In this document: one piece after another, positions 1 to 57,787 of the stretch | How the letters are laid out: every line of letters starts with the position of its first letter | Position numbering within the stretch: position 1 is the stretch's first letter | Source: an uncultured cyanobacterium | GTDB taxonomy: Bacteria > Cyanobacteriota > Cyanobacteriia > Cyanobacteriales > Microcystaceae | Direction: 5' to 3' | Assembly (NCBI GenBank): GCA_963807635.1 | Contig: CAWEDJ010000102.1 | Location: 1-57,787 of the forward strand | Length of the DNA stretch: 57,787 bases | The notes under the pieces: model-generated | Told to the model about the DNA's origin: nothing | The model's input: only the letters and a program-made list of their open reading frames with translations | The model's database searches: none | Program-made: the position numbers and the translations under genes

Positions 1-198
1 CTAACGAGATTTTCCTCTAGATCAACCCCTAAATCGCGCTCAATCGAAATTTCTGTTTCATCAACAACTTTATCCTCAGTCATCAAGGGGGAGCGATCGA
101 CAAATCCGTTTCCGATGGATTAACTGCCTGGGACGGCTGGCAATTGCCAGAAAACACACCGTCGCTTTTACTAACAATAAAGAATGATAATTTTTCAT
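1..198 (-). CDS. pilQ: Probable 5' end of type IV pilus secretin (PilQ), frame-disrupted, runs off window
   Basis: ATG at 198 with GGAG upstream and a signal-peptide-like N-terminus. Position directly after pilO matches the cyanobacterial pilMNOQ order. The call rests on synteny only. Confidence 0.4.
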
Positions 199-269
199 AA
201 AACGCACTCCTCTTACTCTTTCAAGTCAAATAATGGAATAAATATAAATTAGGGGCAAATCAAAAGTTT

Positions 270-1072
270 TTATTTCGGTGGTGGTGAAGCACCAGGAGCG
301 GGCTGTCCCTCTGGAGTTGTACCAGCAGGGGGTGGGGGTGGGGCTAAAGCCGCTATTTCTTCGGGAGTTAGAGGAATCAGGACATCCAAAGTCATAGAAG
401 TTTTTAAACCATCATTTTTGTCCGAAACTACCGTTGCTTTTCCGTTGTCCTTAACCACTGTCACATCAAAATTGGGTTCCGCGAGATCCGTCTTAAGATT
501 TTTGATCAGAATCAAGGGTTGTAATCGCTCCAAATCCCGAATGAGATTATGCGTATCCCCAAAAGCTCCCTCAAATGCCACCTGAAAACTTTGACGCTTG
601 AGTTTATTTTTGACCGCAGGCCCCAAAGAATCATCCCCAACCACAACAGGATCGCCCTGGGGTAAAAAACTTTCTAGTTTTACATTGCGAGCAACAAAAA
701 ACTTACTGATGTCTAACAAAAACGTTTTCAGGTCACTAGGACTCGCATACAAAGATAAAACCTGAGCTTTACGACTTTCTGTTTGCTTGAGTTTGGATTC
801 GGCTTCTACTAACTTGCGATCCAATTGGCCAGACTTTTGCTGATCAACCATTTGTTGCTTAGTTGTCTCGTCTGCCTTAATTTTTTGGAGTTCATCCCAA
901 GCAGGCAGAAAAAAGGTAGAAAGTACGTAACCCGCACCGACCAAGCCCAATACACCCAGGGCAATACCTGTGATTTGGGGAGTAAAGGTAATCCCAAAGC
1001 CGTCGGATAGCCCCCACCTGTTTCAAACTCTTCTGTCTGCGTATTAAATTCTTCAACATAGGTCGTCTTCAT
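270..1072 (-). CDS. pilO: Type IV pilus assembly protein PilO (split by one frameshift near 990)
   Basis: ORFs 809-1072 and 270-950 join into an N-terminal TM segment, a coiled coil and the 'FEGAFGDTHNLIRDLERLQPLILIKNL' PilO motif. Follows pilN. Confidence 0.8.
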
Positions 1073-1956
1073 GGTTTTTTCTCTCCTGGTGTGGGGGCGG
1101 GGGCAGTTTGAGGGCTACCTTCGGGAGGAGGGGTTCCTGGTGGGGCGGGTGAAACGATGGGATCGGTGGGTTTTTGAGAGGACATAATCCCTTTTTGCTC
1201 CAGAATTTTAAAGCGAGTCACCAGACCGATCGCGCCTTTACGAGTCAGTTCGCTCATTAATTCATTATCGGGCGTATCACTCAACTCAGTGGTAATCGTA
1301 TATTTAACCCCTGTTGGAACGGTGACAGTTGGCCCTGCTGGTTTATCTCCTGCCCCTGATGCTGGTTGTTTAGGGGCTGTTGCTCCTCCACCGCTATCAG
1401 TTTCAACTCCTGTAATCGGTAAAGGATTCGCCGTTGCAGTGACCAGTTTCGTGTTATCTGCCTTAAAAAATCGAGAATTTTGTAAAGTCAGCAAAAAGTC
1501 ATTGAGATCTGCGTAATTTCGCGAAAATCCTGTCAGCGTTAAGACGTGATCGGCTTGCTGAATACCACTAATTTGTACGGTGGCAGGAGTCTGATCCGTT
1601 AAATCCTGCAAAATGGCAGACCAAGGCTTAATTTGATTAAAAACTCCGACTAAACCCGCAATATCATCATCAATAGTCTTGATTTTGCCTTCTATTTCTT
1701 GAATCTTTTTATTTTGGGCATTGAGTTTAGCGAGTTCTGCTTCGAGCGTTTGAATATTTGCCTGGGCTTGCTCCTTTTGCCAACCTACAAATAATAAAGA
1801 CAAGCCCGCTAATAGGGGCAAAACCACCATCACCCCCGCTCCGATATAGATCGGTAATTGTTGCTGGAGAGAAGGGCCGTCCGCCGTAGCAGCCACCGTA
1901 GGGCCTTTGAGTTCTAGGTTTCGGTCTGTAAGAAAGTTAACGTCTAAGCTATACAT
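1069..1956 (-). CDS. pilN: Type IV pilus assembly protein PilN
   Basis: MYSLDVNFL start with the PilM-binding INF-like motif, TM helix, coiled coil, 'KPWSAILQDL', 'NDFLLTLQNS'. Confidence 0.9.
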   Translation of the reverse strand: MYSLDVNFLTDRNLELKGPTVAATADGPSLQQQLPIYIGAGVMVVLPLLAGLSLLFVGWQKEQAQANIQTLEAELAKLNAQNKKIQEIEGKIKTIDDDIAGLVGVFNQIKPWSAILQDLTDQTPATVQISGIQQADHVLTLTGFSRNYADLNDFLLTLQNSRFFKADNTKLVTATANPLPITGVETDSGGGATAPKQPASGAGDKPAGPTVTVPTGVKYTITTELSDTPDNELMSELTRKGAIGLVTRFKILEQKGIMSSQKPTDPIVSPAPPGTPPPEGSPQTAPAPTPGEKKP

Positions 1957-2005
1957 GGGGCATCATAAATATCAAATGGCTATAGTTTGTCGAAATCCGC
2001 CTGAA

Positions 2006-3145
2006 CTAAACCTCTCGTAATCCTAGACCTAGAACGGTTCCGAGGCTTGAGCGTTCCACATTGGAAAAAGTCTGATCGACATCGATCGCCAAAGAAGTAA
2101 TGGGATCAATCTGGAGAGCGGGAATACTGAATCGTTGGGTCAGATACTCATCTAATTGAGCTAAACCACCTCCAGGCCCCGCCAGTAGCAACTGGACAAC
2201 CTCTAAATCTTCACTTTGATTTAAGTAAAAATTGATAGAGCGACGCAGTTCATCGGTTAATTCTCCCAAAACCCGCATTAAAGCACTCATCCCAGGGTTG
2301 ATTGCTGTCCCCTGGGTACTCAGGGTATCAAATTGAGTGACAGGAATGGTCATCCCCTGCAAAATTTCAGGACTACGGGATGGGGGTAAATTCATGGCCC
2401 TAGATAGGGCATTTTGCATTTGAAAAGTACCGATGGGAACCGTCCGTGAAAATTGGGGAACCCCATCGACCACGATCGCAATTTCCGTATTATCAAACTC
2501 CACATCCACCAGAACAACGGCTTCCTTGGAACCAAATTGGCGTAATTGTTCCCTAATTGTCCTAATGAGGGCAAAGCTATTAATTTCTAAGACATCAACC
2601 TCTAAACCCGCCTGTTGGAAAGTATCCAAATAGGAATCCGTCACCTCCCGACGAGTCGCCACCAATAAAACCTGAACTTTTTCAATTCCATCATCATCTT
2701 CAAAAAAACCTAATTTTTGGTAATCCAAATCGACTTCTTCCCTCGGATAGGGCAAATAGAGGGCCGCTTCATGATTTAAGACCATATCCCGTAATTCTTG
2801 CTCATTTAATTCGGCGGGAACAGGAATAATCCGAATAATCGCCTCCCGCATAGGAACGGCTGTGGCAACTCGTTTGGCAGTAATTTTATGCTCTTTAAAT
2901 AATTCTTGGATCAACTCAGCCAGGGTAGGAGAATCGATAATTTTGCCTTCCTCGAAAATCCCTTCTGGCACATCTGTGGTACAGAATTTTCCTAACTTAT
3001 AGCCCTGGGCTTGCTTAGATAGTTGTACTAAGTTAAGTCGCTCAGGGGTAATCTCTAACCCGACTCCCTGGCTTTTTCTACCCAGAAGACTCGACAAATT
3101 TAAACTCTTTAAACTTTTGAAACGACTCAACATATTTTTAAGCAA
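2006..3145 (-). CDS. pilM: Type IV pilus assembly protein PilM (actin-like)
   Basis: GLEITPERLN, LYLPYPREEVDLDY, LLVATRRE and LLLAGPGG motifs. First gene of pilMNO. Confidence 0.93.
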   Translation of the reverse strand: MLKNMLSRFKSLKSLNLSSLLGRKSQGVGLEITPERLNLVQLSKQAQGYKLGKFCTTDVPEGIFEEGKIIDSPTLAELIQELFKEHKITAKRVATAVPMREAIIRIIPVPAELNEQELRDMVLNHEAALYLPYPREEVDLDYQKLGFFEDDDGIEKVQVLLVATRREVTDSYLDTFQQAGLEVDVLEINSFALIRTIREQLRQFGSKEAVVLVDVEFDNTEIAIVVDGVPQFSRTVPIGTFQMQNALSRAMNLPPSRSPEILQGMTIPVTQFDTLSTQGTAINPGMSALMRVLGELTDELRRSINFYLNQSEDLEVVQLLLAGPGGGLAQLDEYLTQRFSIPALQIDPITSLAIDVDQTFSNVERSSLGTVLGLGLREV

Positions 3146-3454
3146 TTAAGACTTATTTAATAGAGCAACCGAGGAAAAAGCAGAACGTAAGAGAACCCTA
3201 ACTTATCCTATCCAATTCAGGTATAATGTCAAGCAAAAATTAAATTTTTGTATTATTTATAGAATTTTCCATCATTTTTTATCAATTTCTAAAATTAGTT
3301 CTATCCTAAAAAGTATTTAGTAGATTATTGAACCGTGAAATTACGGTAATTTATCATCTTTATTTTTTATCTTTTGACTATCCTCGATTTAGGGGGGAAA
3401 TCGCGATCGCCTACCAAAGATTTGTCAACAGCTTAAACAGAAGGGGTAAACGAC

Positions 3455-4189
3455 ATGAAAGATCTCGCACCGTATTATCGCATCCTGGGTTTAGAACTAG
3501 GCGCGTCTCTAGAAGAGATTAATCAGGCCTATCGAGACTTAGCGTTTATTTGGCATCCCGATCGCATTCCATCAGGGAATGAAAGACTATTGGAAAAAGC
3601 GATCGCCCGCCTCAAGGACATCAACCATGCCCGTGACCAATTACGTCAAGCTCAAATCCATTCCGCCACTGCACCGTCTGAACCTAAAACTGAGCCAAAA
3701 ACCAAACCTAAAACCGAGCAAAAATCAGATAAAACCAATACTTCGAGTCATTCTTCTCGATCTAATCCTCCCAATCCCCCCAAGCCTCCCAATCCTCCAG
3801 AGCCATCGGTGCAACGGCCTTTTCATCGGGATCTCAGTGGGGCAGATTTTCGGGGGGCTAACTTAAGGGAAAAGGATTTTTCAGGGCGAAAATTAATCCA
3901 AGCTGATTTAAGTCATGCCGATCTGAGTGATAGTTTTTTACATAAGGTCAACCTCGAAGCCGCTAATTTATTTGGGGCTAATTTGTTTAGGGCGAATCTT
4001 CTGGGAGCGAATCTTAGAAAAGCCGACCTACGGGAAGTGAATTTAATCGGTGCGGACTTGAGTGGAGCCGATCTTAGCGAGGCGGATTTGCGGGGAGCCA
4101 AGATGATGGCAGGCAATCGTCTGATGGTTAAATTAACAGCGACAATTTTGACGGGAACCATATTACCCGACGGGACAATCCACCAATAA
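3455..4189 (+). CDS. DnaJ-domain plus pentapeptide-repeat protein
   Basis: J-domain with WHPD, Pro-rich linker, C-terminal A(D/N)LxG repeats. Confidence 0.9.
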   Translation: MKDLAPYYRILGLELGASLEEINQAYRDLAFIWHPDRIPSGNERLLEKAIARLKDINHARDQLRQAQIHSATAPSEPKTEPKTKPKTEQKSDKTNTSSHSSRSNPPNPPKPPNPPEPSVQRPFHRDLSGADFRGANLREKDFSGRKLIQADLSHADLSDSFLHKVNLEAANLFGANLFRANLLGANLRKADLREVNLIGADLSGADLSEADLRGAKMMAGNRLMVKLTATILTGTILPDGTIHQ

Positions 4190-4196
4190 TCATTGC

Positions 4197-4737
4197 TCAA
4201 ACCTCATTATTTTGGGCTGATTGGGCGTAATCGGGATTGATTTGGGTGAAAAGATGGTGTAATTCGGGCAGAATCAGGTTTTCTAAAGCTAGTTTGACGG
4301 CATTCGATGAGCCAGGCAGGGAAAAAATGAGCTTATTTCGATAAACTCCTGCGACGGCACGGGAAGCGATCGCCCTGAGAACCAATTTCTTGATAACAGA
4401 GAAAGCGAAAAATTTCCCCAAAACCAGGTAACGTTTTTTCCAATAAACCCGCGATCACATCAAAGGTGGTATCCCTGGGGGCAATACCCGTACCACCGTT
4501 TAAAATAATCACTGCCAGATTGGGATCAAGACTCAGTTGTTCTACCTGCGATCGAATTAGCTCAGGATCATCTTTTAAAATCTGGTAAGAATCAACAATA
4601 TGGTCTATATGATTGAGATATTGACCAATTAATTGACCACTACGGTCTGAATCGAGGTCACGGGTGTCACTAACCGTAATAATGGCACAATGTAGGTGAA
4701 TGCGGGCGGTATCAGGATGGGGAAGGGCAGTCATCAT
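4197..4737 (-). CDS. moaB: MogA/MoaB family molybdenum cofactor biosynthesis protein (frameshift near 4378)
   Basis: IITVSDTR, NGGTGIAPRDTT, LPGFGEIFR, then in another frame ASRAVAG and FSLPGSSNAVKLA. Confidence 0.85.
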
Positions 4738-5296
4738 TTTTCTAACTCTAGCTATTAAAGCGAGGGACATTGTGATAGTCAGCAAAAAAGTAGTGGACAC
4801 TTTTTAAATTGATTTTAACACCCTAAAAAAACATTAAAAATCCCAAAAAAGAGCCGACAATTGAATAGAATTGGTTACTTGATTCGCTAAAGACTAGCAT
4901 ACCTCTTTAGATAGATCTTCTCTGAAAAATGGTGGAGAGCCGTTCCCTTTCGTTCGGCAATTTCACCAGCTAAACCCTTACATAATAAGCCTTTATAAGG
5001 GATTATGAAAGTAGTCACTCTACTGGCAAATTCAATCTAAATTCCTTAGAAAGAATTGCCAGATGCCCGACAAATGACAACTGACGATTATTTGGCTTCT
5101 TCCCTAGCTGATTATTTTTTCCTAAACCGTTGAACCTTTCAGAAATTGTCATCGTCTAAAGGAATAGGTTATTATGGGAGCAAGTCAAAGTCGTATCGAC
5201 TTCGGTTTTATGGTTTGTGTATTGATTTCAATCATTTCTGGGAAAACTCAAAGTACAGTGACAGACTTTCTGCTGGTTTAAGGAGTCAACTCGCCA

Positions 5297-6284
5297 ATGC
5301 CCACCGCTAATCTCAACAAAACTACTAAACAGCCTCTCTATTCGGCGGATATGGTTCGTACTTATCTGCACGAAATTGGACGGGTTCCCTTACTCACGCA
5401 TGAGCAAGAAATTGTCTATGGCAAGCAAGTTCAAAAGATGATGCCATTAATTGAACAACGCGATCGCCTAGCTGAAAATCTTGGAGAGGGAACCTAGTCC
5501 GCTCGAATGGATGAACTCGGTAAAACTTAACGCCGAAGAATTTAATCGTATTCTTCAATTTGGTAATCGGGCTAAGAAAAAGATGATCGAGGCCGATCTC
5601 CGCCTGGTCGTTGCGATCGCCAAAAAGTATCAGAAGCGCAACATGGAATTTTTGGATCTGATCCAAGAAGGAAGTCTGGGACTAGAACGAGGTGTAGAAA
5701 AATTTGATCCCACCAAGGGTTATAAATTTTCGACCTATGCCTACTGGTGGATTCGTCAAGCCATTACCAGAGCGATCGCGCAACAATCGCGAACCATCCG
5801 CTTACCCATCCACATCACCGAAAAACTGAATAAAATCAAAAAAACTCAGCGAGAACTGGCTCAAAAACTGGGACGGAATGCCACACCCGCCGAAATTGCC
5901 CAGATCCTAGAAATTGAACCTTCCCAAATTCGGGAATACCTGAGTATGGCCCGCCAACCCATTTCCCTCGATGTCCGAGTGGGAGATAATCAGGATACGG
6001 AGTTATCCGAATTATTAGAAGATGACGGCATTTCCCCTGATCTTTATATTACCCAGGAGTTAATGCGTCAGGATTTACACAGTTTATTGTCGGAACTCAC
6101 TCCCCAACAACAAACCGTCCTCACCCTGCGTTTTGGTTTAGACGATGGTAAAGAACTTTCCCTGGCAAAAATCGGACAAAGACTCAATATCAGCCGAGAA
6201 CGAGTGCGCCAACTAGAACACCAAGCCCTAGCCCACCTGCGGAGACGACGTTCTAATGTGGAAGAGTATATTGCTGCCAGTTAG
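5297..6284 (+). CDS. sigB: Group 2 RNA polymerase sigma-70 factor, SigB-like (frameshift near 5489)
   Basis: Region 1.2 [18 protein letters not shown], region 2 [11 protein letters not shown] and [18 protein letters not shown], region 4 SRERVRQLE. Confidence 0.85.
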
Positions 6285-6340
6285 GTGCTTTTGAAGTCTG
6301 AATAACTTTGAGCCAGAAATTTAATTTTTTACAACTATCC

Positions 6341-6369
6341 AGAGGTAAGATTTTCTACCTCTTTTTTTT
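6341..6369 (+). terminator. Intrinsic terminator after sigma factor gene
   Basis: AGAGGTA-N8-TACCTCT hairpin followed by a T run. Confidence 0.65.
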
Positions 6370-6553
6370 GTGATATTGATGGGGAGTAATCTTGCTTTTT
6401 GAAAAAGGAAGGGATTTAGTCTCTAAGTCCTACTCTATGAATTTAGAAACCAAACCCCTACAAAAATTTCAAGCTGTTTTCAGCGATCGCACTTGATCTT
6501 AACTCTGATGAAACGCGATCGCGTTCTAACTGGTTCTTAGATTATGAAAGAAC

Positions 6554-7816
6554 TTAGGAAGCAATGCCAGACAAGGGACGGGCAAAAGCTTCTTTTAATA
6601 AAGCCGCCTTATCCGTTTGTTCCCAAGGAAGATCTAAATCAGTCCGACCAAAGTGACCATAGGCCGCAAAATCTTGGTAGAAACGTCCCCCCCGTTCTGC
6701 AGGTAAACCTCGAAGATTAAAGGTTTGAATAATTCCAGCAGGGCGCAATTCAAACAACTTATTAACGATTTCCAGTAATTCATCTTCGTTAACCTTTCCT
6801 GTACCAAAGGTTTCTAACATCACACTAACGGGACGGGCAACCCCGATCGCGTAACTGACCTGGACTTCGCATTTATCAGCTAATCCCGCCGCCACAATAT
6901 TTTTAGCCACATAACGAGCGGCATAGGCTGCCGAACGGTCAACTTTCGTGGGATCTTTACCAGAGAAAGCACCGCCGCCATGACGAGAATAACCGCCATA
7001 GGTATCCACAATAATTTTGCGTCCCGTTAATCCAGCATCTCCTTGGGGGCCACCGATCACAAATTTTCCAGTAGGATTGACTAGAAAACGGGTATCAGCA
7101 TCAGGTTTCAATTCAATATCAGCAAAAACAGGGAGGACTACCGATTCCCAAAGATCGGCTTTAATTTTAGCTTGAACTTCAGCATTATCCTTAATATCAC
7201 CGATAAATTCATCGTGCTGAGTGGAAATTAGAATCGTATCAATCCCAACGGGTTTACCATCTTCATAGGCGACAGAAACCTGGGTTTTGCCATCGGGACG
7301 GAGGTAGGGAACATCGCCTGTTTTGCGGACTGCGGCCAAACGACGGGAAATACGATGGGCCAAGCTGATGGGCAAGGGCATCAATTCCGGGGTTTCATTA
7401 CAGGCAAACCCAAACATTAAGCCTTGGTCTCCCGCACCAATTTTGTCCAGTTCGTCATCACTCAGGGCCTGACGCTGTTCCTGGGCCGCCGTGACCCCTT
7501 GGGAAATATCAGGAGATTGCTCATCCAGGGCGACGAGAACTGCACAACTATTAGCCGAAAAGCCATTATCTGCATCGGTGTAACCAATTTCTGCAATTTT
7601 TTTGCGGGCGAGATCGACAAAATTAACCGTTGCTTTGGAAGTGATTTCTCCCGTAATTAGCACCAATCCTGTGTTGACGACGACTTCGGCGGCCACTCGA
7701 CTAGCGGGATCTTGGGCTAACAGGGCATCAATAATAGTGTCAGAGATCTGGTCACAGACTTTATCGGGATGGCCCTCCGTGACGGACTCTGAGGTAAATA
7801 AATAGCGTTTAGACAA
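6554..7816 (-). CDS. metK: S-adenosylmethionine synthetase
   Basis: [35 protein letters not shown]. Likely TTG start at 7816 with AGAGG upstream. Confidence 0.97.
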
Positions 7817-8203
7817 CTTTCTTAAATCCTCTCTGCAAAAAACTGGACACAAGTTAACATAAATTAACCACTCATAATACACTTATTTCTTCCTAATGGG
7901 GATCAGTAAGGTTTTTTTTTGATTTTTCTGACGCAATCAGTCGTATCGATAGGGGGCTAATGGGTTGGCGATCGCGTATTCTCAATCATTTCAGCACTTA
8001 GGGCTTCTGCTCGCCTTTTCTAGTTAATATGAGAGATTTTTGCTCAAAATTGACGTAAATTCTTGATTAAAGGAATTTTTCAGAAAATATTCTGACATTA
8101 AACTCTATTGGGATAACGCTTTTGAATAGAGTGTCGGTCTGAGAATGCTTTAAAATGGAATGATGGGCAACTAAACGCTTTTTAGTTTCAATCAAGATAA
8201 CTC

Positions 8204-9253
8204 ATGCAAGGATTATTTAAAGGGATTTGGCAGTGGATTAAACGGTTTTTCGGGCAGTTTATCGGAGGCAGTGGAAGTTTGTCCCCTTCCCAAGGAAGAA
8301 AACTTCAGCAAAATCAAGAGGTTGTTGCGCTCACCGATACGGATTATGAATTTTTGTTTAATCAGTTGCTAGAAGGTATTGCTCACGGTTGGCACGAAGG
8401 GAGAGTTCTAAAGTTTTTTGATCAACTCCAGGAACGGGGGAAAACCAAACCCTGGGTAAGTTGGTTAGAGCGGTTTGGCGAAAAAGTGTTAGCGTCTCCT
8501 GCCCCGAATTTACCCCTGGCCACTCGGATGATGCGTTTCGGAGAATTAGCCCAGTCCTTTCCTAAACTTGAACCCATCGGTCATCAAGCCTATCTTATTG
8601 GGCGACAACTCTATGCACGGGAAACGGCTGAAAATGAAGTTTGGGAATATTCTGGCCCCGATGTAGAACTCACGGATATTGATTCTCTGGAATTTTCTGC
8701 TGAAGAGTCTAATGGTCAACAGGTAAATACCTATACCGTCGAAGAATTAACCGCCCAATTACAGACCGATCGCGCCTTAGCCGTCAGTTTAGCTGAGCAA
8801 TTAGGTTTAGACTCCCCTGATGCGACGGCCATTATCACTGCCTTGATGAAACAGTTTAGTGAAGTTAAAGAGGATCTTAGTAATCAACCCCTACCCGAAA
8901 CGGCAGATGGTTGGTTAGATAGAGGACTCCAACAGGCGAATATTGGGGATTTAGACGGTGCGATCGCCAGTTGGGATGAAGCGTTGACCCTGGAACCCGA
9001 TTTAGCAGAAGCTTGGCAACATCGGGGGGGAGCGTTGGGCAATTTAGGCCGTTTAGAGGAAGCGATCGCAGCTTTTGAGAAAGTTTTATTGTTAAATCCA
9101 GAAAATCAGCAAGCCTGGTTTAGTCGGGGACTGGTGTTAGAAGCCCTCGGAAAAATGGAAGAGGCGATCGGCAGTTATCAAAAAACCCTAGAACTTGATC
9201 CGACTTTTGAAGGTGTCCAGGAAAGAATCGACCATTTATTATCGGCTCGTTAA
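8204..9253 (+). CDS. Tetratricopeptide repeat protein
   Basis: Three C-terminal TPR units (W..RG..L..LGR.EEAI..FEK.L.L.P). Confidence 0.85.
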   Translation: MQGLFKGIWQWIKRFFGQFIGGSGSLSPSQGRKLQQNQEVVALTDTDYEFLFNQLLEGIAHGWHEGRVLKFFDQLQERGKTKPWVSWLERFGEKVLASPAPNLPLATRMMRFGELAQSFPKLEPIGHQAYLIGRQLYARETAENEVWEYSGPDVELTDIDSLEFSAEESNGQQVNTYTVEELTAQLQTDRALAVSLAEQLGLDSPDATAIITALMKQFSEVKEDLSNQPLPETADGWLDRGLQQANIGDLDGAIASWDEALTLEPDLAEAWQHRGGALGNLGRLEEAIAAFEKVLLLNPENQQAWFSRGLVLEALGKMEEAIGSYQKTLELDPTFEGVQERIDHLLSAR

Positions 9254-9275
9254 TTACTAATATCTGGATTTTCCC

Positions 9276-9298
9276 GTAGGGGCGTAAGCCTTACGCCC
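9276..9298 (+). repeat. GTAG-type REP palindrome
   Basis: GTAG followed by a GGGCGTAA-GCC-TTACGCCC perfect 8-bp stem, between convergent genes. A related copy is at 50535. Confidence 0.6.
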
Positions 9299-9315
9299 AA
9301 TAGCATTCTTGAAGA

Positions 9316-10635
9316 TTAAGCCTGGCTCAAGCGATGATAAGACGTCGTTAAACCCTGGGCATCTCCCACATTTCCTGGAAACAAAACAACGGGCAAATTA
9401 GGAAATAAAGGATGATTTTTGGCAGTTGTAATCATCGAGCAACCTGGTAAAATTTGTCCTAATAAACGGGCTGAACGCAGACTTAAACCCGTACTTAAAA
9501 CATCGTTGGAAGTAATGCCACCTTTACTGATTAAAAAGCTAATATCTTTGGGTAATTGTTGAACAATACTCATCAATAAAGCTGAAACAGCAACCCCAAA
9601 ATCTAAACGTTCTTGAATCGTGTTAAAAGCCAATTCCTGACGACTAGTATAGATGACAGGAGTTTTATTGTCTGCTCGAATAATGTCAATTTTATCCAGA
9701 GCTTCTGTTAATAACTGATGGCGTTGCTCAGGGAAATCTCGGAGGCGAGTCACATCAATTTCAATGCCGACAACTCCCGATTCTTTTAATAAATTATTTA
9801 ATTGCTCAGTGGTCTTTTTGACATGGGAACCAACTAAAATAACGCCCGTTTTATCGGTTGGTTTATATTCTCCCATTAATTCAGGGGCTAGGGGTTGTTT
9901 TCCTAATTGGGCAAGGGATGTTAAAATGCTGGCTGCACTGCGAAATAAGAAATGTTTTCCCTGGTCTGCGGCAGCTAAAATATCTTGGGCAAATTGGTCT
10001 AAATCTGTCTGGGTTTCACCATCCACTACGCCACATTGATTGTCTTTTAACTCCAAGAGTTCGGGTAAACAACCTTTACGAATATCATTTAATAAAAATC
10101 GTTTAACTTGAGCAGATTTTATTTTGCCCTTGGTTTTTTCTTCCACATAATCAGGTAAATAACTGTGGTGATAACCAAACACTGAATCCTTAGCAAATTC
10201 GGTTTCATGAACGGGGGTTGGAGTGCCATCAATCATTAGATAATGAATGCTATCACGGGTTACTCGACCTCCTTCAAAAAAGGCGGGAATTAAAAAATGG
10301 GCATCAAAGCTTCCGAGTTCTTCGGCGATCGCGTCGGTTTCGATGGGGTAATGGCCGCGTAGGGTAGAGTCAGAACGACTAACGATCAAAAATTCCTGAA
10401 TATTTTCTGCGGCCAAAGCCAGTTTGAGATTCCGACAAACTTCACGAGTTATTTCGGTTGCTTTTTCTGGGGTTAAAGCCCTGGTATTCGTCAAAACAAA
10501 GAAAATCGGAACCTCATCCCGCAATCCCAAGCGTAGGGTTTCCACATCCCACTGCATTAACAAAAGGCAACTATGAACAGTCTGGGAACCAGTTGGGTCA
10601 TCATCCAAGACGATAATCTTTGTTTGAGAATTCAT
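9316..10635 (-). CDS. Four-carbon acid sugar kinase family protein (DUF1537)
   Basis: VLDDDPTG, SRSDSTLRGH, VGSHV, KGGITS, FPGNVG motifs. Confidence 0.9.
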   Translation of the reverse strand: MNSQTKIIVLDDDPTGSQTVHSCLLLMQWDVETLRLGLRDEVPIFFVLTNTRALTPEKATEITREVCRNLKLALAAENIQEFLIVSRSDSTLRGHYPIETDAIAEELGSFDAHFLIPAFFEGGRVTRDSIHYLMIDGTPTPVHETEFAKDSVFGYHHSYLPDYVEEKTKGKIKSAQVKRFLLNDIRKGCLPELLELKDNQCGVVDGETQTDLDQFAQDILAAADQGKHFLFRSAASILTSLAQLGKQPLAPELMGEYKPTDKTGVILVGSHVKKTTEQLNNLLKESGVVGIEIDVTRLRDFPEQRHQLLTEALDKIDIIRADNKTPVIYTSRQELAFNTIQERLDFGVAVSALLMSIVQQLPKDISFLISKGGITSNDVLSTGLSLRSARLLGQILPGCSMITTAKNHPLFPNLPVVLFPGNVGDAQGLTTSYHRLSQA

Positions 10636-10731
10636 CGGTTATAGTAAGAAAAATTTTTGACCCAGATAAAAGGGTTTGCTTTCTATTATTTCATGTTTGA
10701 TGGGCGGAAAAGATTTTGTTTATCTTCTAAA

Positions 10732-11379
10732 ATGAGGTTAATCATCACTCAGATTGAGGATAATCTTCTGACTCTTAACGCGATCGCCGTTCCACCCAGC
10801 AGTGGGAACCCCCCAGACCATATCCTGGTTTTATTGCACGGTTGGGGAGCCGATGCCAATGATTTAGCCCCCCTAGCCCAAGTCTTTGATCTACCCAATT
10901 ATCAGTGTCTATTCCCTAACGCTCCCTTTCCTCACCCAGAAGTGCCATCAGGATTAGCCTGGTACGCTTTAGAAACCCCCGATTATTACGGATTAACCGA
11001 AAGTCGTCAACAACTTAAGGATTGGCTATTGTCCCTAGAAGATCAAACAGGCGTTCCTCTTTCTCGCACAGTTTTAGGGGGATTTTCCCAGGGAGGAGCC
11101 ATGACCCTAGATGTGGGACTCGAATTACCCCTAGCAGGACTGTTTAGTTTGAGTGGCTATTTACACTTTCAGCCCCATCCTCTGACAACACCAATTCCGC
11201 CGATCCTAATGGTTCACGGAAAACAAGATTTTGTTGTCCCCATCGAAGCCGCCCGACAAACTCGCGATGCCCTAAATAGAATCAATGCCAAGATAGAGTA
11301 CCACGAATTCAATATGGGCCACGAAATCCCCCAAATTGTCCTCAATTTAGTTGAAAAATTTATCAAACAGTTGAACTAA
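10732..11379 (+). CDS. Alpha/beta hydrolase (phospholipase/carboxylesterase)
   Basis: LHGWG, GFSQG nucleophile elbow, HG..D.VVP, MGHEI. Start uncertain. Confidence 0.88.
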   Translation: MRLIITQIEDNLLTLNAIAVPPSSGNPPDHILVLLHGWGADANDLAPLAQVFDLPNYQCLFPNAPFPHPEVPSGLAWYALETPDYYGLTESRQQLKDWLLSLEDQTGVPLSRTVLGGFSQGGAMTLDVGLELPLAGLFSLSGYLHFQPHPLTTPIPPILMVHGKQDFVVPIEAARQTRDALNRINAKIEYHEFNMGHEIPQIVLNLVEKFIKQLN

Positions 11380-11380
11380 C

Positions 11381-13309
11381 TTATTTTCCAGGCTTGGGTC
11401 GTGGGAATTTAGAAGCAGCAGGGAAATATTCTACGGGTAAATCTTTGACGGCTTGGCTCATAAAGGAACGCCAAATGGGAGCCGCGTAATGTCCCCCTGT
11501 GATTCCTTTCCCTAAAGGCGCGTTATTATCGTTGCCGAGCCAGACTGCGGTGGCAAGCTGAGGAACATAACCCACAAACCAAACATTACGTTCATTGTCT
11601 GTTGTTCCCGTTTTACCCGCCGTTGGTCTTCCTAAATAAGCGGCCTTTCCTGTTCCTCCATTAACCACAGAAGTTAAAACAGAACTAGTACTAGCGGCTG
11701 CCCAGGGGTCTAATACTAACTGGGGTTTAGGCGTATTATCTAACAAAACATTGCCCTGACTATCCGTAATTCGCAAAATAATCGTGGGTTCCGAATACCA
11801 ACCATTGCTGGCCAGGGTTGCATAGGCTGTCGCCATATCAATGGGGGTCACATCAACGGAACCGAGGGGCAAGGAAGCAACCGCTTGTAACGGACTCTTG
11901 ATTCCCATGCGACGAGACGCTTCAATAACTTTGCTAATACCCACTTTGTTACCAACGACCACAGCAGGAACATTTTGAGAAGAAGCAATGGCACTGCGAA
12001 TGGACATGGGGCCTGAATAACCGCCACCATAGTTTTTAGGTGTGTAAAAATTACTCCCATCGCGAATTCTGACTCCGCCGCCAGGAACGACTGAATCAGG
12101 AGTATATTTGCCCGAAGCAAAGGCTGTGTAATAAACAAAAGGTTTAAAGGATGACCCAGGCTGACGACGAGATTGGAGTGCGCGATTCAACTGGCTTTTT
12201 TCATAGTCAACTCCTCCCACAATGGTTTTAATAAAATGGGTACGGGGATCTACTGATACTAAGGCAAGTTGTAAATTCTTGCCCTTTAAGCCGCCCCTCA
12301 GTCGTTTATAGGCATTTTGAACAACCGCTTCTCCTTTTTTCTGAATATCATAATCAACCGTCGTTTGAATTCGCAAACCCCCTTTTCTCAGGGTTTCGTC
12401 ACCAAAACGATCTTTAATTTCCTTAATAACCGTATCTGTCACATAGGGGAGTTTACTTCCTCTCCAAGCCGTCGGTTCTCCCAGAATAATCTTAGTTTTC
12501 TTGGCGGCTTTAGCTTCGGCGGGGGTAATCCATCCGAGATACTGCATTCGGTCTAGGACAACTTCTTGCCGTTCTTTGGCGGCTTTGTACTGATGGAAGG
12601 GATTGTAGTCTTCGGGGGCTTGGATCATTCCCGCTAACATGGCAGATTCGGCCAGATTCAGTTTAGAGGCGGATTTTTTAAAATAGGTCTCTGAGGCGGT
12701 TTGAATCCCGTAGTTGTTGTTGCCCCAATAAATATTATTGAGGTACATGGATAAAATTTGATCTTTATCAAAAACCTGTTCCACTCGAATCGCTAGTACG
12801 GCTTCGGCGGCTTTGCGAGTGACGACTCGTTTTTTGGAAAGAAAAATATTTTTGACTAATTGCATCGTCAGGGTTGATGCGCCTTCGGATACTCCGCCAC
12901 TTTTGAAGTTGGCTAATAACGCCCGACCAATACTGTTGGGATTAATGCCCTGATGAGAGTAAAAACTACTGTCTTCGATCGCCATGACAGCCCGCTTCAG
13001 GTCAGGAGAAATCTGATCAAGACTGACAATTTTGCGGTGGGCTTCATCATGAAGACTTAATAATTCTCGTCCCTTGACATCATAAACATAACTGGTCTGG
13101 GCGGGAACGTAGGTTTTCAGGCTACGGACATCGGGAAGATTACGGAAACTGATGGCCAGACCGACTAATCCCCCCGCGATCGCGGCACTACCGAGCAACC
13201 CGACCCCCAAAACGGTTCCTGCTGCTATTTTGATAACACCTTTGCCGAAGGTCGGCTCGGAAGCCGTGGGTTGATCTTTTTTGGATTGTCCTATAGTGCT
13301 AGAAAACAC
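11381..13309 (-). CDS. Class A penicillin-binding protein (PBP1A family)
   Basis: Transglycosylase AIEDSSF and GASTLTMQL, transpeptidase SSFK, SQN and KTG motifs. Confidence 0.93.
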   Translation of the reverse strand: MFSSTIGQSKKDQPTASEPTFGKGVIKIAAGTVLGVGLLGSAAIAGGLVGLAISFRNLPDVRSLKTYVPAQTSYVYDVKGRELLSLHDEAHRKIVSLDQISPDLKRAVMAIEDSSFYSHQGINPNSIGRALLANFKSGGVSEGASTLTMQLVKNIFLSKKRVVTRKAAEAVLAIRVEQVFDKDQILSMYLNNIYWGNNNYGIQTASETYFKKSASKLNLAESAMLAGMIQAPEDYNPFHQYKAAKERQEVVLDRMQYLGWITPAEAKAAKKTKIILGEPTAWRGSKLPYVTDTVIKEIKDRFGDETLRKGGLRIQTTVDYDIQKKGEAVVQNAYKRLRGGLKGKNLQLALVSVDPRTHFIKTIVGGVDYEKSQLNRALQSRRQPGSSFKPFVYYTAFASGKYTPDSVVPGGGVRIRDGSNFYTPKNYGGGYSGPMSIRSAIASSQNVPAVVVGNKVGISKVIEASRRMGIKSPLQAVASLPLGSVDVTPIDMATAYATLASNGWYSEPTIILRITDSQGNVLLDNTPKPQLVLDPWAAASTSSVLTSVVNGGTGKAAYLGRPTAGKTGTTDNERNVWFVGYVPQLATAVWLGNDNNAPLGKGITGGHYAAPIWRSFMSQAVKDLPVEYFPAASKFPRPKPGK

Positions 13310-13545
13310 GATGTCTTTACTTCCTCTCTCCGATGATGATGGACGAATACGCCTAAAGATTATAGATTAACTAAAAACGGGAACTAATTCTCTCTAGGTT
13401 TAATCACAATATTAATTTAGTAGGATACTAGAGTTTCAGAATAAGTCAACTAGTGACTCGCGACAGAAATGGTCAAAACTCTTGCCGACTAATTTATATG
13501 ATGACAAATGATTGTTGGACTGACAGGACTTGAGTGTACGGAAAA

Positions 13546-13845
13546 TGTACATTCACTAATTATGTGACGCTTTAACAGAAGCCTGTCATCGAGTTTTTTA
13601 AGCGACGAAATCCTCTCTACACAAAGATTTCTGTGCTTTTAGTATAACAAAAACTTGCTTTTTCAGCAAAGAGTAATTTTAACAAGTTGACTGTCGTTTT
13701 CGGAGCGATTAACAAATTCATTGTCACTTTGAGCTTTATTAACAAATTTATTGTCACTTTGGGTTTTATTAACAAATTCATTGTCACTTTGGGTTTCTAA
13801 TGCAATTTAGCTGGAGTTTTGCAAAATTAACATTGACTTGTCGCG
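13546..13845 (+). repeat. CAST right end (tnsB-proximal) with about 7 TnsB-binding sites
   Basis: TGTACA followed by sites of the form TTAACA-N6/7-TGTC. Two terminal sites, a gap, four sites at 30-bp period (13679, 13709, 13739, 13769) and one at ~13827. Confidence 0.88.
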
Positions 13846-13880
13846 ATTTGATTTCCATCCTATAATTACATATATGTTTT
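13838..13880 (+). promoter_or_regulatory. Putative tnsB promoter with candidate CvkR operator
   Basis: TTGTCG-N17-TATAAT (13838-13866) overlaps the last TnsB site. Palindrome ACATATATGT at 13868-13877 resembles the CvkR box AnnACATnATGTnnT with one extra central base. Confidence 0.5.
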
Positions 13881-13892
13881 ATAGATTGAAAT

Positions 13893-15530
13893 ATGAATAC
13901 TACTGATAATTGCTCTTTGGACATTAATCAAGAACTTTTTGATGCGCTTCAGCCCCTTATGGAGCCTTGTGATCGGAATACCTATAGTCGGCGGTTAAAA
14001 GAGGCGGCGACAAAGCTCAATAAATCCGTAAGAACTGTGCAACGTCTTATGAAACGATGGCAGGATGAGGGGATAGGTGCTTTTACCAGCACGGAGCGTT
14101 CTGATAGGGGATATTCTAGAACTGCGGATGAATGGCAGGACTTTATTGTCAAAACTTACAAGGAGGGAAATAAAGGAAGTCGGAAGATGTCTCCAATCCA
14201 GGTTCACTTAAGAGTAAAGGTGAGAGCGAAAGAGTTAGGACTTGAGAAATATCCCTCTCACATGACTGTTTACCGTATTTTGAAGCCTATTACAGAAAAC
14301 GAAGAACGACGTAAATCTTTGCGATCGCCAGGTTGGAAAGGTTCAACGCTGGTGTTGCCTACTAGGGATGGCCAGCAACTCACTCCAGAATGTAGCAACG
14401 AAGTTTGGCAGTGCGATCACACTCCAGGTGATATTCTTCTGGTCGATAAAAACGGTAAACTTTTGGGTCGTCCTTGGATAACAACCATCGGAGATAGTTA
14501 CTCTCGCTGTCTAATAGGGGTAAATATTGGATTTGATGCCCCAAGCTCCCATGTGGTTGCTTTGGCTTTACGTCATGCAATTTTGCCAAAATCCTATGGA
14601 CAAGAGTATGGATTGCATTGTGAATGGGGGACTTATGGTATTCCCAGATTTCTCTATACGGATGGTGGAAAAGACTTTCGCTCCACCCATTTACAACAGA
14701 TAGGAGCGCACCTTGGATTTACCTGCTATTTGAGAAGTCGTCCTCCCAATGGGGGCATAATAGAGCGTCAATTTGGGACTTTCAACACACAATTTTACTC
14801 TAGTTTTCCTGGATATACAGGCTCTAATGTTCAAGAACGATCTGAACACGCGGAAAAAGAAGCTTGCCTGACAATAGAAGACTTACACAAATATGTTGTC
14901 CGATATATAGTCGATAACTACAACCAAACACTTGATACTCGGATGGGGGATCAAACTCGTTTCCAACGATGGGAATCAGGTCTAACGACTCTCCCTATGC
15001 TGCCTACTGAGCGAGAGTTGGATATATGCCTTATGAAATCGACTCAGCGTCGGGTTCAAAGAGGGGGAATCATACAGTTTGAAAATCTTACTTATAAGGG
15101 AGAAAACCTCATTGGCTATGAAGGTATTCAGGTAAGCCTTCGTTACGATCCAGCAGATATTACTACTATTTTGGTTTATCACCGAGAAGGTAACAAAGAA
15201 ACTTTTTTAACTCGCGCCCATGCGATGGGCTTAGAAGTAACATCTCTTACTTTTGCTGATGTAAAGTCTACTCGTAAGCAGTTGCGTGAAAAAAGTAAAA
15301 ACATCAGTAATCATTCTATTTTGGCGGAAATAGAGCGTCGTGATCAAGATGTAGCCAAAACTGTTAAAGATAGACGTAAAAAAGCCCAGGCGGAATTTTC
15401 TCCCAAAACTCAAACATTCATTACGGAGGCTAAGGACATTGCTGGATCTGAGGATACAGAGGATATTACCTCAAGTCTTTTGGAACCGATCACACCTGTC
15501 AAGATATGGGATTTAGATGAGGATTACTAA
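13893..15530 (+). CDS. tnsB: DDE transposase TnsB (type V-K CAST)
   Basis: HTH SVRTVQRL, catalytic WQCDHT, YTDGGKDF and GGIIER, RYDPADITT, acidic C-terminal hook. Confidence 0.95.
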   Translation: MNTTDNCSLDINQELFDALQPLMEPCDRNTYSRRLKEAATKLNKSVRTVQRLMKRWQDEGIGAFTSTERSDRGYSRTADEWQDFIVKTYKEGNKGSRKMSPIQVHLRVKVRAKELGLEKYPSHMTVYRILKPITENEERRKSLRSPGWKGSTLVLPTRDGQQLTPECSNEVWQCDHTPGDILLVDKNGKLLGRPWITTIGDSYSRCLIGVNIGFDAPSSHVVALALRHAILPKSYGQEYGLHCEWGTYGIPRFLYTDGGKDFRSTHLQQIGAHLGFTCYLRSRPPNGGIIERQFGTFNTQFYSSFPGYTGSNVQERSEHAEKEACLTIEDLHKYVVRYIVDNYNQTLDTRMGDQTRFQRWESGLTTLPMLPTERELDICLMKSTQRRVQRGGIIQFENLTYKGENLIGYEGIQVSLRYDPADITTILVYHREGNKETFLTRAHAMGLEVTSLTFADVKSTRKQLREKSKNISNHSILAEIERRDQDVAKTVKDRRKKAQAEFSPKTQTFITEAKDIAGSEDTEDITSSLLEPITPVKIWDLDEDY

Positions 15531-16320
15531 TGATGGAAACCCAGCTTAATATTGAGCGTGAAATTTGTCGGTTACAAAGTACCAAAATTGTTGAAGTTGA
15601 ACAGTTACATTCTCTTCATAAATGGCTTGACAACCAGCGTATCTGCCGACAGCCAGGAAGAATTTTAGGGGAATCCCGTACAGGAAAAAGTTGTGGAGTC
15701 AAGAGTTATGCACAAGAACATCCCCCTTTTCAAGTGGCAGGTTCCCATCCCATAATTCCAGTGCTTGTAATACAAGTCCCTCAAGATTGCGGAGCAAAGG
15801 AACTTTATACCCTTATTACTGAAGCATTGAAATTCAAAGTAACAAAAGGTTCAGTAGCAGACCTTCGCCGTCGAGTCTATAAGTATCTTCGGGACTGCAA
15901 AGTAGAGATGTTAATTATTGATGAGGCTGATCGGATCATGGCAAAGTTTTTTGCAGATGTGAGAGATTTTTCTGATCATCTCAATATTGCAATTGTGTTG
16001 GTGGGGACTGATCGCCTTGATGCAGTAATCAATCGAGATGAGCAAGTTAAAAATTGCTTTTACTCATATTTTCGTATGGGGGTGTTGAATCCTGTGCAGT
16101 TTGAGAAGACCGTAGTGATTTGGGAGCAACAAATACTAAGGTTGCCCATTCCATCGAATTTAACGGCCACGGCGACATTGAAGTTATTAAGAGAGAAAAC
16201 GAGGGGCTATATCGGGATTTTAGACATGATTCTTAGGCATTCAGCGATCCGGCCCTTCAGAAAGGAGCGTTGAAAATTGATCTAGATACCCTGAAAGAAG
16301 TCATGGCGGGGTTTGGCTAA
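15530..16320 (+). CDS. tnsC: AAA+ ATPase TnsC (1-bp frameshift near 16252, true stop at 16320)
   Basis: Walker A GESRTGKS, Walker B LIIDEAD, VLVGTDRL. Adding one G restores the typical C-terminus ...IRALQKGALKIDLDTLKEVMAGFG*, whose TAA overlaps the tniQ ATG. Confidence 0.93.
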
Positions 16321-16820
16321 TGGAAACGATTTTACAACCTTGGATTTATCGTTTAGCCCCCTATTCAGGAGAGAGTCTCAGCCACTATCTGGGACGGTTT
16401 AGGGAGGCGAATTGCTTATCTGTCAGCAGATTGGCGGAGGAAGCGAGATTGGGGAGTGTTTTTATCAAACGCCTAGAACACTTTCGGCATAATCCATTCC
16501 CCACTGCCTCCCAACTAGAAAAACTGGCTATTTTTACGGAAATCAGTCCAGAGTTACTCATGATGATGCTACCTGAGAAGGGGGTAGGAATGAAATTGGA
16601 GCCTATTCGCCTCTGTGCCGCTTGTTATGCTGACCAGTCTTACCACCGTCTGGAATGGCAATATAAGACCACTGAGGGGTGTGAAAAACATCGTTTACGC
16701 TTGTTGTCAGAGTGCCCAAAATGCAAGGCCCACTTTCCTATCCCGTCTCTGTGGCACGGAAAATGCCAAAGGTGTGGATTGAGGTTTAGCGATATGCAGT
16801 TTTTTCAGAAGTATTATTGA
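16320..16820 (+). CDS. tniQ: TniQ (short, V-K type)
   Basis: PYSGESLSHYLGRFR, HNPFP, IRLCAACY, zinc-finger CEKH/CPKC/CQRC. Confidence 0.95.
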   Translation: METILQPWIYRLAPYSGESLSHYLGRFREANCLSVSRLAEEARLGSVFIKRLEHFRHNPFPTASQLEKLAIFTEISPELLMMMLPEKGVGMKLEPIRLCAACYADQSYHRLEWQYKTTEGCEKHRLRLLSECPKCKAHFPIPSLWHGKCQRCGLRFSDMQFFQKYY

Positions 16821-16844
16821 ATTGATTCGGCATCATAATTAATT

Positions 16845-18266
16845 ATGATCTTCTCTTATATCAACCCAAAATATACACTTAGACTGATGAATAAAGGCGA
16901 CAGACAAAAACAAGGCCATGTATATATTTTGATTAATCAAAGCTATGCGGGGCTACTCAAAATTGGCATGACAACTCGCAATCCAGAAGAGCGAGCGAAA
17001 GAACTATCTCGACCAACAGGAATTGCTACTCCTTTTTTTGTTGCCTATCAGCAAGAAGTATCAAATTGTGAGTTAGTAGAGCAAGAAATTCATGCCAATT
17101 TATCGAACTTTCGATATAGAAACAATAGAGAGTTTTTTGAGATGCCTCTCCATGAAGCTGTCAGAATGATACCTCAAATTATTGACAAAATTGAAATTCG
17201 GCTAAGGATTAAAGGCGCATTGCCTATTTTAGACTCTTGCTACTGCTATGAAGACCAAAAATATTTTATCCAGAATTTTGTTTTATCTGCAAGAAAATAT
17301 ATTGCAGACATCGATATCATTCATTCACTCTCTATTAAACTGATTAAACTTTATTTTAATCACAGTTTTATTTTGGAAGATTTGAGAGTAAGATCAGTAA
17401 GATCTCAGGAACCTTACTTTATCAATACCTCAGAAACTTACTTGATCCCTCCTTCCGATATTACTTTTCCATCTTTAGGTAGGGCAACTCAGGAATGGGT
17501 CAATGTTTGTAAAGAAATCCCCTTTGAAAATATTAATTTGGATGGCGAGAAGAAAGCTCTAGAATTAATAGAAAAAGCCATTGCATCAATCACAGATGAT
17601 GTGAGTGAATTCGATTATGCAGATAGAATAATAGGTGTATCGATTGAAGATATATTAACCAGAGGAAATAGGGAAAACTTAATTGACTTACTTAATTTTA
17701 TAATTTATTTCATTAGTTATTATTTCACAAAAATAGATACAGATCACCATAATTTTATCTTTTATCAAAATCCAGAGATTGAAGTTTTGTTATCTAATAT
17801 AGCAAATGAAAATAAAAATATTGAAGCTACTTACTTAGCTTTATTTTGTCTATATGCGCTTTATGGAATAAAGTGGAATTATTTTCAAAATGAGAATTAT
17901 GAAAAAAGATTTCTTGATTTTATGACTTGGGATGAATCGGATGCAAAGAGAGAAACTATTGCTACTTATGCTACACGTTTTTTTTCGATTCTCAGTCAGT
18001 TTGATCAACAAAGTATTGATGATATTTTTAGGATTGTTTATATTGGAAAATATGAGAGATGTGCAAGTATTGATGATGATTTGTTGGTAGACATCTTAAA
18101 TGAAATGAGTCATGTCAATGAATATACAGGAGAGAATGATGAAATGATTGGTTTTCAGTGGTGTCATGACGAAGGAACAAAGGCGATGATTGTAGACGTA
18201 CTTGTCAAACTGAAAAATTATTTCGATGAGAACACCTTGGCTATATACCTAAAATCCTTGCTTTAA
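16845..18266 (+). CDS. GIY-YIG (T5orf172-like) nuclease-domain protein with unrecognised helical C-terminus
   Basis: GHVYILIN..LLKIGMTTRNPEERAKELS..TG..TPF..EIH..L..REFF. AT-rich. Start may be 16887. Confidence 0.8.
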   Translation: MIFSYINPKYTLRLMNKGDRQKQGHVYILINQSYAGLLKIGMTTRNPEERAKELSRPTGIATPFFVAYQQEVSNCELVEQEIHANLSNFRYRNNREFFEMPLHEAVRMIPQIIDKIEIRLRIKGALPILDSCYCYEDQKYFIQNFVLSARKYIADIDIIHSLSIKLIKLYFNHSFILEDLRVRSVRSQEPYFINTSETYLIPPSDITFPSLGRATQEWVNVCKEIPFENINLDGEKKALELIEKAIASITDDVSEFDYADRIIGVSIEDILTRGNRENLIDLLNFIIYFISYYFTKIDTDHHNFIFYQNPEIEVLLSNIANENKNIEATYLALFCLYALYGIKWNYFQNENYEKRFLDFMTWDESDAKRETIATYATRFFSILSQFDQQSIDDIFRIVYIGKYERCASIDDDLLVDILNEMSHVNEYTGENDEMIGFQWCHDEGTKAMIVDVLVKLKNYFDENTLAIYLKSLL

Positions 18267-18353
18267 TGCCTTGAGAATACGCGATAAGCTTATTCTCATC
18301 TATGCTTGATGGCTGTTTCGTGATGTTGGAGGAGTCTATCAAATGCGTAATTC

Positions 18354-18484
18354 CAGCAATTCTCATTATGGAATTTTGAGATAAATTTATTGAGAATGGT
18401 CGCAATAACGATCTCCAAAAGCCTCATTCTTTCGTTGTGAGATCATTGCATAGTTCTGTCTCGTGGTCAAAATGAGAATTGCTG
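18354..18484. mobile_element. 131-bp MITE with 14-bp perfect TIRs and 9-bp TSD
   Basis: CAGCAATTCTCATT...AATGAGAATTGCTG, flanked on both sides by GCGTAATTC (18345-18353, 18485-18493). Confidence 0.85.
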
Positions 18485-18573
18485 GCGTAATTCAGATACA
18501 ATGTAGCTCATAATAAGCAACTAAACTAAGCACATTCAACATTATAAAAACAATACACGCTGAGGGAGGTGCT

Positions 18574-19635
18574 ATGTTAGACACCGTAAACGACTCTAGC
18601 GTCACTATTTCGATAGACACGCTTTATGCTCGCCTTAGAAATATCGGCTTAACTCGCTCTACTGTCCGAAATCTGTTGTTACCAGATTGGTGGTGTGATG
18701 AATTTGAGCAACGAGAGGGAACCTTTTTCGAGGCGGCGGCCTATATCGCCCGTCGGACTGGCCTGGATTTTTCTGCTCTCATTCATGAGGATCAGGAGCT
18801 TTCTTTTCCTTCGGATTCGGGTCTTTGTTTCAAAAAGCGACAAGGGACAGAGGAGAAGGACTTGGCGATCGCCAGTGGTGTAGCGGAACAAGTGGCTAAG
18901 AGCGTCGCTTTTGCCTGTGCAAGGGAATATCAGTCAGTAGCGGGTTGGAATGCTGAGGCAGTTCGCAGGGAAATTCTATCGAAGCATCAATGGGTGAATC
19001 TGGACGGTTTACTTGATTTTTGTTGGAATCATGGCTTGCCTGTCGTTCACTTGACTAATCTCCCGTCTGGGAATGGACTAAAGAAATTTGACGGTGTGGC
19101 AGGGGTCTTTGAGGGTCGTCCTGTGATCGCTACTGGCAAAAATCATAAATCCTCTGCTTGGATGGCCTTTATTGTTGCCCATGAGCTAGGGCACATTATC
19201 TCTGGCCATGTTCAGGAAGGAGAATGTATTGTTGATGAAAATATCGAGCTTGATGGGGAGACAGATCCGCAGGAAAAAGAGGCTGATCGGTTCGCTGTTG
19301 AATTGATTTATGGGAAAAACAACGTGAATTATTTACAGTCAGGTTATTTAACTGCAAATAAATTAGTAAATTATGCACTTTCTCAGGCAGAAAAAGATGT
19401 TGTCAATCCAGCTTCGATTGTTTTGAACCATGCGTGGCACAAGAAGCAAACAGTTATGACGAAAAAGCAGCAGGCAATTGCCTGGGGTATTTCTCAAAAT
19501 GCCATCAAGGAATTAGAAGGTGAATTTCTTGCCGCACCAGAGATCATAAATCGTCGTCTAGCAGATAATTTAGACTGGGATCGTTTAAGTGACGATAACT
19601 GTGATTTTTTAGAGAGGATGGCCGAAACTGAGTGA
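18574..19635 (+). CDS. ImmA/IrrE family zinc metallopeptidase
   Basis: AFIVAHELGHI (HExxH) plus downstream EKEADRFA. GGAGG RBS. Confidence 0.87.
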   Translation: MLDTVNDSSVTISIDTLYARLRNIGLTRSTVRNLLLPDWWCDEFEQREGTFFEAAAYIARRTGLDFSALIHEDQELSFPSDSGLCFKKRQGTEEKDLAIASGVAEQVAKSVAFACAREYQSVAGWNAEAVRREILSKHQWVNLDGLLDFCWNHGLPVVHLTNLPSGNGLKKFDGVAGVFEGRPVIATGKNHKSSAWMAFIVAHELGHIISGHVQEGECIVDENIELDGETDPQEKEADRFAVELIYGKNNVNYLQSGYLTANKLVNYALSQAEKDVVNPASIVLNHAWHKKQTVMTKKQQAIAWGISQNAIKELEGEFLAAPEIINRRLADNLDWDRLSDDNCDFLERMAETE

Positions 19636-20321
19636 TTGCCTACATTGACAATGACATTGTTCTCAAGCTGTGTGCTTGTGATCTGTTTTGGGAAGCGATC
19701 GCGGCTCTGGGTTTAGAAAAAGAAAATTTGAGGGTATTGGACAGCGCTCAGTTCGTTTTTAGGGGAAATAGAAAGGTTAAACGGCAATATAATGAGACGG
19801 TGAGAGAAAGGGCGATCGCGGTGGTTCGTTCTTTAGAGACGGTCAGAGCCAATGCTTCTCATCCTCTGTTGGGTTTGAGTTTGCCTGATGTGGATGAGGG
19901 GGAGTTACTCTTGATTGGAAGGGCGATCGCCGAGCCTGCTTTTTATTTGGTGTCAGGAGATAAACGTTGTTTTCGGGCATTAGGGAGACATGGAGAGTTA
20001 GCGCAGGCAAGGGAAAAGTTATGTGGACGGGTGATCTGTTTGGAGCAGGTTATCCGCTTTTTAATTGAGGATCAGGGCTTTGAGACTATTCGGGATAAGG
20101 TTGTGCCTGCCTGTGAGTGTGACACCGCTTTGAAGACAATTTTTGGTTCTGGTTCTCACGCGGAAGAAAATCATTGTCTGGCTACGTTGTCTAGTTATTT
20201 GGAGGAGCTAGAACAGGATTGTCCAGAATTATTGGCTCCCTTGGACAAATGGAACAAGATCAGAAGTCCAGTGGAATTTGTAACTGACGAATGGATTGAA
20301 CGGCTTTATATGCCTGATTAA
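19632..20321 (+). CDS. PIN-like domain protein (putative toxin)
   Basis: PIN-type acidic pattern: AYIDNDIV, VDEGE, LVSGDKR. GTGA overlap with the upstream peptidase stop. Confidence 0.65.
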   Translation: MIAYIDNDIVLKLCACDLFWEAIAALGLEKENLRVLDSAQFVFRGNRKVKRQYNETVRERAIAVVRSLETVRANASHPLLGLSLPDVDEGELLLIGRAIAEPAFYLVSGDKRCFRALGRHGELAQAREKLCGRVICLEQVIRFLIEDQGFETIRDKVVPACECDTALKTIFGSGSHAEENHCLATLSSYLEELEQDCPELLAPLDKWNKIRSPVEFVTDEWIERLYMPD

Positions 20322-22191
20322 TGTCAGTTGGTTTTTCTGGGTTTTTATACTTTAGGATTCCTTCTGCAACTAAGGGGGCAAGAAATTGTTTACGAAGATA
20401 ATCTGGGTTCTTGTTAAGGAGCTGCCCTAATGTCTCTTTCGTCAAATAATCCTTGGAACACAGTTGAATAATGATATTTCGCATGATATTAGGCTGAACA
20501 CGGGCTTTTTGGCTGATTTCTACACATTGTTTTTGAAGTTCTGGTTCTATTTCCGAGCTTGGGTTATAAGTTTCCGAGTTCGGGCTATAACTCCCTGAGC
20601 TTGGGTCATAACTCCCTGAGCTTGGGTCATAACTCCCTGAGCTTGGGTCATAACTCCCTGAGCTTGGGTCATAATTCTCTAAGGTGGGAGTTATCGGATC
20701 AGAGGGTTCTTCATTTACTAAGGAATACCTGGTGCCTCGGCAGCGTCCTTTCTGTACGAGCCAACCTTTATCTACTAGGTTTTTGAGGCGATCGCCAATA
20801 TCTCTGGGATGTTCAGTTCTGTAGCGTTGAATATCTAGGTTGCTGACTTCACCGAAATTATGAGTCAAAGCCAAGATCATTCTATCCAGTTCACTTAGCT
20901 GAGTATAATTTTCACCGACAACTGCTTTCAGATCGGTTTCAATATATTCAGGAATCAAGCTAATCATCGGAAGAACAACGTTTGTCATATCCAGATCAAG
21001 TTTTTCTGAAACCAGAGGTTTTAGCCATTGTTGTTCATTCCATGCTCTTAAGATTTTTCCAAATCCTGAGCCAGCTTTCTCTCCTAAACCGAGCATTTGA
21101 AACATTTTTTGTAGGTTTGGGTTGCGAGGATCGCTTATTCCGCCCTGATAAAGTGCCTCTAAGGAAATACGGAGGCGACCTGGATCGAAGAAGCCATAGC
21201 GATCTGGCAATTTTGCAATCACTATGGGACGGGTTGATTGATGATCCGCATGAATCAGCGTATTAACAAGGGCTTCTCTCAGGGCTTCATGGACATGGGT
21301 TTCTCCTTTGCGGACTGCATCTTTTTCTAATTGAAAAGGCACATCTAAGTCTTTGACCAAACGACCATAGACTAAGTAGTAAAAGTTAAAGAGGTTTGGT
21401 TCCCATTTGCCATCCAGGGTTACGCGATATGTCCAGCGTTCTTCAGGATCATTCGATAGTCTTTCTTGATAATCCAATTGGTAATAAGGAAAGACTTCTA
21501 ATATGCTACGTTCCATGCCAAACATGAGTAAACCTGCGACGGTTAACCCCTCTTTTCCTGAATTGCGTTCTGTTTTCCAACCCCCTAGTTTTTGCAGAAG
21601 ATTTTGATCATCAAGAGCTAACCAGGGATGATCGGGTTCTCGGTTACTAAAGCGTTGACGAAAGGTTTTTATCGTTTCTGGATCGAGGGTCTTCCAGCCC
21701 GTAATCTTCTAGGAGTTGAAAATCCTGGGGATCGTCACTGGCATCCCTTAACATTTGTCGAACTTCTGTTTCTGTACAGTTGTAATCCCCTTCATGGTTT
21801 CGTTTATAAGTCCCTGTCATAGGATTGTTATTGATATAAACAGGGCGTTGTTCCCTCCTGGCTCGCGGAACATGAATTATCAGAATCGAATGCTCTCCCG
21901 GGTACAGATTTCTATATCGGAATTAGAGCAAATATTTGTACTTAATTTTCGGCGATTGTTATGAACGTCCCAAAATTGTTTTTGGAGATGTTGGGGATTA
22001 GAGACTCCTACAATCTCGAATCTGCCTCGTTTTTCCTTAACACCTAAGACGATATAGCCACCATCGGTATTGGCAAAAGAGGAGACGGTTTCCCAAATAT
22101 CATTGGATAATTCCCCTTCAGACAATTTGAATTCATAGTCTTGATCTTCGCCGATGTCTATTTGTTGTAGTAGTTGATCTCTCTCCATCAT
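20260..22191 (-). CDS. Schlafen/AlbA_2 plus HATPase_c_4 (RecG C-terminal-like) plus wHTH protein, broken by frameshifts
   Basis: N-terminus EDQDYEFK..ETVSSFANTDGGYIVLGV, C-terminal part ALREALVNTLIHAD, PRNP.L..MF..LGLGEKAGSG. The linking region is in other frames. Confidence 0.8.
20551..20674. repeat. 21-bp coding tandem repeat (4 exact plus 2 degenerate units)
   Basis: CTCCCTGAGCTTGGGTCATAA x4 at 20591-20674, encoding YDPSSGS repeats on the minus strand. Confidence 0.93.
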
Positions 22192-22241
22192 TGTTTCTCG
22201 GTTACGTTATACTTCTGTGTTGGTTCGTGATTGGAATTGCC

Positions 22242-23438
22242 TTAGAGTTCGCCTTTAAAGGCTTTGTCGAGGATGGAGGGGAGCAGGGCATCAAGTTCGG
22301 CGGCGGTTTCTGTTTGGAGGTGTTTAAGGGCATCTATTTTGTCTTGGAGATCGTCGAGATAGACAACGATATGGTGTTGTTCTTCAACTGAAGGAACTGG
22401 AATTGGCAATTTTCGTAGGTCATTTAATGAAATATTCGGTCTTGCTGTCTCTACCTTACCTTCATGAATAATATTTTGAGCGTTTCTACTGAGTAAAAAA
22501 TACATTAGGTAATGGCTATTTATTTTTGAGTAATCAGGAGAAATCACTGCGACAGCTTGATTTATATTTGCGTCCTCAAATTCTTCTACGACTACACAGG
22601 CACGACCAATTGATGCACCAACTAAGTTAATTAGAACATCACCATTTGTTAATTGTGAGCGACTTAATTTCTGGTGAAAGTCCAAAGGAATATATGTTTT
22701 TGAGCTTAAATCTAGCTTTCCCCATAAGACGTTTTCACTTCTAATGAAAAGTACGCCTGATTCTTGATAACTAAAGCCCTGCCAACTAGGAGATTCACCT
22801 TTGGTAATTCGTTGAGAAAGAGTATTTAAAGGAGATTTAGGATATTGTTTGAAAATAGTTTGACTATAGTTTTGTCTTAAGTAAGATATTTCATCAAGAC
22901 TTTGTTTTCGTAAGCCCCTTGCTTCGGCAATCGACGTTGCCAATTTCTCGATCCGCGCCACAATTCGCCGTTGTTCTTCTATAGATGGAAGAGGGATTTC
23001 TAGGTTTAAAAACTTATCTTCTTTGAGACGTACACGATTAGTCGTACCTTCACTAGCTACTTTACAAAGATCAATAAAATCAGGTGTTTTACTTAGCCAT
23101 CCAAGATATTGAGGAAGTAATTTTGCAGGATTGGTATTAAAAACAGGAAACTCATTAGTAACGATTGATCCGTCGCAATCAGAAGAAATAACACCAGATG
23201 CTCCGTGTCGTGCATCAATTCGAGAAATAATGAATTGTTGAGGACGAACGACTAACATCTTTTTTGCAGATATTTCTGAGCCTTTGACTAGACCCCGTTC
23301 TACTATTCCTTGACCCCACATACGCACAGTTAATAACCGATAAGTTATGTCTGGATCAGGTTCAATCCATTCTTCCGATTTAGACAGAATGTGCTGAAGA
23401 GAAATTTTGGGATAGGTCGTTATTTCCTGCCATGCCAT
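22242..23438 (-). CDS. hsdS: Type I R-M specificity subunit
   Basis: Two TRDs, each followed by IPLPSIEEQRRIV or IPVPSVEEQHHIV. Ends SILDKAFKGEL. Confidence 0.93.
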   Translation of the reverse strand: MAWQEITTYPKISLQHILSKSEEWIEPDPDITYRLLTVRMWGQGIVERGLVKGSEISAKKMLVVRPQQFIISRIDARHGASGVISSDCDGSIVTNEFPVFNTNPAKLLPQYLGWLSKTPDFIDLCKVASEGTTNRVRLKEDKFLNLEIPLPSIEEQRRIVARIEKLATSIAEARGLRKQSLDEISYLRQNYSQTIFKQYPKSPLNTLSQRITKGESPSWQGFSYQESGVLFIRSENVLWGKLDLSSKTYIPLDFHQKLSRSQLTNGDVLINLVGASIGRACVVVEEFEDANINQAVAVISPDYSKINSHYLMYFLLSRNAQNIIHEGKVETARPNISLNDLRKLPIPVPSVEEQHHIVVYLDDLQDKIDALKHLQTETAAELDALLPSILDKAFKGEL

Positions 23439-25012
23439 TATTTTTGTTTCTCCTTAATTGCAGTTTTAATATTACCTAAAATCTCTAAAATTTGCTGTTC
23501 TTTTTGCCAAATATCAGCAATTAACTCCTCTGGAGGCTTATGAACCAACACTTCCAAACCATTGGGATTTTTAATATCTAGATTAGCCGAAAGTAACGTA
23601 TCACCATCGTATTTGAGAATATCCGAGACAGACACCTTCCAAGCCCGATCATTTTCCTCTCGGTTATGCCACCACGCCAAACAATCACTAAACTCCTCGG
23701 ACTGTATCGGCTTCTTTTTCGTGTAATTCTTACGGCCTTCAGGTAGCGGTTGCTCATAAAACCAGATTTCTTTCGTCGGGCCAGACTGATCAAAAAACAA
23801 AATATTCGTCGAAATGCCCGTGTAAGGCGCAAACACCCCATTGGGTAAACGGACAACCGTGTGCAAATTAAACTCCTTGATCAACTTCTCCTTAATACGA
23901 GCGCAGACCCCATCCCCAAATAACGTCCCATTGGGAACTACCACCGCCGCCCGTCCCGCCTTGCCTTTATTTTGCTCAGGACGCTTCAACAACCGCATAA
24001 TCAACTGGAGAAAAAGTAAAGCCGTCTCAGCTGTCTGTAAATCCTTGGGAAAACCCGCCTTTACCGAAACCTCCTCTTCTCCCCCAAACGGTGGATTGGT
24101 CAGAATCACATCAACCCGATCCTTTAACCCCAACTCACTTAACTTCACCGTCAACGAATTACCGTAATTAATCTGGGGACGTTCTAACCCATGCAATAAC
24201 AAATTCATCTGAGCCAGTAGATAGGGTAACGACTTAGCTTCCTGTCCGTAAAGCGTCATCCATTGCAAAATCTCCCTATTTTGGATAGTATTCGCCTGTT
24301 TTGCTAAATAATCGTAAGCCTCCACTAGAAAGCCACCTGTCCCACAGGCAGGATCAAGTAACGTTTCCCCCAACTGAGGAGCCGTAGCCTTCACTATGAA
24401 CTCCACCAAGGGCCGAGGCGTATAAAATTCCCCCGAATCTCCCGCCGCGTCACGCAATTCTCGCAACATGGACTCATACAAATGGCTAAGAGTATGAATC
24501 TCTTCCGATGACCCAAAATTAATACCATTTACCTTATCAACCACATCGCGGAGCAGATAACCCGACTCCATGCGGTTTGTTATCCCCCGAAAAATATTGG
24601 CAATAATTTCCTGTCGTCCCTTGCCATCAGGAGATTGTAAATTTCGTAGATAGGCAAACAGACCTAAACCCCTAGTTCCGTAGGGTCTAGCCGCCTCATC
24701 TTGATTAATAAAAGCGATTAAATTTCGCCCCGTCCACACCTTAGAATCTGTTCCCCAATCCCGCCACCGATAGGGCGCATCAATAATCGGCTGATAGGGT
24801 TTACCTTCCAATAAAGCCGCCTCTTCCTGTACCCGTTCCAGATCGTCTAAAAACTTGAGAAATAGAATCCAAGTTAACAGAGGTAAGCGGTCTAAATCGC
24901 CATTTAAGCCCTTATCCTTCCGCATAATGTCGCGGGTGGACTTGATAATTGATCTCAATTGCTGGGTTGGGGTAACGGACTGTTCTGCGATCGCTTTTTT
25001 CGTTCTGGCCAT
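23438..25012 (-). CDS. hsdM: Type I R-M N6-adenine methyltransferase
   Basis: GEFYTPR, DPACGTGGFL, ILTNPPFGG. Confidence 0.95.
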   Translation of the reverse strand: MARTKKAIAEQSVTPTQQLRSIIKSTRDIMRKDKGLNGDLDRLPLLTWILFLKFLDDLERVQEEAALLEGKPYQPIIDAPYRWRDWGTDSKVWTGRNLIAFINQDEAARPYGTRGLGLFAYLRNLQSPDGKGRQEIIANIFRGITNRMESGYLLRDVVDKVNGINFGSSEEIHTLSHLYESMLRELRDAAGDSGEFYTPRPLVEFIVKATAPQLGETLLDPACGTGGFLVEAYDYLAKQANTIQNREILQWMTLYGQEAKSLPYLLAQMNLLLHGLERPQINYGNSLTVKLSELGLKDRVDVILTNPPFGGEEEVSVKAGFPKDLQTAETALLFLQLIMRLLKRPEQNKGKAGRAAVVVPNGTLFGDGVCARIKEKLIKEFNLHTVVRLPNGVFAPYTGISTNILFFDQSGPTKEIWFYEQPLPEGRKNYTKKKPIQSEEFSDCLAWWHNREENDRAWKVSVSDILKYDGDTLLSANLDIKNPNGLEVLVHKPPEELIADIWQKEQQILEILGNIKTAIKEKQK

Positions 25013-25034
25013 AGGAAAAATTCAAAAGTTTATA

Positions 25035-27893
25035 TTATGCCGCGTATAGATAATCCTGTAACTGATCCACCGCTTTCTTAAGGCGATCGGCTCCGTTAAA
25101 GAATTTAATAATCTCACTGATATTACCCCGTTGGGAAATGGGAGGAATTTTCAGGACATCGGGGATTTTTAATTGGGTCGGCCCATAATCTGTATACTTA
25201 TCTAACAGATCATCCAGAATAGCTCGTGCATCTCCCCCATAAGCATCAAAGAAATCCGTCTGATTTTTTCGCAACCGTTCCGCCCGTTCTTTACGTGTCA
25301 ATAAAGTAGCATTAAACGCTACATGACAGAGTAAATCAAAGGGATCAACCTCTGGCAACCCTAATGTCGCTCCCAAGGCGATCGCACTAATCCCCCGTTC
25401 ATCCAACTGAGCAATCAGCCATTCTCGTTGCTCTGTATTGCGCCAGGAAGCCCTTAAAGCCTCCGTATCGGGATAAATCTTACGCACCTCATCCCCTGTG
25501 TAATCAGCATACTCTACACAGCGCAAGCGATTACCATGGGCATCCAACTCATAGACCAATTCGTGGATAATTTCTACCGTTCCCCCATCTACATAATACT
25601 TGCGGGGTTCCGTTGGTTCGGGGGTCGGATGAAGTCCCCTGGACGACGAGGGGGAGAAACCTCTTCTGCTGTCGGATCAGTGTCCATTTCATCTTGAATC
25701 ACTTCTGTGTCAATTACCTTACCGTCATCATCAATGGTGGCTTCTTCAATAAAAGCAGGATCGCCATTAAAATCTGGGTCAGCAAAATGACTGGTAGCTG
25801 TGCCAGTGTAATCTAATATATTGAAAAATAGCTTGCCGTATTCTTCACGCACCCTAGTTCCTCGTCCCACGACTTGCTTAAATTCGGCACGGGAATTGAT
25901 CACTCGTGCTAGGACAATATTTTTTGTCGTTGGTGCATCTACCCCCGTTGTCAGCATTTGCGAAGTCGTTAGAATCACTGGGGTATCTGTTTCTACGTCC
26001 TGAAACTGCTCTAAATGCCCCTTACCCACGTCTCCCTCATCGGCAGTCACCCGACACACATAATTGGGGTAACTCTTCACCAAATCAGCATTAAGATTAT
26101 TTAATGCCTTTTTCATTTCCAGAGCATGATCCTGATCCACACAGAACACTAAGGTTTTGGCAAAACGGTCGTTTTTTTTCATGAAGTCCGTAACGTGTTG
26201 GGCGATCGCCTCCGTCCTCGCTAGTAAGGCCGACCACCCGATCAAAATCTTTGGTTTGATATTCGTCATCAGGAATTTCTCGTCCATAACGATCTAATTC
26301 CCCTGGAGTCGGTCGCCAACCTGCGGCATCCGCACTGGTTACAATCCGATGAACTCGATAGGGGGATAAAAAGCCATCTTCAATGCCCTGACGTAAAGAA
26401 TAGGTATAGAGGGGATTACCAAAATATTCATAGGTATCGCGGGATTCCTCCTGTAACGGGGTTGCTGTTAATCCCAATTGAATCGCAGGTTCAAAATAGG
26501 TCAAAATCTCCCGCCAGGAACTTTGTTTCCGTGCCGATCCGCGATGACATTCATCCACAATAATCAGATCAAAAAAGTCCGATGGAAATTCCTTATAAAG
26601 TCCTGAGCGACGTTCATCTTCCGCGATCGCTTGATAGATAGCAAAGTAAATATCCCGACTTTGTACCGCATTGCCCCCTTGAATCTTATAAATCGCATCT
26701 CCAAACGGAGCATAATCCCGATTCATCGGATCATCCACCAGCACATTGCGATCAGCCAAATACAAGATTTTGGGATGGCGAGGAATCCCCTGTAGGTTCC
26801 ATTGACTTGTCCATAGCTTCCAACAGATCTGAAAAGCCGTTGTGGTTTTACCTGTCCCCGTTGCCATCGTTAAGAGTAATCGCTTTTTTCCTTGAAGAAT
26901 GGCTTGTACAGTGCGATTAATAGCAATTTCTTGGTAGTAGCGCGGCTTTTTCCCACTCTGGAGATTATAGGGAGTTAATAATTTATTGATCTGATCAAGA
27001 CCTAACCCTTGGCTCTGACAATACCTCGCCCACAATTCCTGCGGTGTGGGAAAACTGCTCAACTCTAGTTCCCGCCCTGTAGTGAAGTCAAATTCAATAA
27101 TTCCTAAGCCATTGGTCGAGTAAGCAAATTTTAAGTCCAAGATTTCCGCATATTCTTTGGCCTGCTGTAATCCTTGATCAGGTGACTTGTAATTGGGCTT
27201 GGCCTCCACAACGGCAATCGGGAAGTCTCGACGATATTGAAGGATATAGTCTGCCCTTTTTTGTTTTCCGCGTTTAACTTTGTTACCCAGGGTAATAATA
27301 CGCCCATCGGTAAAAGTGCGCTGTTCCGTTATGGAGTAGGGATTCTGCTCCCACCCTGCTTGCCGAAGTTTGGGCAAAATATATTCTCTACAGGTGTCCG
27401 CTTCATTCATAGTGGTTAAATCAATAGCAGCAGGCTTGTATTGTTTACCTTTCCTCCGTGGCCTGTTGCCCAGCCTCTCTTCGATCTCTGCCTGCAAAAG
27501 ATCGAGGCTTAGTGAGGTAACACTAATGAGACCATCTGCAATATCGCTGTACAGATCATTTGAAGAAAATACAACAATTACAAGCTCTTCATCCCTAGTA
27601 TTCCACCTTAATAGATATCGCTTACCATTCTCTGGCAAATTATATTGAGGATCAATATCCCGAAGTTGCTTAAGGGTTTGTCCTGCGGATTGAAAACTAT
27701 AGCCTCGCTCTAGTAAATAATGAACGATGGCAAGATCAATCAAGTCTTCTCGACTGTAATAAACACTATGACCAGTCCCCGAAGCATCAATAGTAGGCAC
27801 AACAATTTCTTGCTTTCGCCAATATTGGGCTTGGCGAACCGTACAACCGACAATCTCTGCTGCCCGTTTTGTCGTAAAAAAAGGCTCTCCCAT
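25035..27893 (-). CDS. hsdR: CvkR (MerR-type CAST repressor) fused to type I restriction subunit HsdR (EcoEI-like), two apparent frameshifts near 26235 and 25620
   Basis: aa 1-~142 form a MerR HTH (FFTTKRAAEIVGCTVRQAQYWR..VVP..GTGHSVYYS). From M162 (27410): NEADT, ADY..VVEAK, MATGTGKT, DECHRGSA, LTATP, TTGVDAP, QVVGRGTR, DPFDLLCHVAF. Confidence 0.88.
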
Positions 27894-27957
27894 TACTTTT
27901 GCTATCTACTCTTTAATTAGATTCAACAATTATACAGAAAAATATTTGTAATTCTAG

Positions 27958-27987
27958 TTGTCATTTATAAAACACATATAGTATTAT
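27958..27987 (+). promoter_or_regulatory. Putative cas12k promoter with candidate CvkR operator
   Basis: TTGTCA-N18-TATTAT. AACACATATAGTATT (27971-27985) matches 8 of the 10 defined positions of AnnACATnATGTnnT. Confidence 0.55.
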
Positions 27988-28007
27988 AGATTTATATTGT
28001 AAGGTCT

Positions 28008-29834
28008 ATGCCAATGAATATTATCTCTATCCAATGCCGTTTAGTCGCTAGTGAGCCAGATCGCCAGCAACTCTGGCAGTTAATGGCATCTAGTCACACG
28101 CCATTGGTTAATACTCTGTTAGATCAGGTAGCTCAACATCCAGAGTTTTTAGAGTGGAAAACGAAAGGTTGTCTCCCAGCCCAAAAATTAGAAGAAATCG
28201 TCAAACAAACACGGCAGCAAGAGCCATTTGCGGGTTTACCTAGCCGATGGATTACCTCTGCACAACGACAGGTTGCCGAGATATACAAATCATGGCTTAA
28301 GCGTCAAGAGCAACTTCTGCGTAAACTATCTGGACAACAGAACTGGTTGGCCATGCTTCGATCTGACGAAGAACTAGCCCAGACTAGTGGATTAACCCTC
28401 GAAGAACTCAAAGAAAAAGCTAGAGAACTTTTAGAACAGGACTGTTCGGACTGGTTTGCTTTCCACCGTGAAGCCGAGGATGATTTGATTCGGAACGCGA
28501 TCGCCTATCTCCTTAAAAATGGTCGTCGCATTCCTAAACATCCAGAGAAGCCCGAAAAATTGGCAAAAAAACGCCGCGCAGTGGAGATCAGAATCGAAAG
28601 ATTGCAGATACAACTGGCGGCGAAATCTCCCAGTGGAAGGGATATGGCAAATGATCATTACAAAAATGCACTCGTGACAGGGGTTAGTAAGCTGTTTGAA
28701 ACCGAAGAAGACTTCAAACAATGGCAGGGACAAGTTACTGCTAATATCAAAAATTTGCCCTTTCCCGTTGAATACACCAGTAATGGCGATTTAAGTTGGT
28801 CTTTAGATACTCAAAAGCGATTATGCGTAAAGTTTAATGGGCTGGGAAAACTAACGTTTAAAATTTATTGCGATCGCCAACAACTTCACCTCTTTCAGCG
28901 TTTTTACGAAGATCAACTGATTTTCAAGCAAAATAAAGCAGATCACTCCCAAGCTCTATTTATGTTGCGATCAGCGACCCTTCTCTGGAAAGAAAGAAAT
29001 AGTAAGGGTGAGCCTTGGCAGGCCAATTATCTTTATCTTCATTGCTGTATAGATACATTGCTTTGGTCACAAGAAGGGACAGCATTAATCCGTCAACAGA
29101 AAGCCGAAAAAACTCAGCAGATGTTGTTGAAGATGAAAGAAAAGCCCGAATTAACCCCATCCCAACAGCAGTATCTAAACAGACAAAAATCACTTTTGAG
29201 AGGTTTAGAAGGTGAATATCCTCGACCTGTACATCGTTTGTATGAAGGTCATGGCCATCTTATTGTCGGTGTTAGTCTTGACATAGAGCAATTAGCATCT
29301 GTGGCGTTAATAGACATACAAAGGGGAGAAATTTTAAGATCTCGTTCTCTAAAACAGTTATTGGGCGAAGACTATGAACTTGTTCATCGATTTCGATACG
29401 AAAAACGTCATAATGCCCATCACAATAAAGTATCTCAACAGAGGGGAAAGCAAACTTCCTCCCAAGAAGCTCAACTTGCTACACACATTGACCGATTACT
29501 TGCAAAAGCGATTATTTCTTTTGCCCAAGAAAATTTGGCTGGGAGCGTTGCTCTACCGAAAATACGGGACATTCGTGAAGTTGTGCAATCACAAATTCAG
29601 GCAAGAGCGGAAGAACGTATTCCTGATAGTCAAGAACTCCAGCGACAGTATGCAAAGCAATATCGTATTAATGCCCATCGTTGGAGTTACGGAAGGCTAC
29701 TTGATGCTATCCGTAACCGAGCTAATAAACGAGGCTTGGTCGTGGAGGAAGGGATTCATTCCCTTAATAATACAGCAATAGAACAGGCTAAGGGAGTTGC
29801 CTTAAGTGCCTACGCCCTTCGGAATATTGCCTAA
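28008..29834 (+). CDS. cas12k: Type V-K effector Cas12k (nuclease-inactive)
   Basis: ISIQCRLVASE..RQQLWQLMA..TPLVN, LPFP, KIYCDRQQLHLFQRF, inactivated RuvC-I IVGVSL, AKQYRINAHRWSYGRL. Confidence 0.96.
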   Translation: MPMNIISIQCRLVASEPDRQQLWQLMASSHTPLVNTLLDQVAQHPEFLEWKTKGCLPAQKLEEIVKQTRQQEPFAGLPSRWITSAQRQVAEIYKSWLKRQEQLLRKLSGQQNWLAMLRSDEELAQTSGLTLEELKEKARELLEQDCSDWFAFHREAEDDLIRNAIAYLLKNGRRIPKHPEKPEKLAKKRRAVEIRIERLQIQLAAKSPSGRDMANDHYKNALVTGVSKLFETEEDFKQWQGQVTANIKNLPFPVEYTSNGDLSWSLDTQKRLCVKFNGLGKLTFKIYCDRQQLHLFQRFYEDQLIFKQNKADHSQALFMLRSATLLWKERNSKGEPWQANYLYLHCCIDTLLWSQEGTALIRQQKAEKTQQMLLKMKEKPELTPSQQQYLNRQKSLLRGLEGEYPRPVHRLYEGHGHLIVGVSLDIEQLASVALIDIQRGEILRSRSLKQLLGEDYELVHRFRYEKRHNAHHNKVSQQRGKQTSSQEAQLATHIDRLLAKAIISFAQENLAGSVALPKIRDIREVVQSQIQARAEERIPDSQELQRQYAKQYRINAHRWSYGRLLDAIRNRANKRGLVVEEGIHSLNNTAIEQAKGVALSAYALRNIA

Positions 29835-29882
29835 GCTGTTCCGATCTATCTAAAGATTTGCACCTTGACAATTAAATATGGA

Positions 29883-30101
29883 AACAACAGTGCCGCAGTT
29901 TATGTTCTTCGAGCCTCTGGACTGCGATAAGTATGGGGTAGTTTAACCGTCGGTAAACGGTCTTGCTTTCTGCCCCTAGCAACTGCCCACCCCGATGCTG
30001 CCGACCGATAAGGAAGGGAATTAGGCGCACCCCCAGCAAGAGGATGTGGGTTTACTACAGTGGTGGTTGCTAAATCACCCCTGATCAAGGGGGAATCCAC
30101 C
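29883..30101 (+). ncRNA. Type V-K tracrRNA
   Basis: Shares blocks with the ShCAST tracrRNA (GCCGCA, GCCTCTG, TCTTGCTTTCTG, GATGCTG, CCCAGCAA, ATCACCCC.GATCAAGGGGGAA). Anti-repeat segments CTTTC and AATCCAC. T-rich 3' end. Confidence 0.9.
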
Positions 30102-30349
30102 TTTTTCTTTTTTTGCGCGTCTCTATGGCTGTAAAAGCCTCTTTGTTACAATGCCGCTCTGTATCTGGAAGACATTGAAAATGAACAGGAGACTCCCGCG
30201 CAACAAAGGCAAAGTATATACAGCTTGAGTTTAAGCTTATTCTGGGATGATTAAATTCTCCATTGCTGAAACGAAGATGACTAACTGAGCAAAGTGTCGC
30301 GCAAACCACTCTTGAATTCGTGGTGCAGTTAGGCTTCTGAGGGCAAGGG

Positions 30350-30672
30350 GTTTCAATGTCCATCCCAGTTAGGGGGGGATTGAAAGATACTCTACCGCTT
30401 CCATACCGAGGAAGTCCCGCGTTTCAATGTCCATCCCAGTTAGGGGGGGATTGAAAGTGGCACGTTGAAGCCCAGGTACGTTGGCGTAAACGTTTCAATG
30501 TCCATCCCAGTTAGGGGGGGATTGAAAGGATGCAAGCTTGGCGAGAATTTTCATCTCAACCTGTTTCAATGTCCATCCCAGTTAGGGGTGGGTTAAAAGC
30601 TCGACTTTATCGAAGCCTGCCTCGCAAGTTATGCGGTTTCAATGTCCATCCCAGTTGGGGGTGGGTTAAAAG
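30350..30672 (+). CRISPR. CRISPR array: 5 x 37-bp repeats, 4 spacers (34, 34, 34, 36 nt)
   Basis: GTTTCAATGTCCATCCCAGTTAGGGGGGGATTGAAAG at 30350, 30421 and 30492. Variants ending GTGGGTTAAAAG at 30563 and 30636. Confidence 0.97.
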
Positions 30673-30720
30673 ACATTATATTATTGTGTCAATGACTCAA
30701 GCAATACTAAAGTTAGTCTG

Positions 30721-30749
30721 GTGGATTGAAAGGTAAAACCTTAGCCTTC
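30721..30749 (+). CRISPR. Delocalised homing crRNA: truncated repeat plus 17-nt tRNA-Gly spacer
   Basis: GTGGATTGAAAG (30721-30732) then GTAAAACCTTAGCCTTC (30733-30749), a 17/17 match to tRNA-Gly at 32836-32852 (minus strand) with a GTG PAM. Confidence 0.95.
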
Positions 30750-30767
30750 ATGATTATTTGATCATGG

Positions 30768-30880
30768 GGCGTTGCTGAATCAAAGTATGAATGTGAATTT
30801 TTCACATAGCCCAAAGTCAGTTTGAGTCTAGGTTTTAAAAATCCCATAAAAGAAGATTTATATTTAAAATCAGCAACGCC
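30768..30880 (+). mobile_element. 113-bp MITE-like element, copy 1
   Basis: Terminal IRs GGCGTTGCTGA...TCAGCAACGCC. 106/113 identical to the inverted copy at 32567-32679. No TSD seen. Confidence 0.8.
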
Positions 30881-31004
30881 CTGTCTTTTTTCAATGCTTG
30901 CTGGTTCTCTTCAGATTTTTTTTCAATTACTTAATGATGCACTGATGCTCTTTTGAGGCTTACGCCTTTTCTTTGTCATCGATATATTCACTACTCAATT
31001 GCAT

Positions 31005-31039
31005 AATGCACTCTCTGAAGAGAGCGGTGCATTCTTTTT
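31005..31039 (+). terminator. Hairpin plus T-run upstream of the recombinase gene
   Basis: AATGCAC-TCTCT-GA-AGAGA-GCG-GTGCATT followed by CTTTTT. Confidence 0.4.
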
Positions 31040-31075
31040 CGGTTCGTTTTATAGACTTTACTGTTTTTACTACCT

Positions 31076-32503
31076 ATGAATACAAAGCAACTTAATTCCG
31101 TTGTAGGATACGCCAGAATTTCTACTGAGCGTCATTTAGCTGATGCGGATGTTCTTCTCTCTACTCAGCAGTGTCTTAAACAGTATGGTGTTTCTTCTGA
31201 TCTCTTCTTTTGGGATATGGAGTCTGGCTTTTCTGATAAACGAAGAGGCTATGACGATATTTTGGCTCTTATTGCTCAAGGTAATATCCAAAAGGTTGTT
31301 GTTTATTGCTTCGATTATTTTCGTGGGAATACTTTGCAGTGGCAAGATTTTTTTGCTATTCTCTCCCATCAGAATATTGAGGTTGTTTTGGTCGGTGAAG
31401 GACGTTTTCTCCATATCGATGGAGTGGGCAATGTTCTAGCGGATACGATTCATCAATCTGTCCTGGCTAAGCAACGCCATATCAATCGCCAGAATTCAGA
31501 GCGAGGGCATGAGAAACGCCGACAACAGCAAAAGCCTTTCGTTGTTCCTTTTGGCTATGTTCTCAATGAGAATGCTGAGGTGGCTATTAATCTAGCTCTC
31601 TATAAGGATTCTCAAAAGAGCTATTATGCGATCGCCAGGGAACTGATTGATTGTTTTCTCGACACTGAGTCGGTTAGCCAAACGCTGGCTGCTCTTTGTG
31701 ATCTCTATGGATACAAGCGAGTTGGAAATCGTAATCTGGACTTCCCCCGTGATCCCAAGGCTTTAAAGAACTGGTTACTCAGTCCTTTTTTACGAGGGAC
31801 GCTCGTTTTTTTTCCTAAAGATCCCACACGTCGTATTGAGCATCCTCTTCATCATCCAGCTATTATCACTGAGAAAGAGGCTCTCCAAATTCATCTTATT
31901 ATGGAACGTCGCAAGATTATCAAGAAGACTGATACCTTAGCCAATCCTCTTATTGATTTAATTTTTTGTGCTGGCTGTGGTTCTCCTATGAAGGTTTCCC
32001 AGTCTAAAGGCAGCTCGAACTCTGAGTATCACTATTACCTGACCTGCAAGGGGGCTTACCCTAAAGTGGGACACCCCAAAGTCTGCGATCGCCGTTCTAG
32101 TTATGGTTTAGAAATTAGTGATGTTATCAGCTTTGTGATTGGAGCTTTGTCTCGTGCCTCGGAGCGCATCGAGCAGTGCCTACCCCCTGATAGTCTTGAT
32201 AAAGTGCTAGATACTCCTGAAATACTGGCACTCAAATCTAAGATTGAAAAGATAGAGGCTCTCAATTTCCCTGAAATGATTCTTGTTATCAATCAATTAA
32301 AGACCGAATTGGAGGGACTTATTGCCCAAAAGTTGCGAGAACACAACGAAAATAACTTGGCTTTCTTGGATTTACAGTCCATCCTTCATCGCCCCAATAT
32401 TTGGCGTTCTATCTTGCCTGAAGAGTTGAGGACTATCTGTCCTTTGCTTGTCAAACGAGTTATTTGTGATGAGGGGCAAGTCGCCATTGAACTTTTAGTT
32501 TAA
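31076..32503 (+). CDS. Large serine recombinase (XisF-like: resolvase, recombinase and Zn-ribbon domains)
   Basis: VVGYARIST (catalytic Ser), D.ESG....R, PFGY, HPAIIT, CAGCGSPM..YYLTC..C, coiled coil. Confidence 0.85.
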   Translation: MNTKQLNSVVGYARISTERHLADADVLLSTQQCLKQYGVSSDLFFWDMESGFSDKRRGYDDILALIAQGNIQKVVVYCFDYFRGNTLQWQDFFAILSHQNIEVVLVGEGRFLHIDGVGNVLADTIHQSVLAKQRHINRQNSERGHEKRRQQQKPFVVPFGYVLNENAEVAINLALYKDSQKSYYAIARELIDCFLDTESVSQTLAALCDLYGYKRVGNRNLDFPRDPKALKNWLLSPFLRGTLVFFPKDPTRRIEHPLHHPAIITEKEALQIHLIMERRKIIKKTDTLANPLIDLIFCAGCGSPMKVSQSKGSSNSEYHYYLTCKGAYPKVGHPKVCDRRSSYGLEISDVISFVIGALSRASERIEQCLPPDSLDKVLDTPEILALKSKIEKIEALNFPEMILVINQLKTELEGLIAQKLREHNENNLAFLDLQSILHRPNIWRSILPEELRTICPLLVKRVICDEGQVAIELLV

Positions 32504-32513
32504 GAAAAAAGAA

Positions 32514-32543
32514 TACTGCATCCATTTGGTGCAGTTTTTTTTT
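32514..32543 (+). terminator. Intrinsic terminator after the recombinase gene
   Basis: ACTGCA-TCCATTTGG-TGCAGT followed by a T run. Confidence 0.7.
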
Positions 32544-32566
32544 GCAAAAAAATCAATACTATTAGG

Positions 32567-32679
32567 GGTGTTGCTGATTTTAAATATGAATCTTCTTTTA
32601 TGGAATTTTAAAAACCTAGACTCAAACTGACTTTGGGCTATGTGCAAAATTCACATTCATATCTTGATTCAGCAACGCC
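32567..32679 (-). mobile_element. 113-bp MITE-like element, copy 2 (inverted relative to copy 1)
   Basis: Reverse complement aligns ungapped to 30768-30880 with 7 mismatches. Confidence 0.8.
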
Positions 32680-32790
32680 TAATTTGTTAATGATGACCCA
32701 AAAGAAACGACATTTAATGTGTTATCGCGACATTAGGTTGTTAAGACGACAGCAATTTGTTAATAATGACAAATAATTAGTTAATGTACA
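32680..32790 (-). repeat. CAST left end (tRNA/PAM-proximal) with four contiguous TnsB sites and a truncated fifth
   Basis: Minus strand reads TGTACA-TTAACTAATTATTTGTC, TTAACAAATTGCTGTC, TTAACAACCTAATGTC, ATAACACATTAAATGTC, then TTAACAAATTA cut off by the MITE. Confidence 0.9.
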
Positions 32791-32798
32791 GAAAAAAA

Positions 32799-32869
32799 AG
32801 CGGGCGGCGAGAATCGAACTCGCATCATTAGCTTGGAAGGCTAAGGTTTTACCACTAAACTACGCCCGC
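32799..32869 (-). tRNA. tRNA-Gly (anticodon TCC), CAST homing target
   Basis: GCGGGCG/CGCCCGC acceptor stem, anticodon arm TTAGC-CT-TCC-AA-GCTAA, GTTCGATT T-loop. Confidence 0.96.
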
Positions 32870-32989
32870 AAAAGTGGAGTATTTTTTACACCTTAGTAAC
32901 CATAACATATTTAAGGAACTATTGAAAAGAGTTTCTCCAAAAAAATACCAGGAATGAAATGTACACTGCTGTTTAATCCCTACCTTGTC

Positions 32990-33955
32990 CTAAATGACCG
33001 TCTCTGCAAACAGTTTCCACAAAACCAAACCTGTCACTAACAAACAGCCAATTCCTGCCATACCCGCCAAAGGTTGTTTGCCCATACCCACTCCCCAATC
33101 AGGGCTGTTTTCGGGATAGGTTAATAATTCTGCCGCATCTAGGGAGGCTAATCCCCAGACCCAGGCGGCGTGGAGTCCCCAGGCAACTCCCAGATTTTCA
33201 TTATCAGCCCAGCGAGCAATTACCAAAATGATTCCCATCAAAAATAGGCCTGGCAGTTGGGGAATGGTTGCGCTCCGCTCCCACAGTAGATGCAATAGGG
33301 CAAAGATAATACTCGACATAAGGGCGGCTCCCCAAAAGGGATAGTCCTGTTGGAGTTGGGTAAAAAAAACACCTCTAAAGAGGATTTCTTCGGTGAGACC
33401 GACCCATAATCCCAAAAGTAAGAGGGGAAGAGACAGAGAAATTAGCCGAGTAAAATGTTGATTTTGCCACTTTACCCAGCCTAATAAGCTTTCTATTCCA
33501 AAGATAAAACCCAAGCCACCTAACCCTAACATTAGTCCGACCAGTAGCGATCGCAGCAATTCTTGATTCCAAATCAGACCGTAATCGACAAGAGAAAGGT
33601 CATCTCCCTGGAGAGTCAGCCAAATCATCAAGGGAACTAATAGGTATAAAGAAGCCAACAGGGGCAATTTTTGTTGGGGAGTCGGGGAATTTAGGGGATT
33701 CCATTGTAAAAATTTTCCCAAGGGAACTGCGATTGGTAGCCAAAATACGACCCAAACCAAGAGAAATAAGCCTATTTTGATCAGAGCAGGATAGAACTTT
33801 AGGGAAGTTAGCAGGGGCGTTAGATCAGTTAAAAAATATTGCACAATGATTTCGAGAATGAGGGACTTACCGACCAGGATTTTATACACGGATGATAAAA
33901 TAAGGGCAATTTCCTCAGTGGAATTAGCCCTTAAAGTATTTTTAAATTCTCCCAT
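32990..33955 (-). CDS. CPBP (CAAX/Abi) family intramembrane metalloprotease
   Basis: Multiple TMs, EEILFRG, FALLH, GLHAAW. Start uncertain. Confidence 0.88.
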   Translation of the reverse strand: MGEFKNTLRANSTEEIALILSSVYKILVGKSLILEIIVQYFLTDLTPLLTSLKFYPALIKIGLFLLVWVVFWLPIAVPLGKFLQWNPLNSPTPQQKLPLLASLYLLVPLMIWLTLQGDDLSLVDYGLIWNQELLRSLLVGLMLGLGGLGFIFGIESLLGWVKWQNQHFTRLISLSLPLLLLGLWVGLTEEILFRGVFFTQLQQDYPFWGAALMSSIIFALLHLLWERSATIPQLPGLFLMGIILVIARWADNENLGVAWGLHAAWVWGLASLDAAELLTYPENSPDWGVGMGKQPLAGMAGIGCLLVTGLVLWKLFAETVI

Positions 33956-34118
33956 GATGAAATGACCTTACTAATCCTCAACAACAGAAGGGATTTAGTA
34001 CGACATCTCATCCTTTAGGAATAGAACACAAGAAGATTACTTAAACTTTCAATTATACCCAAGCAGTGATTTCTTCAGTCCAAGAAGGGGTAAATCCACT
34101 TACCTCGAATTTTCTGAA

Positions 34119-34502
34119 TTATTCTTCGCCTTCTGAGCCAGCATCAACTTGCTTGAGGTGAATATGTTTGTAACCCAATTTGATTTCAAATTCATCACCA
34201 GACTTTAATCCCATTTGTTCGGTGTAGGTAGAACCAATGACAATTTGGCCATTTTTGTGGACGCTAACTCGGAATGTCGGCTCGCGACCCCGTCCATCTT
34301 TAAGACCACCTGGTTCGAGGGGAACGCCTTTTGCTGCAAGGACAGCATCATAAAAGTCAGTCAAGTTGACACGGGTTTGACCGTCTTTTGAGGTGGTGTA
34401 ATAGCCGCACAGTTTAGCAGTTTCACGACGGGGTTTACTGGATAAATCTTTGACTCTTTGTAGTAGAGCTTTACCCGTTAGGGGTACAGAGGTTTCAGAC
34501 AT
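34119..34502 (-). CDS. Cyanobacterial AbrB-like regulator (cyAbrB1/CalA type)
   Basis: LTGKALL..RRETAK.CGYY..RVNLTDFYDAVL..RVSVHKNGQIVIG..GDEFEIKLG. Confidence 0.92.
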   Translation of the reverse strand: MSETSVPLTGKALLQRVKDLSSKPRRETAKLCGYYTTSKDGQTRVNLTDFYDAVLAAKGVPLEPGGLKDGRGREPTFRVSVHKNGQIVIGSTYTEQMGLKSGDEFEIKLGYKHIHLKQVDAGSEGEE

Positions 34503-34884
34503 AAGATGTAAATCTTCCTTAATTGTTTGTAGTGGGTTTTCAATTTAACTTGAAAATTGATCATATTCAAAATATAACATTAAATTCTTAATAGAAAAAA
34601 TTTTTTTTAATTTTTTTACGTGTGACAAGCGGAGATTTTTCTGCGAGAGAAATGATTTCGATTTTTTTGCTTGGGAGAAAATTGATGGGTTATAATTGAC
34701 GATAATTCAAATCGATTCTCTCTCAAATAAGCTTGCTCAACTTTCAGACAGCCAAAGACTAATTTTATGTTCAGTCCTGGGATATATAGGTAGGAAGAAT
34801 TGAGAAGGACTGAGCAAAACAATCCGAAAGGGTTGATCCAAAATTTTGGGAGATAGGGGTTTATCTATACATATTGGGTTTATC

Positions 34885-34986
34885 TAAGCTGTCACAAATT
34901 TAGATTGCATAATGATTCTGTTGAAAGTCTCGTAACAAGAGGCTTAAGCCCCTTGCCTGTATGTATTTTAGATAATTAGCAGCTTA
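34885..34986. repeat. Short intergenic MITE/REP-like element
   Basis: TAAGCTG...CAGCTTA ends and an internal CAAGAGGCTTAAGCCCCTTG imperfect palindrome. Confidence 0.55.
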
Positions 34987-35122
34987 TAAATATATAGATA
35001 GGAACTGAATTCCTTTGGGAGATAAATTTGTGTTGAGGTTCGTTCCCAGGGAGATAAGGGTGCTTTAGACTAGGGAATAGGGGAAATATCCCTGGTCTTT
35101 TTCACTCTAAAAATGGCTATTT

Positions 35123-36118
35123 ATGCAGGTTCAATTTAAAGTTTCTCGCCAGAAGCCCAACGGTAATCCTTATTTCCAGACTTTTTTATTAGATGTTGAA
35201 GCGGGTATGACGATCCTGGATTGCCTGAATCAGATCAAATGGGAGCAAGATGGCAGTCTTGCCTTTAGAAAAAATTGTCGCAATACGATTTGTGGAAGTT
35301 GTAGTATCAAAATTAATGGACGTTCTGCCTTAGCGTGTAAGGAAAACGTGGGCAGTGAATTAAGACGATTTTCTCATTCTGTGGGAGATGATATTCCTGA
35401 AATTGCGATCGCACCGATGGGCAATTTTACGGTCATGAAGGATTTAATTGTGGATATGCAGCCCTTTTGGGACAACTTGGAAAAGGTTGATCCCTACGTG
35501 AGTACCAACAGTAGAGAAATTCCCGAACGAGAATTTTTACAAACTCCAGAAGAGCGGGAACAATTAAATGAAATGGGAAATTGCATTTTATGTGGAGCTT
35601 GCTACTCGGAATGTAATGCTAAATCGGTGAATCCCAGTTTTGTGGGGCCTCATGCTTTGGCTAAGGCCCAACGATTAGTCGGAGATTCACGGGATACCCA
35701 GACGGAAGAACGGTTAGAGCATTATAACGAAGGCGTGGAAGGAGCTTGGGGCTGTACCCGTTGCTATCTCTGCAATACGGTCTGTCCGATGGAAGTGGCT
35801 CCGATGGATCAGATTAGTAAAATCAAGCAACAAATTTTAGACCGCAAGGATGCCCAGTCTAGTCGTTCCGTTCGTCACCGCAAAGTCCTGGTTGATCTGG
35901 TCAAAGCAGGCGGATGGGTAGATGAACGTAAATTTGGCTTGTATGTGATGGGAAATTATTTCCGAGATTTAGCAGGGATTGCGAGTATTTTGCCCCTGGG
36001 GTTACGGATGCTCAGTTTACGCAAGTTTCCCACTTCCTTTGAACCGTCCGAGGGAACCCAAGAAGTGCGATCGCTGATCGAAGCTGTCCAAGCAGAAACC
36101 CACAACAAAAAGCCCTAA
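35123..36118 (+). CDS. sdhB: Succinate dehydrogenase/fumarate reductase iron-sulfur subunit
   Basis: CRNTICGSC, CILCGACYSEC, CTRCYLCNTVCP. Confidence 0.93.
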   Translation: MQVQFKVSRQKPNGNPYFQTFLLDVEAGMTILDCLNQIKWEQDGSLAFRKNCRNTICGSCSIKINGRSALACKENVGSELRRFSHSVGDDIPEIAIAPMGNFTVMKDLIVDMQPFWDNLEKVDPYVSTNSREIPEREFLQTPEEREQLNEMGNCILCGACYSECNAKSVNPSFVGPHALAKAQRLVGDSRDTQTEERLEHYNEGVEGAWGCTRCYLCNTVCPMEVAPMDQISKIKQQILDRKDAQSSRSVRHRKVLVDLVKAGGWVDERKFGLYVMGNYFRDLAGIASILPLGLRMLSLRKFPTSFEPSEGTQEVRSLIEAVQAETHNKKP

Positions 36119-37329
36119 ATTGCACAACGAAACCCCGCTAAAATTTGGCGTACCCAGGGATGATACCAATTGCGAAAAGTATTGCGTAATCCCCACATTC
36201 CTGTGACCCAACTGCCTCCCCGTAGAACTCGGTGTTGTTGGTCAAAATAAGTCTGGGAATAGCCTGGATAGGGATAGGGCTGAAAATCAGGATAGGGCGC
36301 GAACCAGGAATCCGTCCACTCCCACACATTGCCCAACATATCCTGGCAACCGTAGGCACTCTTTCCTTCCAGATAAGAATTTACAGGGGTGGTTTGACCT
36401 ATGTAATTGCCATAGTTACAACGAGTGATATCAGGCAAGTCTTCTCCCCAGGGATAACGTCTTGGTTGCTGATGGGTTGCGTCCCAACTGGCGGCTTTTT
36501 CCCATTCGGCTTCGGTGGGTAAACGTTTCCCAATAAATTTGGCATAAGCGGACGCTTCATACCAACTCACACCATAGACGGGATGATCGGCTCTTTCTTC
36601 TGAGGCGATCCAATAGAGGGGCTGGGTAATCAAATTTTTTTGTTTCCATTGCCAGCCTTCTTTTGACCAATGGTTAGGATCGTCGTAACCGCCTTGTTCG
36701 ATAAAGCGTTGATATTCGCTACAGGTGACAGGATAGGTATCTATCTGATAGGAATCCAGGTAAATTTTTTGCGTAGTGCGTTCATTGTCCTGGGCTTGCA
36801 CGCGATCGCATCCCATTAAAAATTCCCCTGGAGGAATAGTAATCATGTCTGAGGATTGAAAAGAAGTTGATTCCATCGGATTACGGGCAATTTTTTGAAA
36901 ATTCCCTGATTGAAACCGAGAGAGTTCTAATAAAAAGGCGATCGTTTCTCGATGTTGGGTTTCGTGTTGGATTAACCACCACCAGAGTCTTTCTTGTTTT
37001 TCTAGAGGGGCGATCGCCAGATAATCTAAAACCTGATCTCGCACGACTTGGAGATACTCTTCAATAATCTGAAAGCTAGGTAACTTTTGCCTTTCGGTTT
37101 TAGGTAAACCATCGGCAGCAAAGAGTCGGCGATATTCCGAAGAAATTGGCTTAAATCCCTGTAATTGCTCTAAAATCCAGTAAGCTTCCGTAAAAGCAAT
37201 ATGTCCCAAGTGCCAACCCACGGGACTAAATTCTGGATGTAATTGCTGACAAAAAAAAGCGTCTTCAACGGTGGTGAATAACGCTAGGGTTTCAGCGCGA
37301 CAGGATTGTAAAGACTCAGCGATCGACAT
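36115..37329 (-). CDS. egtB: Ergothioneine biosynthesis sulfoxide synthase (DinB plus FGE-sulfatase)
   Basis: SPVGWHLGH, QHETQHRE, RLPTEAEWEKAA, GNVWEW, GFRC. Confidence 0.82.
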   Translation of the reverse strand: MSIAESLQSCRAETLALFTTVEDAFFCQQLHPEFSPVGWHLGHIAFTEAYWILEQLQGFKPISSEYRRLFAADGLPKTERQKLPSFQIIEEYLQVVRDQVLDYLAIAPLEKQERLWWWLIQHETQHRETIAFLLELSRFQSGNFQKIARNPMESTSFQSSDMITIPPGEFLMGCDRVQAQDNERTTQKIYLDSYQIDTYPVTCSEYQRFIEQGGYDDPNHWSKEGWQWKQKNLITQPLYWIASEERADHPVYGVSWYEASAYAKFIGKRLPTEAEWEKAASWDATHQQPRRYPWGEDLPDITRCNYGNYIGQTTPVNSYLEGKSAYGCQDMLGNVWEWTDSWFAPYPDFQPYPYPGYSQTYFDQQHRVLRGGSWVTGMWGLRNTFRNWYHPWVRQILAGFRCAI

Positions 37330-37354
37330 TGGGGGGAGAGAAAATCAAAGTTCG

Positions 37355-37475
37355 TAAGTAGATGGGTCTTAAAAGTTATAAGATCCCCCCGTTCTACGGA
37401 CACCCACCTTATCAAGGGGGGCAGGGGGGATCGAGTGCAAAACCTATTGTCAGTTTAATTGTAACCAGCTACTTA
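37355..37475 (+). repeat. ~120-bp MITE/REP-like element, copy A
   Basis: TAAGTAG...CTACTTA ends and internal CCTTATCAAGGGGGGCAGGGGGGATC. Inverted homolog at 38692-38804. Confidence 0.7.
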
Positions 37476-37489
37476 GCCGTTAAAAATTG

Positions 37490-38630
37490 TCAATTCGCCT
37501 TAATTGTTTGAGTTTCCTGAACCGTCGAAACCATTGCGGCCATTAATTGTTCGGGAGAAACGCTAAAGGGTAAACGGTGAATATCCGAATCGGGCTGACA
37601 GGTTGTCTCGGCGGCGTGTTGCAATTCGGCCAGGGTGATTTGACTTAAACCCAGATCATTCAAACTTTTCGGTAAACCAATTTCGCCATAAAATTTGAGC
37701 AATTGTTGACGAGAAGTGAGGGCCAATTGATTTCCTGCAATCATTTCCTCTAGGCGTAACTGCACTAAAATTCCGTAGGCAACTTTTTCACCATGTAAAA
37801 TATGATGGGCGGCGGGAATATGGGTCAAACCATTATGGACGGCATGGGCCGCAACGGTTCGGCAATTTGCGCCACCGAGTCCTCCGATCACTCCTGCAGA
37901 GTAAAACGGTTGCATCGACCACTTCTTTCCAGGTTTCGCAGCCTGGTTCTTGCAATGCGGCGACGGATTTTTGCAACAGTAAATCCCGTAATACCCTGGC
38001 TTGTTGGACGGCCGCAATGGTTAAGGTATCGCTAGAATGACCACTACTGACGGAAGCTTCGTACCATTTGGCGATCGCGTCTCCGATACCTGCAACGAGG
38101 GTGCGCTGGGGAGCTAATTGGATCAGGTCATAGTCGAGAATGAGGAGATCGGGACAGTGGGGAAGGGGAACATCGTATTGAAAGGCCCCTGCATCACTAT
38201 AAACATTCGATAATCCTGTCCAGGCTGCACAGGTCGCGCCAGAGGTGGGAATGGTGACGATGGGTAATTGGCAACGGTAGGCGACTAATTTGGCTGTGTC
38301 GAGGGCCTTACCGCCACCGACCCCAATAATAAAATCAGCCTGATGTTGCTGGACGGCGGTTTGTAATTTTGCGAGAGAATTTTCTGAACAATCGGGAGTA
38401 TAACATTCTTCTTCGGCTGTCAATTCTTGGGACTGAAAAACCCTTTCTAAGGGAGATTTAACGACAGCTAAGGTTTGTTTTCCGCCAATAACGAGGGGAC
38501 GTTTCCCAAAAGAGGCGATCGCATTTCCTGAAGAAGCCAGGCTTCCGCGCAGAACTTGGGTCGGCGCAATACTGAGTACGGACAATTGGGAAGCAACTTT
38601 TGAAGGATGTTTAGCAATTTTTGACGGCAT
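37490..38630 (-). CDS. gldA: Glycerol dehydrogenase / iron-containing alcohol dehydrogenase (frameshift near 37900)
   Basis: GVGGGKALDTAK, PTSGATCA, AGIGDA, AHAVHNGLT, LHGEKVAYG. Confidence 0.85.
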
Positions 38631-38691
38631 CAGTCCAAATTTCCAAAAAAGATAATAATTTTCAAACAGATTAACAGAAAATTCCCCTAAA

Positions 38692-38804
38692 TGGGTAGAT
38701 AGTTGTAATTAAATTGAGGATGGATTGATCCCCCCTGCCCCCCTTGATAAGGGGGGTGTCCGTAGGACGGGGGGATCTGATAAATTTTAAGTCTCATCTA
38801 CTTA
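38692..38804 (-). repeat. ~113-bp MITE/REP-like element, copy B
   Basis: GATCCCCCCTGCCCCCCTTGATAAGG core and CATCTACTTA end, reverse-complementary to copy A. Confidence 0.7.
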
Positions 38805-39048
38805 GTAAGATTCTGCTCAATCAGTACCCTACTTAAAAATAACACTGAAATTTAAGGAATGCAGGAAGATTTAAAAAAAAATTAGTCAACAAAACAATAA
38901 TACTTGTGAGAAATAGCCGATGTTATCCCAAAAACAAGATCACAAGCGAGAATAGAAAATATATAGATTAAAGAGTGTTTTTCATACAAATACCTAATGT
39001 TTTCGACCAGCTCTAATTTTAGCAAATATCGAAAAAAGAGAAAATATT

Positions 39049-41649
39049 ATGTCGTTATCTGCTAGTTTTTCGGAAAAATTTCTTTATAAAATTATTAATC
39101 TGATTCAACAGGATTCTGCTTTTTCTGAGATTTTACAGGCGATCGCTGAACAAACCCGTAATTTTCTGGCGGTTGATCGCGTCAAAATCTATCAATTTAG
39201 CGAAGATGGCAGTGGTCAGGTGATTGCCGAATCGATTTTCAAGCATCGTTTACCCTCTCTTTTGGGATTACATTTTCCTGCCAGCGATATTCCTACCCAG
39301 ACAAGGGAAGAATGGTTGGCCAAACGTCAAAGTGTGATGATTGATGTTTCTACCCAACGAAAATCCTTCCATCAGAGCGATGGTTCTCAAGTTTCCCTCT
39401 CCGTTAATTCAGTCGATTTATCCCATTCCCGCTATATTCCTGTTGACCCTTGCCATATTCAATATCTTTTAGCGATGGGGGTGCTGTCTTCCGTGAGTCT
39501 TCCCATTTTTTACCAAGATGCTCTCTGGGGATTGATCGCCATTCATCACAGCCAACCCCGACGTTTTTCTGGGCAGGAATTAGAAAGTTTGGAATTACTC
39601 AGTCAGGAAGTGACCCTCGTGATCGCCCAATCTATCCTCACTGATCAAGTCCGACACCAGAGTTATCAAGAATCAATCCTGGCGCACATTAGTGACCTAC
39701 TGGGTCAATCTTCCCCCACCGCAGATATGTGGCAGCAGGTTTTACAAATCAGCCTGGAAAGCCTAAAAGCCGACGGAGCGCAACTTTATCTGGCGAAAGA
39801 TTTCACGGGGGGAACGTCTCAATTTTATCAAGTCGGTTTACAACCTGCGATCGCGTTTTTAGATTCCCATCCCCTCTGGAAAAGTTTGATTAAAGGAAAT
39901 TATCCCGAAAAATCATTAGAAATAGAAGATGACTCTGATCGATTAACACAAAAGTCGAACCGAGAAAACGCTTTTTTAGCCCATTATGCGATCGCCGATC
40001 CCCTTCTCGCTCCTCTTCGTCCAGCTTTTGCCGATTCTCCGATCCAATCCCTGCTGGTGATTCCTATTGGCCATTCTCAGTGGATGGGCTGCTTAATCCT
40101 TTTTCGTCAAGCTCAGGAATATCAAACCTCCTGGGCAGGCAAAAATGCTCAAGATCTCCGCAACACCTTCCCCAGACAGTCCTTTGAAGCTTGGATCGAA
40201 ATTCAACGTCAAGTCCCCCACTGGTGTTCCCAGGAGCTAAAACTCGGTCAGGCGATCGCAACCCATCTTTACACCATCCTCACCCAACAATTCCTCACCG
40301 CCCTGATTCATCATCAAGCCGCCTACGATTCCCTCACCCAATTACCGAACTGGATTATTTTCAATCAGCGTTTAACCCTGGCCCTGCTGGAGATGGTTCA
40401 TCTAGCCAAAATTGTCGGGGTACTGGTCATCTCCCTAGACCGATTTAAACGGGTCAATGAAAATTTAGGCCATGAAGCAGGAAACAGTCTCCTCAAACAG
40501 GTAGCCTCCCGTTTACAAAACACATTAGGATTTTATGCCTCCTATCATCCCCTCCTTTCCCGTTGGCACGGCGATGTTTTTATCTTATTGCTAACCAACT
40601 TGAACAACACAAGGGAACTAGAAGAGGTTAGCCAAAACCTACTGGACAGTTTTCAAGAACTGTTTCAGGTAGAAAATCAATCCCTCTACCTGACAGCGAG
40701 TATTGGCATTAGCCTGGCTCCCTACGATGGAGAAATTCCCAAATCTCTATTAAAATACGCCGAAGCCGCCCTAGCTCAAGCCAAATACCAAGGGAAGAAT
40801 ACCTATCAGTTTTATCATTCGCCGATGACCACCCAACCCATGAATCGATTTAGTTTGGAAACAAATCTACGTCGGGCCTTGGCACAGGATGAATTTTTAA
40901 TCTATTATCAACCCCAAATTAATCTCAAAAATGGTCAATTAGTGGGTTTAGAAGCTCTTTTGCGGTGGTATCATCCCCAATTGGGTCTGGTTTCTCCCAT
41001 TGATTTTATTCCTCTGGCGGAAGAAACGGGATTAATTATCGACATTGGCCGATGGGTGTTGAGGACGTCCTGTTCTGATTACCAAATTTGGCAAAACCAG
41101 CAAGATTTTCCCCTGATTCTCAGTGTCAATTTATCCATACGACAGTTCCAGCATCCTGGGTTAACCCAGGATATTTTTCAGATTATCGAAGAAACAGGGA
41201 TGAATCCCAACAAGTTGGAATTAGAAATCACCGAAAGTTGGATGATGCAAGATGTTCAAGGGGCGATCGCCATTTTAGAGCGATTAAATAAAACGGGAAT
41301 CAGAATTGCTATTGATGATTTTGGGACGGGTTATTCTTCCTTGGGTAAACTCAAATATTTGCCCATTAATACCCTTAAAATTGACAAGTCTTTTATTGAT
41401 GATTTGCTCCATCAAGGAACGAATCTGACGATTATTGAATGTATTATCAATTTAAGTAAGGGATTGAATCTCAACGTTATTGCAGAAGGAATAGAAACCC
41501 AAGAACAATTAGAAAAATTGCAGCTCCTGGGTTGTGATTTGGGTCAGGGCTATTGGATTAGTCCTCCGATTCCCTCCGATGAAATCATGACGTTTTTATC
41601 AAGGTATCAAAGGAAAACCCCCAAAAAGGCAGACTTTTGCCTACCTTAA
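39049..41649 (+). CDS. Cph2-like phytochrome: GAF-GAF-degenerate GGDEF-EAL
   Basis: DRVKIYQF, FPASDIP, VDPCHIQYL (bilin Cys), PRQSF, degenerate HGDVF, EALLRW, DDFGTGYSS. Confidence 0.87.
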   Translation: MSLSASFSEKFLYKIINLIQQDSAFSEILQAIAEQTRNFLAVDRVKIYQFSEDGSGQVIAESIFKHRLPSLLGLHFPASDIPTQTREEWLAKRQSVMIDVSTQRKSFHQSDGSQVSLSVNSVDLSHSRYIPVDPCHIQYLLAMGVLSSVSLPIFYQDALWGLIAIHHSQPRRFSGQELESLELLSQEVTLVIAQSILTDQVRHQSYQESILAHISDLLGQSSPTADMWQQVLQISLESLKADGAQLYLAKDFTGGTSQFYQVGLQPAIAFLDSHPLWKSLIKGNYPEKSLEIEDDSDRLTQKSNRENAFLAHYAIADPLLAPLRPAFADSPIQSLLVIPIGHSQWMGCLILFRQAQEYQTSWAGKNAQDLRNTFPRQSFEAWIEIQRQVPHWCSQELKLGQAIATHLYTILTQQFLTALIHHQAAYDSLTQLPNWIIFNQRLTLALLEMVHLAKIVGVLVISLDRFKRVNENLGHEAGNSLLKQVASRLQNTLGFYASYHPLLSRWHGDVFILLLTNLNNTRELEEVSQNLLDSFQELFQVENQSLYLTASIGISLAPYDGEIPKSLLKYAEAALAQAKYQGKNTYQFYHSPMTTQPMNRFSLETNLRRALAQDEFLIYYQPQINLKNGQLVGLEALLRWYHPQLGLVSPIDFIPLAEETGLIIDIGRWVLRTSCSDYQIWQNQQDFPLILSVNLSIRQFQHPGLTQDIFQIIEETGMNPNKLELEITESWMMQDVQGAIAILERLNKTGIRIAIDDFGTGYSSLGKLKYLPINTLKIDKSFIDDLLHQGTNLTIIECIINLSKGLNLNVIAEGIETQEQLEKLQLLGCDLGQGYWISPPIPSDEIMTFLSRYQRKTPKKADFCLP

Positions 41650-41655
41650 AACGCT

Positions 41656-44277
41656 TTAACCCACAGGATTATGTTTTTGAATATGGGCGATCGCGCGGCT
41701 GACACTTTCAGGGAAAATCACCACCAATCCCCCTGGTTCCACTTGAGTTAAGGCCGTTTCTAGGGCTTCCGTTTCATTTAAAATAATCTCGGTTGGAACA
41801 TTGGCATTAGCTTGCATAACCCCTTTCAGGATAAAATCTGCCGCACTTCCCGATTCCCGACCCCGTTTATCATCATCTTCTTTGATAATAATGCGGTCAA
41901 AAACGCGAGAGGCAATTTCGCCTAATTCCATCAGATCCTCATCTCGGCAATCACCAGGCCCACCAATAACCCCTAAACGTTGACCCTTCCAGTTACCGAC
42001 AAAACCACCGATCGCTTCATAGCTGGCAGGATTATGGGCATAATCAACTAAAGCATGATGAGTCCCCAAATTAAAGAGATTCATCCGTCCAGGCGTTTGA
42101 TCTGCTGATAAGACGAACGTTCTGAGACCTTGACGAATTAACTCAATATCAACCCCATTGACAAAAGCCGCCAGAGAAGCCGCCAAGGCATTAGCAATCA
42201 TAAAAGGAGCCATCCCTCCCATCGTCCCAGGCACATTGATCGCCTGTTCAATCCGTAGTGTCCACTTACCTTCTAGGATTGAAAGATAACCATCCTCATA
42301 AACCGCCGCCAGACCATCTCGACGCATCTGATTGAGAATAATCGGATTTTCAGGATTCATGGAGAAATAGGCAACTTTTGCTTTAACGTTCTCCGCCATC
42401 GCGGCCACCAACGGATCATCCGCATTAAGGATCGCATAACCCTGGGCACTGACGACTTCTGCGACAACAGCTTTAACCTTGGCCATCTGCTCAATGGTGT
42501 TGATATCTCCTAAGCCAAGATGATCGGCGGCGACATTTAAAACCACGCCCACATCACAGGAATCAAAGGCTAATCCAGAGCGTAAAATCCCTCCCCTGGC
42601 GGTTTCTAGGACAGCCACTTCAACGGTAGGATCTTTTAAAATAACGCTGGCACTGTAGGGGCCTGTATTATCGCCTTTTTCGACTAGATATTCATTAATA
42701 TAAATGGCATCGGTGGTGGTGTAACCAACGTTTTTTCCTGTTTGTCGGTAAATATGAGCCAATAAACGAGTAGTCGTTGTTTTTCCATTGGTTCCTGTTA
42801 CTGCCAAAATAGGAATTCGAGAAGGCTTTCCAGGGGGGAAAAGCATATCTAAGACAGGAGCGGCTACGTTGCGGGGCAACCCCCGACTGGGAGCAACGTG
42901 CATCCGAAACCCAGGAGCCGCATTGACTTCAACGATGACACCATCGACTTCTCGGAGGGGTTTGGTAATATCGGGGGAGACGACATCAATCCCCGCAATG
43001 TCTAGTCCAATCACCTTAGCGACCCTTTCCATTAACCAAATATTTTCGGGATGAATGTCATCGGTGCGATCAACGGCAACGCCTCCCGTACTGAGATTGG
43101 CTGTTGCTCTGAGATAGGCAATATTCCCTTCTGCTAAAACGCTATCGAGTTTGTAACCTTGACGGGCTAGGACATCTAGGGCAGTCTTATCTAGGGTTAT
43201 TTTGGTCAGGACATTGGCGTGTCCGTCTCCCCGTTTAGGGTCTTGGTTAGTAATTTTGATCAGTTCTTCAATGGTATTATGTCCATCCCCAATCACATGG
43301 GCGGGAATTCTTTCGGCAACGGCGACGAGTTTACCGTTAATCACCAAAATGCGGTGGTCGGTTCCTCGGTAGAATCTTTCAACGATAATGGAACGACTTT
43401 TAGATTCTTTGGCGGCAAAATCGTAGGCTTCAACGGCATGATCCCAATCGTTGATATCAATGGTAATGCCCCGACCATGATTACCGTCTAGGGGTTTTAT
43501 GACGATGGGATAACCCCCTACATCGGCGATCGCATCTTCTAGGTCATCAAAATACTGAATGGTTGTCCCACGAGGCACGGGAATTCCCGAATCCCGCAAA
43601 ATGGTTTTGGTTCCTTCCTTATCGCAGGCAAGCTCAACACCCAAAATTCCTGAATTAGAACTCAGGGTTGCTTGAATCCGTTGTTGGTGAACCCCGTGAC
43701 CGAGTTGCACCATTGACCGCGCACTCAATAGCATCCAGGGAATCTTACGAGCATCGGCTTCTGTGACAATGGTTTCCGTACTGGGGCCGAGGGAGGAACT
43801 GGCGTGTAAATCTCGTAAATCAGCTAAATCTCGTTCTAATTCTTCTAGGGGGTAGGTTCCCGTATCCACAATGGATTGACACAATCTGACGGCGGATCGG
43901 CCTGCGTAGCGTCCTGCTTGCTCTTCTACATAATCATAAACAACGTTATAAACGCCAGGGGTCGCCGTCTCACGGGTACGACCAAAACCTGCGGTCATTC
44001 CTGCCAATTCCTGAAGTTCTAGGGCAATGTGTTCAATAATATGGCCCATGTAGGTTCCTTCTTTCACCCGTTCTAGAAAGCCGCCCCGATGACCAGGAGA
44101 ACAAAAATGTTCAATTAAACTGGGCAGAACACCGACTAAACCTTCGTAAAACCCAGGAATCTCATTGGAGGGTCTCTCGGCAAAATCCTCTAGGTCGAGA
44201 CGCATAACAATCAGTTTTTTGTATCGAATACTCCAATAATTGGGGCCACGTAACGTGAGGGTTTTCAGAATTTTCAT
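41656..44277 (-). CDS. cphA: Cyanophycin synthetase
   Basis: LRGPNYWS, EGTYMGHIIEH, ATP-grasp KPLDGNHGRG, Mur-like TGTNGKTT, DYAHN. Confidence 0.97.
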   Translation of the reverse strand: MKILKTLTLRGPNYWSIRYKKLIVMRLDLEDFAERPSNEIPGFYEGLVGVLPSLIEHFCSPGHRGGFLERVKEGTYMGHIIEHIALELQELAGMTAGFGRTRETATPGVYNVVYDYVEEQAGRYAGRSAVRLCQSIVDTGTYPLEELERDLADLRDLHASSSLGPSTETIVTEADARKIPWMLLSARSMVQLGHGVHQQRIQATLSSNSGILGVELACDKEGTKTILRDSGIPVPRGTTIQYFDDLEDAIADVGGYPIVIKPLDGNHGRGITIDINDWDHAVEAYDFAAKESKSRSIIVERFYRGTDHRILVINGKLVAVAERIPAHVIGDGHNTIEELIKITNQDPKRGDGHANVLTKITLDKTALDVLARQGYKLDSVLAEGNIAYLRATANLSTGGVAVDRTDDIHPENIWLMERVAKVIGLDIAGIDVVSPDITKPLREVDGVIVEVNAAPGFRMHVAPSRGLPRNVAAPVLDMLFPPGKPSRIPILAVTGTNGKTTTTRLLAHIYRQTGKNVGYTTTDAIYINEYLVEKGDNTGPYSASVILKDPTVEVAVLETARGGILRSGLAFDSCDVGVVLNVAADHLGLGDINTIEQMAKVKAVVAEVVSAQGYAILNADDPLVAAMAENVKAKVAYFSMNPENPIILNQMRRDGLAAVYEDGYLSILEGKWTLRIEQAINVPGTMGGMAPFMIANALAASLAAFVNGVDIELIRQGLRTFVLSADQTPGRMNLFNLGTHHALVDYAHNPASYEAIGGFVGNWKGQRLGVIGGPGDCRDEDLMELGEIASRVFDRIIIKEDDDKRGRESGSAADFILKGVMQANANVPTEIILNETEALETALTQVEPGGLVVIFPESVSRAIAHIQKHNPVG

Positions 44278-44404
44278 GATTGCTATTAGCTTTAGATCCG
44301 CGTTGAGAAGCTCAGAATGGCACTAGTTATTGTCTATTGTGCGGTTGACACGAAACTGTTTATGGTGAACAATTTGGTTTTAGTTTTTTTAGTGCATTAG
44401 TCCT

Positions 44405-45272
44405 TTAGACCATCTTTTGGCTGGTCTTGGCGATCGCGATATTTTTATGGATATGATAGCCATCGCCGTGGGACAAAATATGGAGACGAAGATTGTGCAA
44501 GCTCAGGGGAGAATTCGGTTCAGAATCCGCCGCATTGGTATAGGTTAATTCCCTGGCATCAACAATGGTGACAGTTCCCTGACCGATAACCTGAATAAGG
44601 CCATCCTGTTCAAACAGGGCGCAGGTGTCTTCATCAATGCCGATCGCCAATCTTTCCGTATGACCCGCAAAAGCACTCAATAGGCGAGCCATGCGGTTCC
44701 GATTATGAAAGTGTTGATCGACAATAATTTCAGGAAAAATGCCGAGTCCCATCGCCATGTCAACTAAAGCACGGTTTGGCCATTCTCCACTACTCCCCCC
44801 CGCAATCATGTGATGTCCCATGACTGCCGCTCCTGCACTGGTTCCTGCGAGACTAATTTCTCCTTTTTTCGTCCGTTGACGAATGCGTTCCATCAGGGGA
44901 GTATCTGCCAGCAGTCCACACAGTCGCAGTTGATCGCCCCCCGTCATAAAAATTCCCGTACACTCTTCAATAATTGCTTGAAAATCAGGATCGGAACCCT
45001 GAACGCGATCGCGAATATCCAGAATATCGATGGCCTTTCGCTCCCATTTCTGCAAAAATCTGCTCATAACGCTGACCAATCAGGGCAGGTTCCCGTGAAG
45101 CGGAAGGAACGATCGCAATCACCGCATCAGTACCGCCCGATCGACTCCAAAAAGTGTGAAGAATTTCGCGGCCATGGACTTTATCTTCCGCGCCGCCAAT
45201 AATCATGACAGCCGTTTTGGTGGATGAAGGCATAGGATTCTCAGAAGATTGGGTCTCGATTTGCAACATCAT
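44405..45272 (-). CDS. cphB: Cyanophycinase (frameshift near 45040)
   Basis: IIGGAEDK, TGGDQLRL, GTSAG, DQHFHNRNRMARL, GIDEDT. Upstream of cphA. Confidence 0.93.
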
Positions 45273-45493
45273 AGATCGGGAATGAGGCTAAAAGGAAGTA
45301 GGAATTAAAAACAGCAGATCGACTATAGCTCAAGGATGACGCTAAGACTTGTTTATTATTGCATGATACCTTTAAGGTAGGATCGGTGCTTGTCAGAAAA
45401 ACTGTCTAGAATTCATCATTTTCTAAGATGCCTAAAACAGTTTTGTTGAAACATAAAAATACCATTTAAACCTTCAATTCGTCAAAAATTTCT

Positions 45494-46175
45494 GTGCAAA
45501 TCGATATTATCACTCTCTTTCCCGATTTTTTTACCTCTCCTCTCCAGTCAGGTTTGCTCGGAAAGGCTTTGTCTAAGGCGATCGCTTCCGTCAGTCTAAC
45601 AAATCCCAGGGATTTCACCACCGATAAACATCACCGCGTAGATGACGAATCCTATGGCGGCGGCGTGGGCATGGTACTCAAGCCCGAACCTATTTTTGCG
45701 GCTGTGGAATCCTTAGAGCTTTCCCGAAACGAGAAATTATTTTATTAACGCCCCAGGGTGAGCCGCTCAATCAGCCTTTATTGCAAGAACTCGTCACCTA
45801 CGACCAGTTAATTCTCATTTGTGGTCACTATGAAGGGATTGATGAACGGGTTAGTCATTTGATTACGCGGGAAGTTTCCTGGGAGATTTTGTGTTGACCT
45901 GTGGAGAAATTCCTGCCTTAGCGTTGGTGAATGGCGTAGTGCGTTTATTACCTGGCACTGTGGGCAAAGAAGAGTCTTTAAAATTAGAAAGTTTTGAAAC
46001 TGAGTTATTAGATTATCCCCATTACACCCGTCCTGCGGTTTTTCGGGGTTGGGAAGTGCCTGCTGTTTTACGTTCGGGTAATCATCAGGCGATCGCCGCA
46101 ATGGCGAGAAGAACAACAAAAAGAAAGAACTCAAAAACGGCGGCCCGATCTTTGGGAAAAATGGTTAAAGAGTAA
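45494..46175 (+). CDS. trmD: tRNA (guanine37-N1)-methyltransferase (several frameshifts)
   Basis: [29 protein letters not shown] (other frame), [14 protein letters not shown]. Confidence 0.92.
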
Positions 46176-46224
46176 AAATTTTCTTTAACCCTTTCATCAA
46201 TTAAATGATGTTTAATCCTTTCTC

Positions 46225-47229
46225 TTACAAGTCTGGATTTAATTTGTACTCAATTAAAGAGCTTGTTTTTCCCCGCCAAGTATTCCAGTAATAACTTATT
46301 TGTCCTTGTAACTGGGGAAACCGTCCTAACATACAAAAAAACGCATAGGTAAAGGAATTAGAAACACTAAAAGACCGACGACGCTGATTTTGATAGATTT
46401 TGAAGGTCATTGCTCCGTATCCTGTGAGTAACAATAAACTCCAACCATGAGTCGGCCAGATCCCCCCTATGGCGATCGCGGGAATTATAAATGCCCAAAG
46501 CCAAATATTAAAACCCTGTTTTCGTTCAAAGAGCTTGGGAACATCCCTATGTAGTGCCGCAAAAGACGCAAACGCATAACCCGATCGCATTGTCCGTTTC
46601 CACCATTGACTAAAACGGGTCATATCGGCATCATGGAGAGTCATTTCCGCATCTAGACGATAAATTTTCCAGTGTTGCTTGCGTAATCGTTGACAAAGTT
46701 CGGGTTCTTCTCCTGCAATCAAATTTGGGTTAAATCCTCCGACTTGCTCTAGGGCTTTCACTCGCATCATGGAATCTCCGCCACAGGCATTGGCTTCTCC
46801 GATGGGCGTATTCCATTCCAGGTCACAGAGGTAGTTATAAAGGGTTTTTTCGGGAAAACGTTCTCGGCGACGACCGCAGACTACGGCGAAAGCGGGATTC
46901 TCGATCAGAAATTGTTCGGCTTTTCCTAACCAATTTTCGACAATTTCACAATCTCCATCGACAAATTGCACGTATTCTAGTCGGGGATTTAAGGCTTTGA
47001 GCAGGGTGAATCCTTCATTTCTTGCTCTAGCGGCGGTGAAGGGAATGGTCATGTCTAATTCGACGACGGGTAATCCCAGCGATCGCGCCAGATCCACGCT
47101 TTCATCAGTGGAGCCAGAGTCCACATAAACCATTTGGGAAGGGTCGAGTTGTTTGATGGCAGATAACAGACATTGACGGAGGCGATCACCTTCATTGCGA
47201 CCAATAATGACCAAACCAGTTGTATTCAT
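46225..47229 (-). CDS. Family 2 glycosyltransferase
   Basis: IIGRNEG, VDSGSTD, AARARNEG, FVDGD, AGEEPELC, C-terminal TMs. Confidence 0.9.
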   Translation of the reverse strand: MNTTGLVIIGRNEGDRLRQCLLSAIKQLDPSQMVYVDSGSTDESVDLARSLGLPVVELDMTIPFTAARARNEGFTLLKALNPRLEYVQFVDGDCEIVENWLGKAEQFLIENPAFAVVCGRRRERFPEKTLYNYLCDLEWNTPIGEANACGGDSMMRVKALEQVGGFNPNLIAGEEPELCQRLRKQHWKIYRLDAEMTLHDADMTRFSQWWKRTMRSGYAFASFAALHRDVPKLFERKQGFNIWLWAFIIPAIAIGGIWPTHGWSLLLLTGYGAMTFKIYQNQRRRSFSVSNSFTYAFFCMLGRFPQLQGQISYYWNTWRGKTSSLIEYKLNPDL

Positions 47230-47282
47230 GGGTTTTACTCAAGGGAGATTAATGCCGAAATTTTAACCTTAAATATTCCTAA

Positions 47283-48182
47283 TTATCGGAGACTTTCGGC
47301 GATTTTTCGGATTAGATATAAGCCCGCAACCGAGTTTCCTTGGGGATCTAGGGGGGGGCTATAAATGGCGATCGCGCCTTGTTCGGGAATGAGGGACAAA
47401 AACACCCCACTGACCCCTGATTTTGTCGGTAAACCAATCTCCTGGGCAAATTGGGCCGAGGCTTCGTAGAGTCCACAACTGCTCATTAAGGCTTGCACCT
47501 GTTGACAATCTTCTTTTTTTAGAGGGGGACGCGATCGCACCAAAAGCATTCCTAATTCAGCCAGATCTTCAATATTTCCTGCTAGACAACAAATTTGATT
47601 GTAGTTATCCAGGGCTTGCTCAGGATTATTCAAATGCCCATGATTCACCATTTCTCTGACTAAAGCTTGATTGCGTTCATTGGGTCGGGATTGTACCGAA
47701 GCCAACATTTCTTCGTCTAGAAATAATTGACAATTCCCCTGTTGATTGAGCCAATCTCGTAATCCTAAACAGCGATCGCAAGGAGTATTTCCAGGCAACA
47801 AACCTGCTAACCGAATTGCCCCGCTATTAATCATGGGATTACGAGGAAAACCCTGGTCTAATTGTAACTGAATCAAAGAATTAAAGGGATAATCAGACGG
47901 TTCTTTTCCTACATATCCAAAAACCCATTCCTGACCCTGTTGGGATAAAAGATACAGTAGTAAAAAAGGTTTAATGACACTCATTAATGGAAACGTTTTT
48001 AACAGATTACCACTACTAAAAACTTCTCCGTCTAACCGAGTCACTAATAGGGCATAATTATTGGGATTTTCATGACTAAGAAGTGGAATATAACGTGGTA
48101 AATTTCCTTTTTTAGCTTCAGCGATCGCTTGATTGATCCATGCTTGCCACTGCACGCGATCAACTTGCTTGAGTACTTTCAT
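47283..48182 (-). CDS. glsA: Glutaminase
   Basis: MSVIKP, EPS..FNS, NPMINSGAI, CGLYE, KSGVSG, SPPLD..GNS. Confidence 0.92.
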   Translation of the reverse strand: MKVLKQVDRVQWQAWINQAIAEAKKGNLPRYIPLLSHENPNNYALLVTRLDGEVFSSGNLLKTFPLMSVIKPFLLLYLLSQQGQEWVFGYVGKEPSDYPFNSLIQLQLDQGFPRNPMINSGAIRLAGLLPGNTPCDRCLGLRDWLNQQGNCQLFLDEEMLASVQSRPNERNQALVREMVNHGHLNNPEQALDNYNQICCLAGNIEDLAELGMLLVRSRPPLKKEDCQQVQALMSSCGLYEASAQFAQEIGLPTKSGVSGVFLSLIPEQGAIAIYSPPLDPQGNSVAGLYLIRKIAESLR

Positions 48183-48247
48183 TTTATAAGTTTAAATTAA
48201 ATTAAATAAAAAATTGATTTATAATAGAATTAAAGTATGATAAATAA

Positions 48248-48797
48248 TTAAAAATTAATCTGTTTCAAAATTAACATTTCGATATTTTCAGGCGTATCTT
48301 CTGCCGATAGGGTAATCAGCTTTTTTTGCCTGTATAATAATCTAAAAGGAGTGCAATTTTTTCTTGAAAACTGTCAATCCGTTTTTGAATAACGTCAGGT
48401 TGATCATCGACTAGAGAGCGACTTAAGGAACGTTCTATCATAACTTTTTCCTCAATCTTTAAATAGATGACACAGGTAAGGGGTTGTTGTAAATCTTCTA
48501 ATAAAAAATCTAATTCTTCGGCTTGAAAGGCTGTGCGGGGATAGCCTTCCAAAATCCAGCCCCGTTTCATATCAGGTTGCACCAAACGCGATCGCATAAA
48601 ATTAATCATCATCGGATCAGGCAAAAGTTCTCCCCTATTCAAATAGGGTTCTGCTTCTTTTCCCAAAGGATTTTGAGACGCGATCGCTTGCCGTAGAATG
48701 TTTCCCGTAGAAATGCCAGGCACTTGAAGACGCTGACTAAGCCGATGGGACTGGGTTCCCTTACCTGCACCTGCCCACCGAGAAGAACTAACCGCAT
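48248..48797 (-). CDS. adk: Adenylate kinase family protein (frameshifts near both ends)
   Basis: MRLVLL..AGAGKGTQ, ISTGNILR, EGYPRT..QA. Confidence 0.85.
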
Positions 48798-49007
48798 AGT
48801 AATTGATTGCTCCTAAATTGAGATCAATTATAAAGTTAAAGCGGATTTAAGGTTTTTTTTGCGTCAAATTCATAACACATTTGTCTGACATCCTATATTA
48901 TCGCATCGGAAAAAATCTATGAATTTATCAGCCTTTGCGAGCAAAGAATAGTACAAAATCAACAATGATAGTATATTACTAAGCTGAAGATTAAAGGAGA
49001 ACCAATC

Positions 49008-49601
49008 ATTTATACGCCCCCTCTAGCCCGTCTGATCGAACAACTACAACGTTTACCTGGTGTGGGGCGAAAGTCGGCACAACGCCTGGCATTGCATATC
49101 TTGAAACGTTCTGAAAGCGAAGTCCAAACCCTGGCCCAGTCTATCTTGGATGCTAAAAAACAAGTTGGTCTATGTAAAGAATGCTTTCATCTCTCGGCCA
49201 CTCCCGTCTGTGAAATTTGTCGCAATCCTAACCGAAATAAAAATATTCTCTGTGTAGTGCAAGATTCGCGGGATGTAATTGCCTTGGAAAAAACGCGGGA
49301 ATATGGGGGAAAATATCATGTTTTGGGGGGAGTGATTTCTCCGATGGATGGTATCGGCCCAGAACAACTCAATATTCAATCCCTTGTTAAGCGAGTCAGT
49401 CAGGAAGGAATCAAAGAAGTCATTTTAGCCATCAGTCCCAGTGTGGAAGGGGAAACCACCACGCTTTATGTCGGACAATTACTAAAACCCTTTACCAAGG
49501 TAACGCGCATTGCTTTTGGTTTACCGATGGGGGGAGATTTGGAATACGCCGACGAAGTGACCCTCGCAAGGGCCTTAGAAGGCAGACGAGAATTGGATTA
49601 A
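49008..49601 (+). CDS. recR: Recombination mediator RecR
   Basis: [28 protein letters not shown]4 zinc finger, [20 protein letters not shown]. Frame extends upstream to ATT at 49008. Confidence 0.95.
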
Positions 49602-49635
49602 TCAAGTTAGTTTCCTGTAATTGACTTTACGATCG

Positions 49636-50466
49636 CTAACCAGGAGAAAAATACCGTTCTAAAAAGTCCAGAGCGTGATTTCTCAGGTCATAATATTCTT
49701 GGGTTTCTCGCATAGCGTGGCGATCGCGGGGATGGGCAAAGGGAACCATTAAAATTTCGCCGATAGTAGCCTTGGGGCCATTGGTCATCAAAACAATACG
49801 ATCAGACATATAAATCGCTTCATCCACATCATGGGTAATCATCATCACCGCCTGTCGATGACTTTCCCAAATTTTTAAAACTTCCTGTTGTAACTTTTGT
49901 TTTGTTAAGGCATCTAAAGCACCAAACGGTTCATCCATTAATAACATTTTTGGACGAGTTGCCAAAGCACGAGCAATACCGACCCGTTGTTTCATTCCGC
50001 CTGAAATTTCATCGGGATATTTATCGGCGGCGGCGGTTAAATTAACCATCGCCAAATGTTCATTAACAATACTAATTTTTTCAGCACGACTAGCATTTTT
50101 TAGCACTTCATCAACGGCTAAACGAATATTTTCTCTGACGGTTAACCAGGGTAATAAGGAATAATTTTGGAAAACCATCATGCGTTCTGCCCCAGGTTTA
50201 CGAATCAACCTTCCTTCGAGCGTAACGTTACCAGAGGAAGCTTTTTCTAAGCCCGCAATAATTTTTAAAAGAGTAGATTTTCCGCAACCAGAATGACCAA
50301 TAACCGAGATATATTCTTCTGCTCCTATGGTCAAATTAACACCATTAAGAACCACTGATTCACCCCCATCTTTTTTGGGATAGGATTTAATCAGATTTTC
50401 AACGACTAAAAATTCCTGGGTAAGATTAGGCACAATAGCGGGGGTGAGGGAGTTAGATTGAGTCAT
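49636..50466 (-). CDS. NrtD/CmpD-like ABC transporter ATP-binding protein
   Basis: GHSGCGKST, ISGGMKQR, LLMDEPFGALD. Confidence 0.9.
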   Translation of the reverse strand: MTQSNSLTPAIVPNLTQEFLVVENLIKSYPKKDGGESVVLNGVNLTIGAEEYISVIGHSGCGKSTLLKIIAGLEKASSGNVTLEGRLIRKPGAERMMVFQNYSLLPWLTVRENIRLAVDEVLKNASRAEKISIVNEHLAMVNLTAAADKYPDEISGGMKQRVGIARALATRPKMLLMDEPFGALDALTKQKLQQEVLKIWESHRQAVMMITHDVDEAIYMSDRIVLMTNGPKATIGEILMVPFAHPRDRHAMRETQEYYDLRNHALDFLERYFSPG

Positions 50467-50534
50467 TGTTTTAATTGATAATTGACAGTTAATAATTAAG
50501 AAAGGTTGTTTATTTTAAAACTTCTAGTTTTGCC

Positions 50535-50557
50535 GTAGGGGCGTATTGCGATCGCCC
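50535..50557 (+). repeat. GTAG-type REP palindrome
   Basis: GTAGGGGCG-N9-CGCCC, same family as 9276. Confidence 0.5.
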
Positions 50558-50563
50558 ATAAAT

Positions 50564-51961
50564 TTAAGATAAAAAGAAAGATTGGGGAGCCTTGGCACGG
50601 ATTTCAAAACTGTTGAGATAACCGACGAGATCACTGGGATCAAAGGGTTTGCGATCGATAAAAGCTTCAGGAGGAGCCACATAATAATCCTCTGTTGGAC
50701 ATTGAATACCTAAATCAGTCGCAATTTCTCGATATAAATCGGTTCTCCAAGCTTTTTGGGCTATTTTTTCGGCATTCTTTGGTATTTCTGGGATTTGTTG
50801 CCATCGAGCCGCCTGGGTCATTAACCAAAGACTTTCCGACTGCCACAAGAAAGTGGAATGATCCCTGGGTGCTTTGCCCATATCGTCGGGCATATCAAAA
50901 AATAAGGTGGTTTCCAGACTTTTGACCCACCGTTGTTGATTATCAAAGCCCCCATAGTTATAATTTCCCACAATTCCCGCCTCAGTTAATTTGGATTTAG
51001 CCCCAGTAAATGAGCGTTGGGCAATGATTTTGGCGACTTCTGGTCTATTTTCGGGTTTACTGCAATATTGACAAGCTTCAATCATGGCTTTCACCAGAGA
51101 GCGATAGGTTTTCGGATTTTCTTCAATAAATGATTCCATCACTGCCAAAATGCGATCGGGATCAGCCGCGCCAAATTTCTCGTCCCTGGGCAAAGGTAAA
51201 ACCAATTCCCTCATTACCTGTAATAGCCCTAGTATTCCAAGGTTCAGCGACCATATAGGCTTGCATTGCCCCAATTCGCATATTATTGACCATTTGCGGG
51301 GGAGGAATAATCAATACACGAAATTCTGCTTCAGGATTAATTCCCATTGCAGAGGTGAGATAACGCACAAAATATTCATAAATCGAAGAACTCAGCACCA
51401 CTGCCCAGACCCGTTGTTCGAGGGGAATTTTATCAAAATAAGCCCGCAAATCTCGTCCAAAATGATCTAAATCTCCGTTATATTCCTGCCAGGGACGTAA
51501 TCCAAAATCCCACATCGCCCGATCCATTGTCATGGCGTTTCCGTGACGGTGAATGGTCATGGCTCCACACAAAGGAGCTTTTCTCGCCCCTTCTGCCCCT
51601 GTTCTGGCGTTGGTAATGGCTCCAGAAACGACGGGAGACGCATCTAATCGTCCAAAAATAATGCCGTCGCGGGAATTGCCCAACTGGCTTCTCGACTGAG
51701 TTTGACGTTTAATCCATATTTGCGAAACAAACCTTTTTCCCAAGCCACCGCAAAGGGAGCGCAATCATTGACGGGGACAAAACCAATGGTTAAATTCGGT
51801 TTTTCGAGGGTTTTGGGGTTAATAATCGGTTTAACGGCTAGGGCGGCTTCTGTTAAGTTGGTGGGATTGCGACTAGTGTTAATAGCACAGGACGAAAGCG
51901 CGATCGCGGAGGTTGCTCCCAAACCTTGTAAAAAATTACGTCGAGAAATGGGTGGATTCAT
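50564..51961 (-). CDS. CmpA/NrtA family ABC substrate-binding lipoprotein (two frameshifts)
   Basis: Tat signal SRRNFL plus lipobox LSSC, IGFVPVNDCAP, IPPPQMV..VAEPW, QAARW. Confidence 0.87.
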
Positions 51962-52076
51962 AGAAATTTGTGCAGGTCAGTCAAGAGATAAGTTGAAAAA
52001 TAACGCTCTTAATCTCAATTTCAGATAAAGAGTGTCAATATTAGCAAAAATTTGGTAGAAAATCTAAAGTCAATAA

Positions 52077-52921
52077 CTATTTTAGGGCTACGGTCGCAGG
52101 ACGATGAGTTACCCAAACTTGTAATTTACTAATCAAATAATCTAAAAATAAACCTGTTATGCCAATCACGATGACAGCCAAAAAGACGGAACTGAGGTTT
52201 AAGCGATTCCACTCATCCCATAAAAAGAAGCCAATTCCGACTCCTCCTGTCAACATTTCAACCGCTACAATGACTAACCAGGCAATGCCTAAACTGAGTC
52301 TTAATCCTGTGAAAATATAGGGCAAACTGGCAGGTAAAATAATTTTAAAAATTTTTCGATATGGCGGCATTTCTAGCACAGCGCCACATCTAGATAATCT
52401 TTCGGTACACTGGCGACTCCTAGGGCCGTATTAATAATCGTGGGCCAAAGAGAGGTAATAAAAATCACAAAAATTGCCGAAGGTTCAGCAATGCCAAACA
52501 TCGCCAAGGCGATCGGCAACCAGGCCAAAGGAGAAACGGGACGTAAAATTTGAATAATAGGATTAAAAATCAGCATCGCTGTTCTCGATAATCCAATTAA
52601 AAAGCCGAGGGGAATCGCTACCGCCGCCCCTAACAAAAATCCGATGGAAACTCGCCGTAAACTGGCTAATAATAACCAACCAATCCCCAGATCTCCTGGC
52701 CCTTTTTGAGAAAAAGGATTGAGGATGTAGTGTAAATTATTGTTTAACGCTTCCAAGGGAGTGGGCATTAATTCACTGCGAAAAATCGCTATGACCCACC
52801 AAATTCCGATTAATCCTAAGAAACCGAGAAGGGGAAAGAGAACCGTTTCTCGAATGACTAAGGGGCTGAATTTTTGCCAAGTTTTTTTTCCCGCGATCGC
52901 AAAAATAGGCACGTTCATCAT
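52077..52921 (-). CDS. NrtB/CmpB-like ABC permease (frameshift near 52380)
   Basis: SLRRV, LRPVSPLAWLP, WPTIINTALGV, PYIFTGLRLS..WLVIVAVEM. Confidence 0.88.
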
Positions 52922-53014
52922 CTGAAAACTCCGTGTCAAGATGTGGTACAAAAGTTGCGAGTAGCACCAATCAAGAACACTGACCGAGACAGAAATTCAC
53001 TAAAATCTTGTCAA

Positions 53015-53168
53015 AAGCCAGTCTTCCCTCAATGCCGACGAAGTTAGCTGACGGGCTAGGACTGAGAGATGTCCTTTTCAGTGCCTTGATTAAAACTCAA
53101 GACCGACTTGAAATACGCCCCAAAATTTGGTTCCTCCGCTCCAACACCAGTTGGATTAGGCTGATTTA
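53015..53168 (-). ncRNA. c-di-AMP (ydaO/yuaA) riboswitch
   Basis: Minus strand contains AATCC...GGAGCGGAGGAACCAAATTTTGGGGCG...CCCGTCAGCTAACTTCGTCGGC, the ydaO consensus blocks, in the 5' leader of the ABC operon. Confidence 0.85.
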
Positions 53169-53273
53169 CTCCAGCTTAAAACTGGAGTTTAACATAGATT
53201 TTTAAGTACAACCTATAAATATTATTAATTGTATTTATTGAAAATCATTAATAATTTAGTTTTCATGAATAAA

Positions 53274-54346
53274 TTAGGTAGCCGATTCTAACCCAAATAC
53301 TCGATTAAACACTTTTTCGACTTTATAGCCAGAATCAATAGATTCTTGGGGTGTTTGCGGAGACGATGACGCAAACAGAGAACAATCACGCGACGGATAT
53401 CCTCTACCGTTACCTCAGTGCGTCCTTCAAAGGCCGTTAAGGCCTTGGCCGCCCGATTGGTGACAATATCTCCCCGCAGTCCATCCACGTCTAACTCAGA
53501 ACACACTTCAGAAATTTTTACCCGCAAATCATAATCCATATTTACCGAAGGCAATAGCTCCTGGGATTGAATGATTTTAGCTTGGAGATCGTCCTGTTGG
53601 GATTGGTAGGCATCACAAAAAGTGAGGGGCATTTGGTCAAATGCCGATCGCTGTTCAACGATTTTCACTCGCAAAGCAGGTTCTCGCACCGTATGAATTT
53701 CGGCGTGCATCCCAAAGCGATCCGACAGTTGGGGACGTAATTCTCCTTCTTCGGGGTTACCTGAGCCGACTAGAACAAATCTGGCGGGATGTCGAATCGA
53801 AATGCCTTCCCGTTCCACCGTATTCCAACCCCCTGCGGCAAAGTATAGTAAAACATCCACGAGGTGATCATCGAGCAAATTAACTTCATCCACGTAGAGA
53901 ATGCCCCGATTAGCCTTGGCGAGCAGTCCAGGTTCAAAGGCTTTAACCCCTTCCGAGAGAGCTTTTTCAATATCAATCGTGCCGCACACTCGGTCTTCCG
54001 TTTCGCCCGGGGCAAGTCAACCATTGTCACTTTTTTCTTAACCACCGTCAGAGGCATTTGATTATCCACCTGGCTCCGAACTTGATAGCTCATCAGATCA
54101 GGGTAAGTGCGGGTCGGAATTGAAAGGATCGTTTGCCACGACTTCGATTTCGGGGAGTAGGTCAGCTAAAGCGCGGATCGTGGTGGATTTGCCTGTACCG
54201 CGATCGCCCATAATCATTACGCCCCCAATTTTGGGATCAATGACATTTAACAACAAAGCCAATTTCATTTCTTCTTGGCCGACAATTGCTGTAAATGGAA
54301 AAACAACGCGACGAGTTTTGGGGGGAGCGGACAGGGTTGCAGTCAT
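53274..54346 (-). CDS. chlI: Magnesium chelatase subunit I (multiple frameshifts)
   Basis: [63 protein letters not shown]. Confidence 0.93.
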
Positions 54347-54471
54347 CTGAGTTTTGGGAGGGGTAATTATTGGGTGGTTATTATCAAAATCAAATTTTAA
54401 ATCGCGAATCGCATCACGACCTAAAATTTTGTCACCCTTACCATTGTGCCACACCATTGACAGGGACAAAG

Positions 54472-55239
54472 CCAGTGGAAGCAGGCCAGGCCGGTCCGGG
54501 CGATCATGCCGATGCGGTCCGCCGTGTTCCCGCAGATGTGCAGGATGACCGGCACGGGGATCTTCCTCGGCCAGCCGGCGATGCAGCGGCAGCAGGAACT
54601 GCTCGTAGGCCCGGGGGCTGCACAGGTCGCGCGTCGCGTGGTCGGCCAGGAGGATGCAGTCGGCCCCGGCGTCGATCTGGGCCCGGGCAAAGGCGACGGT
54701 CACCGTCGCAGAGCTGGTCGAGGATCCGCCGCGTCTTGTCCGGGTCGTCGAGCGTGCCCATCAGGAAGTTCTCGACGCCGAAGTAGTGGTAGCCCTGGGT
54801 CCAGCCGCCCAACACCTTGCCGCACACGGCCGCGTCGTCGCCCAGCCGCTGCTTCAAGCAGGCGGATCGCCTCCAGCGGCACGCGGCAGCCGGGGCGGGC
54901 GAGGAGGTCCGGCGGGATGCGGATGTCGTCGACGTCCTTGAAGATCGGCTTGCCGCTCTCGGGCATGGCGTTCGGTCCGCCCCAGTCGACATTGCAGCCC
55001 ATCGCCGCCGCCTCGTGGCACACGGAAAACAGCGGCATCACCACGTCGAAGCCCAAGCACGCGTGTGGCCGGCCATGGCCAGGGCGGCCATCTTCTCCGC
55101 GTCCAGATGGGCCTCGGGGAAGAAGGCCCCGACCGCCTCCATCAACTCGCGGCAGACAATCGACGTGCCCGTGCCGAACACCGGCCGGTGCGACATACCG
55201 CGTAATTGCGTCCAGAAATCGTTGTCGGTTCGTGATCAT
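54472..55239 (-). CDS. MtaA/CmuA-like methyltransferase (uroporphyrinogen decarboxylase family), frameshifted and truncated at the junction
   Basis: LGFDVVMP.FSV..EAAAMGC.V.W, AFARAQIDAGAD, VILHICG. High-GC codon usage. Confidence 0.72.
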
Positions 55240-55253
55240 TTAATCAGCCAACA

Positions 55254-56395
55254 CTATCGCTCGATGCCCATCACCATTGCGCGAAGAAAGCCAGCCAACT
55301 CGGACCGGCTGGCGCTGCGCGCGTTGCAAACGAAAAACCCGGCGCCGGCGCAACCGAGAGCCAGTGACTCCGCAGGATCACAACCGAGTGCAAGTCCAAG
55401 GCATGCTCCTGCATTGAACCTGTCGCCCGCCCCGGTGCTCTTTTTCGGTTTCGGGCAAAATGACCCGGGCTGGGTGATGCCACCGTCTGCGTCAGCGGAC
55501 ACCGCGAAAGGGACGCAGTGGATAATTACCCGGCTTATTTTCAGGCGCTCCCGCAGCGCAATGGTTTGCGTCAAAGTTTCGCTCGCGCTCGCCTCCCGGC
55601 GCCGCAGGCGCAAGCTCATGCAGCCGGCAAAGAATGTTGGCCTCGTTTCCGTTCAGCCCGAGCGTGAAGGGCCGGCCTGTGGTTCGAAATCACGAAGGAT
55701 GCCACCGGTCATATTCAGAGAATGTCAGTCGCCGAACGGCTCGATGTGGATCCACCAGATCGATGAAGAAATGCGGCGGTGACCCGATCTTCGGCGAAGA
55801 TCTCCCTGCAGCAGCAACCAGACGTCGGTCATGTGCGGGTAAAGGGTCCAGTCGGTCAGCGCGATCACGCCGCCTTCCTACAGGCATACGCGTAGCATCC
55901 GTCCCGCAAACACTCCTCGACATGTGCCGCCGTGAAACCGGCCAGTTGACTCACCGAACTGAACATCAGTTTGCCGTCGGAAAACTCGAAGGCCAGCGTC
56001 GCGGCCCGGTTCGCGTCCCCACGAATGCGCGGAACGGAACCTCGACAGGGGTTCGGTAAAGGCGGGATCGATCGGATCGCCCATGGTGGCGAAGCAATCC
56101 ACGGGCACCCCGAGGGCCGCAAGCCCGTCGCCGAGATTCACGGCGCATCCGCCGGGATGCACGGCGTTGACCACGATCTCGCGCAGGCTGCTCTGGCCGG
56201 CGGCCGGGAAACCATGCGCCCAAAGGTGGCGATGTCGGGCACCGGCGTGAAATTCTCAAGTGACCTGCGCTCGCCGACGAGCGAGATCATTTCATCGACG
56301 AACCCGTCGAAGCCGGTGACAAACGCCGCCGCCCTCGGATGTCGCTGCTGATTCGATGCTTGCGCGAGTCTGGCAAGATCGGGTGTTGTGCTCAT
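55254..56395 (-). CDS. PfkB-type carbohydrate kinase-like protein (frameshifted)
   Basis: GFDGFVD at the N-terminus, STGAGDRFNAG PfkB signature at the C-terminus. Confidence 0.7.
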
Positions 56396-56499
56396 TGCGG
56401 GTCGCTCAGGAGTTTCACGACGGCCGGCTCATCCTCATCGACCCGCGGGAAGCGACCAATATCCGGGTTCAGGTAAAAGGTTTGTAGCCGCCGTCCGAG

Positions 56500-56758
56500 C
56501 TACGCGGCGGGCCGCGCGGCCTTCTTCGCCTTCTTGATGATGCTGCGCACCGTGTCCGATGGTTGCGCGCCGCGCTTGATCCAGTAATCGGCGCGGTCGA
56601 GGTCGATCTTGGAATTCTGCCCCGCTTTTTTCGGGTCGTAGTTTCCGATGATCGTCGATGAACTTGCCATCGCGCGGGCTGCGCTGGTCGGCGACGACGA
56701 TCTTGTAATAGGGATTATTCAGCGATCCCTCCCTGCGTAATCTGATTGCTACTGACAT
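56500..56758 (-). CDS. rpsP: 30S ribosomal protein S16 (frameshifted), non-cyanobacterial
   Basis: [31 protein letters not shown], then [20 protein letters not shown] in another frame. Confidence 0.9.
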
Positions 56759-56774
56759 AAGTGGTTTTCTGTTT

Positions 56775-57787
56775 CTACGGCATCCCAAAGGCGCCGGCTC
56801 CGCGGGTGCGAGCCATCATTTTCAATTTCTCGCATTATTCATCAGCTTCCTCATTTGATTGAATCGTTGGAGAAGTCGTTCACCTCGGTCACCGACGTTC
56901 CGCTGCCGCGGGCGAGCGCTGGCGGCGACGGGCGTTCAAGACATCCGGCTTCTGTCGCTCCTGCGCAGTCATCGAAAGCACTATGGCCTCGACCCGCTTC
57001 ATCTGTTTTTCGTCAACCGAAAGGCGCTTGACGTTACTCATGCCGGGCGACATGCCAAGCACATTCTCCAACGGCCCCAGTTTCTAAGCATCTTGAACTG
57101 CGCGAGGAAATCGTTGAAATCAAAAGTGGCGCTCCGCAGCTTGCGTTCCATGCGCGCGGCTTCCTCCTCGTCGATGGCCTCCGCGGCCTCTCAACCAGAC
57201 CCACCACGTCGCCCATGCCGAGGATTACGCCCCGCGAGCCGGTCAGGATAAACCGGCTCGAACTGGTCGAGCTTTCCCCCGACACCGGCGAATTTAATCG
57301 GCGTTTGGTGACCGCGCGCATCGAGAGCGCCGCGCCGCCGCGCGCGTCGCCGTCGAGCTTCGTGAGGACAATGCCGGTGATGTCCAGCGCCTCGTGAAAA
57401 TGCGTGGCCACGCTCACCGCCTGCTGCCCGGTCGCCGCGTCGCACACCAGCAGCACCTCCCGCGGCTTAAGGAAATCCTTCAGCCGCTTTACGAGCTCCC
57501 CGACCAGCGCCTCGTCGATCTCCTGACGGCCCGCCGTGTCGAAAATCTCCACGTTGCCGCCCTGCTCCCGCGCCCACTCCAGGCTTTTCGCGGCGGATTT
57601 CTGGGACCACGTCCTGCTCGCCGGGTTCGGGGACAAAAACAGGCACGCCGATCTGCCTGCCGAGCGTCGCCAGTTGCTCGACCGCGGCGGGACACCGCAG
57701 GTCGCTGGCGATCAGCAGCGGATTGCGCCCCTGCTTTTTCAAATACTTCGCCAGCTTGGCGGAGGAAGTCGTCTTGCCCGCGCCGTT
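56775..57787 (-). CDS. ffh: Signal recognition particle protein Ffh (3' part, frameshifted), non-cyanobacterial
   Basis: [50 protein letters not shown]. ffh-rpsP gene order. Confidence 0.92.

Follow-up and report, generated by a model that had tools for sequence, protein, structure and literature searches.

The closest described relative of the repressor considered here is CvkR (Alr3614) of the AnCAST element from Anabaena PCC 7120 (structure 7XN2; PMC9938897). The core of the cvkR promoter was found unbound and the published results argue away from autoregulation; no effector was found, a protein partner being suggested as one option, and a mechanistic tie between CAST and restriction cargo was lacking (PMC9938897). 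The same paper lists four CvkR-HsdR fusions, which were counted as CvkRs and not studied, and thereby documents the passing mention of MerR-HsdR fusions at CAST loci to which an earlier note on this DNA referred. On the restriction side, PMC2777439 describes FokI as a structural relative of the HsdR nuclease core, and PMC3874165 reports that R subunits of types IA and IB, while translocating, are degraded by ClpXP both on entry into a new host and following DNA damage. The CvkR-HsdR fusion itself is therefore already known, in passing, since 2023. Among the literature matches listed, there was no study of these fusions or of a motor-less form; HsdR-only partnering, the involvement of several HsdR lineages, purifying selection on both halves and the recurrence of a motor-less form were likewise not found among these matches.

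The window, i.e. the whole stretch of 57,787 nucleotides that was analysed, contains a complete type V-K CAST element of about 19.2 kb (13546-32790). Like AnCAST, this element has a gene divergent from cas12k that encodes a MerR winged HTH with a CvkR-type dimer domain, and one candidate operator lies over both the cas12k and the tnsB promoter-like sites. In contrast to AnCAST CvkR, the protein of the window is fused to a full HsdR and has His42 instead of Arg; the operator is a variant and the spacer to cas12k is longer. Apart from the fused gene, the element comprises:

13546..13790 (+), tnsB-side transposon end, TGTACA at 13546 and repeats at 13710, 13740 and 13770 (sequence; loose contig ends at 13545-13546)
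13893..16820 (+), tnsB, tnsC (indel at 16249) and tniQ (Pfam)
20260..22191 (-), Schlafen AlbA_2 plus RecG-C-like gene, split by a frameshift in the assembly (Pfam)
22242..23438 (-), hsdS, type I specificity subunit (Pfam Methylase_S; PADLOC Specificity_I)
23438..25012 (-), hsdM, type I methyltransferase (Pfam N6_Mtase, HsdM_N; PADLOC MTase_I)
28008..29834 (+), cas12k (NCBIfam NF038191)
30350..30672 (+), CRISPR array, 5 repeats of 37 nt (sequence; Rfam CRISPR-DR15 listed on the - strand)
30721..30749 (+), truncated repeat and 17-nt homing spacer (matches tRNA-Gly at 32836-32852 beside a GTG PAM)
32785..32869 (-), other transposon end, TGTACA at 32785-32790, and target tRNA-Gly(TCC) at 32799-32869 (sequence)

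The gene order is hsdR-hsdM-hsdS, with hsdM and hsdS adjoining the fused gene, and the relative of the Schlafen AlbA_2 plus RecG-C-like gene at locus L032 is intact and encodes 634 aa. A second CAST in the same genome has a free CvkR, which might repress in trans.

The fused gene and its assembly

The fused ORF starts at 27893 (-), divergently from cas12k, and its translation agrees with the earlier note in having no stop behind the MerR domain of about 142 aa. It reads from ...EERLG through NRPRRKGKQYKPAAIDLTT into MNEADT..., and the proposed internal ATG is present at 27410. Pfam identifies MerR_1 at aa 7-76, followed by HSDR_N, ResIII and DEAD, and the NCBIfam match to EcoAI/FtnUII HsdR begins at aa 162. 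The parts of the gene are:

27468..27893 (-), CvkR domain, aa 1-142, MerR winged HTH and dimerisation domain (Pfam MerR_1, 7XN2 match)
27411..27467 (-), basic linker, aa 143-161, predicted to be disordered (translation; pLDDT <50 at aa 145-162)
27003..27410 (-), HsdR nuclease domain, aa 162-297, from the internal ATG 27410 (3H1T alignment; domain limits and catalytic residues according to PMC2777439)
25035..27002 (-), HsdR motor with EcoEI_R_C domain, interrupted by two single-base indels, one near 26230 and one near 25650 (ORFs, Pfam, NCBIfam, comparison with P0004)

The CvkR domain matches 7XN2 in sequence (E 1.8e-17) and in fold (TM 0.79 on the target) and, being fused to HsdR, lies outside the size range of free proteins (139-185 aa). 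In the nuclease domain, the catalytic residues E164, D215, E230 and K232 and the QxxxY motif are intact (alignment with 3H1T), and the helicase motifs and the C-terminal domain are present, distributed over three ORFs of the assembly. The first HsdR piece scores 604.8 bits against a cut-off of 550 for NF046051, with 1035 for the relative P0003. No Shine-Dalgarno-like sequence was seen in the DNA upstream of the internal ATG. The junction of CvkR and HsdR is real and not an artefact, because it is carried by five relatives with intact proteins of 948-960 aa and because a contig of the public run X1, which spans 26811-27809 with 7 differing letters, crosses it without a gap.

The description of 25035-27893 as a single fused ORF did not hold for this assembly, in which two single-base indels break the HsdR part and the region is split into three ORFs of 598, 232 and 174 aa. 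The first frame ends in a stop after residue 598, and comparison with the relative P0004 places a frame shift near 26230 and the reverse shift near 25650. Without these two indels, the gene would encode a protein of 952 aa. Both indels are probably assembly errors, because 26 of 91 orthologues from a genome of the same genus were found to be frameshifted in this assembly in a one-way comparison. Contigs of the runs X1 and X5 have one gap each somewhere within the hsdR indel stretches, and the contigs of three out of four public runs lack the tnsC indel at 16249. Alternatively, the window copy could be a decaying pseudogene that yields only the 598-aa CvkR-nuclease-RecA1 protein and is dead for restriction. 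The two indels of the assembled gene and the degenerate or truncated fusions known at L032, L034, L045 and P0134 would fit such a decay, but the rate of frameshifts among the test genes, the near-identical public contigs without the tnsC indel and the three hsdR pieces, which match P0004 at 79-82% with all motifs intact, make it very unlikely.

Distribution and origins of the fusions

Frames of at least 290 aa were present at 15 of 110 CvkR-like places in 401 genomes, and all 15 combined CvkR and HsdR domains. In a set of 160 loci, all 18 long CvkR frames proved to be fusions, in every case to HsdR. This HsdR-only count cannot serve as a statistical test, since the loci are related and chosen by similarity and all long frames were deliberately fetched. 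In 74 cases, a free cvkR is followed within 300 bp by a co-directional ORF, namely hsdR in 18, a methylase in 29 and another gene in 27; these counts alone are reported, as Fisher tests on partner counts are invalid with related loci. The metagenome loci L051 and L052, which were obtained in a scan with the window-lineage alignment and lie on short contigs where no cas12k was found, were excluded from all counts.

The fused partners are EcoKI-like (PRK11448) and EcoAI-like, and fusions have formed with several HsdR lineages. A single fusion origin is ruled out for the HsdR part, as the fused nuclease domains fail to form a single clade (AU p 3e-38), whereas the tree of CvkR domains is compatible with all fusions going back to one event (AU p 0.076), for which reason swapping of partners is an equal reading. 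Free hsdR genes positioned from 11 bp overlap to 6 bp behind cvkR belong to the same clade as fused hsdR. At L005, L017 and L175, a free cvkR precedes an ORF beginning with an HSDR_N_2 domain, and the two are not fused. The patterns of the nuclease, Walker A, DExH and motif VI are retained in 26 of 29 long fusions. At L038, there is no in-frame ATG, GTG or TTG between the domains, so that its HsdR can only be produced as part of the fusion, and P0131 and P0132 carry Ile where the internal Met would be; an internal start common to all fusions is thereby ruled out.

The partner families bear on the possibility that the fusion acts as a proteolytic sensor, in which translocation by the type I enzyme on an unmethylated chromosome, after entry into a new host or DNA damage, would cause ClpXP to destroy the R subunit together with the fused repressor and thus turn transposition on. 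Degradation by ClpXP has been reported for type IA and IB R subunits (PMC3874165), and the EcoKI-like and EcoAI-like partners are the matching families. However, these families may only reflect operons that start with hsdR, as the gene order suggests, and the model presupposes restriction alleviation in cyanobacteria. According to the same source, degradation requires the DEAD-box motor, and the model can therefore not explain the motor-less forms described below. We consider it quite unlikely.

Candidate operators and promoters

Two promoter-like sites are overlapped by candidate operators:

13838..13883 (+), tnsB promoter-like site TTGTCG-17-TATAAT with candidate operator 13861-13883 (consensus match only)
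27958..27988 (+), cas12k promoter-like site TTGTCA-18-TATTAT with 23-bp candidate operator 27966-27988 (consensus match only)

Both operators proposed previously proved to be genuine matches to one 23-bp pattern, which is present at 13861 (+) and 27988 (-) and absent elsewhere in the 4.0-Mb assembly at up to one mismatch; the pattern was built from its own two sites, and an equally good shared 21-mer occurred in 2 of 100 shuffles. The cas12k operator of the window has two mismatches to the published motif AnnACATnATGTnnT, the variant 23-bp site being common to both promoters. Nine of ten cas12k-linked loci of the EcoKI-like lineage have the published operator with no more than one mismatch. 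A weak test for motifs shared upstream of cas12k and tnsB succeeded at three of five fused loci and at few free ones, the match at L105 being a self-match, and at L053, which belongs to the window lineage, cas12k is absent within 1.3 kb upstream.

The spacer to cas12k measures 108-138 in fusions of the older lineages, whereas the median for the free genes (n = 116) is 86; the set also contains three values of 217-218 and a single 51, which appear to be anchored wrongly. In the window, the longer spacer suggests a leader rather than a leaderless mRNA. On the fusion strand, a -10-like TAGAAT, which was not called by the promoter scan, is located 17 nt from the operator centre, and the operator of the window may overlap the -35 region of the fusion. 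These positions and the longer spacers would be compatible with a control resembling that by C-proteins, by which the CvkR domain would regulate its own promoter and time restriction on entry into a new host. Such a control, put forward in the earlier note, is very unlikely, because the published binding data argue away from autoregulation (PMC9938897) and because in EcoKI-like fused loci the operator is found in the part of the spacer nearest to cas12k, a long way from where the fusion starts. Moreover, a repressor fused to the R subunit could presumably only cap R and not delay it, and motor-less forms have no restriction to time. Expression of hsdR-hsdM-hsdS and the Schlafen gene altogether from the CAST promoter, another claim of the note, is doubtful as well, as a promoter-like site lies directly before hsdM (25062-25034), though such sites occur at chance level (3 found, 5.5 expected).

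Motor-less forms and selection

A search at 150-525 aa gave 36 hits of more than 190 aa, of which 33 were CvkR-nuclease proteins of 269-318 aa; real stops were verified in five genome loci and three more, and some of the short database proteins may end at contig ends. This motor-less form, CvkR plus nuclease with about 300 aa, has at least five origins (at least five changes on starred branches), which speaks against the suggestion that the fusion tethers the restriction motor to CAST operators, the motor being precisely the part that was lost. In 38 of 39 rows, the motor-less proteins end 4-27 residues past the last conserved proline of the nuclease domain. The catalytic D, E and K are likewise kept in 38 of 39 rows, L036 being without catalytic residues, and QxxxY is changed in 4-5 of the 39. 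A split gene with the motor encoded elsewhere was rejected for the forms covered, since no motor remnant was present within 4 kb of five short forms and the motor matches in the five genomes searched were other HsdRs with 26-48% identity and, at a broken locus apart from these, a fragment with 74%; in G497, the query used matched no motor.

Both halves of the fusions are under purifying selection: where dS was unsaturated, dN/dS in fused pairs was 0.05-0.21 for the HTH, 0.05-0.35 for the nuclease and 0.08-0.13 for the motor, and the motor-less nuclease domain had values of 0.18-0.28 (p < 1e-5) in two lineages. In a motor-less clade of 28 members, conservation was 81% in the nuclease domain, 75% in the dimer domain and 57% in the linker. 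The D, E and K were invariant in all 28 members, compared with 10 of 33 charged consensus positions, and the probability of finding all three among these ten by chance is about 0.02 in a simple hypergeometric calculation.

These data allow the preferred reading to be weighed against a tolerated accident, in which the stop between neighbours was lost and the halves keep their own jobs without any coupling. A low-level cvkR promoter would suit a toxic R subunit but not a methylase and would in this way produce the HsdR-only pattern, truncations would survive only at a folding boundary, and selection on the nuclease domain would reflect stability. The distance of at most 11 bp between free cvkR and hsdR in 6 of 18 cases is in line with such an accident, and so are the predicted model, which consists of two domains with a disordered linker between them (pTM 0.49), the loss of the active site in L036 and the dN/dS of the motor-less nuclease domain, which is above that of most full-length pairs. 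However, the common free form would be regained by a stop directly after CvkR, but the whole nuclease domain is present in 33 of the 36 truncated hits, and the invariance of D, E and K exceeds that of other charged positions. The joint looks selected rather than accidental, because the repressor has been joined to several unrelated subunits and many relatives have retained just the repressor with the nuclease domain, and we regard the accident as somewhat unlikely. If it holds, the locus is still a clean example of repeated domain capture.

Discussion

The explanation that we favor, and to which we give about even chances of being right, is that of a protein with two jobs, which would repress cas12k and tnsB and serve as R subunit, with the nuclease-fold domain now a part of the repressor. 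The product would be one protein of about 950 aa, whose N-terminal CvkR domain would dimerise and repress both promoters and whose C-terminal part, judged by its intact motifs, would be a type I restriction subunit completed by the adjacent hsdM and hsdS. The fusion arises by loss of the stop between cvkR and a directly following hsdR, or by exchange of the partner of a cvkR that is already fused, as happened with several HsdR lineages, and selection afterwards retains both halves. Most likely, the nuclease-fold domain would act as an accessory part of the repressor by providing a second, non-specific and metal-dependent DNA contact on a flexible tether, which would explain its retention with the active site after loss of the motor and the R-M operon. 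In some lineages, including that of the window, free HsdR may additionally be made from the internal ATG.

The residue at position 42 counts against the operator-repression part of the two-job reading: R42 is important for binding by CvkR (PMC9938897), and while free CvkRs have Arg in 126 and Lys in 12 of 142 cases, the window lineage has His throughout. The two-job reading is further weakened by the missing active site in L036 and by the broken state of the assembled gene, which may reflect real decay.

A bolder variant, which we consider unlikely, is that the fusions give rise to a recurrent class of natural regulator-nucleases, in which the dimeric repressor would bring two live PD-(D/E)xK domains to the operators of cas12k and tnsB to nick or cut upon a signal, and the full-length form would also tie the turnover of the repressor to restriction. 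If true, such nicking or cutting would act as a switch by which the transposon is disabled, excised or guarded. A repressor that repeatedly captures one particular cargo domain and keeps its active site once the rest has gone offers a testable handle on how a CAST senses when to move, and would be the first mechanistic tie between a CAST and restriction cargo. The motor-less forms of 270-300 aa are small enough for direct expression and assay.

Compared with known systems, the fused protein shares with the type I R subunits EcoAI/FtnUII (NF046051; Vibrio vulnificus YJ016 HsdR, 3H1T) the E/D/E/K residues of the nuclease, the DEAD-box motifs, EcoEI_R_C and the gene order hsdR-hsdM-hsdS. It differs from them in its N-terminal repressor extension of 161 aa, in the repeated loss of the motor among its relatives, and in that the gene of the window is not one continuous frame owing to the two indels. 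In type II R-M systems, the C-protein is a small, free-standing HTH protein whose binding boxes precede its own gene; here as well an HTH regulator heads a restriction gene on a mobile element, but its HTH is of the MerR type and fused to R, and the known targets are transposon promoters. MerR genes of the TipAL/TipAS type give two in-frame products, which resembles the combination of an N-terminal MerR domain with an internal ATG that could yield a free C-terminal protein, whereas the C-terminal part is a restriction subunit in our case and the internal Met is missing in L038, P0131 and P0132. In FokI-like type IIS endonucleases, a DNA-binding domain is tethered to a nuclease domain. The motor-less relatives, and only these, are similarly built, with a PD-(D/E)xK domain on a tether to a domain that binds DNA sequence-specifically, but the DNA-binding part is a transposon repressor, there is no evident cognate methylase, and any cutting would be hypothetical.

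The fusion gene and its transposon

Divergent from cas12k, a minus-strand gene beginning at 27893 encodes a MerR domain, then NRPRRKGKQYKPAAIDLTT, then MNEADT, with no stop in between. The surrounding type V-K CAST is complete, measures about 19.2 kb and contains tnsB-tnsC-tniQ and a CRISPR array of 5 repeats, with hsdM and hsdS downstream of the fusion.

13546 and 32785-32790: TGTACA, CAST ends
16845-18266 (+): T5orf172/MUG113-domain protein gene (PADLOC PDC-S57 match), directly after tniQ
18574-20321 (+): IrrE/Peptidase_M78-like gene (weak PADLOC capP match), overlapping a 229-aa ORF
22382-23478: stretch in which related contigs vary in the hsdS target-recognition regions
28008-29834: cas12k (NF038191 match)
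30767-30878 and about 32570-32680: MITE-like element of ~112 bp with terminal inverted repeats
31076-32503: XisF-like serine recombinase gene
53018-53172 (-): c-di-AMP riboswitch (Rfam RF00379), beyond the transposon

The homing spacer of the CAST matches the adjacent tRNA-Gly, beside a GTG PAM. One 23-bp candidate operator pattern overlaps both the cas12k and the tnsB promoter-like sites and has no further copy in the assembly at up to one mismatch; it was derived from its own two sites, and an equally good match occurred in 2 of 100 shuffles.

In a related contig of the public run X5, 284 different letters take the place of the T5orf172/MUG113 gene. One or both hsdS recognition regions differ in related contigs with their flanks kept, indicating that specificity differs among copies of this CAST. 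The 229-aa ORF has no match in Pfam or NCBIfam and possibly forms a two-gene defence or toxin-antitoxin pair with the IrrE-like gene in the cargo. The MITE-like element has 10 matches in the genome, 9 of them near full length, and two copies, the second identified by eye in the printed sequence, appear to flank the recombinase gene within the transposon end. Elsewhere in the same genome (G000:C40:450-6200), a second V-K CAST carries a free 150-aa cvkR; after 50 bp come an hsdR-like gene in the same direction, itself frameshifted, and hsdM, which is the unfused arrangement.

Within the fusion, MerR_1 covers residues 7-76 and an EcoAI/FtnUII-family HsdR begins at residue 162 (Pfam, NCBIfam). Among solved structures, 7XN2 (CvkR) and 3H1T (HsdR of Vibrio vulnificus) come closest, both by sequence and when the model predicted for residues 1-300 is compared by fold. 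That model has two domains joined by a linker that is disordered (pLDDT below 50 over residues 145-162; pTM 0.49). E164, D215, E230 and K232 are the counterparts of the four nucleolytic residues given for 3H1T in the accessible part of PMC2777439.

Integrity of the reading frame

The earlier note described an in-frame CvkR-HsdR junction within a single ORF at 25035-27893, and the junction was borne out: besides the translation, it is common to five database relatives of 948-960 aa, and a contig of the public run X1 crosses 26811-27809 gap-free. The single ORF was not; the note had overlooked breaks in it. In the assembly the stretch splits into three ORFs of 598, 232 and 174 aa, the hsdR frame being lost near 26230 and regained near 25650. 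These breaks are likely assembly errors. When 141 ORFs, taken from 20 stretches of a genome of the same genus, were compared one way with this assembly, 91 had an orthologue in it and 26 of the 91 were frameshifted there (about 3 in 10 genes for the assembly as a whole), so that broken genes in it are probably assembly errors. An indel in tnsC at 16249 is missing from the contigs of 3 of 4 public runs, and public-run contigs over hsdR have one gap somewhere in each piece. Decay of this fusion copy, the other reading of the breaks, is unlikely.

Selection and internal initiation

Nei-Gojobori dN/dS over 16 fused pairs, taken where dS was unsaturated, ranges from 0.05 to 0.21 in the HTH, from 0.05 to 0.35 in the nuclease domain and from 0.08 to 0.13 in the motor. 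Of 29 long fusions, 26 retain every one of the four catalytic patterns that were checked. In the EcoKI-like lineage, 9 of the 10 loci linked to cas12k carry the published operator with at most one mismatch. Such sequence comparisons show that selection acts on both halves of the fusion. Position 42 is His in the lineage of the window and Arg in 126 of 142 free CvkRs; this replacement weakens the case for a repressor role in that lineage. R42 is important for DNA binding, and an effector was not found, according to the accessible part of PMC9938897.

At L038, an EcoKI-like fusion locus, no in-frame start codon lies between the domains, so HsdR can only be produced there as part of the fusion. 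All 7 long forms of the window lineage have the internal Met, and 2 of 3 short forms lacking the helicase motor have Ile in its place, a weak hint that an internal start may be used; no Shine-Dalgarno-like sequence was seen before 27410.

Recurrence of the fusion and its partners

A CvkR-like match was found in 84 of 401 genomes of the order, and open frames of at least 290 aa at 15 of 110 CvkR-like places, all 15 encoding CvkR and HsdR domains. Loci were pooled from several searches, one contributing the best 80 of 162 matches; merging identical loci (193 to 162) and removing two unrelated metagenome matches left 160. Eighteen of these are fused, each to HsdR. A co-directional ORF lies within 300 bp of 74 of the 142 free genes (by hand assignment 18 hsdR, 29 methylase-type and 27 other). 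Although methylase genes sit as near as 1-19 bp from cvkR, no CvkR-methylase fusion occurs among the 160 loci. Because the loci are related, the HsdR-only tally is a pattern rather than a test.

The partners are EcoAI-like in the window lineage and the L034/L092 lineage, EcoKI-like without the first ~230 profile positions at L031, L033, L035, L037, L038, L040, L041 and L044, and of a divergent type at L032 and L036. The nuclease-domain tree rejects a single clade of fused rows (AU p 3e-38) and groups fused L034/L092 with free hsdR genes that directly adjoin cvkR (L073, L113, L141, L156). The CvkR tree requires 4 changes for the fused state, one clade not being rejected (p 0.076). Polyphyletic nuclease domains with a permissible single CvkR clade thus imply repeated fusion or partner swap, and by these phylogenies the architecture has been rebuilt with different partners.

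Upstream cas12k was not detected at the fusions L033, L034, L039 and L053, that of L039 appearing by translated search only. At L033:3440-6615, the fusion start adjoins an apparent transposon end and the CvkR dimer domain is internally deleted. L045 (G039:C48), outside the 160 counted loci, is an EcoKI-like fusion in broken form: its cvkR is frameshifted, and its motor is a fragment of 74% identity.

Motor-less CvkR-nuclease proteins

A profile search, with the 8000 best candidates scored, returned 74 proteins of 150-525 aa; 36 exceed 190 aa, and 33 of these are CvkR-nuclease proteins of 269-318 aa. P0067 and P0068 are such proteins of the window lineage. Above 525 aa, 30 matches comprised 27 full-length proteins, the 598-aa piece of the window and two of 676-687 aa. 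Among 39 short rows, some duplicates of each other, 38 end 4-27 residues past the last conserved proline of the nuclease domain, an endpoint that equals the 3H1T nuclease-domain boundary (PMC2777439, accessible part). D, E and K are intact in 38 of the 39, and in the QxxxY motif Q is kept in 34 and Y in 35; at L036 the catalytic D, E and K are gone. On its starred branches, the tree requires a minimum of 5 changes from long to short forms or back. At five genome loci the short form ends in a real stop, and the 4 kb that follow contain no remnant of the motor. In two lineages, short-form nuclease dN/dS is 0.18-0.28 (p under 1e-5). In a 28-member motor-less clade the nuclease domain averages 81% identity, the dimer domain 75% and the linker 57%, and the three catalytic residues fall within the 10 invariant of 33 charged positions. 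By these alignments and trees, the fusion has been repeatedly reduced to repressor plus nuclease domain. That the fusion is an accident that is merely tolerated, later cut back where a domain stops folding, is rather unlikely.

P0006 (347 aa) joins CvkR and the nuclease domain to an HsdS C-terminal tail, apparently through a deletion that reaches from hsdR into hsdS. The 640-690 aa fusions L032:10972-12900, P0134 and P0135 have lost or altered Walker A and DExH and retain the nuclease D/E/K; they are possible intermediates toward the motor-less form. Both CASTs of one complete genome (G706:C1) carry a motor-less CvkR-nuclease gene of 273 aa (L216, L218).

Possible function and comparison with known systems

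The CvkR domain would repress cas12k and tnsB, the HsdR part would restrict together with HsdM/HsdS, and the nuclease fold may provide the repressor with a tethered second DNA contact. This joint reading is the most likely of those weighed, at about even odds. The interpretation in the earlier note is partly supported. According to the accessible part of PMC2777439 the active site, when isolated, is shallow and acidic, which argues against easy cutting without the motor. Loss of the repressor with the R subunit through ClpXP during restriction alleviation, an idea taken from the accessible part of PMC3874165, is improbable; ClpXP degradation requires the motor according to the same source. C-protein-like timing is very unlikely; binding data in the accessible part of PMC9938897 speak against CvkR autoregulation.

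Laboratory re-fusion of type I domains is possible according to the accessible part of PMC6158711, which does not treat fusions to regulators. That of PMC12416283 does not mention hsdR, and no study of CvkR-HsdR fusions was among the literature matches listed, nor were the HsdR-only recurrence and the selected motor-less form. The available text of PMC9938897, of which 9 supplementary files were searched, reports no evidence of R-M and CAST acting jointly, and the available part of its preprint makes the same statements on fusions and R-M/CAST. The fusion itself is an already known curiosity: as the earlier note stated, such fusions at CASTs were noted in passing, PMC9938897 reporting four CvkRs fused to an hsdR domain in the part available.

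Follow-up and report, generated by a model that had tools for sequence, protein, structure and literature searches.

A recombinase gene bracketed by sister IS1-type MITEs in the left end of a cyanobacterial type V-K CAST

In this study we analysed a window of 57,787 nt, which is contig C102 of the genome of an uncultured cyanobacterium of the Microcystaceae (GCA_963807635.1, here G000) and in which a large serine recombinase gene lies between two inverted repeats of 113 bp at the left end of a type V-K CAST (Table 1). The repeats are copies of an IS1-family MITE with IS1-type ends, belonging to a family that makes 8-bp target duplications; the two copies are sisters, the boundaries of the CAST can be seen directly, and the enclosed recombinase has lost two catalytic arginines. 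We consider the arrangement, with a probability of roughly 0.55, to be a one-off product of IS1-type MITE activity: the sister MITEs would have captured an XisF-like gene and brought it once into the left end of the CAST. The only unusual part of the locus is likely to be the recombinase itself, which is conserved and probably disabled. A first-pass annotation had proposed an invertible switch inside the CAST end, with the segment between the repeats being flipped either by RecA or by the enclosed enzyme.

Table 1. Coordinates of the features discussed, in positions of the 57,787-nt window
Feature	Position	Strand	Remarks
5-bp duplication around the CAST	13541-13545 and 32791-32795		
Type V-K CAST	13546-32790		tnsB, tnsC, tniQ, cas12k, array, Tn7-like ends, homing spacer, duplication
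CAST right end, tnsB, tnsC, tniQ	13546-16820	+	
cas12k	28008-29834	+	NF038191, 724 bits
CRISPR array	30350-30672	+	five repeats
Repeat fragment and homing spacer	30723-30749	+	fragment 30723-30732, then 17-nt spacer 30733-30749
IS1-family MITE, copy 1	30768-30880	+	113 bp
Leader of recombinase gene	30881-31075	+	195 nt, starts CTGTC; single copy in G000; common to X7 record 26 from 30882
Weak sigma-70-like site in leader	30979-31007		promoter matches not above the chance level
XisF-like large serine recombinase gene, P0001	31076-32503	+	475 aa
Intrinsic-terminator-like hairpin with T tail	32515-32543	+	
IS1-family MITE, copy 2	32567-32679	-	inverted sister of copy 1
CAST left end	32680-32790	-	four whole TnsB sites
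Truncated fifth TnsB site	32680-32690	-	distal sites present in related ends, e.g. L105, L114, L116
tRNA-Gly(TCC)	32799-32869	-	CAST homing target

The 113-bp MITE and its CAST setting

The inverted 113-bp arms described in the first-pass annotation are borne out: the two copies are identical at 106 of 113 positions, their longest identical run measures 34 nt (30803-30836 in copy 1 and 32611-32644 in copy 2), and each arm has its own terminal inverted repeats. What had been missed is the dispersal of the element. With copy 1 as query we obtained 12 matches in G000 and matches in 25 of the 61 genomes searched. The annotation had itself named many dispersed copies as an observation that would speak against its reading, and the genome-wide count which it had suggested gives 8 full-length copies in G000. 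The first 25 nt of copy 1 agree at 24 positions with the terminal repeat of a 751-bp IS1 element in a related locus (L042), whose two ORFs match the IS1 transposase model NF033558. An IS1 with the same end is also present on contig C44 of G000 (10665-12661), where it is interrupted by another transposase pair, and pieces of IS1 lie at contig ends; a whole IS1 copy with the end of the MITE was not seen in the G000 assembly. Being short, non-coding and dispersed, with terminal inverted repeats, ends common to autonomous IS1 and a family duplication of 8-9 bp, the element is an IS1-family MITE. MITEs of other sizes with the same terminal repeat occur in G000 as well: C24 23676-23824 (149 bp), C42 48774-48920 (147 bp) and C50 22306-22428 (123 bp).

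Five alleles are common to copies 1 and 2, and none of them occurs in the six further 113-nt copies of G000 used for comparison (a 112-nt copy on C29 was left out); hence the two copies are sisters. Dating a crossover between them by their seven differences had to be rejected since, whichever phase is assumed, derived changes lie to the left and to the right of the core.

The duplication habit of the family was surveyed across 11 genomes in 63 copies, which were drawn from the copy-1 matches and comprise 40 fetched stretches, 14 loci and G000. A target duplication of 8-9 bp is found in 23 of these copies and none in 40; in the complete genome G014 it is present in 10 of 13 copies, four of them with one common target. 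For 14 copies both flanks match G000; an 8-bp overlap is present at each of the two empty sites that could be resolved, one copy shows a 2.9-kb gap, and a 0-bp join was seen in none. The resolvable sites are L132 and the left flank of L133 taken together with the right flank of L131, a flank swap between two copies which, in a draft genome, may be a misassembly. From these empty sites, the gap and the lack of a 0-bp join it follows that the duplication-free copies are rearranged and not blunt insertions. The two window copies have no target duplication in either orientation, in agreement with the caveat of the annotation that none was visible: their four flanks pair in no combination, and no pairing was found with the flanks of the 40 duplication-free copies.

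The transposon around the cassette has cas12k together with tnsB, tnsC and tniQ, Tn7-like ends, a 5-bp duplication and a tRNA homing spacer, and is thus a type V-K CAST. The spacer matches 32836-32852 inside the tRNA-Gly gene exactly, and in the relative G004 the empty site joins 13545 to 32791. Directly outside the right end there is a degenerate Tn7-like end with several TGTC-ending sites (13460-13541), which is also found in G003 and at the empty site of G004, so that an older element had used the same tRNA-Gly target. Two further Tn7-like ends are present in G000 (C96 50-92 and C40 17834-17887). The cargo between 16845 and 25012 is defence-like and comprises a T5orf172/MUG113 protein, an IrrE-like peptidase with a downstream ORF, AlbA_2 and ATPase ORFs and type I M and S subunits; a 21-nt tandem repeat (20534-20680) lies within the ORF 20260-21525. 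It is followed by a type I restriction subunit R of the EcoAI family (25035-27893, minus strand), split over three ORFs, the first of which opens with a MerR domain. In V-K CASTs a divergent regulator usually stands upstream of cas12k. Since the MerR domain occupies this place, the first ORF is possibly a regulator-HsdR fusion.

The recombinase cassette has the homing spacer on one side and the left end on the other. In the related CAST of G005 (contig C94; L097 1000-2552 and L182 24-1361) an IS701-like transposase gene is found between the homing repeat and the array, which indicates that the zone beside the left end collects insertions. Further along the window a second dispersed repeat (78 nt, 37 matches in G000) forms an inverted pair around a glycerol-dehydrogenase-like gene at 37355-38804, which is split into two overlapping ORFs.

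The split TnsB site and the history of the cassette

As the first-pass annotation had noted, copy 2 cuts a TnsB site: the 11-nt half-site next to it matches the intact site at 32748-32763 in its first 10 nt, and the letters CTGTC do lie directly inside copy 1, at 30881-30885. If the stretch 30768-32679 is removed as a whole, the repeat fragment comes to stand 146 nt from the left end. Among the 29 related loci examined, 12 ends have such a fragment, and in 11 of them its distance to the end is 95-199 nt. The restored spacing falls inside this range, which argues that the MITEs mark the edges of foreign DNA.

In the history that we prefer, the MITE pair would have arisen through replicative intramolecular transposition, with an IS1 transposase acting in trans; such transposition would bracket a segment with inverted copies whose inner flanks differ. 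The bracketed gene would then have reached the left end, with the fifth TnsB site as its point of entry, either as a composite unit or via recombination through the MITE arms; the outer duplication and what remained of site 5 would have been lost through an adjacent deletion, an event common in this family. CTGTC would be native leader sequence and its fit to site 5 would be due to chance. Neither the four outer TnsB sites nor the homing spacer is damaged, so the recombinase gene would likely travel with the CAST as cargo.

Contigs from public sequencing runs bear on this history. In the independent run X7, record 26 (2108 nt) aligns to 30882-32541 with 68 other letters, the cassette being 96% identical, and continues for 425 nt past 30882 into DNA unlike that of the window; a joint to the MITE or to the left end is not listed for this record. 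Only contigs were available from these runs, and the fact that X7 does not cover cas12k, array or left end was not counted as evidence. The X7 flank, together with the 8-bp habit of the family, the lack of any restored duplication and the normal spacing once 1.9 kb is removed, makes import likelier than inversion in place. Several observations count against import. An outer-flank duplication around the whole MITE-bracketed unit was not found, so that an extra deletion must be assumed. In run X5, record 22 contains the MITE, the left end and the tRNA with a third inner flank, which is neither that of the window nor, judged from depth, the inverted one, and a joint of 30882 to 32570 listed for this run, with 31 nt on its short side, is unexplained. 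The 425 nt of X7 could be another, diverged Tn7-like end, less than 88% alike, which would make TGTC a TnsB site, and the flank swaps in draft genomes may be misassembly.

The strongest competitor, which we regard as unlikely although it has about the next best claim, is a single inversion in place. On this view the gene stood next to the left end in reverse orientation beforehand, site 5 was split by a MITE, and after the arrival of a second copy MITE transposition or RecA flipped 1.7 kb once. The rejoined site, on which the annotation had built its proposal, is indeed identical to site 2 at 15 of 16 positions and has the usual length of the short class. The chance of the fit is 0.0006 for the exact 5-mer at one flank and about 0.016 if two offsets and three flanks are allowed for TGTC; as statistics the match is weak. 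None of 122 other MITE flanks starts with xTGTC, and CTGTCTTT makes a poor insertion target, at the 42nd percentile as against 82-90 for the other three flanks. The low chance of the fit, the empty count of flanks and the poor target all favour inversion. Inverted sister copies are moreover the signature of the trans pathway according to excerpts of PMC4471558, and IS1 is described as replicative in those of PMC12428005. The same pathway, however, leaves inverted 8-bp repeats, and two ordinary insertions leave direct ones, whereas the four flanks here do not pair; two insertions, both lacking a duplication, are required of a family that duplicates 8 bp; the 146-nt spacing on removal would imply that each edge of an earlier insertion had been hit by a MITE; and the X7 contig runs on into other DNA. 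An inversion somewhere in the history of the cassette is plausible from its inverted sister copies, but the specific rejoining of site 5 is doubtful.

It is still less probable that the gene entered by another route and that two MITEs inserted independently near its ends, with later deletions removing their duplications. The family is dispersed and 40 of its 63 surveyed copies have no duplication; the 78-nt repeat brackets a gene in inverted orientation in the same way, and an insertion sequence sits in the same zone of the related G005 CAST. Against this stand the five private alleles common to both copies and the density of the element, since with 8 copies in 4 Mb two independent events 1.7 kb apart are unlikely. 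That the orientation or the flanks are an artefact of assembly at the 113-bp repeat is very improbable: flanks are swapped between identical copies in a draft relative and the contigs of run X1 break inside the 34-bp core, but all four MITE junctions are present in these contigs (records 3, 4, 6 and 7) and neither phase across the core restores a duplication.

The recombinase P0001 and its relatives

The annotation of the enclosed gene as a large serine recombinase with its own terminator agrees with our analysis: Resolvase, Recombinase and zinc-ribbon domains are present, and the stem-loop with T tail lies downstream of the gene. The predicted structure (mean pLDDT 89.8) contains a coiled coil, and its best structural matches are serine integrases. 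P0001 matches the XisF model NF041201 over its full length with 258.8 bits, below the cut-off of 375; its relatives P0002 and P0003 reach 276 and 179 bits. A promoter scan gave 6 sites where 4.9 were expected.

The first-pass annotation overlooked that two catalytic arginines are lost beside the kept serine. The catalytic set in resolvase numbering is Tyr6, Arg8, Ser10, Asp36, Arg68 and Arg71. P0001 keeps Tyr12, Arg14, Ser16, Asp47 and Arg56, and in comparison with gamma-delta resolvase the equivalents of Tyr6, Arg8, Ser10 and Asp36 are kept, whereas Arg68 is replaced by Tyr81 and Arg71 by Gly84. Among 142 proteins of 400-560 aa (P0001 and 141 relatives, out of 153), the Arg68 equivalent is present in 138 of the 141 relatives and the Arg71 equivalent in 129. 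Mutants of Tn3 resolvase in Arg68 or Arg71 showed no detectable recombination while binding remained, as stated in excerpts of PMC2794168. P0001 is therefore predicted to be catalytically dead, a prediction drawn from a small resolvase and not from its own family; Arg83, which is also present in P0002, might replace one of the lost arginines.

These residues bear on the proposal of a reversible switch, in which flipping of the cassette by the recombinase, or by RecA if it acts often enough to be of use, changes read-through to the left end or to the homing crRNA. Relatives at about 30% identity include two enzymes which we matched by coordinates to Table 2 of PMC11249958: L083 is CnXisH3, a proposed inversion enzyme with a 17-nt site, and L077 is CnXisB1, a proposed excision enzyme with a 15-nt site. 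Ser16 is kept. The loss of both arginines, however, speaks against action by the enclosed enzyme, and the arms are a dispersed 113-bp MITE, while the sites described for the relatives in excerpts of that paper measure 5-22 nt. No other inverted pair at the cassette ends appears among the 25 longest inverted repeats listed, and the seven differences between the copies persist on both sides of the core. As leader and terminator move together with the gene, a flip would also have little effect. We find no support for the switch, neither as an arrangement of the CAST end nor as the work of its own recombinase, and consider it highly improbable. If it were true, it would be a new way of controlling a CRISPR-guided transposon, but our observations point to a MITE rearrangement of the ordinary kind.

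P0001, P0002 and P0003 form one branch with an SH-aLRT of 100 in a quick tree of 45 of the 142 proteins. All three lack both arginines, and P0003 lacks the serine too. Identity between P0001 and P0003 is 29% in the catalytic domain, 54% in the recombinase domain and 74% in the zinc domain. For 55 pairs of relatives with intact motifs the means in the same order are 46, 36 and 43%, and only 5 of these pairs have the catalytic domain as the less conserved one. Between P0001 and P0002 identity is even across the domains (67, 68 and 79%). A further protein, P0154, differs from P0001 at 26 of 475 residues and has lost the same two arginines. X7 record 26 has the same length as the contig given for P0154. 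If it is taken as the contig of this protein and 50-60 of its 68 differences are assumed to lie in the gene, a rough dN/dS of 0.2-0.3 results, computed from difference counts and not from the DNA letters. From this value and the domain conservation it follows that the gene is under selection, even though its product can probably not carry out recombination. The branch, which consists of three clusters only, is thus a candidate clade of pseudo-recombinases, in which the catalytic domain would decay while the DNA-binding domains stay conserved. Among the papers listed in our literature searches, titles and opening lines of abstracts contain no description of such a clade or of a MITE-flanked recombinase in a CAST end.

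We tentatively suggest, as an idea with perhaps more against it than for it, that P0001, P0154, P0002 and P0003 are XisF-like integrases without catalysis which are selected for DNA binding. As defence cargo of a CAST they might occupy the att sites used by related active integrases, so that integration or excision is blocked, or they might act as site-specific repressors. PADLOC returned no match to P0001.

The cassette is a single copy in G000, and in 400 other genomes of the order a search by DNA gave one 37-nt match and nothing else. A P0001-type recombinase in a CAST was not found by protein in 61 genomes, beyond distant XisF-like matches, and none was confirmed among metagenome contigs; none of 42 related loci has a tns gene, a cas12k gene or a MITE pair near the recombinase. 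A 21-nt left-end pattern gave five loci in metagenome contigs, all of them rejected as chance matches in unrelated coding DNA, and a degenerate left-end pattern gave one locus in viral contigs, which was without the recombinase. Among the 15 plasmid records listed out of 136 only tRNA matches were seen, and a distant XisF is present in 4 plasmids. Relatives in named genomes belong mostly to Calothrix and Rivularia, with about 30% identity. XisF-like recombinases that are 31-34% identical to P0001 were also noted on viral contigs of 44-118 kb (L126-L129, with intact motifs in L126 and L128), which indicates that the heterocyst excisase family occurs on phage-like elements too.

Comparison with known systems and implications

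The Hin, Gin and Pin switches use short dedicated sites and an intact small invertase. The window resembles them in that a serine recombinase gene lies inside inverted repeats; it differs in that the repeats are a dispersed MITE and the enzyme is without two catalytic arginines. With the XisF-type recombinases of heterocystous cyanobacteria (NF041201; CnXisH3 and CnXisB1 of Calothrix NIES-4101, as far as described in excerpts of PMC11249958) P0001 shares a full-length model match, the same three domains, 29-31% identity and a gene near the boundary of an element. Unlike them it reaches 259 of 375 bits and has lost the Asp-Arg-x-x-Arg motif; no gene is interrupted, and the flanks are MITEs and not short recognition repeats.

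Replicative intramolecular transposition of IS26 and IS1 makes IS-bracketed inversions and composite transposons, according to excerpts of PMC4471558 and PMC12428005. Like those products, the cassette shows inverted sister copies around a segment without abutting duplications, and a target length of 8 bp is given there for an IS1-family element. Unlike them, it has non-autonomous 113-bp MITEs as arms, the expected inverted 8-bp repeats are absent, and the location is the left end of a CAST. This CAST is in turn like the type V-K CAST with a delocalized homing crRNA, as presented in excerpts of PMC11656645, in its tnsB, tnsC, tniQ and cas12k genes, array, 17-nt tRNA-homing spacer, 5-bp duplication and defence cargo. 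It departs from that element by the 1.9 kb between homing spacer and left end and by its cut innermost TnsB site.

In conclusion, if the cassette was imported as we propose, two MITEs are able to place cargo between homing crRNA and left end of a CAST at the cost of the innermost TnsB site, and the cut site offers a natural experiment on the length of V-K left end that is required. If our tentative view of the P0001 clade is true, a conserved non-catalytic large serine recombinase would be a natural inhibitor of, or a DNA-binding scaffold for, an enzyme class that is widely used in genome engineering.
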